NCBI GenBank assembly: GCA_029243605.1
Contig: JAQWRT010000015.1
Span: 99,392 to 163,391 of the forward strand
DNA: 64,000 bases
From: Myxococcota bacterium
GTDB taxonomy: Bacteria; Myxococcota_A; UBA9160; UBA4427
Direction of reading: 5' to 3'
The notes under the pieces: generated by a model
Databases searched by the model: none
What the model was told of the DNA's origin: nothing
The model's input: the letters and a program-made list of their open reading frames with translations, nothing else
Shown here: positions 1-64,000 of the stretch, piece after piece
How positions within the stretch are numbered: position 1 is the stretch's first letter
Layout of the letters: every line of letters begins with the position of its first letter
Program-made: the position numbers and the translations under genes

Positions 1-1
1 C

Positions 2-1516
2 GTCGAGGAGGCCGGTCTCTCGGGCCTTTGGGCGAGTTCGCTGACCCTCTCCTGCGCCGCGGGTCTGCGGGATAACAGTGAACTCACCATGACCGAGGTG
101 CTGGAGGTGCTCGAGAGCATCACCGCCCGGGCGAATATCCCGATCCTCTTCGACGGCGATACGGGCTACGGCCAGTTCAGTCATTTTCAGCAGCTGGTTC
201 GCAAGCTCTGCGTTCGCCGAGTGGGCGGCGTTTGCATCGAGGATAAAATTTTCCCGAAGACCAACTCCTTCCTGCGCTCGGAGGGACAATCCCTGGCGCC
301 GGTGGAAGAGTTCGCGGGCAAGCTTCGCGCGGGCAAGGACGCTCAGACGGATCCTGATTTCGTCGTGGTGGCCCGAACCGAGGCCTTGATTGTTGGTCTG
401 GATACCGCAGCGGCTATCGATCGCGCCGAGCGATACGTGGACGCGGGCGCCGATGCGATCCTGATTCACTCCAAGGAACGCACCTTTGCTCAGGTTCAAG
501 ATTTCATGTCGAAGTGGAGCGGCCGGGCCCCGGTGGTCTGTGTGCCCACCACGTATTACAGCACGCCCATGGAGGCCTTCGATCAGGCGGGCGTTTCCCT
601 GGTGATCTGGGCGAATCATATGCTGCGCGCGGGGATCGGTGCCATGCAGTCTGTGGCGAACGAGATCGGTGCAAAGGGAACGGCGCGAGATCTCGAGGAT
701 GCAATCGCTCCGGTCAAGGAAGTCTTCCGACTCCAGGATGCCGACGGTCTGCTCGAGGGTGAGAAGACTTATCTGCACAAGGAGTCCGGGGTGTCGGCTC
801 TCGTGTTGGCTGCGTCCCGGGGTACGGGTCTCGATGAGCTTACGTCGGATCGGCCCAAGGCGATGATTCCCGTTTCGGGCATGCCGGCCATCGAGAAAAT
901 GCTGCAGAGTATGCGTGCCGAGGGCATCAAGGATATTTCTGTGGTTCGTGGCTACCGGCCCGAGGCCCTCGCACCGGCGGGCGCGAAATTCTTCGACAAC
1001 CCCGATTGGGAAGAGAACGGCGAATTGGGATCACTGGCTGTGGCCCGAGACGCGATCAGGGGCGACACGGTCATCGCCTACGGCGATGTGGTCTTCAAGC
1101 GCTATATCCTGCACCTGCTGCTCTCGTCCGATGCACCCATCACCCTGGTGGTGGACGGCTCGCGTTCCTTCCTCGAGTCGGGACGCAGTGTCGACCGGGT
1201 GAAGGTTTCCGGTCCGGCTCCGAGCGCGTACGACGAATCTGAGAACTGGCTGGAAGCCGCCTCCGAGGGCTTGGCAGAGGATATGACCCACGGGGAGTGG
1301 ATCGGCATGCTTCGGGTTCGCGGTGAGGGGGTGGAGTCGTTCCAAGAGGCTCTGGACTCGACCTTGGCCCGGCCCGGGAGCGGCCAACTCGACCTGTGCG
1401 CGCTGCTCGACGAGATCGCCCAGGCCGACCCTCGTGCCATCCGGGTCATTTATATTCATGGCGGCTGGATCGATATCAACAGCCTGGCCGATGTCGCTCG
1501 CAGCGGCGACGTCTGA
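2..1516 (+). CDS. pepM: Phosphoenolpyruvate mutase (PepM) fused to a C-terminal LicC/MobA-like nucleotidyltransferase domain; 5' partial, continues upstream of the window
   Basis: The frame is open from nt 2 (VEEAGLSGLWASSLTLSCAAGLRDNSELT precedes the track Met at 89), so the N-terminus lies off-window. PEP-mutase/isocitrate-lyase superfamily motifs: ILFDGDTGYG, GVCIEDKIFPKTNSF, VVARTEAL, GADAILIHSK. From about nt 800 the sequence becomes an NTP-transferase fold (ALVLAASRGTGL..DRPKAMIPV..IAYGDVVF). Confidence 0.85.
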   Translation, partial: VEEAGLSGLWASSLTLSCAAGLRDNSELTMTEVLEVLESITARANIPILFDGDTGYGQFSHFQQLVRKLCVRRVGGVCIEDKIFPKTNSFLRSEGQSLAPVEEFAGKLRAGKDAQTDPDFVVVARTEALIVGLDTAAAIDRAERYVDAGADAILIHSKERTFAQVQDFMSKWSGRAPVVCVPTTYYSTPMEAFDQAGVSLVIWANHMLRAGIGAMQSVANEIGAKGTARDLEDAIAPVKEVFRLQDADGLLEGEKTYLHKESGVSALVLAASRGTGLDELTSDRPKAMIPVSGMPAIEKMLQSMRAEGIKDISVVRGYRPEALAPAGAKFFDNPDWEENGELGSLAVARDAIRGDTVIAYGDVVFKRYILHLLLSSDAPITLVVDGSRSFLESGRSVDRVKVSGPAPSAYDESENWLEAASEGLAEDMTHGEWIGMLRVRGEGVESFQEALDSTLARPGSGQLDLCALLDEIAQADPRAIRVIYIHGGWIDINSLADVARSGDV

Positions 1517-1558
1517 ACCCCTTGCCAGGCCGACTTCGGCCGAGCGGAGGCTCCACCC

Positions 1559-2743
1559 TTGCCCCTCGATCCGCAAGTTCTCTTTCGCGCGCTGCTCGGT
1601 GCGGGAATCACCGGCCTTGCCGGCGTTCCTTGCTCCATCCTCAACCATCTGACGCTTGAGGCCGAAGCATCGACGGAGATCGATTATATCCCGGCCTCGG
1701 TCGAAGGTGAGGCGGTCTCCGCCGCCGCGGGTATGTGGCTCGGGGGTGGGCTGGGCGCCGCAATGATGCAGAACTCCGGGCTGGGGAACGCGGTGAACCC
1801 GTTGGCTTCTCTCTCGGTCCCCTATGAGATTCCCGTGCTGATGATCGTCTCCTGGCGGGGCGAGCCGGGTAAGAAGGATGCGGTTCACCACTATCCCATG
1901 GGAGCGGCGACTCCGGGCCTCTTCGAGTTGCTCGATATTCCGGCGACGGTGCTTCGCGAAGAGACAGATCTGGATTCCGCGGTCAAAGATGCGGTGGCTT
2001 ATATGCGTAAGGAGCGTCGCCCTGCGGCGCTGATTGTTCCGCGCGGCCTCTTTCAGAAGCCTTCCGCCGACGGGGATGGCGAAGGGACTCGCCGGGCGGC
2101 TCCGATCCTGGCCCGGGAAGTCATTTCCGAGGCCCCTCGGGCTCGGGCGTTCGGCGGCGGGGAGTTGCCGAGTCGAACCGAAGTCCTGGGTGCCTGGCTG
2201 GAGCGTTACCCCGAGGCCCTTGCGGTTTCGACTACCGGCTTCATGTCCCGAGAGGTTTCCTCACACGGGATGGTGGACCGACATTTTCCCATGCAGGGTT
2301 CCATGGGCTTTGCCTCGGCCATCGCTCTGGGGCTCGAGCGCAGCGCGCCCGGCGGCCGACCCGTCCACGTCCTCGACGGAGACGGAGCGCTGATCATGCG
2401 TCTGGGCAGCCTCGCCACCATCGGCGCTCTGGCCCCCCGGGCCTTTACCCACGTGGTGGTCGATAATGGAACCTACGCCTCCACCGGAGGCCAGCTTACA
2501 GTTTCGCCCCATGTGGACTTTCCTGCTGCGGCCCTGGCCTGTGGCTACCGGGCAGCGGCTCACTGTCGCGGAGTCGGTGGTCTCGCGGAAGCGCTGGAGT
2601 GGGCCGGGAGCGAGGCCGGGCAAGGTCCTGTTCTGCTCCAGATTGCGGTGGACGAGCGGGAAGCCGAAGGCCTCGAGCGGCCGGCGCTTTCGCCCCAGGA
2701 GATCGCGTTGGCCTTTCGGGATGCCGTGGCAGGTCGGGGTTGA
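1559..2743 (+). CDS. ppd: Phosphonopyruvate decarboxylase (thiamine-diphosphate dependent)
   Basis: TTG start 8 nt after GGAGG (1546-1550). Ppd-type N-terminus GITGLAGVPCSIL and a TPP-binding region LDGDGALIMRLGSLATIG..VVVDNGTYASTGGQ. It sits immediately downstream of pepM, the canonical pairing. Confidence 0.85.
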   Translation: MPLDPQVLFRALLGAGITGLAGVPCSILNHLTLEAEASTEIDYIPASVEGEAVSAAAGMWLGGGLGAAMMQNSGLGNAVNPLASLSVPYEIPVLMIVSWRGEPGKKDAVHHYPMGAATPGLFELLDIPATVLREETDLDSAVKDAVAYMRKERRPAALIVPRGLFQKPSADGDGEGTRRAAPILAREVISEAPRARAFGGGELPSRTEVLGAWLERYPEALAVSTTGFMSREVSSHGMVDRHFPMQGSMGFASAIALGLERSAPGGRPVHVLDGDGALIMRLGSLATIGALAPRAFTHVVVDNGTYASTGGQLTVSPHVDFPAAALACGYRAAAHCRGVGGLAEALEWAGSEAGQGPVLLQIAVDEREAEGLERPALSPQEIALAFRDAVAGRG

Positions 2744-3504
2744 TGACCGACCGACCGAAAGCGGCGGTGATCTTGGCGGCGGGTATGGGAACGCGGCTTA
2801 AGAATGTTTTCTCGGATCGCCCCAAGGGCTTCGTGGAAATCGGCGGAGAGGGGTTGATCCATCGCTCGGTTCGCTTGCTCCAGGAAAGGGGCATCGAGCG
2901 GATCGTCATTGTTTCTGGCCATATGGGGTCGGCTTACGAAGCCCTGGCCGCCGAGCTTCCTGGTTTGGAGGTGGTTGAGAACGCTGAGTTCGCCACCACC
3001 GGCAGCATGGCGTCGCTGGCCCGTGCCCTCGAAGCCGTGAATGAAGATTTCCTTCTCCTCGAGAGCGACCTCTTCTACGAAGAGCGTGCCCTGGATGTCC
3101 TCTTGGAGGACGAAGCGCCCGATATCCTCCTGGCCTCAGGTCCTACCGGTGCCACCGATGAGGTCTGGATTGAAGCCTCCTCCGGCTGCCTTCAGAGCAT
3201 GTCCAAGGATCCCGCCGAACTCGGCGAGGTCTACGGAGAACTCGTGGGCATCGTTCGTATTTCGCATGCCCTGGCTCGGGAGATGGTCAGAGCCTATGAG
3301 CGCTTTGTCGAGGAAAACGGCCATGGCCAGATGGCGTATGAGACCGACGCCCTGGTCGAAGCCGCGGGCCAGCGCCCGGTGGCTCTACGCCTGGTTCCCG
3401 ACCTGCTCTGGGGCGAAGTCGACTACGAACACCACTACCTCCGGGTCCGAGATGAGGTGTGGCCCCGCTGGGCTTCCGGCCGGGCTGCCGATCATTCGTC
3501 ATAG
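2743..3504 (+). CDS. LicC/PntC-like nucleotidyltransferase (putative phosphonate or phosphoalcohol cytidylyltransferase)
   Basis: The ATG at 2743 overlaps the ppd stop (TGATG at 2741-2745). Nucleotide-binding loop AVILAAGMGTRL, followed by DRPKGFVEIGG and a C-terminal WGEVDYEHHY. The 48 upstream codons of track ORF 2599..3504 overlap ppd and are Arg/Gly-rich shadow. Confidence 0.8.
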   Translation: MTDRPKAAVILAAGMGTRLKNVFSDRPKGFVEIGGEGLIHRSVRLLQERGIERIVIVSGHMGSAYEALAAELPGLEVVENAEFATTGSMASLARALEAVNEDFLLLESDLFYEERALDVLLEDEAPDILLASGPTGATDEVWIEASSGCLQSMSKDPAELGEVYGELVGIVRISHALAREMVRAYERFVEENGHGQMAYETDALVEAAGQRPVALRLVPDLLWGEVDYEHHYLRVRDEVWPRWASGRAADHSS

Positions 3505-3554
3505 CCCTCGAGCCGCGAACTCGGCGCGCAAAATTTAGTTCACAGGAGAAAAGC

Positions 3555-4670
3555 ATGGATATGCCCAAGCGAAACGTCTTGCTCAACCCAGGCCCGGCGA
3601 CGACCACCGATTCGGTGAAGGCGGCTCTGGTGATCTCCGATATCTGTCCCCGGGAGCGCAGTTTTTGCGATCTCTATTCCGATGTTCGAAAGCGCCTTGC
3701 GGCCCTGGCGGGTGATCCCGACCAGGTGGTTGCGATTCCCGTAGTGGGCAGTGGGACCACAGTGCTCGAGGCGGGTCTGGTTAGCCTGATCCCTTCGGGT
3801 GGCCGGGTGCTGATTCTCGACAACGGAGACTATGGGACACGCTTGGCGGCAATCGCGGCCGCCCACGGCATCGACCACCGGCGCGTAGAATTGGGATGGG
3901 GGCAGCGGATCGATTTTGAGGCCCTCGATGCCGTACTCGCCGAAGAGCAGGGGAGGGCGACCCACCTCTTCGCCATCCATCACGAAACGAGCTCGGGCCT
4001 CCTCAATCCCTTGGACGCCCTGGTGGAGAGAGCCCACGCTCACGGTCTCAAATTGATGCTCGATGCCATGTCGAGTTTTGCGGCGATGCCCATCGAGGTG
4101 GGTGAACACGCGGTGGACATGCTCTTCTCGAGCTCAAATAAGTGTGTCCAGGGGATGGCGGGGCTGGGCATTGCCATCACCACCCGGGCGCTGCTCGACG
4201 AGGTTCGCCCGACGCCTCGGCGCTGCTACGTGTTGGACCTGGTGGCCGAGCACGATCATCTCGAGAAGACGGGCCAGAGCCGCTTTACCGTTCCTCCCCA
4301 GGTGGTATCGGCGCTTCATCAGGCGCTCGTCGAACTCGAGGCAGAAGGGATCCCCGCGCGCCAGAAGCGCTATCAGGAGAGTATGCAGACCCTGATGGCG
4401 GGGCTGGCTGAACTGGGCTTTGAATTCCTGCTCGAGGACGAGGACCAGAGCGAGATTCTGGTGGCTATCCACGAGCCGAGCGGGGACTGGTACGATTTTG
4501 ATCGCATGCACGATGCTCTCGATGCCGAGGGCTTCACCATCTATCCCGGCAAGCCCGGAGCCCAGCCGACCTTCCGGTTGGCGGTGCTGGGGGCCATCGA
4601 TGCCCGAGATATCGAGAACTTTCTTGCCGCCCTGGGTCGCTACCTCGAAGGCGTGAAGGGAAGCGCCTGA
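3555..4670 (+). CDS. phnW: 2-aminoethylphosphonate:pyruvate aminotransferase (class V aminotransferase)
   Basis: AGGAGA (3544-3549) lies 5 nt upstream of the ATG at 3555. N-terminus NVLLNPGPATT and PLP-lysine region SSSNKCVQG are typical of PhnW/AepZ. Operon context with pepM and ppd. Confidence 0.85.
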   Translation: MDMPKRNVLLNPGPATTTDSVKAALVISDICPRERSFCDLYSDVRKRLAALAGDPDQVVAIPVVGSGTTVLEAGLVSLIPSGGRVLILDNGDYGTRLAAIAAAHGIDHRRVELGWGQRIDFEALDAVLAEEQGRATHLFAIHHETSSGLLNPLDALVERAHAHGLKLMLDAMSSFAAMPIEVGEHAVDMLFSSSNKCVQGMAGLGIAITTRALLDEVRPTPRRCYVLDLVAEHDHLEKTGQSRFTVPPQVVSALHQALVELEAEGIPARQKRYQESMQTLMAGLAELGFEFLLEDEDQSEILVAIHEPSGDWYDFDRMHDALDAEGFTIYPGKPGAQPTFRLAVLGAIDARDIENFLAALGRYLEGVKGSA

Positions 4671-4671
4671 T

Positions 4672-5586
4672 TTGAAGCAGGAGATCGCGCTTCGCTTGCT
4701 TCTGACCCTCGGCGCCATCTTCGCGGTGGCCGGGGCTTGGGTGCTGGGCCAGTGGGCCGTGCGGGGTCGGACAGCTTCCCAATCCCGAATGGGGACGCGC
4801 TTCCTTGTGGAAGTCGGCATCCTGGCCGGAGTCTGGGGCCCGGCTTATTTGGGTGGCGGCTGGCTCTTGGCGGGAGTTCTAGTCCTCGCCTGGCTCTGCA
4901 CGCGGGAACTCTACGCCACCCTGAAGGTCGGCGGGGAGCGTCCGTGGGCCGGGGTGGGGGTCGCCGTGACGCTCGGCGCGATTCTTTTCGTTTACCAGTC
5001 GCCGGATGCCGCCGGCTGGCTCTTTCCCGTGGCTCTCGGGCTCTATGGGGCGCTGCGCTGGATCGTTTCCTCCCGCCAGGCCGCCCCCGACTCGCCCCTG
5101 GCCCGGGTGACCAGCACGGGACTCGGCTTTGTCTACCCCGGCTTGTGCCTCGCCGTCTTTCTTTCTCTTGGGCTGCGGGAAGAGGGCTTCGGCTATGCGA
5201 TCTTCTTCTACGGCCTGGTCGAGGCCAATGACGTCTTCGCCTACCTCGTGGGAAGCGGGATCGGCAAGCGGAAAATTTTTCCGGTGTTGAGTCCCAATAA
5301 AACCCTGGAAGGCGTTGTGGGTGGGCTCTTGGGGACCGTGGCTGTGGGCTTCGCTTTTTCCTTCGCTGTGCCCGATTTTGGCCCGTTGCGCGTCGCGAGC
5401 GCAGCGCTTCTGATCGGTTTGGCAGGGCTCGGGGGTGATCTTTTTGCCTCGGCGCTCAAGCGACGTGCCGGGGTCAAGGACTACGGCAACCTGGTCCCTA
5501 CTCAGGGCGGCGTGCTGGACGTTTACGACGCATTCTTCTTCGTAACCCCGGTCTTTTACGGTTTCCTAGAACTCACCTCGGGTTGA
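4672..5586 (+). CDS. CdsA-family (CTP_transf_1) integral membrane cytidylyltransferase-like protein, divergent signature
   Basis: TTG start 1 nt after the phnW stop. Multi-pass hydrophobic protein. Family region SPNKTLEGVVGG...GDLFASALKRRAGVKDYGNLVPTQGGVLDVYD resembles the CdsA signature, but it has Q for the usual H and V for the usual R (signature recalled from memory). Confidence 0.75.
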   Translation: MKQEIALRLLLTLGAIFAVAGAWVLGQWAVRGRTASQSRMGTRFLVEVGILAGVWGPAYLGGGWLLAGVLVLAWLCTRELYATLKVGGERPWAGVGVAVTLGAILFVYQSPDAAGWLFPVALGLYGALRWIVSSRQAAPDSPLARVTSTGLGFVYPGLCLAVFLSLGLREEGFGYAIFFYGLVEANDVFAYLVGSGIGKRKIFPVLSPNKTLEGVVGGLLGTVAVGFAFSFAVPDFGPLRVASAALLIGLAGLGGDLFASALKRRAGVKDYGNLVPTQGGVLDVYDAFFFVTPVFYGFLELTSG

Positions 5587-5623
5587 TCCGAGGGTGATAG
5601 GCTGGGGGAGGAGGGGTAGCCCC

Positions 5624-6373
5624 GTGCGATACACACTCGCCGACGTGAAGGCGTCCTACGGACCCGAGAAGGCCTGGGCCGAGATGCAGGGTGATCTGCC
5701 CTGCTATCTCATCTATCGCCCGATTTCCTTTTGGGTGGCTTTGCCCTTTCTCTGGTTGGGGATCCCCGTGCTCGTGATGACGAGCTTCTCTCTGGTGATC
5801 GCGCTCAGCCTTCCTGCCATGGCCTATTGGGGGGGAGAGCACGCCTATCTCGGGGTGGCGGGCCTGGGCTTCCTCTATCACGTCATGGACTGTGTGGATG
5901 GCAACATGGCGCGCACCCTGGGCCGCACGAGCCGCCTGGGCGCGATTCTCGACGGGACCATCGATATGAGCTTTTGGTGCCTGCTCTTGCTCTCGCTTGG
6001 ACTCCTTGTGGACGGTCAGGCCGGGGGGTTCTGGGACGGTCACGCCGTCGCGCTCTCCCTGGGGCTCGCAGTGCTCTTGCTCCTCAATCGCCAGACGCGC
6101 GACAATTTCAGCCTGCAAAATCGAGATGCCACGTATTTTCGCAGTGAGATTCCCGAGCGGCTCAGCCTCGGCGATCGCCTCATGATGGCGGTGGTCGGCC
6201 TCGAGTTCGTCTACGTCTTTGCCATAGCCCTGGGCGGGTGGTTCGGAGGGCTGGAGTGGGTTCTGCTCGGCATTGCGATCTACGTCGGCCTGATGTTCCT
6301 CGGGGCCGTCGGGCTCACATGGATTCAGGCGGCTCGTCTGGATCGGGATCCCCCGCCGCAAGATCCTCGTTGA
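5624..6373 (+). CDS. CDP-alcohol phosphatidyltransferase family protein
   Basis: Intact family motif D-x2-D-G-x2-A-R-x8-G-x3-D-x3-D (DCVDGNMARTLGRTSRLGAILDGTID) and several TM segments. I prefer the GTG at 5624, about 7 nt after a GGGGAGGAGGGG run, over the track start at 5594. Confidence 0.8.
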   Translation: MRYTLADVKASYGPEKAWAEMQGDLPCYLIYRPISFWVALPFLWLGIPVLVMTSFSLVIALSLPAMAYWGGEHAYLGVAGLGFLYHVMDCVDGNMARTLGRTSRLGAILDGTIDMSFWCLLLLSLGLLVDGQAGGFWDGHAVALSLGLAVLLLLNRQTRDNFSLQNRDATYFRSEIPERLSLGDRLMMAVVGLEFVYVFAIALGGWFGGLEWVLLGIAIYVGLMFLGAVGLTWIQAARLDRDPPPQDPR

Positions 6374-7904
6374 GCGAGCGGAACCAAGTTCGGTTTCGCT
6401 TGTAGTAGTCCAGAAAACTTTGGTAGCGGCTGTCGTAGAGTTCACGGTTCCCGGGGTTGGGCTCGAAGGTATCCGTGACTTCGACGAGATCGCTCATGGC
6501 GTCGAGTTGGTCGATTTCGCCCAGGGCGCGTAGGGCGATCAGTGCAGCGCCGCGAACCCCGCAGAATTGCGGGTTGGCCACCCGCTCGACCCTTTTGCCG
6601 AGGACATCGGCCATGATCTGGCACCAGATATCGCTTTGGGCGCCGCCGCCGGTGATTCGAACGCTGGGGACCGGGGCTCGGAGAAGTTTCTCCACGACGC
6701 CCAGGGCCCACAGGTTGTTGTACGCAACGCCCTCGAAGACCGCGCGCAGCAGGTGTCCCCGGTCGTGATCGAGAGAGAGATTGACGAACCCGCCGCGCAC
6801 GGTGGCATCGTCGACCGGGACGCGTTCGCCCATGAGCCAAGGGAAGAAGAACACGCCCCCCGCACCCGCCTCGCAGGTTTCGACCAGGTGGTTGATGGTG
6901 TCGTAGTCCGTCTCGCTGCCGAGGATTTTCTTGCGCACCCATTCCATCGAGGCACCGGCTGTCTCCTGGGTGGCAATTAGGATGTACTTGCCATATTCCG
7001 CCGCGCAAAGGGTGCCCGTGGCCGCGAAGGGATTGACGGCTCGGTCGTCGAGGTGGGTCGCGACCCACGAACTGGTGCCGAGGTAGATATGCACGTCTCC
7101 ATCCTTGACGGCCCCCGAACCTACGGCGCACGAGGGGACGTCGCCGGCGCCGGCAATCACGGGAACGCCCGGGGGCAAGCCGAGATCCGAGGCGGCCTCG
7201 GCACCGAGGTCACCGACAATCTCGGTGGAGGGCAGGACTTCGGGGAAGCGGTCGGTGTCGAGATCCAGCATGCGAAGAATCTCGGCCGACCAGCCGAGTT
7301 CTCCCTTGCGAGTCTTGAAGAGCCACCCACCGCTGGCCAGATCGTAGGTGGTCGTGGACCGCCCGGTGCAGCGCATGACGAGGTAGTCCTTGACGTCGAG
7401 CAGGCAATCGGTCTGCTCCCACAACTCGGGCCTTTCGTCGCGTAGCCATATAAACTTGGAAATCGTGTCGCGTCCGGCCAGGCTGGGCACGCCATTGGTG
7501 GCGCGTAGCCACTTGATGAGTCGGGGGAGTCCGTAGCCTGCGACCCGGGGCTGCCCCGAGGTTATCTCCCGGGCCTGTTCTCGGGAGCGCGTGTCCAGCC
7601 AGATCATGGCGTTCATGAGGGGCTTGCCCGCGGAGTCCACGGGCAGAACCCCGAACATCTGGCACGAGAAGACGACGGCGGAGACCTGAGCCGGGTCGAA
7701 GCTGGATTGGCTCCAGAGTTCCCGGGCGGCGGAAGAGATTGCGCTCCACCACGCGTAGGGGTCCTGTTCGGCCCATCCCGCCTCGGGGTAGATCACCTCG
7801 AGGCTGCTGCGGGCGCAGTCGCGGATCTCGCCCGTATGAGAAACCAGGGCGACCTTGATTTCGGACGTGCCCACATCGATCGCCAGGACATTTTGTTCGC
7901 TCAT
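6315..7904 (-). CDS. FGGY-family carbohydrate kinase (xylulokinase/glycerol-kinase-like)
   Basis: The ATG at 7904 gives MSEQNVLAIDVGTSEIKVALV, the FGGY N-terminal phosphate-binding motif. C-terminal motif ITGGGAQSDIWCQIMADVLG. The 80 extra codons of the track ORF (to 8144) run into devA and look like shadow sequence. Confidence 0.85.
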   Translation of the reverse strand: MSEQNVLAIDVGTSEIKVALVSHTGEIRDCARSSLEVIYPEAGWAEQDPYAWWSAISSAARELWSQSSFDPAQVSAVVFSCQMFGVLPVDSAGKPLMNAMIWLDTRSREQAREITSGQPRVAGYGLPRLIKWLRATNGVPSLAGRDTISKFIWLRDERPELWEQTDCLLDVKDYLVMRCTGRSTTTYDLASGGWLFKTRKGELGWSAEILRMLDLDTDRFPEVLPSTEIVGDLGAEAASDLGLPPGVPVIAGAGDVPSCAVGSGAVKDGDVHIYLGTSSWVATHLDDRAVNPFAATGTLCAAEYGKYILIATQETAGASMEWVRKKILGSETDYDTINHLVETCEAGAGGVFFFPWLMGERVPVDDATVRGGFVNLSLDHDRGHLLRAVFEGVAYNNLWALGVVEKLLRAPVPSVRITGGGAQSDIWCQIMADVLGKRVERVANPQFCGVRGAALIALRALGEIDQLDAMSDLVEVTDTFEPNPGNRELYDSRYQSFLDYYKRNRTWFRSLNEDLAAGDPDPDEPPESM

Positions 7905-8025
7905 TGACTGAAAATTCCCTCGCCCATTCGCCGGCCCGGCCTCGCGCGACATCCCAGGACTTTGACCGTAGCCGAGGGGTCGATGCAGGGAAACGGTGGG
8001 GTGCCGGGTCGTGATTCGCCAGATC

Positions 8026-8727
8026 TCATTCGGAGAGCCGCACGTCTGAGTCCAGTTGACCATCGACGAGATTGATGAGTCGGTCCGCCGACTCAAAAAC
8101 TCGGGCATCCTGGGTGACCATGAGTACGGTGGTGCCTCGCTCATGGGCGAGCTCAGCGAGTAACCCGAGAACGATCTCGGTGTTTTCCCCGTCGAGGGCC
8201 GCCGTGGGTTCGTCGGCGAGGACCAGGGCCGGGCGGTGTACCAGGGCTCGGGCGATGGCGACTCTCTGCCTTTGGCCGCCGGAGAGTTGGTGGGGGCGAT
8301 AGTCGAGCCGTTCCCCCAGGCCGAGCTGGGTCAGCAGCGCACGAATGCGGTCGTCCATTTGGTCGGCGGCTTCGGGGTGAAGGTCTCCAGCCATCTGGAC
8401 GCTCTGAAAGGCCGTGAGTGCAGGGAAGAGGTTGTGGAGCTGAAAGATGAAGCCGAGTTGCTGGCGATAGCTTTCGAGTCCCGGGCTCTCGAGGGTATTG
8501 AGGTCGTGACCCAGGACATTCAGTTGTCCGCCCTGGGGCCGGCGCAGGGCACCCACCAAGGAGAGCAGGGTTGTCTTACCCGAGCCCGAAGGCCCCGTCA
8601 TGATCGCGAACTCACCGGGTTCGAGAGAGAGATCAATCTCGAAGAGAACCTGCTTGGCGGTTTCGCCCGTTCCGAACGAGTAGTCCAGCCCTGCGATTTC
8701 AATGGCCTTGTTCGCTGCGGAAGTCAT
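8026..8727 (-). CDS. ABC exporter ATP-binding subunit, DevA-like
   Basis: Walker A GPSGSGKTT, ABC signature LSGGQRQRVAIARAL, Walker B LVLADEPTAALD. The ATG at 8727 has a GGAG about 6 nt upstream. Operon context with DevC/DevB-like genes. Confidence 0.9.
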   Translation of the reverse strand: MTSAANKAIEIAGLDYSFGTGETAKQVLFEIDLSLEPGEFAIMTGPSGSGKTTLLSLVGALRRPQGGQLNVLGHDLNTLESPGLESYRQQLGFIFQLHNLFPALTAFQSVQMAGDLHPEAADQMDDRIRALLTQLGLGERLDYRPHQLSGGQRQRVAIARALVHRPALVLADEPTAALDGENTEIVLGLLAELAHERGTTVLMVTQDARVFESADRLINLVDGQLDSDVRLSE

Positions 8728-8803
8728 GGAAGCTCCAGGCGCTCGCTTGATCGAAAATTCTCGAGTTGAGGATACATTCGTTTCGCCCGGGCTTCCTCCC
8801 GGC

Positions 8804-9943
8804 TTAGAAGAGTTCAGCAGGCTCAAGATTGCGGACTTTGCGCAGGGCGAGGGTTCCGGCCAACGTGCACATGCTGACGGCGAGGAGACCCACATTGAGA
8901 GCATCGCCCAAGCTTATGCCCGCTGGGAGCCCACTGCTCCAGCCAAGGACTGCCAGCATGAACGACCCCAGGACGAGAGAAGGCACGAAGCCCAGGGCGG
9001 AAAGCAGCACGGACTCGACCATGACGACGAATTGGATGTAGCTATCTCCGTAGCCCATGGCCTTGAGCGTGGCGAATTCGGCGAGGTGGTCGAGGACTTC
9101 GGTGTAGAGAATCTGATAACAGATGACGACTCCGACCGCGAAGCCGAGGGCAACGCCGACGAGCAAGATGACACTAATGGGGGTGCCCGTGCGCCAATAG
9201 TCGAGGTCGCGGTCGATCAGTTGGGCTTTCGAGAAAGCTCGCACATCGCCGGGAAGTGTGAGAGCGAGATTTTCGAGGACCCGATTCATTTCGGCGCCAG
9301 GCTTGAGCCTGAGTAGGGCAATTTCGATCCAGTCAGGGCTCTGGCGTGTCAGCTCGAAAAAGGTTTCGTCCGAGACAAGAAGGCTGCCATCGACTTCGAA
9401 ATCCGTGCCCAAGGGAAAGCTGCCGACGATTTCGATTTCCCGGAGGCTCACCTGGGCGATGCCATCGGGTAATTTGCCGTAGGAATCCCGGGCGTGGGAG
9501 TCCAGAAATGCCGTTCCGATGCGATTGAGCTTGTCGACGTTTTCGTTTACCTCGTCGATGAGAAAGGTGGGCTCCCTGGGATTGAAGCCGATCACCCGAA
9601 TCGGGTGCAGGGTCTCCTCCTCGAGATTCTTCCACTGTTCGAGAGCGATCCAGAGAGGGGAAGCGCTTTCGACCCCCTCGACGGAAAGGGCCTGATAGAG
9701 CCTCTCCTTGTGCATTCTGTTTCGGGCAAGGAAGGGGTCCTTCTCCTTGTTGATGACGAGGATATCCGCATCGACTTCGCGCAGGAGCTGGATCGCGCTG
9801 TCCAAAAGTGCGTTTCGAAAACCGATTTGGAGCAGCATCAGGAGCAGGGCGAATGTGACTCCGCCCACTGAGGCGATGAGGCGCCCTCGCTCGTGCATCA
9901 GGAGCCTGAACGAAAAAACGACTGCCCTCATGAGTTTGAGCAT
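8804..9943 (-). CDS. ABC exporter permease, DevC/FtsX-like (paralog 2)
   Basis: N-terminal TM (RLIASVGGVTFALLLMLLQIGF), a large periplasmic region, and a C-terminal FtsX-type TM bundle. Its start shares one nt with the stop of the upstream permease (TGATG on the minus strand at 9945-9941). Confidence 0.85.
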   Translation of the reverse strand: MLKLMRAVVFSFRLLMHERGRLIASVGGVTFALLLMLLQIGFRNALLDSAIQLLREVDADILVINKEKDPFLARNRMHKERLYQALSVEGVESASPLWIALEQWKNLEEETLHPIRVIGFNPREPTFLIDEVNENVDKLNRIGTAFLDSHARDSYGKLPDGIAQVSLREIEIVGSFPLGTDFEVDGSLLVSDETFFELTRQSPDWIEIALLRLKPGAEMNRVLENLALTLPGDVRAFSKAQLIDRDLDYWRTGTPISVILLVGVALGFAVGVVICYQILYTEVLDHLAEFATLKAMGYGDSYIQFVVMVESVLLSALGFVPSLVLGSFMLAVLGWSSGLPAGISLGDALNVGLLAVSMCTLAGTLALRKVRNLEPAELF

Positions 9944-11127
9944 CAGAAGAGCTCCGCCGGGTCAGCTCGCTGGAGCCGGCGAGCCGAGATCAGCGCCGAC
10001 AGGGAACACATGATGAGGCTGAGAGCCAGAATGCCCAGTACCAAGCTTGGCGTCATGTAGATCGGGAGATCCGTAATGTCCTGGATCAGGGGGAAGGCGA
10101 CGAGGCTGAGGAAAAGAGCCGGGCCAAATCCGAGCAGGGCGTAGATCCAGGCCTGTTCGATGATGTAGCGAATTAACTGTTTTTGGGAATAACCCATGGC
10201 GCGGAGTGTGGCGTAGAGGGGGAGGTGATTGCGAATATCGGTGGAGAGAATCTGGAAGAGCACGACCAACCCCACGAGGAACCCGGCCAGGGTACCCATT
10301 CCAAAGATGTCACCGACGGCGGTGTTCTCCACCCAGTGCTGAGTTTGCAGATCGTTCAGTTCGCTTTGGGTGATGACACGGACGTCCTTGGGAAGAGTCT
10401 GCTTGAGGGCCTCGGCGACCTGGTCGACATCGCTGCCCGGTGCGAGGCGAACCAATCCGAGATGGGGTGAGTCCAGGGGGTGGTTGGCGAAGAAGCGGGA
10501 GAATGTGTCGTCGCTCATAAGCATGGCGCCGGCGGCGAGGAAACCGACGCCGAGTTTGAAGTCGCCGACGACCTGGGCGCTCTGGTTGCGCACTTCGACC
10601 TTGCCGTCGGGATCTCGGGGGCCGCATTTATCGCGGGTCATTCGATCGAGGAGGACGGTGCTGGTGGGTTTCAGGGCCTCTAATTGCTCGGTCACCCCGG
10701 GCAGGATCAACGGCGAAGTGTCCGTGTCCGCGGCGATGGGGAAGCCGATGGCAAAGAGCCGACAGTTGGCACCGTTGACCGGGTCTCGCCAATTCGCGTA
10801 GCGAAAGTAGACGGGGGTCGTCCCGATGACTTCGGGTTGGGTTTGGGCCTGGTAGAGGCGGCTGGCGGGGATCGTGCCCGTGGCCCCCAGATAGGCGAAG
10901 CGCGGTGAGATCAAGACGATGTCGGCGTCGAAGCGGCCCGAAACAGCGAGCGCCGTATTCAGCACTGCACCGTAGAAGCCGAGTTGGACGAACATGACCA
11001 GGATTGCGAAGCCGATGCCGGCGGCGGCCACCGCGGTACGGGTCTTCTTGTGCGACACCAGTTGGATGGAGAAGGGGACCGGTCGCGAGGGGCCGCTCCG
11101 TCGTGTGTACGCGGATACGGGGCTCAA
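9943..11127 (-). CDS. ABC exporter permease, DevC/FtsX-like (paralog 1)
   Basis: Same architecture as the neighbouring permease (TAVAAAGIGFAILVMFVQLGF ... C-terminal FtsX-type TMs, ending PAELF like its paralog). The TTG start overlaps the devB-like stop (TTGA). Confidence 0.85.
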   Translation of the reverse strand: MSPVSAYTRRSGPSRPVPFSIQLVSHKKTRTAVAAAGIGFAILVMFVQLGFYGAVLNTALAVSGRFDADIVLISPRFAYLGATGTIPASRLYQAQTQPEVIGTTPVYFRYANWRDPVNGANCRLFAIGFPIAADTDTSPLILPGVTEQLEALKPTSTVLLDRMTRDKCGPRDPDGKVEVRNQSAQVVGDFKLGVGFLAAGAMLMSDDTFSRFFANHPLDSPHLGLVRLAPGSDVDQVAEALKQTLPKDVRVITQSELNDLQTQHWVENTAVGDIFGMGTLAGFLVGLVVLFQILSTDIRNHLPLYATLRAMGYSQKQLIRYIIEQAWIYALLGFGPALFLSLVAFPLIQDITDLPIYMTPSLVLGILALSLIMCSLSALISARRLQRADPAELF

Positions 11128-12146
11128 GGCTCTTCGGCTGGCCCCAGGTGAATACGGAGCTGACCCTCGAGGTTGGTCATCCTTTCGGCCAACTCGTTCT
11201 TCTCGAGGAGAACCCGTACCTGGACGATGCGCAGCCCCCGAGGCGCGGTGGGGTCCTCGCCGGTCACGCTATTGCTGAAGATCATTTCGCCCACCGAAGA
11301 GACGCTCCCCTCCAAGGAGTCGGGCAATGCGGGGCTCGTGAAGGTTGCCTTCTGGCCCACTTCCACCAACCGGATTTCGTTGGCATGCACCTCGGCGACG
11401 GCCACCATGTTGTTCGTGTCCCCGATGCTCAGCACCGGGTTCATGTCGACGCGCTCGCCCTGCTTCATCAGGATCCGTAGGACACGGCCGGCGATGGGCG
11501 ACTTGATCATGGTGCTTCCCATGCGCGACTCGGCCTGGGTGACCTGGTTTTGGGCTTCCCGAAGGACGAGGTCCACGTTGGCGGTTTTCCGTTCGAGGAG
11601 GGCGCGGGCTTCGTGGAGATGCTCCTCGGCCCGCCGTACCTGGAGCTGGGCGTCCCGGAACTCCTTCCCCGCGCTAAAACCTTTGCGGCTCAGCCCCTCC
11701 TGGCTCGTGACCTCCTCCCGGGCGTAGGCGAGTTCGGCTTCGATGGCGCGGACTCGGGCGAGTTGGGCGTCCACCTCCAGGGGTTCGAGGCGCGCGCGCT
11801 CCAAGTCGATACGTGCGGCCTCGAGTTCGGCGGCGCGGAGCGGGTAGCTTCCGAGCAAGACGAGTACCTGGTCGGTGAGGACATGACTCCCCTCCTGGAC
11901 GAGGATCTGCTGGATCACGTCGTTGGAAGCGGCGGCGACGTTCACGACCCGACTCGAGGGCTCCAGGCGAGCGAGGGAAACCAGGCTCGTACGCTCGGGT
12001 GTTGTTGAGGCCGGCGCTTTGGTCGCCGGGGACGGGGCGGGTTCGGCCAGAGACTCGCCGCAGCCCACCGTCCCAAGGGCCCAGAGGCCGATCGTGGCGA
12101 GCACGAGGGCCGCTTTCCGAATCTGGGTGTTGTCGGGCGTAGGCAT
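11124..12146 (-). CDS. HlyD/DevB-family periplasmic adaptor (membrane fusion) lipoprotein
   Basis: Signal peptide with lipobox-type cysteine (LWALGTVGC). Long coiled-coil-like Ala/Glu/Arg/Leu region, then a beta-barrel C-terminus typical of membrane fusion proteins. First gene of the exporter operon. Confidence 0.85.
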   Translation of the reverse strand: MPTPDNTQIRKAALVLATIGLWALGTVGCGESLAEPAPSPATKAPASTTPERTSLVSLARLEPSSRVVNVAAASNDVIQQILVQEGSHVLTDQVLVLLGSYPLRAAELEAARIDLERARLEPLEVDAQLARVRAIEAELAYAREEVTSQEGLSRKGFSAGKEFRDAQLQVRRAEEHLHEARALLERKTANVDLVLREAQNQVTQAESRMGSTMIKSPIAGRVLRILMKQGERVDMNPVLSIGDTNNMVAVAEVHANEIRLVEVGQKATFTSPALPDSLEGSVSSVGEMIFSNSVTGEDPTAPRGLRIVQVRVLLEKNELAERMTNLEGQLRIHLGPAEEP

Positions 12147-12316
12147 GGGGAATGAGGCCGGTCTTCCTGCTCTCCGAGGAGGCGGCCCAAGCGGCCCACG
12201 ACTCGTCCGGAAATGGTTGGCGGGGGCGGTTTAGGGGAGGGGCCGCCTCGCCCCCCAGCGCGCGGCGCGAGTATAGGGGCGGCTCCGGGGGCTGCGCTAT
12301 CCGCTGCCCCTCGGGG

Positions 12317-12343
12317 AAAAAGAGGCTCTCAGGGCGCCCTGAG
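12317..12343 (-). terminator. Possible intrinsic terminator after the amidohydrolase gene
   Basis: The minus-strand RNA reads CUCAGGGCGCCCUGAG (perfect 16-nt palindrome, 12328-12343, containing the stop codon), followed by AGCCUCUUUUUCCCC. The stem must open to form a loop and the U-tract is short. Confidence 0.3.
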
Positions 12344-13789
12344 GGGCTCTAGAGCCGACTCAGTTCGTCCCCAAACTCGTTTTCCGTCGATCCACACGGC
12401 GCTCAGGTCCTTGGCGTCCAGGCGCAGCCGAGCCTGGCGCCAGGGGCGATCGAGGAGCATCAGGTCGGCGGGCTGTCCGGCGGCCAGGGGGCCGCGCGGC
12501 TGGCCCGGTGCCTCGAGCGGCGAGGTGAAGAGGCCGAGAGCCTGCTCGGGGGTCAAAGCCTCTTCCTCGACGCGCATGCCGGCTCCCCCGGCCGAGCGCC
12601 GCTCCACCGCGGCCCGCATGGCCGCCCAGGGATCGCACGCGCCGAAGGGGGCATCGGTGCCTCCGCCCAGGGGCACCTGGGCCTCGATGAAACCCCGGCC
12701 GCGGTAGAGCCAGGGTTGGTCGTGCCGGGGAACCTCTCGGCGGTAGACGTCCCCTCTTTCGAGCAAGAAATTCGGTTGGGTCACCACGGTGACCCCGAGC
12801 CTCGCGAGCCATTCCACGATATCCGGGGGCGCCAGGCTGGCGTGCTCGATGCGGTCGCCGGGCCCGCCCCCGGCGCTCTCGAGGGCGGCGGCGGCCATCA
12901 CGATTTCGGCTCGGGTAACGCAGTGAAAAGCCACCCGGCGCCGGTCGCGGTGGGCCTGGCGAATTTTGTCGACGAGGGCGTGCTCTTCGGGGAGGTGGTC
13001 CTCGTCGAGCATCACCTTCAGTTCGCCGCAGTGCATGGAGGGCGTTCGGTGCAAGGGCAGGCTCGGGTCCCCCATCACCCGGAGTCGCTGGGGCAATTCC
13101 CCCGAGACCTTCGCCGCGGCCAGGAGCGCCCAGGCCTCCGGGCCGTTGCTGGGGGTGGCGTCGCAGACGCCGGTCACTCCGAGACGGGCGAGTTCGGCGC
13201 CCACTTCGCCCAGACCGGGAGGGCTGGCGGAACCCATGCGCTCGCGCAGCCAGGGGTCGGCCCGGCGCAAACGGCCCTGGGCCCGGTCTTCGGCGTCCGG
13301 GTCTTTCGCCGTTTTCCCGGGGCCCTCGGTCCCCAGGTCCAGGGCGGCGAGGCCCTTGGAATTGACGAACCAGAAGACGCCGCTTCGGTGCTGTATGCGA
13401 ACCGGGACGTCATCCACCATCGAATCGATACGATGGCGATCGAGGGGGCCGGCGACGCTCTCGTGGTAACCGACGCCGCGCACCCAGCGGGCGCTTCCCT
13501 CGGCTTCGCGAGCTTGGGAAGCGGCCTTTTTCAAAGCCGTCTCCAATTCGGATGCGTTGCCCACCGTCGGGGGGCCGCAGGCCACCGAGTCCCGGGCGGC
13601 GGCGAGGGCGAGCAGATGGATATGGTGGTCGTGGAGGCCGGGCAGCAGGGCGCCGGCTCGGGCATCCAGGCGTGCCTCGCCGGACTCGGGCCCGAGCGTC
13701 GGGCCCAGGTCGGCGATGCGTCCGTCGCGGATGCGCAGGGCTGCCCGGGCGCCATTGATCTCCGCGTTCTCGATGAGGAGCGGGGTCAT
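12329..13789 (-). CDS. Metal-dependent amidohydrolase (YtcJ-like, amidohydrolase family 3)
   Basis: The ATG at 13789 gives MTPLLIENAEING.., with HxH metal site LPGLHDHHIHLL. The 136 upstream codons of the track ORF are Arg/Pro/Gly shadow over the upstream gene. The start overlaps the upstream stop (ATGA). Confidence 0.8.
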   Translation of the reverse strand: MTPLLIENAEINGARAALRIRDGRIADLGPTLGPESGEARLDARAGALLPGLHDHHIHLLALAAARDSVACGPPTVGNASELETALKKAASQAREAEGSARWVRGVGYHESVAGPLDRHRIDSMVDDVPVRIQHRSGVFWFVNSKGLAALDLGTEGPGKTAKDPDAEDRAQGRLRRADPWLRERMGSASPPGLGEVGAELARLGVTGVCDATPSNGPEAWALLAAAKVSGELPQRLRVMGDPSLPLHRTPSMHCGELKVMLDEDHLPEEHALVDKIRQAHRDRRRVAFHCVTRAEIVMAAAALESAGGGPGDRIEHASLAPPDIVEWLARLGVTVVTQPNFLLERGDVYRREVPRHDQPWLYRGRGFIEAQVPLGGGTDAPFGACDPWAAMRAAVERRSAGGAGMRVEEEALTPEQALGLFTSPLEAPGQPRGPLAAGQPADLMLLDRPWRQARLRLDAKDLSAVWIDGKRVWGRTESALEPLRAP

Positions 13790-15186
13790 GAGCGGGTGCC
13801 GGGCTGGGTTGGTTGGGCCACGGCGGCGAGCAGGCGGGCGGTATCGGCGCCAAGGGCAGCGGCTGGACCCCGGCTCTCTCGGGCCCGGGGCGGCGCCACA
13901 GCCTCGACCCCGGTTGCGGTGAGCACCTGCCAACCCCGGTGGTGGGCGGCGATTTCGACCCCGGTCTCGGGGCCGGCCGCGGCCAGGGCGTGCCGGGTGA
14001 CCGCCGAGAGGGAGACGTCGAGCAGGGCTCCCCGGCCCCGCCGGTGGTGGGCGAGAGAGGCGACCGCAGCATGAAGGCCTGTGAGCGGATCCGCGATGGC
14101 GTCCCCGCAGAAAGAGGGAGGAGCGCTGTCCCCGTACCGGATGGCCGCGCCCGCACCCACCGCAGCGTCGTCTCCGAAGCCGACCCAGTGACCGCATTCG
14201 CCTTGGCGCCCGTGCCCGGTGATGGAGAGCCAGACGCGACCCGAACCTCCGCCGACCAGATCCTCGGCGGAGATTCCGAGTTGAGCCAGGGCCCGGGGGC
14301 GAGCGCTTTCCACCACGATCTCAGCCCACTCGAGAAGCCGGTGGAATTCGGCCATGCCCGGGCGCGAGTCGAGGTCGAGGACCACGCTTTGTTTGCCCGC
14401 GTTCATGAGGTCGTAGAAGCCGGTTTCACCCCGCCGGGCCCCATCGGGGCGCCCCCGGCTTTCGAGCTTGATGACGTCGGCGCCCGCTGCGGCGAGGAGT
14501 TGGGCGCAGAGCGGGCCGGCCCAGAGCGAGGAAAGATCGAGCACCCGGGGCGAGGTCGAAGCCGGTCCGGGGCGGGGGGTGCCGGGGCCGATTCGAAGCC
14601 ACGGCTCCGGGGCCGGGGATGGCGCGGGGGCGGGCAGGGCGGCCAGGGCCAGTCCCAAAAGGCGCCCCCGGTTGACCCAGGCCTCGGTTGTTCGCTGGGG
14701 GAGCACCCGCTCGGCGAATGCCCACGGGTCTTCTCCAGGCTGCGGGGTGCGCTCGAGCCAGGCCGGCAGGAGTTCCCGATCGTCCGAACGCGGTAGGTTG
14801 ACGGCCAGCCAGCCGTCCCGAGCGGCGAGCAGACGGCAGCCACCCCCCGGTGCGATGGGTCCCCGGCGGGTGAGGTTCATGCGCGCTGCCCGTTCGCCGA
14901 GCAGGGCGGGGCCGTCGAGGCGGGCGAGGTCGGGGCTCTCCGGGGCCAGGGACGCCAGGGCCAGGGCCGCGCCCCGGGCGGCCAGGGCCAGGGGCCCCGG
15001 CGACAAGGCCGGCGGGCCGGCCGCCGGGCCCGTCAGAGACATGGCTCCCGAGCGAGCCCATTCGGCCGCGGGAGAGAGTCCGGGGTCGAGCGCCGAGCTT
15101 TTGGGCAGGGGGGCCGGGGCCACTCCGCAGTCGGCCAACAGGTCTCGGGCGTAGTCCGAGGCTGAGGGGGTGAGGGGGGCGGGCAT
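13786..15186 (-). CDS. Family III (CaiB/BaiF) CoA-transferase-like protein with an extra N-terminal ~200-aa region
   Basis: The canonical N-terminal CaiB motif occurs only at about residue 215 (VLDLSSLWAGPLCAQLLAAAGADVIKLE). It is followed by ITGHGRQG and a complete domain. The preceding region resembles the middle/small-domain part of the same family. Confidence 0.75.
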   Translation of the reverse strand: MPAPLTPSASDYARDLLADCGVAPAPLPKSSALDPGLSPAAEWARSGAMSLTGPAAGPPALSPGPLALAARGAALALASLAPESPDLARLDGPALLGERAARMNLTRRGPIAPGGGCRLLAARDGWLAVNLPRSDDRELLPAWLERTPQPGEDPWAFAERVLPQRTTEAWVNRGRLLGLALAALPAPAPSPAPEPWLRIGPGTPRPGPASTSPRVLDLSSLWAGPLCAQLLAAAGADVIKLESRGRPDGARRGETGFYDLMNAGKQSVVLDLDSRPGMAEFHRLLEWAEIVVESARPRALAQLGISAEDLVGGGSGRVWLSITGHGRQGECGHWVGFGDDAAVGAGAAIRYGDSAPPSFCGDAIADPLTGLHAAVASLAHHRRGRGALLDVSLSAVTRHALAAAGPETGVEIAAHHRGWQVLTATGVEAVAPPRARESRGPAAALGADTARLLAAVAQPTQPGTRS

Positions 15187-15530
15187 GCTTTGGGCTCCGG
15201 TGCGATCGGGTGCCGGACCGACGGCGTCGGATTTCGCTCGTCGGGCGGGGCCCTGCCGGGACAGAACTTCAGCCGGGCTGCAAGGACCCCAGGACCCGGG
15301 AAGACAAGGCTAACATCCGCCGCCCATTGCGGCTATTTTCCCGACCCCGCTCGATGCGGTGGCGCTTTCGGTGGCGTAGGCCTCGTTGCTCTTAATCCAG
15401 CGGCGGGCAGGTCCCCAAGCGGGATCGGTGCGGAGAGGCCGCACGGATCGCGAGCCAGGAGATGCCCCGGCCAAGGAGCCGGGGGAGCGAAGAACCCGGA
15501 TTCGTTCGGGCAAGACGAAAGGGAGAAAAT

Positions 15531-15842
15531 ATGGCGGTCCTCAAGGCCGGTACCCGTTTGAAGAGCAGCGTGTGCAGCACCGAGGTGATGGTGGTCGCGG
15601 CGCCCAAAGACGATGTGGAAGTGACGTGCGGCGGAGCTCCGTTGGCGGAGTTGGGCGCGGATACTCCCGACGGAGGCTCCATCGCGGAAGGCGCCGCCGA
15701 GGGCACCCAGATCGGCAAGCGCTACGTGAACGAAGCCGGTGATCTTGAGATCCTGTGCACGAAGCCCGGTGAAGGATCGCTGGGCGTGGGCGGAGCTCTC
15801 TTGACCGTGAAGGGCGCCAAGCCTCTCCCGTCGTCCGACTAA
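15531..15842 (+). CDS. Small conserved hypothetical protein (103 aa)
   Basis: GGGAGA lies 5 nt upstream of the ATG at 15531. Strong third-position GC bias. It leads the co-directional AMP-ligase/crotonase/CoA-transferase genes. No catalytic motif recognised. Confidence 0.6.
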   Translation: MAVLKAGTRLKSSVCSTEVMVVAAPKDDVEVTCGGAPLAELGADTPDGGSIAEGAAEGTQIGKRYVNEAGDLEILCTKPGEGSLGVGGALLTVKGAKPLPSSD

Positions 15843-15896
15843 CGCTGGAACCAAAGCCCGGATCCTAAGCCAGGAACCCAAGCCAGGGAATTCACG

Positions 15897-17402
15897 ATGA
15901 ATTTGATGATGTTGTTGGAGATGGCCGCCGAGGGGATGGGCGACCGGGTGGCCGTGGTGAGCGGCGACGTTCGATTGACCTACGGCGAGCTCTTCGAGGC
16001 CTCGGGCCGGGCGGCTGCCCGCTTGCGGGCGAGCGAGCTCGATCACCTCGCGATTCTCGATACGAGTAGCCCAGCCCTACCCGTGGCGGTTTTTGCCGCG
16101 GCCTGGGCGGGCAAGCCCTTCGTCCCGCTCAACTATCGCCTGACGGGCGACGAACTCGACCGCTTGCTCGAGCAGATCCTGCCGGGGCAACTCATCACCG
16201 ACGCCGACCGAGTGGACAGCCTGGCCGGTCGCTCGGGCCTCGAAGTGATCGGACGGGGTGATTACCTGGCCAGCGCTCGTGCTAAGGATGCCGAGTCTTT
16301 GGAACGCGAGTGGTCCATGGACCCCGATGAAATCGCGATCCTACTCTTCACCAGCGGGACAACGGGTCCGCCCAAGGCGGCGGTGATCCGTCACAAGCAC
16401 CTGGTCAGCTATATCCTGATGTCGGTGGAGTTTATGTCCGCCGACGAAAATGATGCCGCCCTGGTTTGTGTCCCGCCCTACCATATTGCCGGGATGGCGG
16501 CGATCGCCAGCTCGGTCTACGCGGGCCGTCGCATCGTTCAGTTGCCGAATTTTACGCCCGAGGCCTGGCTCGAATTGGCTCGTAAGGAGCAGGTCACCAA
16601 CGCCTTCGTGGTGCCGACCATGCTGGCCCGGATCGTCGAGTTGCTCGAGGGTGAGGGAAGCGCCGATCTCCCGCACCTGCGCGCGCTGTCCTATGGCGGC
16701 GGCAAGATGCCCCAGTCGGTGATCGAGCGGGCACTGGAACTCTTCCCGGAAACGAATTTTGCCAACGCCTATGGGTTGACGGAAACGAGCTCGACGATTT
16801 CGATTCTCGGTCCCGAGGATCACCGCGCCGCCATCGTCAGCGACGATCCCAAGGTGCGTCGCCGCCTGGTCTCGGTGGGGCAGCCCCTGCCGGCCATCGA
16901 GGTCGAAATTCGCGACGATGAGGGCAATGCTCTCGGAGCCAATGAGCGTGGAGAGATCTACGTGCGGGGGGAACAGGTCTCCGGCGAATACCTAGGGAAG
17001 GGCAGCCAGGTTCAGGAAGACGGGTTTTTCCCCACTCGGGACGGTGGCTCCCTGGATGAGGACGGATATCTCTTCATCGAGGGCCGAATCGACGACATCA
17101 TCGTTCGCGGGGGTGAGAATATTTCTCCCGGCGAGATCGAGGATGTCCTGCTCAAACACGAAGCCATCGCCGACGCCGCTGTGGTCGGACTCCCGGACGA
17201 GCAATGGGGCGAGAAGGTCGTGGCTGCGGTGGTCTACAAGGCGGGCGATTCGGCCTCTGAGGCCGAACTTCAGCAATGGGTGAAGGATCGCTTGCGTTCG
17301 TCGCGAACCCCCGAGAGCTTCGATTTCTGGCCTGAGTTGCCGTATAACGAGACGGGTAAATTGCTGCGCCGGACGGTGCGCTCCCGGCTGATGGCCGGGT
17401 GA
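15897..17402 (+). CDS. Acyl-CoA synthetase (AMP-forming, ANL superfamily)
   Basis: AMP-binding motifs LLFTSGTTGPPKAAV, YGLTETSS, and DGYLFIEGRIDDIIVRGGENISPGEIE. Confidence 0.9.
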   Translation: MNLMMLLEMAAEGMGDRVAVVSGDVRLTYGELFEASGRAAARLRASELDHLAILDTSSPALPVAVFAAAWAGKPFVPLNYRLTGDELDRLLEQILPGQLITDADRVDSLAGRSGLEVIGRGDYLASARAKDAESLEREWSMDPDEIAILLFTSGTTGPPKAAVIRHKHLVSYILMSVEFMSADENDAALVCVPPYHIAGMAAIASSVYAGRRIVQLPNFTPEAWLELARKEQVTNAFVVPTMLARIVELLEGEGSADLPHLRALSYGGGKMPQSVIERALELFPETNFANAYGLTETSSTISILGPEDHRAAIVSDDPKVRRRLVSVGQPLPAIEVEIRDDEGNALGANERGEIYVRGEQVSGEYLGKGSQVQEDGFFPTRDGGSLDEDGYLFIEGRIDDIIVRGGENISPGEIEDVLLKHEAIADAAVVGLPDEQWGEKVVAAVVYKAGDSASEAELQQWVKDRLRSSRTPESFDFWPELPYNETGKLLRRTVRSRLMAG

Positions 17403-18460
17403 TTCGGGTCGCGGAGGAACCCCGCTTCCTCTCGCTCCCCGAGGCGTTGGATCGTCTCCTCTCCCCCTACGCCCTCGAGGAATTCGCGCCCCTGACCGGG
17501 GACGGGGTATTGGTGGTGGATCTCCCGGTGGAAGATCGGCGGGCGCCAGCCACGACCCGGGTAGAAGCCGCCGCCGAGGCGCTCAGCGAGTTGGCCTGCC
17601 CCACGGTGGCTCTGGCTCCGGCGGATCCATCCCCCGCGGCCGCCGCCCTGATGTCGGCCTTCGACGTGGTGCTGCCCGGAGACGCCGCTGGGCTCGAGTC
17701 GATCCTTGCCCGCATTCGCGCACGCCCCCGGGCCGCCCTGGCTCTCGTGCAACTTCTCCGCCACAACGCTGAGTTGAGCATCCACGAGGGTTTGATTGCC
17801 GAGTCCCTGGTCTATTCGACTCTTCAGGCCGGGCCGGAATTCGCCGAGTGGCTCGAAACCCACTCTCCTACCCCCTCCGAGGAGACCGGGGAACCCGCGG
17901 TTCAGGTGGAGCGGGTGGACGCCACGCTCTTCCTGACCCTGAATCGCCCGGCTCGCCACAACGCGTTCGGCGTGGCGCTGCGCGACGGTCTGGTGGAGGG
18001 CCTGCAACTCGCGGTCTGGGACGAGGAGATCGAGGAGATCGTCCTGGCCGGGGCGGGCCCGTCCTTTAGCAGCGGCGGTGACCTCGACGAATTCGGAACC
18101 TTTCCCGACCCCGCGACGGCCCACACCGTGCGCAGTATCCGGAATCCCGGCCGACTCCTCGCTCGACTCGCCGATCGTTGCCGGGCGCGGGTCCACGGGG
18201 CGTGCATCGGGGCCGGGGTGGAGTTGCCGGCCTTTGTTTCCCGAGTGAGCGCGGCGCCCGACGCTTTCTTTCAACTTCCGGAGTTGGCCATGGGATTGGT
18301 GCCCGGGGCTGGGGGAACGGTCAGCTTGCCCCGAAGGATCGGCCGCCAGCGCACCGCTTGGCTGGCTCTCGGCGGCGAGCGAATCGACGCCGAAACCGCG
18401 CTGGACTGGGGCTTGATCGACCGCATCGAGTCGGATGCGGCTGCGCCTCGCGCTCGTTAG
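17399..18460 (+). CDS. Enoyl-CoA hydratase/isomerase (crotonase) family protein with a ~150-aa N-terminal extension
   Basis: The GTG start overlaps the upstream stop (GTGA). Crotonase core LTLNRPARHNAF..GAGPSFSSGGDLDEF starts at about residue 170. Confidence 0.75.
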   Translation: MIRVAEEPRFLSLPEALDRLLSPYALEEFAPLTGDGVLVVDLPVEDRRAPATTRVEAAAEALSELACPTVALAPADPSPAAAALMSAFDVVLPGDAAGLESILARIRARPRAALALVQLLRHNAELSIHEGLIAESLVYSTLQAGPEFAEWLETHSPTPSEETGEPAVQVERVDATLFLTLNRPARHNAFGVALRDGLVEGLQLAVWDEEIEEIVLAGAGPSFSSGGDLDEFGTFPDPATAHTVRSIRNPGRLLARLADRCRARVHGACIGAGVELPAFVSRVSAAPDAFFQLPELAMGLVPGAGGTVSLPRRIGRQRTAWLALGGERIDAETALDWGLIDRIESDAAAPRAR

Positions 18461-18501
18461 CTTCGACGTTCGTTCAATCAAGGAAATGGGGAGGGACAGT
18501 G

Positions 18502-19719
18502 ATGGCAGGTCCGTTGGCAGGGATAAAAGTCGTTGAGTTGGGGGTCTGGGTCGCGGGCCCCGCCGGAGGCTGCATCCTGGGTGATTGGGGGGCCGACGTG
18601 ATCAAGATCGAGCCGCCGGGAGTGGGGGATCCCTCGCGCCTCTTCGACCGACTGTTGGGTGCGGATATGCCTTTTAACCCAATTTTCGAAAATGATAATC
18701 GCAACAAGCGAAGCATCGTCATCAATATCGCGGACTCCCAGGGGCAGGCACTCGCCTACGAGCTCATCGATGATGCCGATGTTTTCATCAGCAACGTGCG
18801 GCCTGCTTCCCTCGCGCGCCTGGGTCTCGATCCGGACACCCTGCGCGCGCGCAACCCCCGGCTGATTTACGCCTCGATCACGGGGTACGGCCTCGAGGGC
18901 CCCGATGCGGATCGCGCCGCCTACGATGTCGCCGCTTTTTGGTCCCGGGCGGGGATCGCGGCCTCCCTGATTCAGGAGGGGCAGCCCCCGCCCTTTCAGC
19001 GCGGGGGGATGGGCGATCATAATACGGGGCTCGCTGCCGCCGGCGCGATTTCGGCGGCTCTCTTCGAGCGCGAACGGACCGGGGAGGGGCAGCTCGTCGC
19101 GACGTCTCTGTTGCGCGAGGGCATGTACACCTTGAGCTTCGATATGGCGGTGAGCCTGCGCTTTGGCGTCGATGTTCAGCTTGGAAACCGCGCCACCATG
19201 GGAAACCCGGTGATGAACAACTACAAGGACAGTGACGGCAGATGGTTCTGGTTGGTCGGTCTGGAGGGGGCGCGGCACTGGCCGGCCCTGGCTCGGGCAG
19301 CTGGGCACCCCGAATGGATCGAGGACCCCCGCTTCAAGGAGGAGGCCGCCCGTGCGCTCAATGCCCCCGAACTGATTGTTCTGTTGGATGCGATTTTTGC
19401 CACCCGCACCCGGGAGGAGTGGGGTGAGGTTTTCGACGCCGAAGAAGATCTCTGGTGGGCACCGGTGCAGACCATTCAGGAGGTGCTCCAGGATCCCCAA
19501 GCCCACGCAGCCGGAGGCTTCGTCGAGGTTCCCGATGGCGCGGGGACGACCCTGTTGCCCGCCACTCCGGTGGATTTTGGCGGCCGCCCCTGCGAGCAAC
19601 GCAATATGGCCCCGGCCCACGGAGCCGACAGCGACGCCATCTTGGCGGAACTCGGCCACCCGCCCGAAGAGATCGATAGGCTCCGGGAGGCCGGGGTGGT
19701 GGCCGGAGCCAGGGAGTAG
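18502..19719 (+). CDS. Family III CoA-transferase (CaiB/BaiF)
   Basis: GGGGAGGGA lies about 5 nt upstream of the ATG at 18502. N-terminus MAGPLAGIKVVELGVWVAGPAGGCILGDWGADVIKIE. The upstream part of the track ORF overlaps the crotonase gene. Confidence 0.9.
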   Translation: MAGPLAGIKVVELGVWVAGPAGGCILGDWGADVIKIEPPGVGDPSRLFDRLLGADMPFNPIFENDNRNKRSIVINIADSQGQALAYELIDDADVFISNVRPASLARLGLDPDTLRARNPRLIYASITGYGLEGPDADRAAYDVAAFWSRAGIAASLIQEGQPPPFQRGGMGDHNTGLAAAGAISAALFERERTGEGQLVATSLLREGMYTLSFDMAVSLRFGVDVQLGNRATMGNPVMNNYKDSDGRWFWLVGLEGARHWPALARAAGHPEWIEDPRFKEEAARALNAPELIVLLDAIFATRTREEWGEVFDAEEDLWWAPVQTIQEVLQDPQAHAAGGFVEVPDGAGTTLLPATPVDFGGRPCEQRNMAPAHGADSDAILAELGHPPEEIDRLREAGVVAGARE

Positions 19720-19759
19720 GCGTTCGCGAATTCAGGCGCCGAACGCGCGGCTCCCGCGT

Positions 19760-22700
19760 TCACCAGCGCAGGTAGAACTCGGCGGAGATCACGTGGAGGT
19801 CATAACCGCTTCCCGTGTAGTAGTCGTAGTCGAGGCCGACCAGGGGGGTTTCGGCGATACTCATGAGGTAGCCGGTACCGACGAAGAGTTGGTTGTCGTC
19901 GGCCGGGGCACCCTTGGTGACGAATGGGGCGGCCCCGGGCACGTTGTAGAAACTCGCGGCTACGGGTCGGGCGAGGTTCCCGAAATCATGGGTCCAGCCC
20001 GCACGAAATTCGGGCTCGATGCCGAATTCACCGTTCAGGGTGAAGAGGGTGCTGATGCGTGCGCCCAGGGTGGTCTGCCACGAGTCGAAACTCTCGGACC
20101 GGACCGCCAAGGAGAGGTCCCCAGCGCCGTTTTCCTGAAAGGCATCCTGGGTCAGCCGGTTGTACTGGAGGCGAACCATGGGGCGGTAGGCCAGTCGGGT
20201 CGGGTCCCCCAAAAGCACGCCGGCCTCGGCGAGGAAGCCGGCCTCCTGGCCCGATGAACGAGCCCCGGCCCGGCGGTTGATGTCTTCGAAGGCGATTCGC
20301 CGGTCGGTCTCGAAATCGGTATACGCGTAGCGACCCGCAAAGCCGGCGTAGTAGTGATCGCCTTCCCAACTCCCGTAAAGGGCGGCTTGGTAGGTGTTGC
20401 CCTCGGCGCTGAGCCCCCGATTGCCCGTCAGGGAGTAGCGGGTGTAGCCGAAGCCGACGCCGAGTCGCGCCTCCTCGCTCTCGCCCAGGCCGCTATCGAA
20501 GCCCACGGCGATTCCGCCGCTATCGCTCTTGATCGTCGAGGCGTTGACTTCGCCAGCTCGCCGCGAAAAAAAGCCTCCGGCATCGAGCCATCCCCCGGCC
20601 CCTCGGGTCGAGCTTTCTTCGGTCCCCGCCGCTCCGGCAGCGGCCAAGGGTTTGCCGGCTGCTCCCCGGAGTGCCTGCTTTCGGTTCAGGCTGCCCGCGC
20701 GGTAATCGTTTGCGGTAAAGCGCCGGGAGATCGCCTGTCCGAAGGCAGTGGCATTGGCCAGGCGGGGGTTGGTGAAAGCGCCCAGACTTTCGCCGGCTAC
20801 TTGGTTGAGTACACCGGGGACCTGGCTCGCCGTCAGGATATTCAGGCTCTCCTGGATCTCCAGGGCATCGGGTGAGCCCGAGTTGAGGAGTTGGTCAAAG
20901 GCGGGGGCCGTGGCCCTTTGGTTGGGGGTTTGGGCGTAGTCGTCGAGCCGGTTGGCGTTCTGTACAAGGGTGAAGGTCAGCCTTTGGGTGCCCCCATCCC
21001 GGGGTTGTACGGTGAGCGGTCCGATTTCCAGAAACGCAAAGTCGGGCGCCGTTGTGCCAATGCCCTGGGTTCCTCCGTTGAAGTCGCAGAAGTCTGGGGT
21101 GCAGATTTCGAAGGCCTCGATGATTTCATAGGTCTCGATCGAGTCGTAGAGCCCCGGGGAGGGTGTGATGGAGACCACGATATTGTCGAGAAGGACGCGA
21201 TTATTTCCTGCGCTCAGAAGGGAGGCCTGGGCCTGGTCGTTGACGGTTACCGCGAGTTCTGCGGCCGGTTCGAAAATGACTTCGCTCGCCAGGCTTACAC
21301 TGTCCGTGGCTCCGCCCAAGTCGAGAAGGCCGCGATTGGTCAGTTCGCTGCCGAGTTCCAGGGCGCCCGCCGCGTTGACCAGGCTGCCGCCGGCTTCCAC
21401 TATGATATTTGAGGTCGAGGTCAAATCGCCGAGCAGGCGCAGGCTTCCCAGGCTCACCTGGGTTTCGCCGGTGTATTCCTGACCGGCGGCGAGGCTCAAC
21501 GATCCTGATCCGGATTTCACGAAATTGCCCGCGCCGCTCACGATATGGCTGTAGGTCTGCCCGTCGCTGAGCGAAAAATCGACGTTGGCTCCTCCGCTCA
21601 CCTCCACGTGGTCGGGCAGGCTCAAAGTGTCGAGACGCAGGGTTCCCTCCTGGACGCTGGTGCCCCCTTGATAACTGTTCGTGCCGGTCAGGGTGAGCGT
21701 CGAGTCGATTCCTCGCTTGGTCAGTCTGCCCAGGCCCGTGATGGCCCCGGAATGGACCCCATCCTCGGCTTGTTCAAAAAGGACCTCGGTCGTTGATCCG
21801 TCGAGCTCGATGTTGCCGGGAAAGCTCGAGGCGTCGCCCAAAATTCGCCCGGCGGTGACCAGGAGCCCTCCGGTGAACGTGTTCGCTCCCGAGAGTCGGA
21901 GGTCGTTGAGGCCGATCTTCTCGACCTGGCCCGCTCCGCTGATGTTGCCCGAGAAGTCGGGGTCCGCCGTCGCGCCATAGAGTTGCAGGGTGGCGTCTTG
22001 GGCCACCGCGACATCTCCGGTGATGGTGGTGGATTCTCCGTAGAGGATGCCCGCCAGGATTTCGATCCCCTGGTCGACGGCGACGCTTCCCTGGCCGTCG
22101 ACGAATCGGAGGGTGCGCGTGCCGTCCTTGGTGAAGCGCCCCTCGCCGGTGATCTCGCCGATATATGAGAATTGGCTGATGGCGTCATCCTTCCAGGTCA
22201 GGGCGGCGTCCTTCGCCACGGAAATATTCCCCTGGATTCCTTCCCCGTGGCCGCGCAGTTCACCCCCAAGGACCTGGGTGCCTCCGGTGTAGGTGTTGAC
22301 GCCCAGGAGGTCGAGCAGGGTGTCTCCCTCTTTGACCAGGCTGCCCTCGCCGTTGATATCGTCGCCAATCTGGTACTCGAAGCTGTAATTGAAACCGAGT
22401 GTTGCGTCGGCGTCGACCACGAATTGGGAGGAAACATCTTCACTGTCGACTTGGGCGCTACCGAAGATGTCGAGATCGACCAGGGTGGCCTGGCCGGATT
22501 CGACGTGCAGCAATACGAAGTCTGCACCGACGTCTTCCGCGGTGGTGATCCAGAAACTGATCGTTCCCGTGGCATCGAGGGTGACCTGGCGTTCGGTCCC
22601 GGGATCCAGGAGTTGCAGGTCGATTTCGGGCAAGGGGGCGTCTTGGCCGAGAGTGAGGGTGAGGAATTCCAGGTCGTCCGGAATGAACTCGATGATGTTG

Positions 22701-22897
22701 TCGGTATTCGCCCCACCATTGGCCGATAGGATGGCGCTGTCGAGACTCCCAGGGATGTCGCGACCGTTATTGATGACGGTGAATATATCGGGGATGATCA
22801 CAACTTCTTCGGCACGGATCCCGAAAGCGAGGAAAAGCCCGGCGATCACCAGGGGCAGGGCCGTTCGGGACCTGGGTTGAAAACGATCTTTCTGCAT
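19760..22897 (-). CDS. Autotransporter outer-membrane protein with PATR-type passenger repeats
   Basis: Signal peptide (ALPLVIAGLFLAFGIRA). Repeated units LRLSGANTFTGGLLVTAGRILG, LTLTGTNSYQGGTSVQEGTLRL and SLSLAAGQEYTGETQVSLGSLRL. The C-terminal ~270 aa is an alternating-hydrophobic beta-barrel ending AEFYLRW. Confidence 0.85.
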   Translation of the reverse strand: MQKDRFQPRSRTALPLVIAGLFLAFGIRAEEVVIIPDIFTVINNGRDIPGSLDSAILSANGGANTDNIIEFIPDDLEFLTLTLGQDAPLPEIDLQLLDPGTERQVTLDATGTISFWITTAEDVGADFVLLHVESGQATLVDLDIFGSAQVDSEDVSSQFVVDADATLGFNYSFEYQIGDDINGEGSLVKEGDTLLDLLGVNTYTGGTQVLGGELRGHGEGIQGNISVAKDAALTWKDDAISQFSYIGEITGEGRFTKDGTRTLRFVDGQGSVAVDQGIEILAGILYGESTTITGDVAVAQDATLQLYGATADPDFSGNISGAGQVEKIGLNDLRLSGANTFTGGLLVTAGRILGDASSFPGNIELDGSTTEVLFEQAEDGVHSGAITGLGRLTKRGIDSTLTLTGTNSYQGGTSVQEGTLRLDTLSLPDHVEVSGGANVDFSLSDGQTYSHIVSGAGNFVKSGSGSLSLAAGQEYTGETQVSLGSLRLLGDLTSTSNIIVEAGGSLVNAAGALELGSELTNRGLLDLGGATDSVSLASEVIFEPAAELAVTVNDQAQASLLSAGNNRVLLDNIVVSITPSPGLYDSIETYEIIEAFEICTPDFCDFNGGTQGIGTTAPDFAFLEIGPLTVQPRDGGTQRLTFTLVQNANRLDDYAQTPNQRATAPAFDQLLNSGSPDALEIQESLNILTASQVPGVLNQVAGESLGAFTNPRLANATAFGQAISRRFTANDYRAGSLNRKQALRGAAGKPLAAAGAAGTEESSTRGAGGWLDAGGFFSRRAGEVNASTIKSDSGGIAVGFDSGLGESEEARLGVGFGYTRYSLTGNRGLSAEGNTYQAALYGSWEGDHYYAGFAGRYAYTDFETDRRIAFEDINRRAGARSSGQEAGFLAEAGVLLGDPTRLAYRPMVRLQYNRLTQDAFQENGAGDLSLAVRSESFDSWQTTLGARISTLFTLNGEFGIEPEFRAGWTHDFGNLARPVAASFYNVPGAAPFVTKGAPADDNQLFVGTGYLMSIAETPLVGLDYDYYTGSGYDLHVISAEFYLRW

Positions 22898-22914
22898 GTG
22901 TCTCCCTGGGTTCT

Positions 22915-23787
22915 CTAGCTCTCGGACTCTTTAAGCTTGCGTCTGCACTTTCGAGCTAGGCCGGGTCGGCCGGTTTGTTCGAAGGCATCGGCAGCGAAAG
23001 CATAGAGGTCGAGCAGTTTGGAATCATCGGGGGGGAGATGCGTTTCATAGAGTTCGATCGCACGCTCGAGGTTCTTATTGGCAGGAATTGCATTGCCGAG
23101 CATGATCTCTGCCATCGCCAGGCTAATGTGGACGCCACCCATCTGCACGCTGTCGGAAACTCCGGCGGCATTGAGGTTGTAGAGGACGCGCTTTGAGTAG
23201 CTTCGCATCCGCTTTGCCTCCCCAAGGTCCTGGGCGACCTCGAGCAGTTCGAGAAGGATTTCGGTGATTTCAGGCGAGGTGCGCGGCTTGTTGATTTCGA
23301 GGATTTCGACGCTTCGGGTCCAGTGACGCTCGGCCCAGGGCAGGGCACCCAGGGCCCGAGTGGTCTCGGCGAGTTTGCCCAGGGGGAGCAGGTTTTTCTC
23401 GGATTCCGGGCCGTAAACCTCGGAGTAGATGCTCACCGCCTGCTGGAGAGGAACGAGTGCATCCCGGTAGCGGGTGAGTTGGAAGCTGACGGCACCGAGG
23501 TTGTAGGAAAGGATGCCGGTCCTGGCGTGGCGCGGGCCGAGTTCCTGCTGCGCCAGGGTGTGGGCTTTGCGCGCGTAGAGGAGCGCCTTCTCGAGATCCT
23601 TCTCGGTCAGGGCTTGCTTGTACTGGGTGTACGCTTCCTGGTAGTCGGCGGCCAGGCCATTGGGGGCGATGGCGACGATAAAGAAGCCGACGAGCAGAAG
23701 GAGGGCGAGGGCAGCGCCCGGGGATGAGGCCGACTTGCTCGGGAGGCGTTGGCGGGAGAGCTCACATAAAGGAAGGGCGCTCACCAA
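22915..23787 (-). CDS. Membrane-anchored or secreted TPR-repeat protein
   Basis: One N-terminal hydrophobic segment (AALALLLLVGFFIVAIA), then repeated Ala/Tyr/Leu helical pairs (YTQYKQALTEKDLEKALLYARKA.., YNLGAVSFQLTRYRDAL..). The start is uncertain (TTG 23787 or GTG 23784). It overlaps the upstream gene end. Confidence 0.65.
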   Translation of the reverse strand: MVSALPLCELSRQRLPSKSASSPGAALALLLLVGFFIVAIAPNGLAADYQEAYTQYKQALTEKDLEKALLYARKAHTLAQQELGPRHARTGILSYNLGAVSFQLTRYRDALVPLQQAVSIYSEVYGPESEKNLLPLGKLAETTRALGALPWAERHWTRSVEILEINKPRTSPEITEILLELLEVAQDLGEAKRMRSYSKRVLYNLNAAGVSDSVQMGGVHISLAMAEIMLGNAIPANKNLERAIELYETHLPPDDSKLLDLYAFAADAFEQTGRPGLARKCRRKLKESES

Positions 23788-26170
23788 TGATCCCCTCCTC
23801 GCGCAAACGCGCCAATTCTTCCGACGTCAGCCCGAGTTCTCGTCCGAGGACTTCGTCGTTGTGCTGCCCCAAGGTCGGGGGTGGGCGACGGTGTAGGGCC
23901 CGAGGCAGCCCCGAGAAAGCCATGGGGAGGCTAGGGTAGCGCGCCTCGCCCGAGCGCGGATGCTCCATCACCTGGAAGAACCCACGGTCCTCGAGTTGGG
24001 GGTTCGGGGACAGGGAGTGGGCATTGATGAGGGTCTCGGCCGGAATGCCTGCCTTCTGGAGTGCGGTGAGGATCTTTTCTCGGGGCTGGGTGGTCAGCCA
24101 AGCCTCCAACGCTTCATCGATGGCATCGTGTTGGGCACGGCGCCCCTCGCGTGAATCCAGCTCCGGGTTCTGAGACCACTCCGGGTCGCCCATGATTTCG
24201 CGCAAGGTTCGCCAGCGGGCATCGTCGGGAATTGCCAAGGCGATGAGTTCGTCGGCCTCGGCTGTTCGGTAGACGCCCTGAGGCGCCGAAACCGGTCCCC
24301 GGTTTTCGTCTCGGATCAGAAGTTGACCGTAATGGGAGAATTCCATGACCTGCTCGGCAGCCAGGTTGATCGCGACTTCCATCAGCGGGACCTCGACAAG
24401 CTGTCCTTTTCCGGTGCGTCGGCGATGTTCGAGGGCAAGTTGCAGGGCATAGACGGCGTGCATGCCGCCGATGGGGTCGCACGCCCCCCGAATCACAAGG
24501 GGCAGATCGGAGTAGCCAGTGAGCCACGCAAGCCCGCTCACCTGCTCCACCGTCATGGCGAAGCCGGCTCGATCGCGCCAGGGGCCCTCGAGCCCGAAGG
24601 CCGGCATTCGAACCATGATGATGCGCGGGTTGATTTGACTGACGTCGTTCCAGCCGAGCCCGAAGTTCTCGAGCACCCGGGCCGAATAGTTCTCGATCAC
24701 GATATCGGCCTCGGCGAGCATTCTTCGGAGGATCTGCATGCCCTCCTCGGTGTCCAAGGCCAGGGTGATCCCGCGTTTGCCAGGGTTTGCACCGTGGAAG
24801 ACCGGCGACCATTCCCAGATTTCATCGTTGGGCACGGCGCCGGCGAAGCGCATGCCGTCCGGGCGTTGGACGGACTCCACCTTGACTACATCCGCACCCA
24901 TATCGGCGAGGTAGGAGGCGGCCACCGGGCCGGCCCAGAATGCGGTGAGGTCCACCACGCGCAGGCCCGCCAGGGGGAGTGGGTCGGCGGAGGGGTCCGC
25001 CTCGGGCTGGGGGGGTGGCGCCGCTGCCAACTCACCCAGGATCGCCTCGGCGTGTTCATCGAGCCGAGGCGAGGGGGCCGGCGGGCGCAGGGGCGCGGCT
25101 CCCAGTTGGTAGGGAGGGCGGGGCTGGAGGAAGCCGCCCGGTCCTTCTCGCAGGATTTTCCGGGCCTTGACCTGTTCCATTTCGGGCAGGCTCTGGCCGT
25201 TGCCGATTTCGGCGACCGGGATCCGTAGGAGTCCCGCGAGTTCGATCAACTCCTCGACGCTGCGCTGAGATGTCCAACCCTGGATCATCTCCTGCATGAA
25301 GTCGATGTGCTCCATGCGGGCTCGACCGTCGAGGTATTGGTGGTCTTCGGCGATATCCTGGCGGCCGAGCATTGCGCAAAAATCGGTCCACTGTTGCCCG
25401 GTGATGACGCAATAACCCACGTAGCCATCGCTTGCGGGTTCGATGGAGGGGATCTCGATGCCACGGGGAAGCGGGCCCTCGAACCACTGGCTGCTCAGGT
25501 CGTGGTAGATGGTCAGGCAGGTCAGCATGCTCTCAAAGATCGAGAGATCTACGTGGTGTCCAAGGCCGGTCTTGCGCGCGGAAAAGACCGCGCTGAGGGC
25601 AGCCGGGGCGGCGAAGCTTCCCGCTGCCCACTCGCCAATGCGCCCCCCTGCAGCCACGGGCTTGCGGCCGGGTAGGCCGCGGTAGTCGATGGAGCCGGTC
25701 GCGGCCTGGAGGGTGAACTCGGTGGCGGGCCGTTCGGCGTGGGGGCCCTCGAGGCCCCAGGGCGAGATGGAGAGGATCGAGAGCCGCGGGTTCACCGCCT
25801 GCAACTCCTCGATCCCCAGGCCGCGTTCGGCGAGGCCGCCCGGGCCGTGGTCTTCGATGAGCAGGTCGGCTCGTGCGGCCAGGCCGAGGATTTTCTCCCT
25901 GTCCTCGGCGCGCGCGGGATCCAGGGCGATACTGCGCTTGGAGGCGTGCAGGAACTGAAAGAGAACGCCGTCCTCACCCGTGGGCACTGCAGTTCCCGAG
26001 GCGGTCCAGTTCCGCAGCGGGTCGCCGCCGTCGGGGCTCTCGACCTTGATTACATCGGCTCCGGCATCGGCCAACAGCTTGCTGCAGTAGGGACCAGCGA
26101 TACCGCTCGAGAGGTCGACGACCCGCCATCCAGCGAGGGGCCAAGCATCGGGTTGGTGCGCTTCCATCAC
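23762..26170 (-). CDS. Tandem-domain family III CoA-transferase (two CaiB/BaiF domains in one polypeptide)
   Basis: Two copies of the N-terminal family motif: WRVVDLSSGIAGPYCSKLLADAGADVIKVE (residue ~15) and LRVVDLTAFWAGPVAASYLADMGADVVKVE (residue ~395). Each is followed by a full domain. Confidence 0.85.
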   Translation of the reverse strand: MMEAHQPDAWPLAGWRVVDLSSGIAGPYCSKLLADAGADVIKVESPDGGDPLRNWTASGTAVPTGEDGVLFQFLHASKRSIALDPARAEDREKILGLAARADLLIEDHGPGGLAERGLGIEELQAVNPRLSILSISPWGLEGPHAERPATEFTLQAATGSIDYRGLPGRKPVAAGGRIGEWAAGSFAAPAALSAVFSARKTGLGHHVDLSIFESMLTCLTIYHDLSSQWFEGPLPRGIEIPSIEPASDGYVGYCVITGQQWTDFCAMLGRQDIAEDHQYLDGRARMEHIDFMQEMIQGWTSQRSVEELIELAGLLRIPVAEIGNGQSLPEMEQVKARKILREGPGGFLQPRPPYQLGAAPLRPPAPSPRLDEHAEAILGELAAAPPPQPEADPSADPLPLAGLRVVDLTAFWAGPVAASYLADMGADVVKVESVQRPDGMRFAGAVPNDEIWEWSPVFHGANPGKRGITLALDTEEGMQILRRMLAEADIVIENYSARVLENFGLGWNDVSQINPRIIMVRMPAFGLEGPWRDRAGFAMTVEQVSGLAWLTGYSDLPLVIRGACDPIGGMHAVYALQLALEHRRRTGKGQLVEVPLMEVAINLAAEQVMEFSHYGQLLIRDENRGPVSAPQGVYRTAEADELIALAIPDDARWRTLREIMGDPEWSQNPELDSREGRRAQHDAIDEALEAWLTTQPREKILTALQKAGIPAETLINAHSLSPNPQLEDRGFFQVMEHPRSGEARYPSLPMAFSGLPRALHRRPPPTLGQHNDEVLGRELGLTSEELARLREEGIIGERPSFM

Positions 26171-26214
26171 GCTCCTTCAGGGTTCTTTGTCGCGCGGGGA
26201 GTGATTTTCTGCGG

Positions 26215-27900
26215 CTACTCGTCTTCGATCTGGATATTTTCGCTTTCGCCGGTCAGGACGTTCTTCAGAACTTTACCCGCGGCATTTCGGGGGAGGGGGT
26301 CCTGCCTGATATCCCATTCGCTCGGGACCTTGTAGGCCGCCAGGGTTTCCCCCGTCCAGCGGGCGAGTTCGTCGGGATCGAGGCTTGCTCCCGGAGCGGG
26401 CACAACAATGGCCTTGACCGCTTGGCCGAGTTCTTCGTGGTCGACGCCCACCACCGCGCACTCGCCCACCTTGGGGTGGGCATCGATGCGGTGTTCGATT
26501 TCGACGGGATAAACATTTTCTCCCGAGCGAAGGATCATGTCCCGGGCGCGTGAGTTGATGAAAAGGTAGCCCGCATCATCCAGGCGACCGATATCCCCGG
26601 TGGCAAGCCATTGCCCGGGTTTGATGGTTTTCGCCGTGGCCTCTGGATTGCGCCAATAGCCCAGCATCAGGTAGGCGCTGCGGATGTGGATCTCGCCGTA
26701 TTCCCCGGCGGGTAGCGGCTTGTCGTTCTCGTCGCGGATCTCGACCTGGTGGCCCGCCGCGACGAGACCCGCCGAAGTCGGCCGATCCACGAGTTCCACG
26801 CCCCCGATAATCGTGCCCATTCCCCCGGACTCCGACAGCCCATAACCCAGCCCCAGGTTTCCGGCCGCTTTGGGAAAGGCTTCGCGCATCCTTTGCTGGA
26901 GATCCGGGCTGGTCGGCGCTCCCCCGAACCCAATGCTACGCAGGCTGGAGAGATCGTAACGCTCCCGGGAGGGGTGGTTGATCACCAGAGCGCCCGAACT
27001 CCCCAGGGCGCTCCACATGGTGACCTTCTCCTTCTCCATCAGGCGCATGACATCCTCGGGGTCGAAGCGCGCGTCGCGGTAGACGGTTTTGATTCCCTGG
27101 CTGAGCATCATGATGACCGCGGCGTAGAGCCCGGAAAGGTGAAAGAGGGGAACGGTGACCAGGCTGCAAGGGCTCGGTGCTTCGCCGGACTCCGGGCTGT
27201 TCGTCCCGCTCTGAGCCGCAATCATGAAGCGTTCGAGCCCGTGGAGAGCCTGGGTCTTCGTGAAGCCCACTAGGGCCCGATGGCTGACCATGGCGCCCTT
27301 GGGTCGGCCCGTGGTGCCGCTCGTGTAGAGAATCAGGCACGGGTCGTCTTCGTCGATGGGCGCGTCGGGCAGTTCGGGGGCGACTTCGCCCTCCATCAGC
27401 CCGGCGAACTCGCTCTCGATTTCCAGGGTGGGGACGCCCAGTTCGAGTTCCTGGATTCGAGCCAGGCGCTTGCGATCACCGATCAAGAGCTTGGGTTCGC
27501 TATGCCCGGTGGCGTACTCGATCTCGTCTGCGGTCCAGAGCCCGTTGAAGGCCACCAAAATCCCGCCCAGGCTGGCGACGGCCCACCAGGTCATGACCCA
27601 TTCGGTGCTGTTGGCCGCGAGCAGGGCCACCCGGTCGCCCTTTTGGATCCCATATTCCTCGGCGAGGGATCGGGCGATTTTTGCCACGCGTTGGATGTGA
27701 TCGGCGTAAGTGATTCTCAGGTCGCCCTGGACGAGATATTCCTGATCACCGTGGACCGCGGAGTTCTGCAGGAGCTCGCGAACCGACCTCTCGCGGTTTT
27801 TGAAGACCTTCAGGGTCTCCCCGAAAACGGTCTCCTCGGTGAGTTCGAAGGGGCCCTCGGGGCCGGTCAATTGTTGGCGGATTTCTTCGCGTAGAGTCAA
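26215..27900 (-). CDS. Acyl-CoA synthetase (AMP-forming, ANL superfamily)
   Basis: Motifs ILYTSGTTGRPKGAMVSH, GYGLSESGG, and TGDIGRLDDAGYLFINSRARDMILRSGENVYPVEIE. TTG start at 27900. Confidence 0.9.
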   Translation of the reverse strand: MTLREEIRQQLTGPEGPFELTEETVFGETLKVFKNRERSVRELLQNSAVHGDQEYLVQGDLRITYADHIQRVAKIARSLAEEYGIQKGDRVALLAANSTEWVMTWWAVASLGGILVAFNGLWTADEIEYATGHSEPKLLIGDRKRLARIQELELGVPTLEIESEFAGLMEGEVAPELPDAPIDEDDPCLILYTSGTTGRPKGAMVSHRALVGFTKTQALHGLERFMIAAQSGTNSPESGEAPSPCSLVTVPLFHLSGLYAAVIMMLSQGIKTVYRDARFDPEDVMRLMEKEKVTMWSALGSSGALVINHPSRERYDLSSLRSIGFGGAPTSPDLQQRMREAFPKAAGNLGLGYGLSESGGMGTIIGGVELVDRPTSAGLVAAGHQVEIRDENDKPLPAGEYGEIHIRSAYLMLGYWRNPEATAKTIKPGQWLATGDIGRLDDAGYLFINSRARDMILRSGENVYPVEIEHRIDAHPKVGECAVVGVDHEELGQAVKAIVVPAPGASLDPDELARWTGETLAAYKVPSEWDIRQDPLPRNAAGKVLKNVLTGESENIQIEDE

Positions 27901-28091
27901 AGCTGGCCTTCCGGGTCTGGCTGCCGGCGGCCGGGAGGCCGGGCAGGGAGGGGTTCGCGATTCAAGATCTTACCCTGAACGATGCCCGCTTTCACGGGTT
28001 CCTGTGCGGGCGGAGCCACGGGATCCGTGTAGCATTCGCATTCGGCCGGGCGCGTCCTGCGTTCCGGACCGGCCTCGAGAGGTAGAATGCG

Positions 28092-28949
28092 ATGAAAGAG
28101 TTGGACGGACGTGTTGCGGTGGTCACCGGCGCTGCCAGCGGGATCGGTCGGGCTTTTAGCCAGCGCTTGGCCGCCCAGGGGATGAAGGTCGTGATGGCCG
28201 ATGTGGAGGGAGGCGCCCTCGAGGCGGCAGCGGGCGCCCTGAAAGCCGATGGACACCAGGTGCTGGCGGTTCAGACCGATATCAGCCAGGCGGATTCGGT
28301 GAGTGCCCTGGCCGAGCGCGCTGTGGATGCCTACGGAAAGGTGCATGTTCTCTGCAATAATGCGGGGGTTTTCGCGGCAGGGCTCTCCTGGGAAGCACCC
28401 CAATCCGATTACGATTGGGTCTTCGGGGTCAACGTCTGGGGCGTCCTTCACGGCCTCAGAAGTTTCGTGCCGCATATGCTCGCCCACGGCGAGCCGAGCC
28501 ATATCGTCAATACCGCCTCGATGGCCGCGGTGACCACGGCCCCCTTCACGGCGCCCTATTACATGAGCAAGGCGGCGGTTTTTTCACTTTCCGAGAGCCT
28601 TTACGGAGAGATGCAGGCGCGCTCGGCGGCCATCGGGGTTTCGGTCCTGTGCCCCGAACTCGTGGATACGGCGATTGCTCGGGGCGAGCGCAATCGCCCC
28701 GAACACCTGAAGCGCAAAAGCGGGGAGGGGGATTCACCCGAGCGCGAGCTTGTGGAGCAGGCGATTCATGCGGCGACGCCGACGGGCTCCGACCCCACGG
28801 TTCTGGCAGATCGCGCCATCGAGGCGATCTACGAGAATCGTTTCTACGTATTGGCCCCGGAAGGCAATTCCTGGCGCGATGCCTGCAATACTCGGCTCGA
28901 GGATATTCGCCTAGCCCGAAACCCCACCAACGCGTTGCCCGATCCGTGA
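28092..28949 (+). CDS. Short-chain dehydrogenase/reductase (SDR)
   Basis: Cofactor motif VTGAASGIGRA, NNAG, and catalytic Y-x3-K (YYMSKAA). Confidence 0.9.
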   Translation: MKELDGRVAVVTGAASGIGRAFSQRLAAQGMKVVMADVEGGALEAAAGALKADGHQVLAVQTDISQADSVSALAERAVDAYGKVHVLCNNAGVFAAGLSWEAPQSDYDWVFGVNVWGVLHGLRSFVPHMLAHGEPSHIVNTASMAAVTTAPFTAPYYMSKAAVFSLSESLYGEMQARSAAIGVSVLCPELVDTAIARGERNRPEHLKRKSGEGDSPERELVEQAIHAATPTGSDPTVLADRAIEAIYENRFYVLAPEGNSWRDACNTRLEDIRLARNPTNALPDP

Positions 28950-29009
28950 TTGGGGGGAGCGCGCAATGGGCCGGGCTGAGCAATAGAGTCAACGAAACGA
29001 GGAGATGAG

Positions 29010-29804
29010 ATGGGACGTCTTGACGAAAAAGTGGCGCTGGTCACAGGGGCGGCTTCGGGGATCGGTGCCGCGGTCGCATTGCGCTTTGCCCAGGAGGGCG
29101 CTCGGATCGCCGGAATCGATATCCAGGAACTCGACGACGGCGACTGGGCCGAGGCGGCTCGACTCTCGGGAGTCGGCCGGATGCATAAGCTCGACGTGCG
29201 CGATAAGTCCGCCATGGTCGCTGCCGTGGCCGAAGTGGAAGCAGAGTTTGGGCGGGTGGATATCCTGGTCAACTCAGCGGGCGTCGCGGGGGGAGGCCCC
29301 GTCCACCTGATTCCCGACGAGGAGTGGGATCGGGTGATGGATATCAACCTGAAGGGCACCCTGCACGCCTGCCAGGCCGTGGTTCCCGGAATGTTGAGTA
29401 GACAAGCGGGGAGCATCGTCAACGTCGCCAGCGTCGAGGGGATCGAGGGCTTCGAGGGGGGGAGCGCCTACAATGCCTCAAAGGGGGCGGTGATTCTCCT
29501 GACCCGCAATATGGCGATCGATTATGGGCGTCGCGGGATCCGGGTCAACGCGGTCTGTCCGGGCTTCATCGAGACCCCTCTTTTTAGTGCCACGTTGGAG
29601 AATGAGGGCATGGCCCAGGTGCGCGAGAAGATCCGGGAAGCGCATCAACTCGGGCGCTTTGGTCGCCCCGAGGAAATCGCAAACGGTGCGCTCTTCCTCG
29701 CCTCCGATGAGGCCTCATTCGTCACCGGTCAGGCGCTTCCCGTGGATGGAGGCTATACCGCCGGCCATCGCTTCGGCATCGCCGAGATGATGGGACTCGA
29801 TTGA
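29010..29804 (+). CDS. Short-chain dehydrogenase/reductase (FabG-like SDR)
   Basis: VTGAASGIGAA, NSAGV, catalytic SAYNASKGAV, and C-terminal VDGGYTAG. Confidence 0.9.
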   Translation: MGRLDEKVALVTGAASGIGAAVALRFAQEGARIAGIDIQELDDGDWAEAARLSGVGRMHKLDVRDKSAMVAAVAEVEAEFGRVDILVNSAGVAGGGPVHLIPDEEWDRVMDINLKGTLHACQAVVPGMLSRQAGSIVNVASVEGIEGFEGGSAYNASKGAVILLTRNMAIDYGRRGIRVNAVCPGFIETPLFSATLENEGMAQVREKIREAHQLGRFGRPEEIANGALFLASDEASFVTGQALPVDGGYTAGHRFGIAEMMGLD

Positions 29805-29828
29805 GAGGGTGTTCCTGAGGGGCGGGCT

Positions 29829-32800
29829 CTAGAAACTCAAGCGGACCCGGCCGGTCACCGCGTTGACCGTGGTGTCCTTCCAGAGGAAGCCGTCGTAGCG
29901 AAGGGTGAAGGTGAGTCGGTCGGCCACCAGGGGCGTCCAGTCGAGTCCGACACCCACTTCGAAGCCCTGCTGGAAGCTCTGGCTTTCGATGCTGAAGGCG
30001 TCGGTGGTCGAATCGAGAAAGCGGGCCTCAAGTCGGTTCTGCTCTTCGCCCAGAGGCTGGCGCCAGCGCAGGGAGAGGTGGGGTCGCCAGACGCCGTCGA
30101 CATTCTCGAGCAGGTCGGTCCAGTAGCCGTTCTTGTGCAGGGCCGTAGTGAGGTCGAACCCAACACGAGCGGTTCCCGTGGAGTCGGTACGGCTCGGCAG
30201 GACTAGGGCTGCGCCGCCACCGCCACTCTCGCTGATCTCGGATTGCAGCAGCGCCGTGTAGTCCAGGGAGAGGGTGGGGCTGATCAGGAACGCGCCGCTT
30301 TCGACGCCATACTCGGCCTCGATACGAATTTCGAGGCGGTCAATCCCGTAGTCCGCCTCGGCGCGGTTGACGAACTCGCCGATGGAGAAATCACGAACCC
30401 GGTGTTGCCAGCTGTGGCCGTAGCTCGTCACGCCCTGGAGGCGAAAATTGCCCGTGGTGTATCCCGCGTAGAGTCCGAGATCCAGGGTCTTGAAGTCGCC
30501 GGGGCCCGCCCCATCCACGTGAATCGAACCGTAGGCGGTGCCCAGGGAAGCGGAGACCACGAGGTTTTCGTCGACCCGGCGATCGACGCCCAGGGCGACG
30601 CCTCCGGCATTATCGCTGTATGATATCTGTCCCGGCCGGCCCTGGTAGTTGCCGAACTGGCCGTAGGATGTGATCCACGGCTCCAGGGGGCGCTCGCGAC
30701 AGAGAGTTCGTGTGCGCGGGTCGGTCACCACCTGACCCGGGGGAGCGATGCAGAAGCGTGGTCGTTCGAGGAGTGCCTGGACGAAGCGGTTGCCGAGTTC
30801 CAGGGTCGCCTGGGTGTGGGCGCCGTAGGCCGCGGGGCTGAGTTGGTCCATGGCATCGAGGTAGCTGTCGAAGCCCAGGATTTCGGTCTGAGAGACGAGA
30901 GCCTGGGTGCCGCTGCTGGCGCCCGGGGCAGAGAGGGCGGTGACGGCTTGGGAGGTGGCCCATTGGTTGTCGGAGTACCCGGTGACGTTCACCGAGAGTG
31001 AGACCTGGTTGGCCGAATAGACCGGAGCGCCAATGACGAAATCGGGGTTTTCGGGCAAGACGATCCGGTCGAACTCGTTGATGCGACCCCCGTCTGCCTG
31101 AAGGAGGATGAACTCTGCGGGCCCGCGAAAGCCTCCGCCGATGATGATTTCGAGGAGGCCATCAGCGAGGGCAGCGCTCCCGGTGGTGGTCAGGAGGGGG
31201 CCGCCCCGGGTCGCCTGGCTGAGAAGAGCTTGCAGGGTGGGCTCGGGGTCGCCGGGTTGGGGTACCAGGGAAGTCGGTGGTGCGTGGCTATAGCTTCCAT
31301 CGATGGTGGTGGGCGCGAGCAGGGCGAGGGTTCCGTTGCGATCCACCACGACATCGCGGTTTTCGGGGCTCTGCCCGGTGAGTTGCCAGCGCCCGGAGTC
31401 GACTCGGAGCGAAGTAAAATTCTCGGCCAGGCCCGAGTCAAATTGCCCCAGAGCACCCCGCTCTCCCGTCAGCTCGAGGGTATTGCTGCCGATCCCTCCA
31501 TCGACGACGGGCATTCCGAGATCGCTGAGTTCCGCCCCGGTGGCCAGCTGGAAACGATCGTCGCCTTCGCCGAGGAGCACGGTGCCCTGAATGAGGCCCG
31601 CGTTAAGAATGACGTCGTTCCCGGGCGAGCCCTGGATCGCGATCCCCCGGCCAGGGACGCCGAGGTCGCTGAGGTCGGCCAGGATCGACGCTCCCGCCCC
31701 ATTCTCGATTCGGCTCTCGCCGCCCGGGAGGGCTTCGCCCATGATGACGAGCGCCCCGGCTGCGGGGTCGGTGCTGCGCAGGACGCCGCCCGGATTTCCG
31801 GATGCCCCCGCCGCATTGCTGAAGCTGGCTTGTTCGGGGTCCGAGTGGGCCCCGATCTCGATGCCGCGGCTTCCGCTTCCGCCGATGCTGATCTCTCCTT
31901 GGTTGACGAAGAGGCTGTCGACGCCGGCGCGGATCGCGACGGCATCGCTGCCCAGGACTTCCAAGCTCCCCGAGTTTTCACCCTCGGCGAGGATTCCGAA
32001 ATCAAAGCCCAGGGCTCCTGCGCCGTTGAGGATCAGGGTTCCGGCGTTGATCGCCCGGCCGCCGCCCTCGACTTGGATGCCGATGACTGCGTCTCCCGTC
32101 ATTTCGAGGGAGGCCCCGAGTTCGTTAATCGTGGTGGTTGCCTGGCCGCCCTGAAGGCCGACGCTGTCGTTCGCATTGAAAACCATGGTGCCCAGGTTGC
32201 CGCCTGGGTTGGCGTTGCTGCCCAGGCGAATGCCGATACTGCCCGGAGCCGACGAGGTGATGGAGCCTTGATTGGTGATCTGGCCGCCGAAGTCGGCCCC
32301 TGCGAGGCCCACTGCGTCGAGGGCCGTGGCCTCCAAAACGATGCGGGCGCCGGGCTGGTTGTCGATGACTGTGTTGCGGCCCCCGGCCAGGCCGATGGTG
32401 CCAGCGCCGCTGAGGGTCAGGTCTCCGGCCTGGGTAATCTGGGAGCCGTTTCCCAGGGAGGCACCCGTGGCTTGATCACCGGAAACCGTGATCGAGCCGG
32501 TGTTCTCGAGGAACACCCCATTCGTCCCGAAAACGCCGGTGGCATTGGAGCCCGAGACCTCGAGGCTACCCGTGTTGAAAACCCCGGAAGAGTCCAGGAC
32601 CGCGATTCCAACGCTGTCGCTGCCAGCCACTTCGATGGTTCCATCATTCTGGCTGCGGGTCGGGCTTCCGACATTGATGCCGAAGGCGCCTGGGCCGGTG
32701 ACGACGATCGAGCCACTGAGCGAATTGACGAAGGGGGCGGCTTCAGACGAGCTCCCATCGCCGCCGAGGATTCCGCTGCTGGCGCCGCCGATCACTTCAA

Positions 32801-33119
32801 TCCGGCCGTTGTTGGTGACGGCGCTGGTATTCTCCACCACGATGCCATCTCCGGGAGCCGTGACCGTGGCGTTCTCCTCGATCACCACGGTGACGGAATC
32901 GACGCCCGTGGGAACCGAATAACCCGCTGGGTTGTTGCCGGAGCAGCTGACCGTGTCCCCGGGCGAAGCGGGGTCCGGTAGACAGGCGGCCGAGAGCGGG
33001 AGGGCGGGGAGGACGAGGACGCCACCCAGCAGAAGGAGAGCCCCTCCTCGGGCCACCCGGCGTCTGGCCCAGCACACGGCTCCATGGGCTCCCTGACGGG
33101 GTTTGCCGCTCCAGCTCAT
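29829..33119 (-). CDS. Autotransporter outer-membrane protein (large Gly/Ser/Thr-rich beta-helical passenger), possibly lipidated
   Basis: Signal peptide ending LPALPLSAAC (lipobox-like). Long repetitive G/S/T/N/V passenger. C-terminal beta-barrel ending GRVRLSF. Confidence 0.8.
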   Translation of the reverse strand: MSWSGKPRQGAHGAVCWARRRVARGGALLLLGGVLVLPALPLSAACLPDPASPGDTVSCSGNNPAGYSVPTGVDSVTVVIEENATVTAPGDGIVVENTSAVTNNGRIEVIGGASSGILGGDGSSSEAAPFVNSLSGSIVVTGPGAFGINVGSPTRSQNDGTIEVAGSDSVGIAVLDSSGVFNTGSLEVSGSNATGVFGTNGVFLENTGSITVSGDQATGASLGNGSQITQAGDLTLSGAGTIGLAGGRNTVIDNQPGARIVLEATALDAVGLAGADFGGQITNQGSITSSAPGSIGIRLGSNANPGGNLGTMVFNANDSVGLQGGQATTTINELGASLEMTGDAVIGIQVEGGGRAINAGTLILNGAGALGFDFGILAEGENSGSLEVLGSDAVAIRAGVDSLFVNQGEISIGGSGSRGIEIGAHSDPEQASFSNAAGASGNPGGVLRSTDPAAGALVIMGEALPGGESRIENGAGASILADLSDLGVPGRGIAIQGSPGNDVILNAGLIQGTVLLGEGDDRFQLATGAELSDLGMPVVDGGIGSNTLELTGERGALGQFDSGLAENFTSLRVDSGRWQLTGQSPENRDVVVDRNGTLALLAPTTIDGSYSHAPPTSLVPQPGDPEPTLQALLSQATRGGPLLTTTGSAALADGLLEIIIGGGFRGPAEFILLQADGGRINEFDRIVLPENPDFVIGAPVYSANQVSLSVNVTGYSDNQWATSQAVTALSAPGASSGTQALVSQTEILGFDSYLDAMDQLSPAAYGAHTQATLELGNRFVQALLERPRFCIAPPGQVVTDPRTRTLCRERPLEPWITSYGQFGNYQGRPGQISYSDNAGGVALGVDRRVDENLVVSASLGTAYGSIHVDGAGPGDFKTLDLGLYAGYTTGNFRLQGVTSYGHSWQHRVRDFSIGEFVNRAEADYGIDRLEIRIEAEYGVESGAFLISPTLSLDYTALLQSEISESGGGGAALVLPSRTDSTGTARVGFDLTTALHKNGYWTDLLENVDGVWRPHLSLRWRQPLGEEQNRLEARFLDSTTDAFSIESQSFQQGFEVGVGLDWTPLVADRLTFTLRYDGFLWKDTTVNAVTGRVRLSF

Positions 33120-33261
33120 TCCTGCCTCCTCCTGGCCCCGGATTTTGCTGGCGTGGGGGGATCGCCGCTCTTCTGGTTTTACGGGTTTCCGGGGGGCAAG
33201 CCTTAGCGAGATCGTACCGCGCCGAGCTCGGGGGGATAAAAACTCCCAGGGTGCGGATTTT

Positions 33262-34356
33262 TCAGCTCTCGGGCACCAGGCACGAGTGGATCGATTCCTC
33301 GTCGGGGATCTCCCGGGCCAGGGTGCGGATGGCGAGTTCGGCCTCTCGCAATGCGAATCGGTGAGTGTGCATTTTTTCGATGGGGGTGCTGCGCGATTCG
33401 ATCAACCGGATGGCGTTGGCGTAGCCCGAGGACGTCACGCCGATGGCGCCGCGCAGGGTGATCTCCTTCATAACGACTTTGTCGGAGATGAAATCGGGGA
33501 CGGCCTTGAACCCCTTGGTGCCCGCGAGAACGACGCTGCCCCCAAAGGTGACGAAGTCGAGGGCCTGAATAATGGGTTCGGTGGCGTAGGAGGAGACGTC
33601 GACCACGACATCGGCCCCTCGGCCGTTGGTGATTTCACGAACCCTTTGGACCGGATCCTCGTTCTGGACGTCGATGGTGTGGTGAGCGCCGAAATGTCGG
33701 GCGAGTTCGAGTTTGCGATGGTCGGCGGCCAAGCCCGTCACGATGATCTGAGCCGCGCCGGCTTCCCGGCAAGCCAGTACACACGAGAGCCCGCGCTGGC
33801 CTGGCCCCATGATCACCACCGTGTCCCCGGGCCGGGTGCCCGGCATCTCCACGCCCCAGCGAAAACCCGCACCCAGGGGGTTGAACATGACGGCGAGCTC
33901 GGCCGGAAGTGTGGGATCGATTTTGTGCACGATGCTGTTGGGGTGGAGGTACATGAATTGGGAGTAGGCGCCCCAGAGCCCGGGCGCATCGGCCAGGGGG
34001 ATATAGGAATAGATGCGGCGAGTGGGACAGAGGTGGTAGCTCCCGGTCAAGCAATTCGAGCAGTTCCGGCAGGCGAGCATGGTTTCCACCGCAACGCGGT
34101 CCCCCACGTCGACGCCCCAGCGCGTGGCGGCGCCGTCCCCGATCCGTTCGATGATGCCCAGGGGCTCGTGGCCCGGGATGGCGGGCATGGGGCTGCGCAG
34201 GACACCCTCGAATTGCTCGTAATCGCTGCCGCAAATCCCGCACGCCTCGATTCGGAGCAGGGCGTCATCGTGTCCGATTTCGGGGATGGCCACGTCCTGG
34301 GCGGCGAGTTGGCGGGGGGCCGTGTGGACCATGGCCAGGCTGGTTTTCGTCGGCAT
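33262..34356 (-). CDS. Zinc-dependent alcohol dehydrogenase (MDR superfamily)
   Basis: The ATG at 34356 gives MPTKTSLAMV... Catalytic Zn site EACGICGSD..GHEPLG, structural Zn cysteines CRNCSNCLTGSYHLC, and NAD fold VIMGPGQRG. Confidence 0.9.
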   Translation of the reverse strand: MPTKTSLAMVHTAPRQLAAQDVAIPEIGHDDALLRIEACGICGSDYEQFEGVLRSPMPAIPGHEPLGIIERIGDGAATRWGVDVGDRVAVETMLACRNCSNCLTGSYHLCPTRRIYSYIPLADAPGLWGAYSQFMYLHPNSIVHKIDPTLPAELAVMFNPLGAGFRWGVEMPGTRPGDTVVIMGPGQRGLSCVLACREAGAAQIIVTGLAADHRKLELARHFGAHHTIDVQNEDPVQRVREITNGRGADVVVDVSSYATEPIIQALDFVTFGGSVVLAGTKGFKAVPDFISDKVVMKEITLRGAIGVTSSGYANAIRLIESRSTPIEKMHTHRFALREAELAIRTLAREIPDEESIHSCLVPES

Positions 34357-34471
34357 GCGTTGCTCCCATCGTCGATTGTGCCCCGCGATGGTACTTTCGA
34401 AGGCGCTCGATCCCCAGACCCGGGTGGGGATCGCGTAGAAAATTGGCTCGGGGAGGACGATTGGGGGGGGA

Positions 34472-35200
34472 ATGAAGATCGGCGTCATCGGCGAGATCGA
34501 GGGCGCGGGGGACGAGGCCCGCCTGGATCGGCTCGCAGCGGCGGAAACCCAAGGCTATGCGGCGGTTTGGCTCGACGTGGCCCCCGGCGTCGAGGCCTCG
34601 GCGGGGCGCAGCCTCTTTGGCCTGGCGCGCATCGCCGAGAGCAGTCGCTCCGCGCGGATCGGGCTGCGCGCGCCCCTGCCCGCCGACCTGCACCCCCTCC
34701 GCCTCGCCGAGGACCTGGCCGCCCTGGATATCCTCTCGGGGGGTCGCCTGGATTGGGCGCCTCGGGCGGGGGCCTGCGCCGAGAGCCTCGAGATCGTGCT
34801 CAACGCCTGGCGGGGCGAGCCCTTCGCGCATCGCGGTGCGCGCTTCGAATTTCCCGAACTGCGCTGCCTGCCGCGCCCCGAGCAGGCGCCGCACCCGGCC
34901 CTATGGTTCGAGCCCGGAGAGACGCCTCCCGGCGCCTCGGAACCGGGCTGCACCGGGTGGCTCGAGGATGTGCTGCCGGGCCAGTCCGCCGAAAGGCCCG
35001 GTGGATCGGGCCCTCGGGTGCTGGTCTATCCGCTTTCGAGTGCGGGCGGGCGCGGCCCCAAGGAATGGCGCGGCGAACTCGAGGCTTGGCGAACCCGGGC
35101 CGACCCGGATTGGGTCTTGGTCTGTCCTGGGAGCGACGAGGCGCATGCGGCCGAAGCTCAGCGGAGCTTCGCCGGGGAAATCGCCGAACTCAACGCTTGA
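34472..35200 (+). CDS. Luciferase-like (LLM) flavin/deazaflavin oxidoreductase family protein, short and divergent
   Basis: LLM-like segments YAAVWLDV.., LRLAEDLAALDILSGGRLDW. It is shorter than typical family members. It converges on, and overlaps by 11 nt, the next LLM gene. Confidence 0.6.
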   Translation: MKIGVIGEIEGAGDEARLDRLAAAETQGYAAVWLDVAPGVEASAGRSLFGLARIAESSRSARIGLRAPLPADLHPLRLAEDLAALDILSGGRLDWAPRAGACAESLEIVLNAWRGEPFAHRGARFEFPELRCLPRPEQAPHPALWFEPGETPPGASEPGCTGWLEDVLPGQSAERPGGSGPRVLVYPLSSAGGRGPKEWRGELEAWRTRADPDWVLVCPGSDEAHAAEAQRSFAGEIAELNA

Positions 35201-36197
35201 AGACGTCGAGAATGGTGTCGAGATTGGCGCGTACCCGGGCCGGGGCAACGCCCACCTGGGGTGCGTAGAGCATCACCTCTTCGGCCAGATCATCCCATTG
35301 GGCCAGCCGATCTCGGGCTTCATCGGGTGTGCAGGCGATGGCAATTTCGTCGACCAGGGAATCGGGGATAGCCTCGGCCATGGCGCGGATATCGAAGGTG
35401 GCCAGGGCGGCGCGGCAGGCATCGGCGACCTCGGGCAGCCCGTGGTAATCGAGAATCGTGCGATAGACCGAGACCGTGTAGTAGAAACCGATTTGTCCCT
35501 TGGCGTCGCGAATCGCCTGTTCGCGATCATCGGAGAGCGAGGTCATGACGTAGGGGACGAGTTGGCAGGCGCCAGGCTCCCGACTCGCACCGGCTTCGGC
35601 CTCGCGCAGGGTGGGCAGGGTTACCTCTCGGTGCCAGCGTCGGGTGGCGATGGGGTGGCCCACCATGCCATCGGCCTGGGCGCCGGCGGCGGCCATCATT
35701 CCGCGATTGACCGCGGCGAGCCAGAGGGGGATCTCTTCCCGGGCGGCGCCCGGGCGGGAGTAGACGGGAATCTTCAGGTCGTAGAAATCCCCCTCGAACC
35801 TGAAGCCCAGGCCCCCGGCCGCGCGAAAGAGTTGACGCAAGAGCACGAGCAGTTCTCGGCTTCGAGCGGCGGGCTTGGAAAAGGGGACACCGAACCACTC
35901 CTCGTTCATGCGCGAGGTTCCACTGCCCAACCCCAGGATCATCCGTCCCTGGGATAACTCGTCGATGTCCATGGCCGCCGTGGCGTGGGTGAGGGGAGAG
36001 CGGACAAAGGCGCTGGCGATCCCCGTACCCAGGCGGATTCTCTCGGTGGCCTGGGCCAAGGCCCCGAGCACCGGGAAGGTCTGCTGGTTGAAAAACTCGC
36101 AGGCGTAGACCGCGTCAAAGCCCGCTTCTTCCGCGCGTACGCCCAACTCGACGTTGCCCCGCGCGCTGCCTCCCGTGAGAATGAGGCCCAGATCCAT
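35190..36197 (-). CDS. Luciferase-like monooxygenase (LLM) class oxidoreductase
   Basis: EEAGFDAVYACEFF, RIRLGTGIASAF, DIDELSQGRMILGLGSG. Full-length TIM-barrel LLM pattern. Confidence 0.85.
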   Translation of the reverse strand: MDLGLILTGGSARGNVELGVRAEEAGFDAVYACEFFNQQTFPVLGALAQATERIRLGTGIASAFVRSPLTHATAAMDIDELSQGRMILGLGSGTSRMNEEWFGVPFSKPAARSRELLVLLRQLFRAAGGLGFRFEGDFYDLKIPVYSRPGAAREEIPLWLAAVNRGMMAAAGAQADGMVGHPIATRRWHREVTLPTLREAEAGASREPGACQLVPYVMTSLSDDREQAIRDAKGQIGFYYTVSVYRTILDYHGLPEVADACRAALATFDIRAMAEAIPDSLVDEIAIACTPDEARDRLAQWDDLAEEVMLYAPQVGVAPARVRANLDTILDVFKR

Positions 36198-36504
36198 GGG
36201 TTTCCGCCTCCCGCCGCGTTTGGGTGACCTTCGTTAGTGTCCTCACTCTAGTATGCCCGCTCGCCCGATGCTGGGTGTCTCGGTGGCCCCTGCCTCGCGC
36301 TGGAATGTCGCCAGGCCTCGGCGGGTCGGTGACTTCGAAAACCTTCGATTTGCTTTCCGGGAGTCAAGCGGCGAAGATGATGAGGGTGAAATTGCTCAGG
36401 GAGCGTGACCGGTTGATGTACGCGGATCTCTCTAGCTCGGCGGTCGAGGCTGCGGCGCCAAGCCGCTGGCCAAGGCGCTCCCCCGGCCGACCTTGGAGTT
36501 GCGG

Positions 36505-37032
36505 ATGAGTCCGCTGGTCCCAGGGAGCAACGAAGCGGCCTTGGGTCGCTGGTGGACCCTGGGCGGCGTTGAGATGCTCGACGTGATGTCCAGCGTCGAG
36601 CAGTTGCTCGATCAAGGGCGCACGGTGCATATCGGCACAGACGCGCAGCAGTCGTCGCGCCGGATGGAGTTCGTCACCGTGCTCTGCGCTTTGAATCCCG
36701 GCAAGGGAGGGCGCGTCTTCTATACCCGGCAATTCGCCGAAAAGGATATGTCGCTCTTCGACAAGCTTTCGATGGAGACCTGGCTAAGCCTGGAACTCGC
36801 CCTGCGGATGAATGCCGAGTTCGATCTTCCCTCGGACAAGAAACGCATTTGGGTTCACGTCGATGCCAATCCCGATACCCGATTCGACTCGAGCAGCTAT
36901 GTCAAACAGCTCGCGGGTATGGTGGCGGGGAGCGGTTTTCCCGTGCTCGTGAAGCCCGATGCCTGGTGCGCCTCGCATGTCGCCGATTTCGCGGTCAAGA
37001 ACAAGCACCGTCGGGTGCTCACCCGGGGCTAG
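36505..37032 (+). CDS. YkuK-like RNase H-fold protein (DUF458 family)
   Basis: VHIGTDAQ (compare IGTDSQ of the family), and the ~175-aa size. Start is the ATG at 36505 (alternative TTG at 36493). Its stop overlaps the pheT stop in a shared CTAG (37029-37032). Confidence 0.65.
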   Translation: MSPLVPGSNEAALGRWWTLGGVEMLDVMSSVEQLLDQGRTVHIGTDAQQSSRRMEFVTVLCALNPGKGGRVFYTRQFAEKDMSLFDKLSMETWLSLELALRMNAEFDLPSDKKRIWVHVDANPDTRFDSSSYVKQLAGMVAGSGFPVLVKPDAWCASHVADFAVKNKHRRVLTRG

Positions 37033-39455
37033 CCGTTACGGAGTTCGCCGCCGAGTTCGCTGACCAGGGCCTCGAAACGTTTGAGGAATTTTTGCTCGTC
37101 TTTCTCGGTGAGCGTCTTCTTCTCGGATTGCAGCGTGACGTGGTACGCCAGGGATTTGCGACCGGCCCCCACGCTGTCGCCCCGGTAGAGGTCGAAGAGT
37201 TCGGCGTCGGCAACGCTGCCCTTGCCGGCCTTTGTGATGGCGCTGTGAACCTCGGCGGCGGTGGTGGTCTCGGGCAGGGCAACGGCGACGTCGAGTTTGA
37301 TGCCCGGGTAGCGAGCCAGGGCCTTATATCGGCTCCCGCGTTTCGGTGCCTTCAGTAGGGCGTCGATGGAAACCTCGCCGACGGCGACCTCGCTGGCCTG
37401 CTCTCCCGAGAGGCCGAGGGCGGCGTGAAGGCCCGGGTCGAGTTCTGCGACGACGGCGAGCACATCTCCGCTCTCGGTGCAGACGGCTTCGAGGGCCTTG
37501 GCCGGGTGGGCCCAGACCGGCGGGTCCGGAGCGGGTCGCCAGTGGGTCTCCGCGGCCTCGAGTTGATCGAGCAGGTCGGTGACAACGCCCTGAAGCCGGT
37601 TGAATGCGTGGGCGTCGAAGCGGGCTCCGGCGCCGGCGGGGGCGCTGGCCCAGACGAGGCCCGCGAGGTGGAGTTCCTGGGGTTCCCGGTTTCGGTCCTC
37701 GGGATCGGGCAGGTATCCCTTGCCGACTTCGAAGAGGCGGACATCGTCGAGAAGCCGGCGATTGGTCTCGAGGCCGGCCAGGAGTGAGGGTGCCACCGAA
37801 CGGCGAATGCGTTCCTCGCCGTGGGCGACGGGGTTGACGATGCGGACGTGGGGCAGATCGAGCATGCCCAATTTCTCGAGCAGTGCGTCGTGAACGAAGG
37901 AGTAGCTGAGGGTTTCATGGAAACGCCCGGCCCCGGCCAGGCGGTCCTGAAGCGCCCGCACGAGGTGTCGCCGGGGATCCTTGGGCGGCGGTGTGATATC
38001 GGCCCGCATGAACTTCTCTTCGATATTTCCGTAGCGGTAGATACGGCCGATCTCTTCCACCAGATCCCGGTCGAGATGAACGTCCTTGGTGGAACGCGAG
38101 GAGGGGACCGCCACCGCGTAGCTCGCCCCGTCTTTTTCGACTCCGAAACCGAGACGCTCGAGGATCGAGGTGATCTCCTCGTCGGGGATGGCCTTGCCGA
38201 GTTCCCTCCGCACCTGTTCGGGCCGAAGGGTCAGGGTGTGCGCCGGATCCGTCCACTCGCCTACATCGGTGGGCGGAGCGGGGAAACTCACCTCGGGCTG
38301 AAGTTCACGCAGGAGTCGTGCGAAGTGGGCGCCGGCGCGCTGGGGCAGGGTGGGGTCGAGGCTCTTCTCGAAGCGTGCCGAAGCATCGGTGCGCAGGCCC
38401 AGCCGCGAGGAGGTGCGGCGCACCACCGCCGGAGCGAAGGTGGCGATCTCGAGGAGGAGAGCGTCGGTCGTGTCCCCGACTTTGGAACCCTCGCCTCCCA
38501 TGATCCCAGCCAGAGCGACGGGACGATCGGCCGAGCAGATCAGCAGGTCACTCGGTTGGAGGGCTCGGTCTTCCCCGTCGAGGGTTGTCATTTGCTCGCC
38601 TTCGCGGGCCATCCGGATCGCGATTCCGTCTGAGTCCAGGGCGTGGCGGTCGAAGGTGTGGTTGGGTTGGCCGAGGTCGAGCATGACGAAATTCGAGAGG
38701 TCCACCAGACAGTCGATGGAGCGTTGCCCCACCGCGAGGAGCAGGCCCTTGAGCCAATCCGGGGATTCCGTCGCCTGGGCGCCATCGATCTGCAGGCCGA
38801 TATAGCGCGAGCAGGCCGGGGTCTCGATGCGGATCGGGTAGGGGGCGCCGTCGCCCCACTCGGGCCAATCGAAGGAGAGCGGCTTGAGGGGGCGGCTATA
38901 GATGGCGGCGATTTCCGCCGCGATGCCGCGATGGCCCCAGAGGTCGGGCCGGTGGGTGAGGGATTTGTTGTCGATCTCGATCACCCAGTCGTCGAGGCCC
39001 ACGGCGTCGGCCACGGGTTGGCCGATCTCGGCCGCTTCGGGAAGCACCCAAATGCCGTCGTGATCCTCGCCGAGTTCGAGTTCCCGAACCGAGCAGATCA
39101 TGCCCCGGCTCTCGACTCCCCGAATCTTGGATTTCTTGATCTTGAAATCTCCGGGCAGGACGGTGCCCACGGTGGCTACGGCGACCTTCTGGCCGGCATC
39201 GACATTGGTTGCCCCGCAGACAATGTTGAGATTTTCCTCCTCACCGACATCCACGGTGCAGACGCTGAGCTTGTCGGCATCGGGATGCGGAACCCGGGTC
39301 TCCACCCTTCCGACCCGGACGGCCGAGAGGTGCGGTGCGAATTTCTCGAGCCCTTCGACCTCGGCGGTGGAGAGGGTGAGATCCTCGCAAAGTTGCTCGG
39401 GGGAGATGCCTTCGAGGTCGACATGCCGGCCCAGCCAGCGGTAGGAGACGTACAT
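37029..39455 (-). CDS. pheT: Phenylalanine--tRNA ligase beta subunit
   Basis: The ATG at 39455 gives MYVSYRWLGRHVDLEG, the conserved PheT N-terminus. About 808 aa. The start overlaps the pheS stop (TAATG). Confidence 0.95.
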   Translation of the reverse strand: MYVSYRWLGRHVDLEGISPEQLCEDLTLSTAEVEGLEKFAPHLSAVRVGRVETRVPHPDADKLSVCTVDVGEEENLNIVCGATNVDAGQKVAVATVGTVLPGDFKIKKSKIRGVESRGMICSVRELELGEDHDGIWVLPEAAEIGQPVADAVGLDDWVIEIDNKSLTHRPDLWGHRGIAAEIAAIYSRPLKPLSFDWPEWGDGAPYPIRIETPACSRYIGLQIDGAQATESPDWLKGLLLAVGQRSIDCLVDLSNFVMLDLGQPNHTFDRHALDSDGIAIRMAREGEQMTTLDGEDRALQPSDLLICSADRPVALAGIMGGEGSKVGDTTDALLLEIATFAPAVVRRTSSRLGLRTDASARFEKSLDPTLPQRAGAHFARLLRELQPEVSFPAPPTDVGEWTDPAHTLTLRPEQVRRELGKAIPDEEITSILERLGFGVEKDGASYAVAVPSSRSTKDVHLDRDLVEEIGRIYRYGNIEEKFMRADITPPPKDPRRHLVRALQDRLAGAGRFHETLSYSFVHDALLEKLGMLDLPHVRIVNPVAHGEERIRRSVAPSLLAGLETNRRLLDDVRLFEVGKGYLPDPEDRNREPQELHLAGLVWASAPAGAGARFDAHAFNRLQGVVTDLLDQLEAAETHWRPAPDPPVWAHPAKALEAVCTESGDVLAVVAELDPGLHAALGLSGEQASEVAVGEVSIDALLKAPKRGSRYKALARYPGIKLDVAVALPETTTAAEVHSAITKAGKGSVADAELFDLYRGDSVGAGRKSLAYHVTLQSEKKTLTEKDEQKFLKRFEALVSELGGELRNG

Positions 39456-40504
39456 TAGAACTGCTCCAAAAAGCGAATGTCGCCGCCGAGAAGGTGGCGG
39501 ACGTCGTCGATGGTATGCCGCAGCATGACCAGGCGGGAGAGGCCGAGGCCGAAGGCGAAAGCGCCCCATTCCTCGGGATCCACACCGCCCGCGCGAAGCA
39601 CGTTGGGGTGAACGAGTCCGCAGGGCAGAAGTTCGATCCAGCGGGTTCGTTTGCAGACCCGGCAGCCCTCCTCGCAGAAGGGGCAGCGGGCATCGAGTTC
39701 GAAGCCGGGCTCGACGAAGGGGAAATAGCCCGGGCGGAGCCGGACCTCGAGATCCCGGTCGAAGATGCCGCGCAGCAGGGTCTTCATGGCGCCGATCAGG
39801 TGGGCGACCGAGATGTCGCGGTCGACGACCAGGCCCTCCATCTGGTGGAAGGTGTGGTCGTGGCTCGCATCGGTGGATTCGTGGCGAAAGACCTTGCCGG
39901 GGATCACGACTCGCAAAGGGGGCTCGAGGTTTTCCAGCGCCCTGATCTGGACCGGCGAGGTGTGGGTGCGGAGGACCAGATGCCCATCCCCCTCGCAGAA
40001 AAATGTGTCGTGGCTATCCCGGGCGGGGTGGTCGGCGGGGATATTCAGCGCCTCGAAATTGTAGTAGTCGGTTTCGATCTCCGGGCCATCGAGTATCCGG
40101 TAGCCCATGGATTGGAAGAGATCCTCGAGTTCTCGGGTGACTTGGGTCAGGGGGTGGAGCGATCCGCGCTGGGGCCGGGGCGGGGGCAGACTGGGGTCGA
40201 AGCCCTGGCCCTCGCGTTCGGCGGCCACCTGGGCGTCGGCCAAGCCGCGTTGCCGGGCTTCAAGGGCCTGCTGGACCCCTTTTTTCAGGATATTCGCCTG
40301 CTTCCCCGCCTCGGGTCGCTCCTCGGGCGGGGCGTTGGGAATCGAGGCCAGCAGGCGTGCGACCACGCCCTGCTTGCCGACGTACTCGCGCTCGACTTCC
40401 TTGAGCGCCTCGGGGCTCTCGCAGGCGAGGATTTTCGCTTCGGCCTCGGCGAGGGTTGGGGCGCTTGAGTCGTTGCCGGCGTCGCCGGATGCGGGATCGG
40501 ACAC
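39455..40504 (-). CDS. pheS: Phenylalanine--tRNA ligase alpha subunit
   Basis: GTG start 5 nt after AGGAGA. Class II aaRS core (HPLTQV.., FRHESTDASHDHTFHQMEGL, GLVHPNVL). Directly upstream of pheT. Confidence 0.95.
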   Translation of the reverse strand: MSDPASGDAGNDSSAPTLAEAEAKILACESPEALKEVEREYVGKQGVVARLLASIPNAPPEERPEAGKQANILKKGVQQALEARQRGLADAQVAAEREGQGFDPSLPPPRPQRGSLHPLTQVTRELEDLFQSMGYRILDGPEIETDYYNFEALNIPADHPARDSHDTFFCEGDGHLVLRTHTSPVQIRALENLEPPLRVVIPGKVFRHESTDASHDHTFHQMEGLVVDRDISVAHLIGAMKTLLRGIFDRDLEVRLRPGYFPFVEPGFELDARCPFCEEGCRVCKRTRWIELLPCGLVHPNVLRAGGVDPEEWGAFAFGLGLSRLVMLRHTIDDVRHLLGGDIRFLEQF

Positions 40505-40591
40505 GTAGATCTCCTGGCAGCAGTGGGCGGGTCGCCTGGGCGCGGATCTTAACGAATCAAGGCCGGGGCGTCTCGGCGCAGGGCGCCCGGG

Positions 40592-41788
40592 CTACGCGTT
40601 TTCGGGGCGAGGCGCGGCGCTGCTCTGAAGTCCGAGGGAGAGCAGGGCTCCGATGGCGAAGAGGGCAGCCGCCAGATAGAAGGGGAAAGTGCCGGACATA
40701 TCGTAGAGAAAGCCCGCCAGGAGGGGGCCGAAGATTCGGGCCAGAGCGGCGCTGGATTGGAAGAACCCCATCAACTCGCCTCGGCTCGAGGCCTCGCCCC
40801 GCATGGAGATCAGGCTCGTCATGGGCGGCTGGGCAATGGCCCGGCCCAGAGCCAAGACCGCCAGGGGGATCATCAGGAGGCCGACGGTATGGATCGAGGG
40901 AATCACGGGAAAGGCCAGGGCCATGAGCACGAGCCCGCTGACCAGCATTCGCTTCTCTCCCAGACGATCGACCAGGGGGCGGATGCCGCCACCCTGGATA
41001 CTGGCCATGACCACCGCCATGGCAACGAGGATATAAGCGACCTGGCGGACCGAATACCCGAATTCGTCACTCATCCAGTAAAAGAAGGTCGATTCGAGTT
41101 GGGCGACTCCCACGGTAAAGAAGAGATTCGTCCCACAGATGCGGGCCACCACCGGATCGGACAGGGCCGCTCGCAGGCCGGCGCGCCGGGTTTCCCGAGC
41201 CTCGTGGCGCTCGGGCTCCCGGAGAGCAAAGGCCGCCCACAGGAGGTTGATTCCCGCGAGCCCAGCGGCGACGAAGGCGGGCAGGCTCGCCGAGAAGGGG
41301 TGGAGCAGGCCGCCGAGAGCCGGGCCGAGAATGAAGCCGATCCCGAAGGAGGCCCCCACCATGCCCATCCAGCGTGTGCGCTCACTCTCGTCGGTGACAT
41401 CGGCCACGTAGGCCGTGGCCACACTGATATTGGCGCTGAAGAGTCCCGAGAGGAGTCGGGAGATGAAGAGCCCCAGGATGCTCTCGGCCAGGCCGAGCAT
41501 CAGGAGCGCGCCGCAGGTCCCGGCGATGGTGATCAGCATGATCGGCCGACGTCCGAAGCGGTCCGAGGCCCGGCCCCAGATCGGGGAAAAGATGAATTGC
41601 AGCGCGGCGTGGGTCGCGAGCAGGATGCCCAGGATCCCCGCCGAAGCCCCGAGATCCTTGGTGTAGGCGGGGAGGATCGGAATCACGATCCCAAAGCCGA
41701 TCAGGTCGACGATGATGACGCTGAAGAGGATCGGCAGGGTCGAGCCGGTGCGCTCGGTTGTGGCCGAACCCGGGCTGCTCTCTGTCAA
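40592..41788 (-). CDS. MFS transporter (Tet/drug-H+ antiporter-like)
   Basis: About 12 TM segments and MFS motif A GRASDRFGRRPIM. Confidence 0.85.
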   Translation of the reverse strand: MTESSPGSATTERTGSTLPILFSVIIVDLIGFGIVIPILPAYTKDLGASAGILGILLATHAALQFIFSPIWGRASDRFGRRPIMLITIAGTCGALLMLGLAESILGLFISRLLSGLFSANISVATAYVADVTDESERTRWMGMVGASFGIGFILGPALGGLLHPFSASLPAFVAAGLAGINLLWAAFALREPERHEARETRRAGLRAALSDPVVARICGTNLFFTVGVAQLESTFFYWMSDEFGYSVRQVAYILVAMAVVMASIQGGGIRPLVDRLGEKRMLVSGLVLMALAFPVIPSIHTVGLLMIPLAVLALGRAIAQPPMTSLISMRGEASSRGELMGFFQSSAALARIFGPLLAGFLYDMSGTFPFYLAAALFAIGALLSLGLQSSAAPRPENA

Positions 41789-41818
41789 GATGTCGCCTCT
41801 TTCCCTGGGCCCAAGCGA

Positions 41819-42943
41819 TCAGGCGCTTCCCTGGGCGAGCATCCTGCCCAGGCTTCTCAGCTGGTAGGTGGCTCCACCCAGGCTCAGTTCGAGTTGCTTG
41901 GCGTAGAGGAAGTAGCGATGCAGCGGGTAATCGCGATCGACGCCCATTCCACCGTGGAGGTGCGCGGCGGAATGGACAACCCGTTGTCCGCCCTCGGCGG
42001 CCCAATATTTCGCGACGGCCACTGCTTCGCTGGCCGGCAGGTTAGCGGAGATCCGCCAGGCGGCCTGCCAGGCGGTCAGGCGGACGGCCTCGGTGTCCAC
42101 GTAGGCATCGGCCTGACGCTGGCCCACGGCCTGGAAGGTCGCGATGGGCTGGCCGAATTGTTTGCGGGATTTGGTGTACTCGGCGGTCAGGCGGAGCGCC
42201 TCCTCGCAGACCCCCAGAGCCAGGGAGCACAGGGCGGCGGTGCCGCGCTCGCGGATCCAGTGGAGGATCTCGGCGCCTTGGTCGGCGGCCCCCAGGCGAT
42301 CCGCTTTCTGCATCCGGGCCCCGGTCAGTTCGAGGGTGGCCTCGGGCTGGCCGCTGGTGGTGAGGAGGGGGACTATTTCGACGCCCTCGGTCTCGGGGTC
42401 GACGATAAAGAGGCCCACGCTCCTGTCGTCCAGGGTCGCCGGAACGATTAATCGATGCGCGAGTTGTCCGGCGGGCACGCAAACCTTGCGACCCTCCAGG
42501 CGGAAACCCTTGCCGTCGCTGTGGGCCCGGGTGACGGGCTCCGTCGGGTTGGCCTGGTCCTCGACCAGGGCCGAGGTCAGGATCAACTCACCCTGGGCAG
42601 CGCCCGGGAGAAGCGCCTGCTTTTGGGCCTCGCTGCCGAATTCGGCGATGGGCAGGGCGCCGAGCACTGCGGATTCGAGTAGGGGGATGGGTGCCGTTCG
42701 TCGGCCGATTTCCTCGAGGATCCGGCTCAGTTCGAAGAAGCCCTGGCCCGAGCCGCCGTAGAGTTCGGGGATGGCGATGCCGAGCAGGCCGGCTTCCGCC
42801 ATTTCTCGCCAGAGCTTCGGGTCGAAGCGCGGTCCCTCCTGGGCTTCGATTTCGCGTAGTCGGTCGTGGCTGGCGCTATCCGTCAGGATCTGTGCGGCCA
42901 GGCCGGCGAAAGCCAACTCGTCTTCTGTGGGAGCAAAGTTCAT
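41819..42943 (-). CDS. Acyl-CoA dehydrogenase family protein
   Basis: ACAD N-terminus (FAPTEDELAF.., AGLLGIAIPELYGGSG) and C-terminal helical domain (HGGMGVDRDYPLHRYF). Confidence 0.85.
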   Translation of the reverse strand: MNFAPTEDELAFAGLAAQILTDSASHDRLREIEAQEGPRFDPKLWREMAEAGLLGIAIPELYGGSGQGFFELSRILEEIGRRTAPIPLLESAVLGALPIAEFGSEAQKQALLPGAAQGELILTSALVEDQANPTEPVTRAHSDGKGFRLEGRKVCVPAGQLAHRLIVPATLDDRSVGLFIVDPETEGVEIVPLLTTSGQPEATLELTGARMQKADRLGAADQGAEILHWIRERGTAALCSLALGVCEEALRLTAEYTKSRKQFGQPIATFQAVGQRQADAYVDTEAVRLTAWQAAWRISANLPASEAVAVAKYWAAEGGQRVVHSAAHLHGGMGVDRDYPLHRYFLYAKQLELSLGGATYQLRSLGRMLAQGSA

Positions 42944-42963
42944 TTGCCGACTCCGTTCTTTGT

Positions 42964-44142
42964 CTACATGCGCGGGACTCGGGGAAGCCCGAGTCCGAAG
43001 AGGCCGATGAGATCACGCTGGATCTCGTTGGTGCCCCCGCCGAAGGTGAGGATAAGGAGGCTGCGGTAGAGGGACTCCACGTAGCCGTGAACGAGGTCGT
43101 CGGGGGAGCCCCGTCGCAGGTAGGCGCGCTCGCCCATGATCTCCATCAGGAGACGGAATGCCTCGAGGTAGAACTCGGTCCCGAAGACTTTGATGCTCGA
43201 GGCATCGGCGGTGTCGAGTTTGCCCTGGGTGCTCGACCAGGCGACCTTCCAGTTGAGCAGGCGCAGGAAGTGGAGGCCCGAGTGGACCCGCGCCAGGTTG
43301 ACCTGGACCCATTCCTGGTCGATCACCCGTTCTCCGCTGGCGGTGCGGGTCTCCCGGGTCCATTCGAGCACCTGGTCGTAGGCGCTTTCCAGCATGCCCG
43401 GGGAGCAGATGGTGACTCGCTCGTGATTGAGTTGGCTGGTGATCAGCTTCCAGCCCTTGTTCTCGCCTCCGACGAGCCGGGAGGCGGGCACCCGAACGTT
43501 ATCGAAATAGGTGCTGCAAATATTGTGGTCCGAGAGCAGGGACATGGGCTCGGCCTTGATGCCCTCGCTGTCCATGTCGACGACGAACATCGAGATGCCC
43601 GCGTGCTTGGCCGCCTCGGGATCGGTCCGGGTGGCGAGCCAGATATAGTCGGCATCGCTCGCCAGGCTCGTGTAGACCTTTTGCCCGTTGATGAGGTAGT
43701 CGTCCCCCTGGCGCTCGGCCCGGGTGATCAGGGAAGCGAGGTCGGTGCCCGAGCCGGGCTCGGTGTAACCGATGCAGAAGTGAATCTCGCCCTTGAGGAT
43801 TCGGGGTAGGAAAAAATCCTTCTGTTCCTGGCTGCCGTTGCGGTAGAGGGTGGGGCCCACCGTGTTGATGGTCAGCATGGGCACCGGAGCTCCCGAGCGC
43901 ATGGATTCGTCGAAGAAGATGAATTGCTCGATGTCCGAGCGTCCCTGGCCGCCGTATTCCTCGGGCCAGCCGATGCCCAGCCAGCCATCGGTGCCCATCT
44001 GCCGGACCACACTGCGCATGGCCTCGCCGGTTCCGTGGCCTTCGTGAATGGCCTGTCGGACGTCGGGGGTCAGCAATTTGTCATAGTAGGCCCGGAGTTC
44101 TTGGCGAAGGGCTTCCTGCTCCGGCGTGTAGGCGATGTGCAT
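42964..44142 (-). CDS. Acyl-CoA dehydrogenase family protein
   Basis: The ATG at 44142 gives MHIAYTPEQEALRQELRAYYDKL.. The sequence continues GWLGIGWPEEYGGQG and CIGYTEPGSGTDLA. The upstream 154 track codons are shadow in the intergenic region. Confidence 0.85.
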   Translation of the reverse strand: MHIAYTPEQEALRQELRAYYDKLLTPDVRQAIHEGHGTGEAMRSVVRQMGTDGWLGIGWPEEYGGQGRSDIEQFIFFDESMRSGAPVPMLTINTVGPTLYRNGSQEQKDFFLPRILKGEIHFCIGYTEPGSGTDLASLITRAERQGDDYLINGQKVYTSLASDADYIWLATRTDPEAAKHAGISMFVVDMDSEGIKAEPMSLLSDHNICSTYFDNVRVPASRLVGGENKGWKLITSQLNHERVTICSPGMLESAYDQVLEWTRETRTASGERVIDQEWVQVNLARVHSGLHFLRLLNWKVAWSSTQGKLDTADASSIKVFGTEFYLEAFRLLMEIMGERAYLRRGSPDDLVHGYVESLYRSLLILTFGGGTNEIQRDLIGLFGLGLPRVPRM

Positions 44143-44561
44143 TTCGTCTCCCAGGCTTCCCGGGATGGGTAGCCAGGTGGTGGGTTCACGGTCCCTCGAC
44201 TCGATATTCGCGGCGGATCCGGGGCCGCTGGGCCCGGGCCCGGATTCGGTGACCCGGGTGGAATCCCCGGCCATTCTCGACCTCTCGGGTGCGGGACGAG
44301 AATGCCGCGTTGGGACGTCTACGTCGACCCGCTCGCCCGGGCGGCTTCCTGGCCCCGGGCGTGCATCAAATCGCTGCCCGTTTTGGTCCCGAGACCGATT
44401 GGCTTGGCGCATCTCCCCGCTTTGGTTAGCGTCAGGCGGTCCGCGGCCGCTCGGCGTGCGCCCGCCACCGACGCACACCGGACACGAGGTCCCCTGAACC
44501 CGATATTTGACCACGAGGGCAGCGCTCGCTCCCCTCGTCGAATCAGCGAGGAAGATCTGGA

Positions 44562-46031
44562 ATGAGTGATCCCACCAGCGACGGTCACCTGTCCGATTGG
44601 GCACACAATGCCCATCTGGCCGAAGACATGATCCCTCGGGTGGGGCGTCTCTATCGCGACCGGGGCGTCATCATCACGATCTTCGGTCATTCCCTGGTGA
44701 ATAAGACGCCGATCGAAATCATTCAGCTCCACGAGACCGCCCAGCAAAATTTCCAGGTTGCCATCTCTCTGGCCGATACCCATCCCGTCCTCGAGGTCAT
44801 TTCGGAACTCGATCTCTCACCCGCGCGGATCGATATCGGGACCCTCTTCACCCAGAGCCTGGGCAGTGGGGGCGCGGCCAACGTCGCCCAGGTCGTGGCT
44901 GCGGAGTTGGCGCACGTTTGCACCGGGCGCGCTTCGATTCGCCCGAAACCCCAGGACGTCGTCCTCTACGGATTCGGGCGGATCGGTCGCTTGGTGACCC
45001 GTATCCTCGTGGGCAAGACCGGCCGCGGCGACGCTCTGCGTTTGCGGGCTGTGGTGGTGCGCGAGGGGGGCAGCAAAAAGGACGACCTCCAGAAGCGGGC
45101 CAGCCTCCTGCGCCGGGATTCGGTCCATGGCCACTTCCAGGGAACCATCACCGTCGACGAAGAGGGCGAGGCGCTCATCGTCAACGGCAACCGGATCTTG
45201 GTCATCTACTCCGACGGCCCCGACGAGATCGATTACACCGACTACGGGATTCACGATGCCCTGATCGTCGACAACACCGGAAAATGGCGTACCCGGGAAG
45301 AGTTGGGACGTCACCTCAAGGCCCCGGGCTCCTCCCAGGTAATTCTGACGGCGCCGGGGAAGGGCGATATCTCCAATTTTGTCTACGGGGTGAATCACGA
45401 GAGCATGCGCGAGGCCGGCCCTCTGATCTCGGCAGCGAGTTGTACCACCAACGCCATCGTGCCGGTGCTCAAGGTGGTCCATGACGAATTCAAGATCGTG
45501 GCCGGGCACATGGAGAGCTGTCACTCCTTCACCAACGACCAGAACCTCATCGACAACTACCATAAGAAGGATCGCCGGGGTCGAGCGGCGACCCTGAATA
45601 TGGTGGTGACCGAGACCGGGGCCGCGAAGGCCGTCGCGGCGGCTCTGCCTGATTTGGCCGGGAAGCTGACGGGCAACGCGGTTCGCGTGCCGACGCCGAA
45701 CGTTTCCCTCGCGATCCTCAACCTGCACCTGTCCCGGGCGACCGAGGTGGGAGAACTCAATGGGCTGTTGCGAGCCGCCTCCATCGAGGGTCCCCTGCAA
45801 AATCAGATCGACTACGTCACCTCGAGCGAGGTGGTCTCGAGCGATTTTGTGGGCAACCGGTATGCGGGCATCGTCGATGCCAAGGCGACCATCGTCAACG
45901 GTGAGTACTGCGTCCTCTACGTCTGGTACGACAATGAATTCGGCTATAGCCGGCAGGTCGTCCGTTGCCTCGAGGAGTTGGCGGGACTCGTGATGCCGAA
46001 TCTGCCCCAGCGCGAGGCCACAAAGGGCTGA
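44562..46031 (+). CDS. gap: Glyceraldehyde-3-phosphate dehydrogenase, long form with N-terminal extension
   Basis: NAD-binding VVLYGFGRIGRLVTR and catalytic SCTTNAIVPVLK. About 130-aa N-terminal extension, as in long-form proteobacterial GAPDH paralogs. Confidence 0.9.
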   Translation: MSDPTSDGHLSDWAHNAHLAEDMIPRVGRLYRDRGVIITIFGHSLVNKTPIEIIQLHETAQQNFQVAISLADTHPVLEVISELDLSPARIDIGTLFTQSLGSGGAANVAQVVAAELAHVCTGRASIRPKPQDVVLYGFGRIGRLVTRILVGKTGRGDALRLRAVVVREGGSKKDDLQKRASLLRRDSVHGHFQGTITVDEEGEALIVNGNRILVIYSDGPDEIDYTDYGIHDALIVDNTGKWRTREELGRHLKAPGSSQVILTAPGKGDISNFVYGVNHESMREAGPLISAASCTTNAIVPVLKVVHDEFKIVAGHMESCHSFTNDQNLIDNYHKKDRRGRAATLNMVVTETGAAKAVAAALPDLAGKLTGNAVRVPTPNVSLAILNLHLSRATEVGELNGLLRAASIEGPLQNQIDYVTSSEVVSSDFVGNRYAGIVDAKATIVNGEYCVLYVWYDNEFGYSRQVVRCLEELAGLVMPNLPQREATKG

Positions 46032-46062
46032 GGCTCGGCCTCGCCGCCCGGGCGCCACTTGG

Positions 46063-47010
46063 CTAGAAGGTCACCGTCGCGTAGCCGCGCACAAGCCCGG
46101 CCGAATCGAAGCCGCTCTTGACGAGTCGGTTGCCCCGGGCGTCTTCGATGCTGAGTTCCCCGGCCACCGCCATGCCGCCCTGGGCCACGATGCGTAGCCT
46201 CGGGGAGAAGCGCAATTCAAGGGCGGCGAGCAGGGGCACCGAGGTCTCCTGGGCGATCCCATTCGGGTTGGCCCCGCCCGTGGCCAGGCGGAAACGCTGG
46301 CGGTCGTAGCCCGCGGTGAGCACGCCCTGGAAAGTTTCACTGGGGCTCCAGATCAGGGCCACCTCGCCCCCCTGGTAGGGGCCGCCGCGGGTCTGGAGGC
46401 GAAGTTCCGAGCCCATCTTCCAGTCCAGGGAAACCGCGGGGTAGACATTCGATTCCTCGCCCAGAGCGCTGCGGATACCGATTCCCAGGCCCGCGGTGAA
46501 GGTCGACGAGATCTTCCATTGGAGCAGAGCGACGGCCCCGGCGGTGATCGCATCGGCCTCGGCCCGGTTCGCGGCATTCCAGCGGATGGGGACCATGAAG
46601 CGAATTCGGATCGCCGGGGTCAGCAGCAGGCTGGCCTGGGGCGAGAGGTCGAGTCGGTGGACATCCTGCCAGGCCGATGGGCTAAAGCAGGCGGCCGGGT
46701 CGGCGCAAGCCGCCCCGGAATCCCCTGCGAATTCGAAGGCGGTGTGGGTGTAGGACGCGTCGAAGCCGAGTTGGATGCTCTCGGTCAGCGGCCCTTCCGC
46801 CCAGGCCGCGATCTCGTATTGCAGGGTCTCGAAATTTCCCCCGGCGTCGATGTCGGTGCCCATCTGGTAGCGGGCCGCCCCGCCGATCTTTGCATCCCAT
46901 TGGGGCGCGTCGCGTTCCACCGAGGGAAAGGCGACTTGGGCCAGGGCGGGGTTGAACCCGAACCCGATCAAGCAGGTCGCCAGGGCCAGGCTTCGCCCGA
47001 TCCGGAACAT
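46063..47010 (-). CDS. Putative outer-membrane beta-barrel protein
   Basis: The ATG at 47010 gives signal peptide MFRIGRSLALATCLIGFGFNPALAQV. Alternating-residue strands throughout and a C-terminal ...YATVTF (terminal Phe). It starts 1 nt after the stop of the upstream PPOX-like gene. Confidence 0.65.
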   Translation of the reverse strand: MFRIGRSLALATCLIGFGFNPALAQVAFPSVERDAPQWDAKIGGAARYQMGTDIDAGGNFETLQYEIAAWAEGPLTESIQLGFDASYTHTAFEFAGDSGAACADPAACFSPSAWQDVHRLDLSPQASLLLTPAIRIRFMVPIRWNAANRAEADAITAGAVALLQWKISSTFTAGLGIGIRSALGEESNVYPAVSLDWKMGSELRLQTRGGPYQGGEVALIWSPSETFQGVLTAGYDRQRFRLATGGANPNGIAQETSVPLLAALELRFSPRLRIVAQGGMAVAGELSIEDARGNRLVKSGFDSAGLVRGYATVTF

Positions 47011-47011
47011 T

Positions 47012-47479
47012 TCAGTAGATCCCCTCGAGCTTGCTGTGATCCCAGCTGACGATCTTTTCCGGGCGAACGAGGATCGCGGTCTTTTTGGGCGCCATGCTCC
47101 TCGAGGCCTGCTCGAGGACATCCCTGGGAATGTCCGGAGTGTTTCGCAAAAGCACCGCCATGTGGAGGGCATGGATTCGCTCGATATCGTCCTGGACGAG
47201 TTCGGCCCGGGTGCCGATGGAGGCGCCGCGCAGGGCATTGTACTCGTCGCCGTCCTCGAAGAGCAGGGTGATGCGCGGGTCGCGTTCGAGGTTCTTGACC
47301 TTTTGGGACTTGCTGAAGGTTTCGAGCACGATGGCGCCGTCCTCTACGGCGAACCAGAGGGGCATCAGGTGAGGGCTTCCATCGCGCTGGACGGTGGCGA
47401 CCTGGACGGTCTTCTGGCTCTCGACGAATTGCCAGAACTCTTCGTCACTCATACGGATTTGGTCGCGTCGCTTGGGCAC
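47012..47479 (-). CDS. Pyridoxamine 5'-phosphate oxidase (PPOX)-family flavin/deazaflavin-binding protein
   Basis: Split-barrel family pattern VQVATVQRDGSPHLMPLWFAVEDGAIVL..KVKNLERDPRITL. Confidence 0.75.
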   Translation of the reverse strand: MPKRRDQIRMSDEEFWQFVESQKTVQVATVQRDGSPHLMPLWFAVEDGAIVLETFSKSQKVKNLERDPRITLLFEDGDEYNALRGASIGTRAELVQDDIERIHALHMAVLLRNTPDIPRDVLEQASRSMAPKKTAILVRPEKIVSWDHSKLEGIY

Positions 47480-47677
47480 ATGGCCTCCTTCATTTGACTG
47501 TGCGGAGCATCGTATCAGAGGAGGGGCCTAGCTCGCTCTGGGAGGTCCTTTTCCCAAGGGGGCAGCCGGATTGGCGGACGTTCGACGAAAGCCGGGGTCT
47601 CGGGTAGAGGGGCGCACGGTTTGTGGTAGGCTGCCCGCCGAAACCGATCAGAGCGTGCGCCGCGGGAGGATTTTTAA

Positions 47678-47896
47678 ATGGGCAAGCGAAGCAAGACGGG
47701 CGTTCTCAAGCGCCTGCGCGAGGTTAAAAAAGCCGAGAAGGCCGCCCACAAGCGCGAGGAAATGCGCGAGCGCAAGGAATCGGGAGTCGCCCCCGAGGCG
47801 CCCCCTCCGGGCGCAACCCTGGCCACCGCCGAGGATCTCGCGGGCTATGGCTTTCCCGTGGACGAAGAAGACGAGCAGGAAGAGGAAGAGGCGTAG
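47678..47896 (+). CDS. Small charged hypothetical protein (72 aa; basic N-terminus, acidic tail)
   Basis: GGAGGA lies 7 nt upstream of the ATG. Third-position GC bias matches the neighbouring genes. The competing antisense ORF (47648..47923) is hydrophobic, low-complexity and has no RBS. Confidence 0.55.
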   Translation: MGKRSKTGVLKRLREVKKAEKAAHKREEMRERKESGVAPEAPPPGATLATAEDLAGYGFPVDEEDEQEEEEA

Positions 47897-47936
47897 CCTC
47901 AGGCCCTTCGAGTTCCCGGCCAATGGTCATCTCTGC

Positions 47937-48932
47937 TTAGGAGAGAGCGTCCCGCCGCAGATGATCGCCGTCGTCGGGCAGGAGTTCTTCGAGCCGTTGG
48001 GCCTGTTCCTCACCGAGAACCCCAGGCACCTGGATTCGTAGGGTGACGTAGAGGTCGCCGGCTTCACGCCCGCCTCCCGCCGGAACGCCCTTGCCCTTCA
48101 GGCGAAGACGGCTGCCGCCGTTGCTGCCCGCGGGCACGCTCAGGGTGACCGCTCCCTCGAGGGTGGGGACTTCGATCTTGGCGCCTCGGATGGCTTCCAC
48201 CACGGTGATCGGGACCTCCATCCCGAGGTCGCGATGGGTCCGCTTGAGGTACCGGTGGGGCCGAACGCGCACCGTCGCCATGAGGTCGCCCGCGGGTCCA
48301 CCCTGGGCGCCCGCTCCCCCCTTGCCCGCGAGCCGAATCCGGCCACCGTCATCGACTCCGCTGGGGATGCGAATGGTCAAGGTCTCGCGTTTGTGGCTTC
48401 CATTGGGTTGGGGCCGATCGAGATCTACGCGCTTTTCACAGCCGCGAACCGCCTCGGCGAAATCCAGGTCGAGGGTGGTCTCGAGGTCCGCCCCCTTCTG
48501 GGCGCGCGGGGTGTGGCCCCCCTGGCCGCCGCCGAAGAGGTCTTCAAAGATGTTCCCGAAGCCGCCGCCCTGGGCCTCGGAGAAATCGCCGCCGCCGCCG
48601 AAGCCGCCGCCGCCGAAACCCTGGCCGAAGCCGCCCCCAAAGCCGGGTCCCGCCCGCCGAGCCTTGTCGGCGTCGAAATTGGGATCGATGGCGATTTCGC
48701 CGAACTCGTCGTAGTCGCGTCGGCGCTTTTCGTCGGAAAGGACGGTGTAGGCCGCGGAGATCTGCTTGAAGCGCTCCTCGGCCTTGGCGTCGTCGGCATT
48801 GCGGTCCGGGTGGTATTGCTGGGCGAGCTTTCGGTACGCCTGCTTGATCGTCGAGGCGTCCGCATCCCGAGGGACGCCGAGTTCTTTGTAGAGGTCTTTC
48901 GCTTGTTGTCTGGCCACGGGGTTTTCGAGCAC
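47937..48932 (-). CDS. cbpA: J-domain co-chaperone without zinc finger (CbpA-like DnaJ homolog)
   Basis: J-domain DLYKELGV..AYRKLAQQYHPDRN..., Gly/Phe-rich linker, DnaJ C-terminal beta domains, and no CxxCxGxG repeats. The start is uncertain (GTG 48932 or GTG 48917). Confidence 0.8.
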   Translation of the reverse strand: MLENPVARQQAKDLYKELGVPRDADASTIKQAYRKLAQQYHPDRNADDAKAEERFKQISAAYTVLSDEKRRRDYDEFGEIAIDPNFDADKARRAGPGFGGGFGQGFGGGGFGGGGDFSEAQGGGFGNIFEDLFGGGQGGHTPRAQKGADLETTLDLDFAEAVRGCEKRVDLDRPQPNGSHKRETLTIRIPSGVDDGGRIRLAGKGGAGAQGGPAGDLMATVRVRPHRYLKRTHRDLGMEVPITVVEAIRGAKIEVPTLEGAVTLSVPAGSNGGSRLRLKGKGVPAGGGREAGDLYVTLRIQVPGVLGEEQAQRLEELLPDDGDHLRRDALS

Positions 48933-49054
48933 TCCTTATCGCCGCGCTTTGGGGGAGTCTCCCCCAAGGCGCCCGGGCGAACCCCTATCCTAAGCACCTC
49001 GGGCGAGCGATCAAGCGCTCGGGGGAATCCCGCGGGCAACCTCGGCCGGCTCGC

Positions 49055-51994
49055 CTAGTCGTCGAGCAGGGCCAGAAGGTCGTCCCGGGTGAGTCCCGAG
49101 CCGCCGCCTCCCTCACCCAGGGCGGCCTCAGAGAGCGCTCGTTTGCGCGCATGGAGCTCAAGGATCCGCTCCTCCACCGTCCCCAGGGCCACCAGGCGAT
49201 GCACCACCACCGGCCGGGTCTGGCCGATGCGATGGGCTCGATCCGCGGCCTGGTCCTCCACCGCAGGATTCCACCACGGGTCGAGGAGAAAGACGTGGTC
49301 GGCGGAGGTCAGGTTGAGCCCGGTGCCGCCTGCGCGCAGGGAGATCAGCATGACCGAGGCCCCCTCGGCGTCGTCGAAGCGGCGGATGACTCCTGGGCGG
49401 TCCCGGGTGGATCCGTCCAGGCGTTCGAAGGCGATCCCCGCAGCGCCCAGGGCCGGCTCGACCCGGTCGAGGAAGCTCGTCCATTGGGAGAAGACCAGGG
49501 CCTTATGGCCGTCCTCGAAGGCCTGGCTGAGCCTTTCGACGAGCAGGTCGACCTTGGTCGAGCGCTCGGCGTCCTGTCCGGGGACCAGTCCCGGGTGGCA
49601 AGCGGCCTGGCGAAGGCGCAGCAGGGCTTCGAGGGCCTCCATCATGTTGCCCCCGTCGCGCAGGCTCTCGACCACTCGGCTCAGGCTGGCCGCTCGCACG
49701 CTGTCGTAGACGTCGCGTTCCTCGGCGCTCAACTCGCAATGCAGGACCACGTCGCTGCGCGGCGGCAACTCCGGGGCGACATCGCGTTTGAGTCGGCGGA
49801 GCACGAAGGGTCGGACCCGGTCGCGAAGTCGGCTCGCGGCGCTCGCGTCGCCCTCGCCGATGGGGCGCGCGTAGCGATCCTGAAAATCCCGTCGTCCCCC
49901 GAGCAGGCCCCGGTTGAGGAAATGCAACTGGCTCCAGAGTTCCTCGAGCCGGTTTTCGACCGGGGTGCCCGTGAGGGCGATGCGGAAGTCGGCTTCCATC
50001 GCCTGAGCGGCTTGGGCGACCTGGCTCTCGGGGTTTTTGATATTTTGGGCCTCGTCGAGGACCAGGGTACGCCAGCGTTCCTCGGCCAATTGATCGTTAT
50101 CCAGGCGCATGATGGCGTAGCTGGTGAGCACCACGTCGGCTTCGCGGTCGAGGGTGCGCTTCGGGCCGTGATAGGTCGAGACCCGGAGGCCCGGGCGAAA
50201 GCGCTCGAGCTCCTCGCTCCAGTTGTGGATCAGGCTCGTGGGCACCACCACCAGGGCGCGGCTCTCGAGCGCGCAGATTGTCTGGAGGGTCTTGCCCAGC
50301 CCCATATCGTCCGCGAGCAGGGCACCCAGACCCGCCCCGCGCAGGAAGTGCAACCAGTCGACCCCGTGACGTTGGTACTCGCGCAATTCCGCCCGGAGGT
50401 CGCTGGGCAGGGGAGCGGGAGGAATGCCGGAAAAGTTTTCGAGCAGCGGGCGCAGACCACCGAGTTGGGGGGGAGCCGGCTCGTCGAGGTCTTCGCAAAG
50501 CCGTCCGAGGTCGGGCAGCACGCAGGCCGGGACCTCGCCGCGTGGGTCCCGGGCCGCGAGCAGGTCGGCGATCCGGTGGCCGAAGCGGGCGAGCCAGTCC
50601 GCGGGCAGCGGGGCAAAGCCGCCGCCGTTTAGGGAAACCATGGAGTCGCCCCGGCGCCAGGCACCGATCACGCTCTCGGCCGAAGCCACGCCGGCACGTC
50701 CGGGGCGCCCGCTCTCGGAATCCGCGGGCAGGGAGAAGGAGACGTCGAAGGTCGAGCTGGCGACCTCGAGCGCCGGGATCAATTCCGGGGCGCGAAAAAA
50801 AGCGCGGTGGGCGTCGCCCTGGAGATCGCCGCGCCAGCCCGCCAAGCGATCGGCAAATTCGATGGCCTCTTCCCCGGAAAGGACGACCTTTCGACCCGCC
50901 TTGAGTCCGAGGCCTCTTTCGAGTTCGACCAGAGCGCTGCGCTCGGCGGCGGGGTCGCGCAGGGGGAGGGGGCCTTGGATATGGACCAAGCGACCGGCAT
51001 CGACCCGGGCGCTGGGCGGGTCTCCGTAGACCAGAGAGGGGAGGATGGAGAGTTGGTCCCCCTCCCGGGCCGACGCGATTTGGACGCGGGGCGGATCGCC
51101 GCGCTGGGTCGCAGGCAGGCGATCGGTCTCGATACGAACCGGGATTCGCGCTTCGAGGCTGGGCAGCACCTCGCTCACGAGTTCCCCGAGTTGATCGTCG
51201 CTGAAGAACTGGCCCCGGGGAAGTTGCTCGCGCTCCCGGCCGTCGAATTTGGGGTCGCCCATGGCGCGCAGGGTGTCGCCGGAGAGAACGACCCCACTCC
51301 CGAAGGTTCGGGTCACCGAGCCGTCCTGCTCGACGAAGAGCCTCACCCCGCCGGGTGCATCGACCACCCGGGCCAGGGGGAGCACCCGCTCGGAGGAGAC
51401 CGCCACGGGTTCACCGTCGAGGATCACGCGCTCGCAGTCCGCCAGGGCGTCGAATAATTGGATCATGGCCTCCCGGGGCAGCACGGGCTCCCGGAAAATT
51501 CCGAGGATTCGCTCCACCTTCATGTCCCGGCCGCTGGCGTCGAAGCGGGGACCGCTGACCCGGCCCGCCGCGAGGGCGGTGAGACTGTGTTCGAGGGGGA
51601 GCACTCTCTCGCCGGTCACCACCTCTCGGGTCAGGGACAGGCTCTTCTTGCCCTGGCTATCGAAGCGGTAGCGTAGGCGCCCGGTGCTGCTCGCGGCCTT
51701 GGGCAGTGCGTCGCCTTCCTTACGGGCCTTGCGTAGGGCGATGATCGCGGCGGTGACGTGCTCGCACGGATCCTCCTCTCCCTGGCAACTGCACTCCCAA
51801 TCCTCATCCTCGGGGTAGAGGGTGACCGTCGGGGTCTTCAGGCCCTGGCGGGTGGAGACCCGCAGCACCACTTCCTCGGGCTTGGACTTCTCGCCGCTGA
51901 CGGCTTCGGCGCGCACGAGTTCAACCCCCCGAGACCAGACGGGTCGAGAGGCGGCTTCCTGGATTGCCTGAAAGAGGGCCTGGGTCGCGCGCAT
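49055..51994 (-). CDS. SNF2-family helicase with N-terminal SWIM zinc finger
   Basis: SWIM motif [12 protein letters not shown]. Helicase motif [13 protein letters not shown], motif [13 protein letters not shown], and C-terminal motif [20 protein letters not shown]. Confidence 0.9.
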
Positions 51995-52076
51995 GCCAGG
52001 AGTCTACCCGGCGCGGGCGAGTTTTCCCGGGCCTTGGGCGCTCCCTTTATTTCCCGGGCTCGGGTATTCTCGCCCC

Positions 52077-53366
52077 ATGAGCGCCCCTTCGATCTCCGTT
52101 TATCGCGTTTCGCGCGCTACGGCGCGCGTCCTTGGCCAAGGCCACCCCTGGATTTTGCCCGATGGGGAGAGCGACGATCCCTCGGGTTGGCCCCCGGGCA
52201 CTCGGGTCGAGGTGGTGGGTCCCGGCGAGCAGCGCCTGGGTCTCGCCCGGGTGGAGGGCACCGGGCCCATCGCCGCGCGGATCTGGGCCCGGGCCGGGGT
52301 CGAGACCCTGGACGATGCCGAGGAGGTCCCGCTTCGGGTGAAGCGGGCGGTGGCCCACCGCCGGGGTCTGGCCAAGCGGGGAGCGAGCCTCCGCAGTTTC
52401 GAGGGCCGTCCCCATACCGATGCCCTGCGGCTGATTCACGGTGAGGCCGATGGGCTGCCCGGGCTCTGGGTCGACCGCCTGGGAAGCGTGCTCCGGGTGT
52501 TGGTCAGCGGCCGGGCTTGCCAGGGGCTAGTGGGCCCGGTGATCGAGGCCCTCGAGGCCGAGGAGTGGCCCGGGGGTCCGGGCCGAGTCATCGAGGTCCT
52601 TCAGCTTCCCAGCGCCGAGCGTCCGCCGGGCCCTCTGGTGGCCTGGCGCACGGCGCCGGAGCCGGATTGGCTCGCCGAAAACCTCGATCCCCGGGGCCGT
52701 CTCCGGGTGCATGAAAGAGGGCTGCGCTTTCAGGTGGATCCAGGCCTCGGCGATCCGCGCCGGCCCCGTCCGGGGGTGGGGCTCTTTCTCGACCAGCGCG
52801 AGAACCGGGAGACCCTGGCGAGCGCCGCCCAAGGAGGCGATTGGCTGAACCTCTTCGCCCACACCGGTGCGTTCAGCGTGGCCCTACTGGCCGCGGGCGC
52901 CCAGCGCGTGACCAGCGTGGATCTCTCGGGTCCGTATCTGGCCTGGCTCGGCGATCATCTCGCGCTCAACGCCGAGTTCGGGGTCGAGGAGGCGCGGCAC
53001 CAGGCGGTGCGCCACGACGGGCGTCGCTATTTGGCGAGCTTGAGCCGCCGGGAACGTTTCGATGGGATCGTGCTCGATCCCCCCACCGCCGCCGCTGCCG
53101 GGCGTCGCTTCTGGTCGGTGCAACGCGATCTCGAGCCCCTGGTGGTCGAGGCCTTGGGTCGCTTGAGGCCCGGAGGTCGCTTGCTCGTCTGCCGCAACTG
53201 GCGCCGAGCCCGGGGGTCGCTTCCCGATCTGGTCGAGGGGGCCGCCGGGCGCGCCGGGGTTCGCCTGGACACGGTGGAGGATGCCGGTCCCGGCCCGGAT
53301 TTTCCCCGTCGAAGAGCCTTTCCCGAAGGCGATTCGTTCCGGGGGGTTCTCGTGCGTCGAAGCTAG
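52077..53366 (+). CDS. Class I SAM-dependent rRNA methyltransferase, RlmI/YccW-like (PUA + MTase)
   Basis: The ATG at 52077 gives MSAPSISVY.. with GHPWI (PUA-like N-terminus). GLFLDQRENR, NLFAHTGAFSVA (SAM motif), VLDPP. Confidence 0.75.
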   Translation: MSAPSISVYRVSRATARVLGQGHPWILPDGESDDPSGWPPGTRVEVVGPGEQRLGLARVEGTGPIAARIWARAGVETLDDAEEVPLRVKRAVAHRRGLAKRGASLRSFEGRPHTDALRLIHGEADGLPGLWVDRLGSVLRVLVSGRACQGLVGPVIEALEAEEWPGGPGRVIEVLQLPSAERPPGPLVAWRTAPEPDWLAENLDPRGRLRVHERGLRFQVDPGLGDPRRPRPGVGLFLDQRENRETLASAAQGGDWLNLFAHTGAFSVALLAAGAQRVTSVDLSGPYLAWLGDHLALNAEFGVEEARHQAVRHDGRRYLASLSRRERFDGIVLDPPTAAAAGRRFWSVQRDLEPLVVEALGRLRPGGRLLVCRNWRRARGSLPDLVEGAAGRAGVRLDTVEDAGPGPDFPRRRAFPEGDSFRGVLVRRS

Positions 53367-53388
53367 ACCCCGTCGCCGGGGTTCGCGG

Positions 53389-54036
53389 TTACTCGGCGCT
53401 GGGGGCGGGGTCCGAGGGCCAGACTATCGCGTCGAGTTTCGCGCGCAGGGACGCGTTGATGGGGTCCGAGGCGCCGTCCAGGTTCAGCGCGGCCTGGGCG
53501 ATTTGAGCCGCCATGACCGGGTTGCCCGCCGCCACTGCCTGCTCGGCGTGGCTGAGCATCAGGGGGCCGGCCACGTCGAAGTTGATCCGCCGGTCGGCCT
53601 GCTCCTGAACGATCAGGATTTGGACGAGTTCGGCGGCTTGATCTTGGGAGCCTTCGGCATCGAGGGCCTGGGCGAGGATCGTGATATTGACCAGCGAGGT
53701 CTTGACGCGCACGTCGTGGTCCTCGAGAGCGGCGGTCTGGGCCAGGGCGGAGAGGAAGGCGCTCTGGGCCCCGTCATAATCGCCCACGAGCATGGCATCC
53801 CGTCCCCGGGACGAGAGTTCGGCCCAGCTGTAGGGGCTGTCGGCCCCGGGCTCGGATGCGGCGGGCTCTGGTGCCGTCCATTTGGAGGCATCCGGGGCCG
53901 GCTGCGCCGGGGCGCCGCTCCTGTCCTTGGGGAAGCTGAGGCTGTCGGCTGAAAGACTTCCGCCGTTGCAGCCGAGCCCTAAGGCGATGAGGAGGGTGGC
54001 GAAGCCGAGCGCGCAGTGGATCCGAGAATCAATCAT
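53389..54036 (-). CDS. Hypothetical lipoprotein
   Basis: The ATG at 54036 overlaps the upstream stop (ATGA). Signal peptide and cysteine FATLLIALGLGC. The helical Ala/Gln-rich remainder has no recognisable catalytic motif. Confidence 0.55.
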   Translation of the reverse strand: MIDSRIHCALGFATLLIALGLGCNGGSLSADSLSFPKDRSGAPAQPAPDASKWTAPEPAASEPGADSPYSWAELSSRGRDAMLVGDYDGAQSAFLSALAQTAALEDHDVRVKTSLVNITILAQALDAEGSQDQAAELVQILIVQEQADRRINFDVAGPLMLSHAEQAVAAGNPVMAAQIAQAALNLDGASDPINASLRAKLDAIVWPSDPAPSAE

Positions 54037-54968
54037 GCCGTGAATGTACCCCGAAGTTGGGTGCACGCCTCGTCCACCGCCAAATTTGCCTTGTCGATGG
54101 CCGCTCCCATGCCGAAGAAGCCGTGAAAGAGACCGTTATAGCGGGTCAGCCGGGTTTCGATCCCCGCGCTTTCGAGGCGCCGGGCGTAGGCCTCGCCCTC
54201 GTCGCGCAGCGGGTCGAATTCGGCGGTGAGCACCGTCGCCGGGGGCAATCCGGCGAGGACGGCGGCGCGCAGAGGCGAGGCGAGTTCGTCGCCGCCCTGG
54301 GCGGGATCCGCCAGATAGTGGTTCCAAAACCATTCCATCAGCGGGAGGGTGAGCATGTAGCCGTCGGCGTTTTCTCGGTACGAATCCGTGTCGAATGCGT
54401 AGTCGGTGACGGGGTAAATGAGGAGCTGGTGGCACAGGACCGGGCGCTGGCGATCTCGGGACATCAGGGCCACCACCGCCGCCAGGTTTCCGCCGGCACT
54501 GTCTCCGCCGACGGCCACGCGGTTGGGATCGGCCCCGATTTCCGCTGCGTTTTCGGCCACCCAGGCCGTGGCTGCGTAACAGTCCTCGGGCGCCGCCGGA
54601 AAGGGGTTTTCCGGAGCCAGGCGGTAGTCGACGGACACCACCATGCAGCCGGCTCCCCGGGCGAGGGCGCGGCAGGTGCCGTCGTGGGTGTCGATGTCGC
54701 CGATCACGAAGCCGCCGCCGTGGAAGTAGACCAGGACCGGCAGTTGGGGCTCTTCGTCGGGGGTGGACGGCGCGTAGATTCGCACGGGGATCTCTCCGGC
54801 AGTTCCGGGAATCGTACGGTCCTCGATTCTCGCCACGGGGACCGATGTGTCGGGGGTGTTCATCTGGGCGAAGAACTCGCGCGCTTCCGCCACCGTCGCG
54901 TCGAGGTCGAAGCTGGGGGCCGAGTTGATAAGATCGAGGACTTGCTTGGCCTGAGGATCGAGGGGCAT
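54033..54968 (-). CDS. Alpha/beta hydrolase, hormone-sensitive-lipase-type (family IV) esterase
   Basis: The ATG at 54968 gives MPLDPQAKQVLD.. Oxyanion-hole motif HGGGF, nucleophile elbow GDSAGGN. The upstream 68 track codons are unsupported. Confidence 0.85.
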   Translation of the reverse strand: MPLDPQAKQVLDLINSAPSFDLDATVAEAREFFAQMNTPDTSVPVARIEDRTIPGTAGEIPVRIYAPSTPDEEPQLPVLVYFHGGGFVIGDIDTHDGTCRALARGAGCMVVSVDYRLAPENPFPAAPEDCYAATAWVAENAAEIGADPNRVAVGGDSAGGNLAAVVALMSRDRQRPVLCHQLLIYPVTDYAFDTDSYRENADGYMLTLPLMEWFWNHYLADPAQGGDELASPLRAAVLAGLPPATVLTAEFDPLRDEGEAYARRLESAGIETRLTRYNGLFHGFFGMGAAIDKANLAVDEACTQLRGTFTA

Positions 54969-55119
54969 GGCGGGTTCCTTGAGGCTGCGCGGGTTTTGAG
55001 GGCCCAGTTCTCGACCCGGGGCGAGTCTACCCCAGGCACGGAAATCATCGAGTGCGTCTACCGCCCGAAGGGCGCTAGGCTCAAACGGGATTTGGAGCGC
55101 GGTCGCAGGGGAGGTGGAG

Positions 55120-56535
55120 ATGCAGGGGCATCGAGGCGGACTGGGCGTTTTTCTGATCACCGGACTGCTCATCGGTGGGGTACTGAGTTCAGCGGGGCGA
55201 GCCGCCTCGGATGAGGCCGCCTCGTCCGACGGGGAAACAAGCCCCCAGGTAGCCGGGCTGGCCTTCGTCGACGATTGGACGCGCGAGAATCTCGAGAACC
55301 TGGTGGAACTCTACCGCGAGTTGCACGCCCACCCGGAACTCTCCCTTCAAGAGACGAAGACGGCGGCCCGGGTTGCCGAGGCCTTTGAGCAGGCGGGCTA
55401 CCGGGTGACCTCCGGGGTCGGGGGCACCGGGGTCGTGGGCGTGCTGAAGAACGGCCCCGGGCCGACCCTGATGATTCGGGGCGACATGGATGCCTTGCCC
55501 GTGAGCGAGGAGAGCGGCCTCGAGTACGCAAGTGAGGTCACCGCGCTGCTGCCCGACGGCCGCACGACCGGGGTCATGCACGCCTGCGGGCACGACGTGC
55601 ACACGACGAACCTCGTGGCCAGCGCTCGCCTGTTGGCCGAGGCCCGGGATCTGTGGAGCGGAACCCTGGTGATGGTTGCCCAGCCCGCCGAGGAAATCGG
55701 CCAGGGTGCTCGGGACATGATGGCGGCGGGACTCTTCGAGGATTTCCCCCGGCCCGATTATACCCTGGCCCTGCATGTGGACTCGGACTTGGCCGCGGGC
55801 ACCCTGGGCTTTACGCCGGGTTTCGCCTTCGCCAATGTCGATTCCGTGGACGTGACCTTCTACGGGCGCGGCGGTCACGGCGCACGCCCGCACTCGGCCA
55901 TCGACCCCATCGTTACGGCGGCCTCCTTTGTGAGTTCCGTGCAGACCCTGGTCAGCCGTCGCCTGAATCCTCAGGATCCGGGGGTGGTGACCGTGGGGTC
56001 GATCCATGCGGGCACCAAGCACAACGTGATTCCCAACGAGGCCCGGCTTCAGTTGACGGTGCGCTCGTACAGCGACGAGACCCGGGGGCAACTGCTCGAA
56101 GGGATCGCCCAGATCGCCGCCGATACCTGCCGCGTCTTTCAATGCCCGCGCCCACCCGGGGTGACGGTGCGCGAGGAGTACACCCCGGCGCTCTACAACG
56201 ACCCGGCCTTTACGGCCCGGGCGGTGGCGCTCTTTGGCGAGGTCTTCGGGGCGGAGCAGGTCTTCGAGATGACGCCCACCATGGGGGGCGAGGATTTCGG
56301 CCGCTACGCCCGGGCCCTGGATGTGCCGGGCCTGATGTTTCGAGTCGGCGCCCAGGATCCCGAGCGCTTTGCAGCGAGCCGGGCGCCGGGGGCTGTGCCC
56401 TTGCCCGGGGTCCATTCGAGCGGCTTCGCTCCCGCCGCCGAGCCGACCTTGGATACGGCCATTCGGGCCATGGGATTGCTGGCCCTGGACGTCCTGACGA
56501 GCGGGGCGAAGCCCGGGGATGCGCAGTCGCCCTGA
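55120..56535 (+). CDS. Secreted M20-family amidohydrolase/peptidase (M20D, hippurate-hydrolase-like)
   Basis: GGGGAGG lies 6 nt upstream of the ATG at 55120. Signal peptide LGVFLITGLLIGGVLSSAGRA. Motifs LHAHPELS, IRGDMDALP, MHACGHDVHT. Confidence 0.85.
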   Translation: MQGHRGGLGVFLITGLLIGGVLSSAGRAASDEAASSDGETSPQVAGLAFVDDWTRENLENLVELYRELHAHPELSLQETKTAARVAEAFEQAGYRVTSGVGGTGVVGVLKNGPGPTLMIRGDMDALPVSEESGLEYASEVTALLPDGRTTGVMHACGHDVHTTNLVASARLLAEARDLWSGTLVMVAQPAEEIGQGARDMMAAGLFEDFPRPDYTLALHVDSDLAAGTLGFTPGFAFANVDSVDVTFYGRGGHGARPHSAIDPIVTAASFVSSVQTLVSRRLNPQDPGVVTVGSIHAGTKHNVIPNEARLQLTVRSYSDETRGQLLEGIAQIAADTCRVFQCPRPPGVTVREEYTPALYNDPAFTARAVALFGEVFGAEQVFEMTPTMGGEDFGRYARALDVPGLMFRVGAQDPERFAASRAPGAVPLPGVHSSGFAPAAEPTLDTAIRAMGLLALDVLTSGAKPGDAQSP

Positions 56536-56553
56536 TCCGAGGCGAGGGTAAAT

Positions 56554-56769
56554 TCAGGCCAGCAGGGCCAAGATTTCCTGGTCTTCGGGAAAGCGTCCTG
56601 TGGCCTGCTTGGAGAAGAGCAGGCGGCCGTCGCAGACGACGTCGAAGACGCCCCCGTCGCCCTTGAGGAGTTGGGCTTCGTGGCCGGTGGCCTCGAGGAG
56701 GGCGGCGGCCAGACTGGCCGCCCGGGGTTGGAAATTTCAACGCACGCAGTAGGTAATCGTGATTTCCAT
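56554..56769 (-). CDS. SelW/Rdx-family selenoprotein (71 aa) with in-frame UGA (Sec) at codon 11
   Basis: The ATG at 56769 has GGAG 6 nt upstream. Translation is MEITITYCVR-U-NFQPRAASLAAALLEATGHEAQLLKGDGGVFDVVCDGRLLFSKQATGRFPEDQEILALLA. The CxxU redox motif sits exactly where Rdx proteins carry CxxC/CxxU. Family hallmarks G-x-F-[ED]-V..DG.L..SK...GRFP lie downstream of the TGA (56739-56737), in the same frame, through to the TGA at 56556-56554. Confidence 0.8.
56704..56722 (-). promoter_or_regulatory. Putative bacterial SECIS hairpin
   Basis: The minus-strand RNA reads UGA-AAUUUCCAACCCCG-GGCGGCC-AGUCU-GGCCGCC. That is a 7-bp G/C stem (extendable with flanking G/C) and a 5-nt loop containing GU. 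The loop starts about 21 nt after the UGA, within the spacing expected for bacterial SECIS elements. Confidence 0.65.
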
Positions 56770-56877
56770 GCGGGGCTCCGGGTCCGGGCTTCGGGCCCGG
56801 TTCGGGGGAAGTGTGGCCCAGCCTTCCCCTCCCTGGCAAGGGCGGCGTGGCCGCGATCCGGGGCCTAGACTCGCGGC

Positions 56878-57660
56878 ATGCTCGAGGCCTTCGAAGAAAG
56901 CGAGTTCTGCCACGAGGGCGTGACCCGACGGGTCTTCTATGCGGGCGCCGGCCCCGGCGTCGTGATCATGCACGAGGTTCCGGGCCTCTATCCCGCGATG
57001 GCGGAATTTGCCGAGCGGGTGGTGGCGGCGGGGTTTCGGGTGGCGCTGCCCGAACTCTTTGGCACCACCGGGCGCCCGGTCTCCCCGGGATACGCCTTGG
57101 CCGAGATCACCCGGGCCTGCATCAGCCGGGAGTTCCATGTCCTCGCCTCCCGGGGCTCGAGTCCCATCACCACCTGGCTGCGGGCTCTGTGCCGAGAGTT
57201 TCATGCCGAGTGCGGCGGGCCGGGGGTGGGCGCGATCGGCATGTGCTTGACCGGGAACTTCGCGCTCTCCCTGATGGTGGACCCCTGGGTGATGGCGCCC
57301 GTGCTTTCCCAGCCCTCGCTGCCCTTTCCCCTGGGTGCCGAGCGCCGCCGCGGGCTGCACCTGTCCGACGACGATCTCGAAGTCGTGCGCCGCCGGGCTT
57401 GCGACGAGGGGGTCGGCGTTTTGGGCCTGCGCTTTACCCGGGATCCCATGTCCCCCCCCGAGCGCTTCGAACGTCTGCGTGAAGAACTCGGCGACGGCTT
57501 CGAGGGGATCGAGATCGATTCGGGCCCGGGCAACCCTCATGGCATTGCCCGCAGCGCGCACAGCGTGGTGACGAACGATCTGATCGACGAAGCCGGGCAT
57601 CCGACACGCCAGGCCCTCGACCGGGTGCTGGAATTTTTCGGCGAACGCCTGGGCGGCTAG
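56878..57660 (+). CDS. Dienelactone hydrolase family protein
   Basis: Alpha/beta hydrolase with DLH-type nucleophile region GAIGMCLTGNFA (Cys nucleophile) and the N-terminal pattern GVVIMHEVPGL. Confidence 0.75.
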   Translation: MLEAFEESEFCHEGVTRRVFYAGAGPGVVIMHEVPGLYPAMAEFAERVVAAGFRVALPELFGTTGRPVSPGYALAEITRACISREFHVLASRGSSPITTWLRALCREFHAECGGPGVGAIGMCLTGNFALSLMVDPWVMAPVLSQPSLPFPLGAERRRGLHLSDDDLEVVRRRACDEGVGVLGLRFTRDPMSPPERFERLREELGDGFEGIEIDSGPGNPHGIARSAHSVVTNDLIDEAGHPTRQALDRVLEFFGERLGG

Positions 57661-57669
57661 TCGAGGAAC

Positions 57670-58842
57670 TCAGCGTCGCTCGAAGAGCGCCAGGGTCTCG
57701 ACGTGTTCGCCGTGGGGGAAGAGCGCGTAGGCCTCGAGCCGGGTGAGTTGCATGCGCCCGCCCGCGATCAGCGCGCGCGCCTCTCGCAGGAGGGCGGGGA
57801 GCCCGCAGCTCACATAGGCGAGCCGGGCCGGGGGCGCGTCGGCGAGGGCACCCACGAGTTCGTCGCCGAGGCCGCGCCGAGGCGGGTCGACGATCACGGC
57901 GTCGCAGCTTGCAAGGAGACCGCGAAGTTCGGGGATCCGGGCCGCGTCGCCGGGATGAACCTGGGCCCGGCTGCGCATTTCCGGGGCGCAGCCCGCCAGG
58001 GAGAGGGCTAGGCCGCGCAGGGAGTCCTCGCCGCGCTCGTTGAAATGCACCTCGGCGCCTCGGGCCAGCACGGGCAGCCCCAGGGCGCCGCACCCGGCGT
58101 AGAGATCCGCCACCCGGGGCGCGTTGCCCGGGTCGCTGTCCGGGCCGGGGGAGGCCCCGGCAAGAGCGAAGTCCGCGACGCGCTCGGTCAGGCTGTCGGC
58201 GAGGTCGAGGTTCGCCTGGCCAAAGGCGCCGGGGGGAAAGTGAACCGTCACTCCACCCATGGTTTCGCAGGCCGTTTCGGGGCCGGCGAGCCGGGCCCAC
58301 TTGGGGCCGAGGATGCTGTTCGTGCGCTCGGGCTGGCCGTTCCACCAGAGACTGTGGAGCGAGTCGCCGAGAATTTCGATCAGCCGGGCGGCCGCGGGCT
58401 CGAAGGGCTCGGGGGAACTCGAGTTGCAGATCACCACGACCTGGGCGCGGTTGTGCGCGCGCTCCACCACGACCTGGAGGTAGCGCACGAGCCCGCTGTG
58501 GTGTTCCTCCCGGTAAGGGGGCGTCCCGGTTTCGCGCAGCGCCTGCTTCAGCCCGGCGACGACGCGGTTGATTCGGGGATGGTGGATCACGCAGCGGGGG
58601 ATGTCGACGACACTGTGGCTGCCCGGGGCGAAGAGTCCGATCTTGGGCGAGCGCGCCCGACCGCGCACCGCCAAGCGGGCTCGGCGGCGCCACTCGAGGG
58701 GGGCGCCCTCATGGACCGGGGGCGGGGGCAGGGCGCTCTCGGCCGCCAACTCCTTGAGTTGGGCGAAGGCCCCGGGGTCGATTCCGCCCTGGCCGAGCCG
58801 AGGGCAGCCGGGGCAAGCGGGCCGATGGGAACATTCGATCAA
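57670..58842 (-). CDS. RumA/TrmA-family SAM-dependent RNA (uracil-5-)methyltransferase
   Basis: Only the C-terminal ~390 aa of the 944-aa track ORF looks genuine. It has an N-terminal Cys cluster CSHRPACPGCP, SAM motif DLYAGCGALGLP, DPPRRGL, and a YVSCG nucleophile region. I propose the TTG start at 58842, with AAAGGA 5 nt upstream. The rest of the track ORF is antisense to ygiQ. Confidence 0.7.
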   Translation of the reverse strand: MIECSHRPACPGCPRLGQGGIDPGAFAQLKELAAESALPPPPVHEGAPLEWRRRARLAVRGRARSPKIGLFAPGSHSVVDIPRCVIHHPRINRVVAGLKQALRETGTPPYREEHHSGLVRYLQVVVERAHNRAQVVVICNSSSPEPFEPAAARLIEILGDSLHSLWWNGQPERTNSILGPKWARLAGPETACETMGGVTVHFPPGAFGQANLDLADSLTERVADFALAGASPGPDSDPGNAPRVADLYAGCGALGLPVLARGAEVHFNERGEDSLRGLALSLAGCAPEMRSRAQVHPGDAARIPELRGLLASCDAVIVDPPRRGLGDELVGALADAPPARLAYVSCGLPALLREARALIAGGRMQLTRLEAYALFPHGEHVETLALFERR

Positions 58843-58956
58843 GACAGTCCTTTCCGCGACGCGTCCGAAGCGCTCGCCGCCCGGAAGGGCAGGGGATCCG
58901 CGCCGGTCCAGGGGATCGCCTAGTATGGCATTTTCGTCGCCGGGGAGTGCAGCCAG

Positions 58957-60930
58957 ATGAAACCAGCCAAGACGCCTGGAAGCCCCGGGGCGAGTTCGGG
59001 TTCCGGCGACTTTCTCCCCACCTCCCGGGCCGAGATGGAGGCCCGGGGTTGGGATCAGGCGGATATCGTTTTCGTCTCCGGCGACGCCTACGTCGACCAC
59101 CCTTCCTTTGCCGCGGCCCTGCTCGGCCGCTGGCTCGAGGCCCACGGCTTCCGGGTGGCGATCCTGGCCCAGCCCGATTGGCAGAGCGCCGACGCCTGGC
59201 GGGCCCTCGGCCCGCCGCGTCTGTTTTATGCCGTCAGCGCGGGCAATATGGATTCGATGATCAACCACTACACCGCGAACCGAAAGCGCCGAGGGGCCGA
59301 TGCCTACTCGCCCGGGGGCCGGATCGACCGGCGTCCAGATCGCGCCTCGGTGGTCTACACCCAGCGCTGCCGAGAGGCGTTCAAGGGGGTCCCGGTGGTC
59401 ACCGGCGGCGTCGAGGCTTCCCTGCGCCGGGTGGCCCACTACGATTATTGGTCGGACAAGGTGCGGCCGAGTCACCTCGTCAACTCCAAAGCCGATCTGC
59501 TCGCCTTCGGTATGGGAGAGCACACGATCCTCGAAATCGCCCGGCGTCTCGATGCCGGCGAGGACGCGAGCGCCCTGCGCGATCTCCGGGGCGTCGCCTA
59601 TTTGCTCGGAGCCAAGGGCGAACTCCCGGATCACAGCTTTCGTGACGCGCCGGAGGAGGACGAGAAAGACGTCGTGCTCCCCGGTTACGAAGAGGTCCTC
59701 GCCGACAAGCGCGCTTTTGCCGTGGCCACCCGTCAGGTGCACCGGGAAACAAACCCCGGCAACGCGCAGCGCCTGATCCAAGCCCACGGCGACCGGCGGG
59801 TGGTGATCAACCCCCCGGCGCTGCCCGTGGAGACGGCAGAACTCGATCGCCTCCACGAGCTTCCCTACGCCCGGGCGCCGCATCCGAGTTACGAAGAGAA
59901 AATTCCGGCCTGGCAGACCATCGCCGACTCGGTGCAGATCATGCGCGGTTGTTTTGGGGGCTGCACGTTCTGCTCGATCACCCTTCACCAGGGGCGTCGC
60001 ATTCAGAGCCGCAGCGAGGGCTCGGTGCTTCGGGAACTCGAGGCCGTCGCGGCGCGCCCCGGCTTCAAGGGGCATGTGAGCGATATCGGGGGACCCACGG
60101 CCAACATGTACCGCATGCGGTGCACCCGCCCCGAGATCGAGGCGCGTTGCCGCAGGCTCTCGTGCGTGCATCCCAAGGTCTGCAAATTGATGGGCACGGA
60201 TCACACGCCCCTGCGCGACCTCATGCGAAAGAGCCGGGGCCTGGCGGGGATCAAGAAGGTGAACGTGGCCTCGGGGATTCGCATGGATCTGGCCGCCGAC
60301 GACCCCGCCTATCTCGAGGAACTCGCGACCCACCATGTCGGCGGGCACCTGAAGGTGGCGCCGGAGCACGCCAGCGAAAAGGTGCTGGAGAAGATGAAGA
60401 AGCCCGGGGGCGACAGCTTTGATCGCTTTGCGGCGGGCTTTCGCGCGGCGTCCGAGCGGGCGGGCAAGGAGCAATACCTCGTGCCCTATTTCATCGCGAG
60501 CCACCCGGGCTCCGGGCTCGAAGAGATGATCGAACTTGCGCTTTATCTAAAGAAGAACGGCTATCGGCCGCGGCAGGTCCAGGACTTCATCCCCGCCCCG
60601 ATGGATCTGGCAACGTGCATGTACTACACGGGCCTCGATCCCGAGACCCTCGAGCCCGTGGAGAGCGCGCGCACAGCGAGCGAGCGCGGGCTTCAGCGCG
60701 CGCTGCTCCAGTATTGGGAACCCGCCAATCACGCGACGGTCAAGCGCGCCCTCGAGCGCGCCGGGCGCCGGGACCTGATCGGCGACGGCCCCGGCTGCCT
60801 GATCCCGGCCCGGGCCCCGGTTATTCGAGATTCTGGGCCGGCGGCGGGCTCTTCACGCGGAAACGAGCCCGGCTACCGCGGCCCCGCCCGGCGTCGGCGA
60901 CGGGGAACCGGCCCGGCTTCGCGGGACTAG
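58957..60930 (+). CDS. ygiQ: YgiQ-family radical SAM protein (UPF0313)
   Basis: Family N-terminus [33 protein letters not shown], then [10 protein letters not shown], and a radical-SAM cysteine triad in [11 protein letters not shown]. Confidence 0.9.
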
Positions 60931-61062
60931 CGCGCCCTCGCTCTCTCGGCGCCAAGGTGCAGAGGGTGGGCAGCCCGCCCGAAGGTCTAGGGCATCCAGT
61001 CCGAAGGGTGGTGGGGGAAGGATAAAACCCTCATGTTTTTCGGCGAGCGATCCGTTTTTTGG

Positions 61063-61091
61063 TTGGAATCCATATTTTCTCTGTCATAACT
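61063..61091 (+). promoter_or_regulatory. Candidate sigma70-like promoter for the large secreted-protein gene
   Basis: This is the only clearly AT-richer stretch in the window. TTGGAA (61063-61068), a 16-bp spacer, then CATAAC (61085-61090). Both hexamers match the consensus only weakly (4/6). Confidence 0.25.
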
Positions 61092-61187
61092 GGGCTGTGA
61101 TCCGATGTTATTGGCCTTTCCCCGGCGTGGACTCGCCGGGGGAGGACGGGCTGTCCAGAGAGTTTTTTCTTAGAACGCAGGCCATCG

Positions 61188-64000
61188 ATGCTGGGGACAC
61201 AGGAGGCGCTGAAAATCGGCGAATCAGCGTTGCGTCGGATCCTCTGGCTCTTGGTGATCCCTGGGGTGTTGCTGGCATCGTCCGGTTCGGCCTCGGCCCA
61301 GGTGCTGGATCTTCGGGTCCAGAGTTTCAGCGTCAGTTATAGCCACGACTTTGCCTATCTCTCGGGCTCGGAAAACGTGTCCATGGACATCGTTCTTGAG
61401 ACCAGTGTGAACTGCACCGGCACGGGCACTATTCTTGCCGGAACGATCGACTCGCCGCCCGCTTTCCAGGCCTCGGTTGACTTGGTTGAAGTCAGCCTGG
61501 GAACCGTGGTTGCCAAGTTGCCCATCGCCGCCTTCCCCGTCCCGGCCGCTCATGTCTCCGGCCGACCGAGCGGTTCGTTCCCCGGGATCTGCTTCGCCGG
61601 CTATTCCGCATCCGGCGGTCCCGTTCTGTCCGTCGCCGACCTGACCAGCACCGCGGGCTTTGAGGCCTTCATCGCCACCGCCCGAGCCAGCGGCAATTCT
61701 GTCCAGGCGCGGGTCGAGATCGACAGTACGGCTCTGGTGGCGGAAACCAACGAGACGAATAACGAGTGGGTCGAGCCCACGGTGCTCGACCTCTATCCCC
61801 TGAGTGGGACCCTTTTGTACGGCGCTATTTCGGTTCCTCTGGTTACGGCCACGATCTTCGACGGACTGTGCCCAGCGGGCCAGGCCGCGGCGGTGAATGT
61901 CCAGGGAACATGGCAACCTTCTCCCGGCAATCCATGGACCCCCGTCCCCGTAGCCGTTCCCGCTCTGCAATGCCTAGCGCTGCTCGCGAACGGAAATCAA
62001 TTCGACCTCGAGGCCTTGGGTGACACGTCGGTGGGGACCGCGAGCGGAAGCCTGGCGGGCTTTGCGGTCGACGTTTCCAACGTGGTTCTCGGCGCGACCG
62101 GGGCGAGGCCGGGTCAGCTCTCCCTTGAACTGCCCGAAGGCCACACCCATCACGCCGACGACGGCAGCGGCCGCCCCGAGGCTCGGGGGAGGCGGCAGAT
62201 CACCTTCGCGACGGTGTCCCCGGCGGCGACAAGCGATTTCGATCTGCTCCAAGCCGGCGGGTTGGCTGGATTCCTCCACGCCCGTTCGAACCCCCTGTCC
62301 TTCGAACTCGTCTCCTTGAGCCTGACGGCGACCTCCCTCGACGGAAAGTTCGCCGGCGCGGTTTATCCCTACAACGTTGACTTCTCGCCGCGTGATCCGC
62401 GAATTCGGACGGGCTTGCGGAGCAATGACCAGCGAATGCGCCTCCCCAGCGCGGGAACCTTTCTCTTCTCCCTCTTGCCCTCAGGGCTTCAGACCAGCGT
62501 GGCTTTCGATCCGGGGGTTGGGGGGCTCCACTTTCCCGCACTCAGGTCGTTTTGGAATAATTACTCCCTGAATATCATCGACGGCAGGTTGGAAGAGAAC
62601 GGGGTCCTCTCCCCTGAAATCTACGGCTTTACTCAGTCCTCGGATTGCCCGGGTTGCGACGAAGACAAGTACGGCGTCGGTTTCAATCTTGCCGCTTCGC
62701 ATACGGGCACGGACTGGGATGGGGCCAGTGTGGCCCGGGTGTCGGCCCTGGGAGCGGACCCGGAATGGGGCCCCCTGGATCCGAATTCGGGGTTGCAGAT
62801 CTACACCCGTTCGGGCGATATGAATCATCCTGCGGTGGTCGCAGTCCCCGGTTTTCACGCCCAGGCAACCGGGGGAGGGGGCGACGTTTCCGTGGCCGAG
62901 TATCTGCTCGGCATGCGGGAGGCGGCCTGGACCGGCGCCATCGTCAAGTTCGGGGCACACCACCTCCTTCCGAGCACCGAGAGCCGAAGCGGGAACTTCT
63001 TCATGGCCGGGGTCTCGGTGGGCCCCGATCTCTACAGCTCGGGCCCTCTCAACCTGCCCATGGTGGGAAGCCTCGGGAGTGACTTGGGCCAACGGGGGAT
63101 TCCGACGGATCCCGCGCCCGGTCTCATCATTGGTTTCGGCGGAATCCTCGCGCCCGACTATCACTATGTCGCCAACAACTCGGGGGCGAAATATGTGGTG
63201 CGCCCGGCGGGGGTGACGGGGGTCTTCAACTCCGATGTGGCTCCCTCACCGACGGTCTACGGCTATACGCTCCCCCTGACCCGCTTCGGAATTCGTCAGG
63301 TCGTGAACGAGATCGACCCCTATAGCTGGATCGACGGCAAGGTCGTGGTGCCCGGGAAGGGCGATTTCGAGATCGTCTTCCAATCCCTCGCACTCGAATG
63401 CAGCGGCGATATCGGCGAGGGGCTCGTGGTCCGGGAAACCTGTGGAGACGGGGTGGGCGCCGATGTCAACTGCAACGAGACCCTGAGCGCTTGGAATACC
63501 CGCATGGAGGAGATTCTCGGCATCGCCTTCGAGGGAAGCGGCAACCAGTGTCTGGCCTCGAACCGAGAACTGGAAGTGGCCAGTGTCGTGGACATCAAGG
63601 CCCTGGAGAGTTGGGTGGGTCTGACGGCGACCTGGTCTTCGGCGGGGGATCCGTCGAATGCATCCTTGACCTCGACCACGGATCAGGTTTGGGACAGTCC
63701 CGACGGAGGAGTCACCCCTGGCTTCTCAACCGCGATGTCCGAGGATGTGGTCCTGGATCTTGGGGGTTATTACATTTTCAAGGGCGATGTGGGTGTTCCC
63801 TTCTGGGAAGCCCTGGACGCCGAGATGCGTTTTCAGAACGACGCGGGTGCGGGCGGCGAATTCGTCCGAGCCCAGTCGATTGCCTACTCCGCTACGGGCG
63901 GCTGCGTGTTTCCCGACCACCTGGGCATGAGTTCGGCCGATCTGTCCCAGGAATTGGAAGTCACTTGCAACGTGGACGCCGACTACACCTGGGGGGGGAC
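61188..64000 (+). CDS. Very large secreted protein of unknown function (CARDB-like N-terminal module); 3' partial, runs off the window
   Basis: Hand translation from the ATG at 61188 gives 937 codons with no stop to nt 64000. The ORF is absent from the track because it lacks a stop. The in-frame upstream stop is at 61098. Signal peptide ALRRILWLLVIPGVLLASSGSASA|QV. The ETNETNNEW motif is typical of CARDB-type adhesion domains. The codon third-position G/C bias looks like coding sequence. All track ORFs in 61.1-63.9 kb are short and out of frame or antisense. Confidence 0.8.
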   Translation, partial: MLGTQEALKIGESALRRILWLLVIPGVLLASSGSASAQVLDLRVQSFSVSYSHDFAYLSGSENVSMDIVLETSVNCTGTGTILAGTIDSPPAFQASVDLVEVSLGTVVAKLPIAAFPVPAAHVSGRPSGSFPGICFAGYSASGGPVLSVADLTSTAGFEAFIATARASGNSVQARVEIDSTALVAETNETNNEWVEPTVLDLYPLSGTLLYGAISVPLVTATIFDGLCPAGQAAAVNVQGTWQPSPGNPWTPVPVAVPALQCLALLANGNQFDLEALGDTSVGTASGSLAGFAVDVSNVVLGATGARPGQLSLELPEGHTHHADDGSGRPEARGRRQITFATVSPAATSDFDLLQAGGLAGFLHARSNPLSFELVSLSLTATSLDGKFAGAVYPYNVDFSPRDPRIRTGLRSNDQRMRLPSAGTFLFSLLPSGLQTSVAFDPGVGGLHFPALRSFWNNYSLNIIDGRLEENGVLSPEIYGFTQSSDCPGCDEDKYGVGFNLAASHTGTDWDGASVARVSALGADPEWGPLDPNSGLQIYTRSGDMNHPAVVAVPGFHAQATGGGGDVSVAEYLLGMREAAWTGAIVKFGAHHLLPSTESRSGNFFMAGVSVGPDLYSSGPLNLPMVGSLGSDLGQRGIPTDPAPGLIIGFGGILAPDYHYVANNSGAKYVVRPAGVTGVFNSDVAPSPTVYGYTLPLTRFGIRQVVNEIDPYSWIDGKVVVPGKGDFEIVFQSLALECSGDIGEGLVVRETCGDGVGADVNCNETLSAWNTRMEEILGIAFEGSGNQCLASNRELEVASVVDIKALESWVGLTATWSSAGDPSNASLTSTTDQVWDSPDGGVTPGFSTAMSEDVVLDLGGYYIFKGDVGVPFWEALDAEMRFQNDAGAGGEFVRAQSIAYSATGGCVFPDHLGMSSADLSQELEVTCNVDADYTWGG

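Follow-up and report, generated by a model that had tools for sequence, protein, structure and literature searches.

From their sequences, five minus-strand genes in a 64,000-nucleotide stretch of an uncultured Myxococcota MAG (the window) are best explained as a DevBCA-type (type VII, MacB-fold) tripartite ABC exporter and a head-group kinase. The pump adjoins the kinase and the genes for an unusual lipid, and stays with them in relatives. It is therefore most likely a dedicated lipid exporter, and we hold with moderate confidence that it would carry the amphiphilic lipid of the adjoining pathway, here phosphonate-bearing, to the cell surface.

Organization of the pump operon

All five genes named in the preliminary description were found, in the order devB, devC1, devC2, devA and FGGY kinase. 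They encode a DevB-type membrane-fusion (periplasmic adaptor) protein (positions 11124 to 12146, minus strand, 340 residues), two FtsX/MacB-type permease paralogs, DevC1 (9943 to 11127, minus strand, 394 residues from a TTG start) and DevC2 (8804 to 9943, minus strand, 379 residues), a DevA-type ABC ATPase (8026 to 8727, minus strand, 233 residues), and an FGGY-family kinase (6315 to 7904, minus strand, 529 residues), which is the final gene of the pump operon here. Three junctions were said to overlap, of which two do: the TTG start of devC1 and the TGA stop of devB share four nucleotides (CCTTGAGCC), and devC1 and devC2 overlap by one nucleotide (TGATG). The gaps of 76 nucleotides between devC2 and devA, and of 121 nucleotides between devA and the kinase gene, are as described.

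The longest open reading frames of DevA (292 residues) and of the kinase (609 residues) are too long; the starts yielding 233 and 529 residues match independent gene calls, and the 233-residue DevA call is present on two independent contigs. For DevC1, one gene caller favoured an alternative start giving 371 residues. The kinase gene overlaps tail to tail with the CDP-alcohol transferase gene of the facing operon over 59 nucleotides (6315 to 6373). At the other end, the upstream amidohydrolase gene ends with a terminator-like hairpin and T-run (12328 to 12343, minus strand), placed 182 nucleotides before devB. This hairpin suggests that devB begins a separate transcription unit, although the evidence is weak, as it comes from a consensus scan only, with 11 sites against 7.3 expected.

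Pump proteins and paired permeases

With the TIGRFAM models proposed for the three subunits, DevB and DevC2 score above the cutoff, whereas the scores of DevC1 and DevA narrowly miss the trusted cutoffs. DevB reaches 170.7 bits with TIGR02971 (cutoff 129) and contains the Pfam domains HlyD_D23 and HlyD_3. Since its N-terminus has a single hydrophobic segment and a lipobox-like sequence (LGTVGC), DevB is probably a lipoprotein. Against TIGR01185 (cutoff 290.35), DevC2 scores 316.8 bits and DevC1 283.4 bits; DevC1 also has the Pfam domains FtsX and MacB_PCD, and a protein identical to DevC2 is already annotated by NCBI as 'ABC transporter permease DevC'. DevA scores 287 bits with TIGR02982 (cutoff 295.8), the LolD model being the runner-up with 190.7 bits, and its Walker A (GPSGSGKT), LSGGQ and Walker B (LVLADE) motifs are intact.

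Hydropathy gives each permease four transmembrane segments and a large periplasmic loop, of about 225 residues in DevC1. The AF2 model of DevC2 (pLDDT 85) has LolE, MacB, Spr0695 and HrtB as top PDB matches, with E-values from 1e-14 to 1e-12. The gene identities are thereby established, as is the permease fold at the level of the model.

The two permeases share 32% identity. All 75 loci in which two DevC genes are neighbours have a DevC1-like gene upstream and a DevC2-like gene downstream. These loci span several phyla, in Myxococcota-like, Planctomycetota, Vicinamibacteria and Victivallis genomes, and the pairing is thus old and conserved by sequence. Together with the LolE/MacB-like predicted fold, this invariant order supports the initial idea of a heterodimeric permease and points to a LolCE-like heterodimer. 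Four loci have orphan DevC1-DevC2 pairs, lacking DevB or DevA, which counts against the exporter reading.

The FGGY kinase

The kinase comprises FGGY_N and FGGY_C domains. Its best NCBIfam model is XylB (344.9 bits, below the cutoff of 380) and its closest structures are xylulokinase, gluconate kinase and glycerol kinase. FGGY kinases typically act on soluble sugars, which counts against a lipid role, and we know of no FGGY enzyme with a documented part in lipid head-group synthesis. Among 19 relatives of the pump, the kinase gene nevertheless adjoins pump or lipid genes in 17. It does so also in more distant homologs, which are found in FGGY, PIPS-like, MsbA-like operons opposite a CdsA-like gene.

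The facing phosphonate and lipid operon

The plus-strand operon on which the pump genes were said to converge is a genuine phosphonate operon (pepM-ppd-NTP transferase-AEP transaminase-CdsA-like-CDP-alcohol transferase). It starts with a fusion of PEP mutase and an NTP-transferase domain (1 to 1516, plus strand; PEP_mutase and NTP_transf_3), which lacks its 5' end because the window begins inside it: from base 2 the frame is open, about 37 codons are missing, and the match to TIGR02320 (275.6 bits) begins at profile position 62. The homolog in locus L091 has 541 residues. Phosphonopyruvate decarboxylase (Ppd; 1559 to 2743, plus strand; TIGR03297, 330.9 bits, cutoff 312.5) and 2-aminoethylphosphonate (AEP) aminotransferase (3555 to 4670, plus strand; TIGR03301, 377.9 bits, cutoff 360.8) both exceed their cutoffs. 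Between them lies a stand-alone PntC/IMPCT-like NTP (cytidylyl) transferase (2743 to 3504, plus strand; NTP_transf_3, 61.7 bits), which scores 57 bits with an inositol-1-P cytidylyltransferase model and is retained, with 58% identity, in locus L086, which has no pepM.

Two membrane enzymes follow. The first belongs to the CTP_transf_1 family (4672 to 5586, plus strand, 304 residues; PF01148, 167.9 bits) and is a divergent phosphatidate cytidylyltransferase-like protein, reaching 75 bits with the canonical CdsA model (cutoff 385). The second is a 'long' CDP-alcohol phosphatidyltransferase-family protein (5594 to 6373, plus strand, an open reading frame of 259 residues; PF01066, 30.5 bits), with a probable start at 5624 giving 249 residues. 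Its motif DxxDGxxARx8Gx3Dx3D is canonical and invariant across 14 homologs. The family is narrow, with 58 homologs, each at least 46% identical. The gene sits within the pump operon in L011, L014, L082, L084 and L099; its absence from L002, L005 and L029 counts against the proposed role of the pump. The short CDP-alcohol transferase of the cluster scores 87–132 bits with models of phosphatidylinositol-phosphate (PIP) and archaetidylinositol-phosphate synthases, all below the curated cutoffs.

Linkage across relatives

Linkage was assessed in 19 complete relatives with DevC2 identity of at least 46%; all these proteins come from uncultured MAGs. The co-occurrence proposed from this single locus is borne out: about 19 related loci, which come from distinct species-level genomes and metagenomes, have the pump beside FGGY and CDP-alcohol transferase or CdsA-like genes. 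The CdsA-like gene is present in 16 of the 19 relatives, a CDP-alcohol transferase gene in about 15 and pepM in 13.

The linkage is kept through at least four gene arrangements. In L014, L082 and L084, the FGGY gene closes the biosynthetic operon, and the pump operon opens with the long CDP-alcohol transferase gene. L011 has the order MsbA-like, CDP-alcohol transferase, DevB, C1, C2, A. In L099, which belongs to a different lineage (GC 47.7%), a single plus-strand operon (HlyD, FtsX, FtsX, ABC, CDP-alcohol transferase, GT4, OEP, SDR, CdsA-like) lies opposite FGGY and a PIPS-like transferase, and a gene for myo-inositol-phosphate synthase (MIPS) adjoins the cluster. The same cluster was recovered when the long CDP-alcohol transferase served as search anchor (L094–L096).

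It is unlikely, at roughly the level of a minor alternative, that the pump serves for general efflux in the manner of MacAB, removing drugs, peptides or toxins, and that its proximity to lipid genes reflects only gene order inherited in one clade. Most linked loci do fall in one broad high-GC clade, which counts against a functional linkage, and upstream of devB the CoA-transferase and amidohydrolase genes, which look unrelated and for which no functional link is obvious, are likewise syntenic in about 11 loci; within this clade some of the conserved order is just inherited. In Anabaena, some of the DevBCA paralogs act as drug pumps (PMC8277102). Lipid genes are missing from the vicinity of about 60 Planctomycete DevB-C1-C2-A operons, so that lipid export is no intrinsic property of the pump family. 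However, the linkage outlasts the rearrangements, with genes swapped between both operons, it persists in the single-operon layout of the 47.7% GC lineage, and searches anchored on the kinase or the transferase find the pump independently. These points speak against the efflux reading, and the linkage of pump, kinase, lipid and OEP genes is conserved in the sequences compared.

As pepM is missing from L076, L086 and L099, the phosphonate cannot be a universal recognition element. Judged by gene content, the pump has its oldest and closest associations with the kinase, the PIP-synthase-like transferase and the CdsA-like gene, rather than with pepM; these three and the putative lipid exporter form the deepest conserved module, from which pepM is dispensable.

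Outer-membrane channel and flippase

That no outer-membrane channel gene is adjacent holds true inside the window, where a tblastn search using two OEP proteins of related loci detected no OEP/TolC-family gene, and where no OEP domain occurs among the approximately 35 larger open reading frames scanned against Pfam. It is not true of the extended cluster of close relatives, where an OEP gene is found (L091/L092, with FGGY identity of 95%, L094, L076, L014, L011, L015, L082 and L099). In close relatives, the cluster has the TolC-family gene at its far end, after a further 5 kb or so, and the counterpart of this gene here is probably just left of the window edge. No MsbA-like flippase gene was detected in the window, either by tblastn with proteins from related loci or in the larger open reading frames scanned against Pfam.

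The channel genes also bear on a very improbable reading, in which DevC1C2-DevA would not be a transporter but an FtsEX/BceAB-like mechanotransducer that activates or feeds a periplasmic enzyme. The non-transporting FtsEX does belong to the type VII ABC systems (PMC8277102). The candidate partner would be a sulfatase-family (LtaS/EptA-like) transferase that would take the head group off the lipid and pass it to a different envelope target, and a sulfatase-domain membrane protein is indeed encoded inside the pump operon of L014 and L082. However, these are just two of the loci compared, a membrane-fusion protein is co-encoded in every case, and at least eight loci have OEP channels in the cluster. 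In the window, tblastn with both sulfatase proteins gave no match, and the domain is absent from the open reading frames scanned against Pfam.

Comparison with known systems

The closest parallel is the glycolipid exporter DevBCA-HgdD of Anabaena sp. PCC 7120 (PMC8277102, PMC5985334). Common features are the three protein families, the B-C-A order, an ATPase on its own polypeptide, a TolC-family partner encoded away from the pump genes and, as proposed cargo, an envelope (glyco)lipid from neighbouring genes. In contrast, there are two divergent DevC paralogs here instead of one, DevB is lipoprotein-like, whereas the known DevB has an N-terminal cytoplasmic tail, and DevC1 and DevA lie just under the trusted cutoffs. 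The host is a non-cyanobacterial Myxococcota, and kinase, CDP-alcohol transferase and phosphonate genes take the place of polyketide-type hgl genes as neighbours.

The lipoprotein extractor LolCDE is likewise a type VII ABC system; as proposed here, two paralogs form its heterodimeric permease and its ATPase is a homodimer, and LolE is the top structural match of the DevC2 model. Sequence identity is just about 14%, however, DevA fits the LolD model less well than TIGR02982, and LolCDE passes its cargo to LolA, a soluble chaperone, without membrane-fusion protein or TolC partner. With MacAB-TolC, the pump shares the MacB-fold permease, and would share the hexameric adaptor and TolC-type duct predicted from its genes, as well as the proposed mechanotransmission with cargo drawn from the periplasmic side. 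In contrast to the permease proposed here, MacB forms a homodimer and carries its ATPase domain fused at the N-terminus, and MacAB-TolC exports macrolides, enterotoxin and protoporphyrin and has no biosynthetic neighbours.

The facing operon resembles the predicted 'Group 1' phosphonolipid clusters, or 'Burkholderiales_CDP-OH' family (Yu et al. 2013, as summarized by Li & Horsman 2022, PMC8942020). As that summary presents them, they have in common a Ppm-PntC fusion, Ppd, AEP transaminase, a second PntC and two phospholipid-type genes, for a CDP-alcohol transferase and a CdsA-like enzyme. Against the same account, clusters of the window type differ in lacking the alpha-ketoglutarate oxygenase (a PhnY*-like PhyH gene occurs in L082, L084 and L086), and in a CDP-alcohol transferase of a narrow family, with no Burkholderia match among 58 homologs; a DevBCA pump or FGGY kinase is not reported there for Group 1.

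PIP synthase pathways (Mycobacterium PgsA1/PimA; Bacteroides BT_1522-1526; PMC9246714) compare with the short transferase, which matches PIP synthase models, and PgsA1/PimA also with the MshA/PimA-like GT4 that follows it. The conserved partner here is the FGGY kinase and not MIPS, and the alcohol phosphate may therefore not be inositol phosphate. To our knowledge, no dedicated exporter exists for the bacterial PIP synthase pathways. The Caulobacter sphingolipid locus, in contrast, has its own extractor ABC systems and an IMPCT-like cytidylyltransferase that activates the head group (bioRxiv 10.64898/2026.04.12.717747; PMC12275187). By concept, this anionic sphingolipid locus (CpgD; LptF2/G2/C2) is similar in its special outer-membrane lipid, its head-group activation and its extractor-type transporter encoded within the biosynthetic locus. 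It differs in using a type VI LptFG instead of a type VII DevC, and in a lipid with another backbone and without phosphonate.

Nature of the cargo

The pump might instead export a non-lipid product of the cluster from the periplasm: a glycan or capsule bearing phosphonate or polyol phosphate, or a soluble phosphodiester (cf. di-myo-inositol phosphate). This is the most serious of the alternatives, yet still doubtful. The GT4 is conserved, and L086, L088 and L099 carry Stealth and Wzy_C genes. The products of DIPPS-type CDP-alcohol transferases are soluble, and the NTP transferase is matched by the IPCT/DIPPS model. Polar cargo from the periplasm, pyoverdine and enterotoxin among it, is exported by pumps of the MacB type (PMC5985334), and phosphonoglycans are the presumed products of about half of pepM clusters (PMC8942020). 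However, the lipid-specific CdsA-like CTP_transf_1 enzyme is kept in most of the loci (16/19), CDP-diacylglycerol is the substrate of PIP-synthase-like transferases, the architecture is that of the predicted Group 1 clusters as outlined in the same review, and Wzx, Wza and polysaccharide export genes are not conserved in the cluster. A lipid thus stays the preferred cargo.

From gene content we infer the lipid structure, the cargo, its destination and the direction of transport, as well as the kinase substrate and the subunit stoichiometry, along the following lines. The FGGY kinase would phosphorylate a small polyol or sugar, the CdsA-like enzyme would make a CDP-activated lipid, and the PIP-synthase-like CDP-alcohol transferase would couple the two, with possible addition of a sugar by the GT4 glycosyltransferase. 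In this lineage, PepM, Ppd and AEP transaminase would produce 2-aminoethylphosphonate, PntC-type cytidylyltransferases would convert it to CMP-AEP, and the long CDP-alcohol transferase would put the activated phosphonate (or head group) onto the lipid. The lipid would first be flipped to the periplasmic leaflet, possibly by the MsbA-like ABC transporter encoded in the clusters of some relatives. A heterodimeric DevC1-DevC2 permease, driven by two DevA ATPases, would then extract it by ATP-driven mechanotransmission, and the DevB lipoprotein adaptor, coupling the permease to a TolC-family channel, would allow its passage to the outer membrane or cell surface. By analogy, this scheme would parallel heterocyst glycolipid export by DevBCA-HgdD. 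The preliminary description offered two cargoes, the phosphonate lipid or 'a glyco/phospho-lipid made with the kinase'; the comparison of loci favours the second wording, in which the phosphonate would be a lineage-specific decoration.

Identification of the exporter genes

Family models and gene order assign four minus-strand genes of the window to a pump of the DevBCA type. The adaptor gene devB (11124–12146) matches TIGR02971 with 170.7 bits (cutoff 129). Two permease paralogs follow, devC1 (9943–11127, with a TTG start) and devC2 (8804–9943), matching TIGR01185 with 283.4 and 316.8 bits, respectively (cutoff 290.35), the former over 380 of 380 profile positions. The product of devA (8026–8727) matches TIGR02982 with 287.0 bits (cutoff 295.8); this was its best model in a family-model search, about 96 bits above LolD. 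The last gene encodes an FGGY kinase (6315–7904) with FGGY_N and FGGY_C domains. In this check, proposed in the preliminary description, DevB and DevC2 exceed their cutoffs, and DevC1 and DevA fall just below theirs. The Walker A, LSGGQ and Walker B motifs of DevA are all intact, and the N-terminus of DevB has a single hydrophobic segment ending in a lipobox-like LGTVGC.

The five genes had been described as an operon with three overlapping junctions. The coordinates and gaps were confirmed, with two overlaps instead of three: TTGA between devB and devC1 (4 nt) and TGATG between devC1 and devC2 (1 nt). The two remaining junctions are gaps of 76 and 121 nt. The starts of the 233-residue DevA and the 529-residue kinase agree with independent gene calls. 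The order B-C1-C2-A is the same in about 75 related loci from other genomes and metagenomes, designated below by L and a number. No RNA gene was found in the window by Rfam and tRNA scans. A protein 100% identical to the DevC2 of the window is named "ABC transporter permease DevC [Myxococcota bacterium]" at NCBI, so that identities at the gene level are already public, and the novelty is the system.

Two permease paralogs in fixed order

DevC1 and DevC2 share 32% identity over their full length. Hydropathy analysis gives each of them four transmembrane segments and a periplasmic loop of about 215–225 residues, this large domain being inserted between TM1 and TM2. Since sequence searches of solved structures with DevC1 and DevC2 gave essentially no match, folds were compared instead. 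The AlphaFold (AF2) model of DevC2 (pLDDT 85) was matched by Foldseek to LolE, MacB, Spr0695, HrtB, YbbP and BceB with E-values of 1e-14 to 1e-8. The predicted fold is that of the type VII (MacB-fold) ABC transporters.

A DevC2 alignment scanned against species-representative genomes yielded 80 loci. Wherever two devC genes are adjacent, the upstream copy scores as DevC1-like and the downstream copy as DevC2-like (75 of 75). The pair occurs in Myxococcota-like MAGs, many Planctomycetota, one Vicinamibacteria MAG and Victivallis; L014, with a single DevC2-like gene, is an exception. As the order is the same in all 75 cases across these lineages, the duplication is old and the order fixed. An obligate heterodimer such as LolCE would look like this, and it is from this pattern that we infer the stoichiometry. 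The earlier suggestion of a heterodimeric permease therefore fits both the divergence of the paralogs and their invariant order. LolCE is the only heterodimer listed for the type VII class in the reviews consulted (PMC8277102, PMC5985334). An obligate-looking heterodimeric DevB-DevC1-DevC2-DevA system appears to be widespread in Myxococcota-like and Planctomycetota genomes.

Orphan devC1-devC2 pairs, 55–63% identical to those of the window, were noted at L006:8682-11140, L009:1-1669, L010:8859-11137 and L016:8859-11137. At these four loci, no devB, devA, kinase or lipid gene was found within at most 10 kb on each side, and less at contig ends (L009 starts inside the pair).

The facing operon and the FGGY kinase

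The exporter had been described as facing a putative lipid-head-group pathway, and a genuine 2-aminoethylphosphonate (AEP) pathway accompanied by lipid-type enzymes was found there. The plus-strand operon opens with pepM, a PEP mutase fused to an NTP transferase, the 5′ end of which is cut at the start of the window (the frame is open from base 2). It also encodes a phosphonopyruvate decarboxylase (Ppd, 330.9 bits; cutoff 312.5), a second NTP transferase, an AEP aminotransferase (377.9 bits; cutoff 360.8), a divergent CdsA-like CTP_transf_1 protein and a protein of the CDP-alcohol phosphatidyltransferase family (5594–6373), termed the long transferase. Within its DxxDGxxARx8Gx3Dx3D motif, residues D89, D92, G93, A96, R97, G106, D110 and D114 are invariant in 14 homologs. 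The long transferase family is small, with only 58 detectable homologs.

The kinase and long transferase genes overlap tail to tail by 59 nt (6315–6373), as they do in L091, which leaves no space for terminators between the convergent operons. The best model for the kinase is XylB (TIGR01312), with 344.9 bits against a trusted cutoff of 380.25. The reading as a plain xylulokinase was rejected: the score lies below the XylB cutoff, and homologs down to 41–45% identity reside in lipid clusters. In the window itself, the context of the kinase is lipid genes and not xylose catabolism. An Asgard-archaeal homolog 48% identical to the kinase (L089:8001-11222, Promethearchaeota MAG) has neither pump nor CDP-alcohol transferase neighbours. 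At a distance of two genes from it there is a myo-inositol-1-phosphate synthase gene; such a gene is also found beside the L099 cluster.

Linkage of the pump to lipid genes

Thirteen window proteins and seven accessory proteins were compared with all fetched loci. The loci include 19 complete DevB-C(-C)-A sets with a DevC2 identity of at least 46%. An adjacent FGGY kinase gene was found in 17 of the 19, a CdsA-like gene in 16, a CDP-alcohol transferase gene in about 15 and pepM in 13. One high-GC clade accounts for most of them, so part of the linkage could be due to inherited synteny alone. The CoA-transferase and amidohydrolase genes that precede devB are likewise syntenic in loci of the window type.

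What argues for a tie between the pump and its neighbours is the survival of the linkage through rearrangement, which we regard as the decisive point. In L014, L082 and L084, the kinase gene ends the biosynthetic operon and a CDP-alcohol transferase gene heads the lipid and pump genes of the pump operon; in L014 and L082 it is preceded by a gene for a sulfatase-family membrane protein, the first of the operon. The order in L011 is MsbA-like ABC, CDP-alcohol transferase, DevB, C1, C2, A. L099 is from a clearly different lineage (GC 47.7%). One strand there carries HlyD, FtsX, FtsX, ABC, CDP-alcohol transferase, GT4, TolC-family outer-membrane channel (OEP), SDR and CdsA-like genes, facing those of an FGGY kinase and a PIP-synthase-like transferase, next door to a myo-inositol-phosphate synthase gene. 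The pump was also found again when FGGY homologs (48–52% identity) or the long transferase family (L094–L096) served as anchor. The co-occurrence of exporter, pepM and CDP-alcohol transferase, which the preliminary description had proposed to check, thus extends beyond this locus. The long transferase gene is missing in L002, L005 and L029.

The CoA-transferase and amidohydrolase genes were considered as core members of the pump operon and rejected, since their synteny is confined to the window-type arrangement and the rearranged clusters lack them. A putative terminator-like hairpin lies between them and devB. In the window, the Amidohydro_3 and CoA-transferase family III genes (12329–15186) immediately precede devB and share its strand; divergent AMP-binding and enoyl-CoA hydratase genes (15897–18460) come next. 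This stretch has 70–72% GC, compared with 60% over devC2, and its genes are syntenic in window-type relatives and absent from rearranged clusters. Further along are two large autotransporter genes (19760–22897 and 29829–33119), the first with a beta-domain and PATR repeats; the genes between them encode another CoA-transferase III (802 residues in two domains), an AMP-binding ligase and two SDRs.

The sulfatase-family proteins (L014:5503-8034, L082:14346-15941) have the size and layout of LtaS/EptA-like enzymes. The place of their genes at the head of the pump operon is a hint that some other component of the envelope may receive the lipid head group. Like the Myxococcota-like MAGs, three MAGs labelled "uncultured Spirochaetaceae bacterium", labels that may be wrong, carry the cluster, with a DevC2 identity of 55–68%: it is complete in L005, whereas L012 has its pump and kinase genes and L006 the two devC genes only.

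A candidate outer-membrane channel

An adjacent outer-membrane channel gene had been reported as lacking. This stands for the window as searched: neither tblastn with two OEP proteins of related loci nor a Pfam scan of about 35 larger ORFs revealed an OEP/TolC-family gene. Genes for MsbA-like and sulfatase proteins were likewise not found in the window by tblastn with related-locus proteins and Pfam on the larger ORFs scanned. The lack of a channel gene does not hold for the extended cluster of relatives, which includes an OEP gene in L091/L092, L094, L076, L014, L011, L015, L082 and L099. The left-hand continuation of the window was deduced from its 95%-identical relative L091/L092, where the cluster runs on beyond pepM with genes for GT4, a short CDP-alcohol transferase and an OEP, as it does in L094. 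Since the first base of the window already lies within pepM, all three genes are expected immediately left of the window.

The pump family outside lipid clusters

Lipid genes do not accompany the DevB-C1-C2-A operons of Planctomycetes, of which about 60 were seen. The cargo is therefore probably set by context and not by the pump family. In Planctomycetota, the pump is a stand-alone four-gene unit (L017–L081, e.g. L069:2197-3354, L043:3763-4116, L077:4483-4938). DevA there has a C-terminal cyclic-nucleotide-binding (cNMP-binding) domain, also noted at L099:8182-9294, which suggests that the Planctomycetota pump is nucleotide-regulated. Partner-switching genes (STAS and HATPase_c_2) recur 4–6 kb upstream of the operon. 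In the Vicinamibacteria MAG (L015:3490-7848 and 12470-15285), the pump is flanked by genes for an OEP, a LicD-family protein, a fusion of NTP transferase and aminotransferase, an Eis-like acetyltransferase and a beta-ketoacyl synthase. Here the same pump is accompanied by another head-group chemistry.

Comparison with known systems

A parallel to the transport proposed below is the export of heterocyst glycolipids by DevBCA-HgdD (PMC8277102, PMC5985334), although the DevBCA of Anabaena has a single DevC and a homodimeric permease, whereas two paralogs are encoded here. LolCDE was not matched: the LolD model scores 190.7 bits (cutoff 307.75), and no LolC or LolE model matched. Moreover, LolCDE hands over to LolA without adaptor or outer-membrane factor (OMF), whereas a membrane-fusion protein is co-encoded here. 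The mechanism looks like a hybrid of LolCDE, the heterodimeric extractor, and MacAB-TolC, with its adaptor and duct. A Caulobacter sphingolipid locus that encodes its own extractor ABC system echoes the combination of lipid genes and pump (bioRxiv 10.64898/2026.04.12.717747).

The biosynthetic side resembles Group 1 phosphonolipid clusters (Burkholderiales_CDP-OH type), with a PIP-synthase-like branch in addition. The Ppm-PntC fusion, Ppd, AEP transaminase, second PntC and two phospholipid genes of that group are present (PMC8942020). Its alpha-ketoglutarate/Fe(II) oxygenase, which leads to 1-hydroxy-AEP, differs in having no counterpart between pepM and the CDP-alcohol transferase gene of the window; a PhnY*-like PhyH gene was seen only in L082, L084 and L086. 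Full-text literature searches returned no relevant report linking DevBCA or FtsX pumps, FGGY kinases and pepM or phosphonolipids.

Proposed product and mechanism

The deepest conserved set, as judged from the gene content of the loci, consists of the FGGY kinase, the short CDP-alcohol transferase, the CdsA-like enzyme and a lipid-type ABC exporter. The genes for PEP mutase, Ppd and AEP transaminase are absent from L076, L086 and L099, so the phosphonate would be an add-on. The short transferase matches the models of PIP and archaetidylinositol-phosphate synthases with 87–132 bits, below their cutoffs. FGGY homologs at 44–45% identity are found in operons with PIP-synthase-like and MsbA-like genes that face a CdsA-like gene. 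PIP synthases and PgsA couple CDP-diacylglycerol to a phosphorylated alcohol (PMC9246714 and established family knowledge). The simplest reading is that this alcohol is supplied by the FGGY kinase. Transfer of CMP-activated AEP, proposed for Group 1 clusters (PMC8942020), would fit the long transferase, distant relatives of which lie in pepM/ppd clusters without pump (L103, L120, L125, L127); the nature of the alcohol, the sequence of the reactions and the structure of the end product are presumed. In the lineages of L088 (12920-15060) and L090 (15954-17545), a BioF/serine-palmitoyltransferase-like gene and an SDR gene lie near the FGGY/PIP-synthase-like/MsbA-like operons, and a sphingolipid backbone is a possibility there.

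We infer export of an envelope lipid by the pump from its genomic linkage to lipid head-group genes alone. The lipid would be made at the cytoplasmic face of the inner membrane and flipped to the periplasmic leaflet, possibly by the MsbA-like ABC protein encoded in some relatives' clusters. DevC1C2, powered by two DevA subunits, would then pull it from this leaflet, and DevB and the OEP channel would conduct it to the outer membrane or the cell surface. Taken together, an undescribed, self-contained module of about 18 kb is put forward tentatively, at somewhat short of an even chance: a polyol-phosphate (glyco)glycerolipid started by the FGGY kinase, capped with AEP in marine Myxococcota-like bacteria and delivered to the surface by a heterodimeric DevC1C2-DevA-DevB-OMF pump. 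Should this prove true, the FGGY kinase family would have its first lipid role, and the pump would be the first tripartite exporter of type VII dedicated to a lipid outside cyanobacteria. A transport route would also have been proposed for a bacterial phosphonolipid for the first time.

To our knowledge, none of the large predicted families of phosphonolipid clusters has a characterised product, nor is the route of such lipids to the outer membrane known. PepM is encoded in about 5% of bacterial genomes, and roughly half of the clusters are thought to decorate the cell surface (Li & Horsman 2022, PMC8942020). The present locus provides an exporter that can be tested, the FGGY kinase as a candidate for the first committed enzyme, and a minimal set of genes that is defined; the L099 arrangement, near to a single operon, could be synthesised and expressed. 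The titles of several carrier MAGs suggest ocean surveys (ALOHA, TMED, MED, ANT), and a surface-exposed phosphonolipid could bring C-P compounds into marine dissolved organic matter.

What the first reader, a model, noticed from the sequence alone, without database searches (positions are those of the whole stretch)
56554..56769. Hidden selenoprotein: SelW/Rdx-like gene read through an in-frame UGA with a downstream SECIS-like hairpin
The ORF track shows only a 10-codon stub (..MEITITYCVR*) at the end of an antisense ORF. Reading through the TGA at 56739-56737 in the same frame gives a 71-aa protein: MEITITYCVR-U-NFQPRAASL...GDGGVFDVVCDGRLLFSKQATGRFPEDQEILALLA. This places U in the CxxU position of the Rdx-fold redox motif. 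It also recovers the family's downstream hallmarks (G.FDV..DG.L.FSK...GRFP). A G/C-rich hairpin (GGCGGCC-AGUCU-GGCCGCC, 56722-56704) begins about 14 nt after the UGA. Its GU-containing loop sits about 21 nt away, consistent with bacterial SECIS geometry. The gene has its own GGAG-N6-ATG and fits exactly between two flanking genes. It implies that the organism has Sec-decoding machinery, and standard gene callers would miss it.
Basis: partly seen in the sequence, partly recalled or inferred. Interest (0 to 1): 0.75.

Follow-up and report, generated by a model that had tools for sequence, protein, structure and literature searches.

The report
Unannotated SelW-like bacterial selenoprotein gene
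A 71-codon gene that gene callers miss encodes a small redox protein with selenocysteine at an in-frame UGA followed by the usual bacterial recoding hairpin; it is real, but it belongs to the commonest known selenoprotein family in marine bacteria.

Summary
On the minus strand, 56769-56554 encodes a 71-residue Rdx/SelW-like protein (Pfam PF10262, E=4e-19). The 60 residues after the in-frame TGA (56739-56737) alone score E=8e-12, and no start codon could translate them separately. The TGA occupies the second position of the CxxC/CxxU redox motif. Of the 80 closest homologues in named genomes, 79 have TGA at this codon and one has TGC. The hairpin at 56722-56704 meets all four published bacterial SECIS constraints. 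It recurs at the same register in 76 distinct sequences, with an invariant loop G and compensatory changes, including at synonymous wobble positions (53/55 paired, 38.8 expected). A Cys homologue with the same peptide loses exactly those wobble pairs. TGA is the commonest ordinary stop among the window's long, confidently called ORFs, so UGA is not reassigned. Gene callers left this gene uncalled on all four fetched contigs that span it. However, SelW-like CxxU proteins are the most abundant known prokaryotic selenoprotein family in marine metagenomes and have curated NCBIfam models. This is a new member of a known kind. Untested: whether selA, selB, selC and selD are in the genome. None is in the window.

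The parts
56776..56779 (-). Shine-Dalgarno-like GGAG, 6 nt upstream of the ATG
   Evidence: Read directly from the sequence.
56554..56769 (-). Coding sequence of the 71-residue Rdx/SelW-like selenoprotein (MEITITYCVR-U-NFQPRAASLAA...GRFPEDQEILALLA), stop codon included
   Evidence: Translation. Pfam PF10262 E=4e-19, and the post-UGA part alone E=8.4e-12. TIGR02174 scores 55.6 bits against a cutoff of 34.2. PDB Rdx-fold homologues 2OKA, 2OBK, 2FA8, 2P0G and others.
56746..56748 (-). TGC codon for Cys8, the first residue of the CxxU redox motif
   Evidence: It aligns with the first Cys of CxxC in homologues.
56737..56739 (-). In-frame UGA, the predicted selenocysteine codon (residue 11)
   Evidence: The same codon is TGA in 79 of 80 homologous loci and TGC in one. 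It aligns with the second Cys of CxxC in Cys homologues.
56704..56722 (-). Bacterial SECIS hairpin: 8-bp stem (GGCGGCCA/UGGCCGCC) with apical loop GUC at 56714-56712. It lies inside codons 16-22 (R-A-A-S-L-A-A).
   Evidence: Fold at -16.9 kcal/mol. It meets the four bSECIS constraints quoted in PMC13188914. The same register is kept in 76 sequences, G26 is invariant, 85% of cells pair against under 48% in slid controls, and 0 of 500 shuffles reach the observed values for four of the five measures (percentage paired, cells changed on both sides, further pair types, covariation score). Wobble-wobble pairs covary.
56554..56556 (-). True stop codon (TGA) of the gene
   Evidence: No bSECIS-like hairpin follows it, because the gene ends 18 nt from the convergent M20 gene.

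Best explanation
The element is a functional gene for a short (71-aa) SelW-like, Rdx-family selenoprotein.

Proposed mechanism:
1. Ribosomes start at the ATG at 56769 and translate MEITITYCVR.
2. At the UGA (56739-56737), the hairpin 14 nt downstream (56722-56704, loop G-U-C) recruits SelB-GTP carrying Sec-tRNA(Sec), as in the standard bacterial pathway.
3. Selenocysteine is inserted and translation continues for 60 more codons.
4. The product has a thioredoxin-like Rdx fold with a Cys8-x-x-Sec11 redox centre at the start of helix 1, and it most likely acts as a small thiol/selenol oxidoreductase.

Shown here: family membership of both halves, the U/C correspondence, near-universal TGA in relatives, and a conserved, covarying hairpin that fits the bSECIS model.

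Inferred: actual Sec insertion, SelB binding, the redox activity and its substrate, and the presence of selA/B/C/D elsewhere in the genome.
For: (1) Protein family. Pfam Rdx scores 69 bits (cutoff 22.6), and the 60 post-UGA residues alone score 45.6 bits. TIGR02174 CXXU_selWTH scores 55.6 bits (cutoff 34.2), and NF041051 'SelT/SelW/SelH family (seleno)protein' scores 84.8. PDB Rdx proteins match with E down to 1e-9, and in the three alignments shown their CxxC aligns to C8...U11.

(2) No separate translation. No in-frame ATG, GTG or TTG lies between codons 12 and 66, so the conserved part can only be made by reading through the UGA.

(3) Conservation of the codon. 79 of 80 homologous loci from many phyla have TGA at this exact codon with the frame kept open. 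One has TGC.

(4) Cys homologues (P0003, P0008, P0017, P0032, P0062, L074) have TGC or TGT there.

(5) Hairpin against the bSECIS model of PMC13188914. The loop is 3 nt (5 nt if the A-U pair is left open), the stem is 8 bp, the loop reads A-G-U-C-U (matching N1-G-[G|U]-N-N2), the spacing is 21-22 nt, and the energy is -16.9 kcal/mol.

(6) Comparative support. Among 76 distinct sequences the loop G is invariant and the next base is U (68) or G (8). 85% of cells pair against 25-48% in slid registers, and 0 of 500 shuffles reach the observed percentage paired, cells changed on both sides, further pair types or covariation score.

(7) Synonymous test. The third positions of Ala17 and Ala21 pair in 53 of 55 sequences against 38.8 expected, with 0 of 20,000 shuffles reaching that, and include G-C flips and U-A. 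Cys homologue P0003 has the same PRAASLAA peptide but loses all three wobble-wobble pairs, and L074 keeps only 2 of 8 pairs.

(8) TGA is the most frequent ordinary stop among the window's long, confidently called ORFs (21 of 36), so UGA is not globally reassigned.

(9) SelW-like CxxU proteins are a documented bacterial selenoprotein family (PMC1088965, PMC2398784, PMC9312934).
Against: - No selA, selB, selD or tRNA-Sec lies in the 64-kb window, and the rest of the genome could not be examined.
- No second selenoprotein candidate was found in the window.
- The hairpin alone is not statistically unusual in this G+C-rich context.
- Five of its eight pairs are forced by the codons of the peptide AASLAA.
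- Within-lineage variation is uninformative: one Q64E difference inside a ~3-kb near-identical block.
- Rfam gives no hit, which shows only that no Rfam family reached threshold here.
- No experimental evidence exists for Sec insertion or for the function.
Confidence: 0.9

Rival explanations
1. The gene is a pseudogene: a Cys codon (TGC or TGT) mutated to TGA, so the gene is dead and the downstream frame is a relic.
For: A single base change turns TGC or TGT into TGA. No Sec machinery was seen in the window.
Against: 79 of 80 homologues from many phyla have the same TGA. The post-UGA frame is intact and scores 45.6 bits for Rdx. The downstream hairpin is maintained by compensatory and synonymous changes. 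The TGA, frame and hairpin are also intact in the four other metagenome contigs that span the gene.
Confidence: 0.02
2. UGA is reassigned in this organism (code 4 or 25, Trp or Gly), so the protein carries Trp or Gly rather than Sec.
For: Many database homologues are stored with W at this position.
Against: Those W residues are TGA codons called under an alternative code on short contigs (the loci do not translate to the stored proteins under code 11). In the window, TGA ends 21 of 36 long, confidently called ORFs. The position aligns with a catalytic Cys.
Confidence: 0.01
3. The hairpin is only a by-product of the codons for the Ala-rich helix (R-A-A-S-L-A-A) and is not a recoding signal. Read-through, if it occurs at all, uses another mechanism.
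For: Five of the 8 pairs follow automatically from GCN GCN AGY CUN GCN GCN. Cys homologues still show 5-7 of 8 pairs in this register. The single-sequence z-score is only -1.9.
Against: The wobble-wobble pairs, which the peptide does not constrain, pair in 74/76 (21-33) and 76/76 (24-30) sequences, well above shuffled expectation, and include G-C/C-G flips. Lineages with different peptides (ADSLSA, ALRARA) keep a hairpin at the same register with a G-U/G loop. Cys homologue P0003, with an identical peptide, loses all three wobble pairs. The loop G is invariant.
Confidence: 0.03
4. The gene and its SECIS are intact, but the lineage has lost or never had Sec decoding. The UGA would then be read at low level by near-cognate tRNAs or by Cys mis-charged onto tRNA-Sec, or the gene is a recent arrival on the ~3-kb recombination block.
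For: The sel genes were not observed. The gene sits in a 3.2-kb block that is almost identical among otherwise 4-14% divergent contigs, which fits recent transfer. The gene neighbourhood is not conserved in relatives.
Against: The literature reports that selenoprotein genes are lost or converted to Cys once the Sec trait is lost (PMC1794560). The SECIS here is a fully canonical member of the family consensus.
Confidence: 0.04

Closest known systems
Bacterial SelW-like (SELENOW-like) selenoproteins, Pfam PF10262 Rdx / TIGR02174 CXXU_selWTH (Zhang, Gladyshev and co-workers; PMC1088965, PMC2398784, PMC9312934)
   Same: Same domain, same CxxU motif position, a UGA-encoded Sec with a bSECIS immediately downstream, a marine metagenome origin, and almost no Cys forms among close relatives (79/80 here; PMC1794560 notes the same tendency).
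   Different: Nothing essential differs. It belongs to the compact ~70-aa form (the NF041051 profile is 70 positions long), and it scores 84.8, just under that equivalog model's cutoff of 88. The best genome match is only 66% identical (an Acidobacteriota MAG), so it is a new sequence from an unidentified lineage.
Cys-containing bacterial Rdx proteins with solved structures (2OKA, 2OBK, 2FA8 Atu0228, 2P0G, 2OJL, 3DEX)
   Same: Homologous over residues 2-66 (E from 1e-9 to 5e-6). The CxxC motif aligns with C8...U11 in the three alignments shown, and the G-G-x-F and G-x-F-P motifs are shared.
   Different: Those proteins are about 103-108 aa, carry Cys rather than Sec, and read W-x-R/K where this clade has F-S-K. 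They have no UGA and no SECIS.
E. coli fdhF/fdnG-type bacterial SECIS and the bSECISearch consensus model
   Same: A stem-loop directly 3' of the UGA and inside the ORF. The small apical loop starts with G-U, the UGA-to-loop spacing is 21-22 nt (allowed range 16-37), and the energy is below -7.5 kcal/mol.
   Different: The primary sequence is unrelated to fdhF, and no bulged U was examined. Many relatives have a conserved mismatch at pair 22-32 (22 of 76), whereas the window's copy is fully paired.
Eukaryotic selenoprotein W / SelT / SelH / MIEN1 (Rdx12)
   Same: The same Rdx fold family and the same CxxU or CxxC motif (2LJK MIEN1 hit).
   Different: Eukaryotic members use a 3'-UTR SECIS with SBP2 and eEFSec. 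Here the SECIS is intragenic, as in bacteria.

Membership tests
Rdx / SelW-like family (PF10262, TIGR02174) | Sequence scores above the curated family thresholds | tested here: met
   PF10262 scores 69 bits against 22.6, and the post-UGA part 45.6 bits. TIGR02174 scores 55.6 against 34.2. The narrower equivalog NF041051 scores 84.8 against 88, just below (scored with U replaced by C).
Rdx / SelW-like family (PF10262, TIGR02174) | CxxC/CxxU redox motif directly after the first beta strand, with Sec in the second position | tested here: met
   C8-V-R-U11. It aligns with CxxC in Cys homologues and in the displayed alignments to PDB chains 2OKA, 2OBK and 2FA8. 79 of 80 relatives are CxxU.
Rdx / SelW-like family (PF10262, TIGR02174) | Thioredoxin-like Rdx fold | not tested
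   Inferred only from sequence homology to solved Rdx structures.
Rdx / SelW-like family (PF10262, TIGR02174) | Thiol/selenol oxidoreductase activity | not testable with these tools
   Needs biochemistry. The function of bacterial members is described as unclear in PMC1088965.
Bacterial SECIS (bSECIS consensus model, as quoted in PMC13188914) | Apical loop of 3-9 nt on an upper stem of 4-16 bp | tested here: met
   GUC loop (or AGUCU) on an 8-bp (or 7-bp) stem.
Bacterial SECIS (bSECIS consensus model, as quoted in PMC13188914) | G in the first two loop positions, with pattern N1-G-[G|U]-N-N2 | tested here: met
   A-G-U-C-U in the window. G26 is invariant and position 27 is U (68) or G (8) in 76 sequences.
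Bacterial SECIS (bSECIS consensus model, as quoted in PMC13188914) | 16-37 nt between the UGA and the apical loop | tested here: met
   21 nt to AGUCU, or 22 nt to GUC.
Bacterial SECIS (bSECIS consensus model, as quoted in PMC13188914) | Minimum free energy of -7.5 kcal/mol or lower | tested here: met
   -16.9 kcal/mol for the 45-nt segment, and -15.3 for the bare hairpin.
Bacterial SECIS (bSECIS consensus model, as quoted in PMC13188914) | Structure conserved by compensatory change among Sec-containing homologues and relaxed in Cys homologues | tested here: met
   Covariation score 0.326 against 0.145 in shuffles (0 of 500 reach it), and slid controls reach at most 0.143. Cys homologues average 5.2 of 8 pairs against 6.8 of 8, with the wobble pairs lost in P0003 and L074, but only 6 were examined.
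Bacterial SECIS (bSECIS consensus model, as quoted in PMC13188914) | Binding by SelB and SECIS-dependent Sec insertion | not testable with these tools
   Requires a binding assay or a reporter assay.
Sec-decoding trait of the host genome | Presence of selA, selB, selC (tRNA-Sec) and selD | tested here: inconclusive
   None is in the 64-kb window: no tRNAs and no sel domains among the called genes. The rest of the genome is not available, and the species is not among the representative genomes (best hit 66% identity).

The most novel reading that the evidence does not exclude
The sel genes could not be examined. It therefore remains possible that this lineage decodes the UGA without the canonical SelA/SelB/SelC/SelD set, for example by inserting Cys at a SECIS-directed UGA or through a divergent recoding factor. 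It is also possible that the gene has just arrived on the ~3-kb recombination block in a host that cannot decode Sec.
Probability: 0.03. Interest if true: 0.6.

Novelty: new member of a known kind. Interest (0 to 1): 0.2.

Why it matters
The practical value lies in annotation. The gene is absent from the gene calls on all four fetched contigs that span it. Its relatives in public protein sets are mostly stored either as N-terminally truncated fragments that start after the UGA, or with Trp at the Sec position. Marking it correctly flags the organism as a probable selenium user and adds one sequence to a family whose bacterial function is still unknown. It does not open a new question, because SelW-like CxxU proteins and their SECIS elements have been catalogued since 2004-2008.

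Tried and rejected
- The word-indexed protein search with the Cys-substituted protein found nothing.
It was run with the 60 post-UGA residues instead.
- The 24-sequence alignment was too diverse for the locus search, so a 6-sequence alignment was used.
- Rfam gave no hit at gathering thresholds and only chance-level hits locally.
- Microdiversity as a test of selection failed. The gene is 99.7% identical across contigs, but so is the whole 55000-58250 block, so this is uninformative.
- The search for a second selenoprotein in the window was run twice. The first filter missed even the known gene. The revised filter recovered it plus two false candidates at 61098 and 43015, which are ordinary stops upstream of gene starts.
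- tRNA-Sec was not found near the Rdx genes of 60 related loci.
- The neighbourhood (M20, DLH, RlmD-like, radical SAM and others) is not conserved in the 80 related loci, so context gives no clue to function.
- No sigma-70-like promoter, and no terminator for this gene, was found in 56300-57000.
- Global UGA reassignment and the pseudogene reading were considered and rejected.

Full report
**1. What is in the sequence**

Reading the minus strand gives GGAG (56779-56776), six bases, then ATG (56769). The frame continues MEITITYCVR, TGA (56739-56737), then 60 further sense codons (NFQPRAASLAA...GRFPEDQEILALLA) and a terminal TGA (56556-56554).

The mechanical ORF list shows only the 10-codon stub, at the end of a 287-aa ORF that runs antisense to the neighbouring DLH gene. 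The gene lies 18 nt from the stop of the convergent M20 peptidase gene (55114-56535) and 108 nt from the start of the divergent dienelactone-hydrolase gene (56878-57660).

The only in-frame ATG, GTG or TTG codons are codons 1, 9 and 67. The conserved part after the UGA therefore cannot be translated on its own.

**2. The protein**

| Test | Result |
|---|---|
| Pfam PF10262 Rdx, U replaced by C | E=4e-19, 69 bits (cutoff 22.6) |
| Pfam PF10262, 60 post-UGA residues alone | E=8.4e-12, 45.6 bits |
| NCBIfam TIGR02174 CXXU_selWTH | 55.6 bits (cutoff 34.2) |
| NCBIfam NF041051 'SelT/SelW/SelH family (seleno)protein' | 84.8 bits (cutoff 88) |
| Solved Rdx structures (2OKA, 2OBK, 2FA8, 2LJK, 2OJL, 2P0G, 3DEX) | E from 1e-9 to 5e-6 |

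In the three PDB alignments shown residue by residue (2OKA, 2OBK, 2FA8), the CxxC motif lies on C8...U11.

**3. Homologues**

An exhaustive HMMER search with the post-UGA part found 393 proteins. They fall into three groups:
- Full-length CxxC proteins.
- Full-length proteins stored as 'CxxW'.
- Fragments of 45-64 aa that begin just after the Sec position.

The 'W' is a TGA that was translated under another genetic code. This was checked on P0005, where the codons are TGC...TGA.

A scan of one genome per species returned 573 confirmed relatives. Of the best 80, 79 carry TGA at exactly this codon with the frame open behind it, and one (a Pseudolabrys MAG) carries TGC. They come from Acidobacteriota, Eisenbacteria, Planctomycetota, Myxococcota, Alphaproteobacteria, Desulfobulbia and other groups. 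The closest, an Acidobacteriota MAG, is only 66% identical, so the window's own species is not among the representative genomes.

**4. The hairpin**

In the window the hairpin has 8 bp (GGCGGCCA/UGGCCGCC) with a GUC loop and folds at -16.9 kcal/mol. On its own it is not exceptional for this composition (z = -1.9).

The published bSECIS model (quoted from PMC13188914) requires four things, and the window's hairpin meets all of them:
- A 3-9 nt loop on a 4-16 bp stem.
- G in the first two loop positions, with pattern N1-G-[G|U]-N-N2 (the window has A-G-U-C-U).
- 16-37 nt between the UGA and the loop (the window has 21-22 nt).
- A minimum free energy of -7.5 kcal/mol or lower.

A codon-anchored, gap-free alignment of UGA+45 nt from 76 distinct Sec-type genes (A3) gives the following:
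- The first loop base (G26) is invariant, and the next base is U (68) or G (8).
- 85% of cells pair in the proposed register, against 25-48% when the partner is slid by 1-3 columns.
- 0 of 500 shuffles reach the observed values for four of the five measures: percentage paired, cells changed on both sides, further pair types and the covariation score. The fifth, the number of pairs with a change on both sides, is not distinctive (422 of 500).
- Pair 21-33 is CG:59 GC:9 UA:3 UG:3, pair 23-31 is CG:52 UA:16 UG:6 AU:2, and pair 24-30 is CG:72 GC:3 AU:1.

The stem lies in the codons for R-A-A-S-L-A-A, so five of its pairs are forced by the peptide. Pairs 18-36, 21-33 and 24-30 join third codon positions and are free to vary.
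- In the 55 sequences with Ala at both codons 17 and 21, the two third positions pair in 53 of 55 against 38.8 expected. None of 20,000 shuffles reached that.
- Lineages with other peptides (ADSLSA, ALRARA) keep a hairpin at the same place.

Six Cys-type genes served as a control:
- P0003 has the identical PRAASLAA peptide. It keeps only the five forced pairs and loses all three wobble pairs.
- L074 keeps 2 of 8 pairs.
- P0017 keeps 7 of 8 and may be a recent Sec-to-Cys convert. Such remnants are described in PMC1794560.

The control set is small.

**5. Rival readings**

- Global reassignment of UGA is excluded, because TGA ends 21 of 36 long, confidently called ORFs in the window.
- A pseudogene is very unlikely, given the 79/80 TGA conservation, the intact frame and the maintained hairpin.
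- The idea that the hairpin is a by-product of the peptide is contradicted by the wobble covariation.

**6. What could not be shown**

- The window has no tRNA gene. None of its called genes is selA, selB or selD.
- No second TGA-plus-SECIS candidate is present in the window.
The lineage is known only from metagenome contigs.
- Sec decoding by this organism is therefore inferred from the gene, not demonstrated.

**7. Known or new**

[quoted passage not shown] The 2022 catalogue lists them under pfam10262 with motif CxxU (PMC9312934). PMC1794560 notes that the family has few Cys homologues in Sec-using organisms, which matches the 79/80 found here.

The finding is therefore a correct rediscovery: a new, unannotated member of a well-known kind. 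All four fetched contigs that span this locus have an uncalled ~340-bp gap here. Selenoprotein-aware NCBIfam models for the family do exist.

**8. Verdict**

The mechanism is standard bacterial SelB/SECIS recoding producing a small CxxU redox protein (confidence about 0.9). Novelty is low and interest is about 0.2.

Noticed in passing
L092:268-492 and L093:58-279 (outside the window): Two Rdx homologues from unrelated marine assemblies (one from TARA) have TGA at both motif positions (TGA-GGA-ATG-TGA, i.e. U-G-M-U), followed by the same hairpin. The first UGA would lie 30-31 nt from the loop (9 nt further than the 21-22 nt of the second UGA), still inside the 16-37 nt range, so one SECIS might serve both codons. 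The 2022 catalogue (PMC9312934) lists only CxxU for Rdx.
   Followed up: partly
public protein sets (P0002, P0004, P0007, P0009, P0014; P0005, P0010, P0012, P0021 and others): Relatives of this gene are systematically mis-stored, either as 45-64-aa fragments starting after the UGA or with Trp at the Sec position because TGA was read under an alternative code.
   Followed up: partly
window 55000-58250: A block of about 3.2 kb (M20 peptidase, Rdx, DLH and the start of the RlmD-like gene) is virtually identical among contigs L001-L004. Outside it, those contigs differ from the window by 4-14%. This suggests recent recombination or a gene-specific sweep.
   Followed up: partly
window 56784-56800: A perfect 6-bp palindrome, CCGGGC-TTCGG-GCCCGG, lies in the 108-nt divergent intergenic region between the Rdx and DLH genes. 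It could be an operator or a leader hairpin. It surfaced only as a chance-level Rfam hit to SorX.
   Followed up: no
window 2-6373: A phosphonate-type cluster: a PEP mutase fused to an NTP-transferase domain, a TPP-dependent decarboxylase, a class-V aminotransferase, a cytidylyltransferase and a CDP-alcohol phosphatidyltransferase. This suggests synthesis of a 2-aminoethylphosphonate lipid or glycan.
   Followed up: no
window 19760-22897 (-) and 29829-33119 (-): Two large autotransporters (1045 and 1096 aa), one with PATR repeats, flank a CoA-transferase / acyl-CoA synthetase / SDR gene group.
   Followed up: no
window 61188-63998 (+), continuing in L001:12341-18004: A very large ORF (1887 aa in L001) has no Pfam or NCBIfam match at all. 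A strong hairpin, CUUUCCCCGGCG-UGGACU-CGCCGGGGGAGG, lies just upstream at about 61125.
   Followed up: no
window 57670-58842 (-): An RlmD/RumA-like 23S rRNA (uracil-C5) methyltransferase is hidden inside a spurious 944-aa ORF. Pfam found nothing when given the long ORF, but NCBIfam recognised the trimmed 390-aa version.
   Followed up: partly
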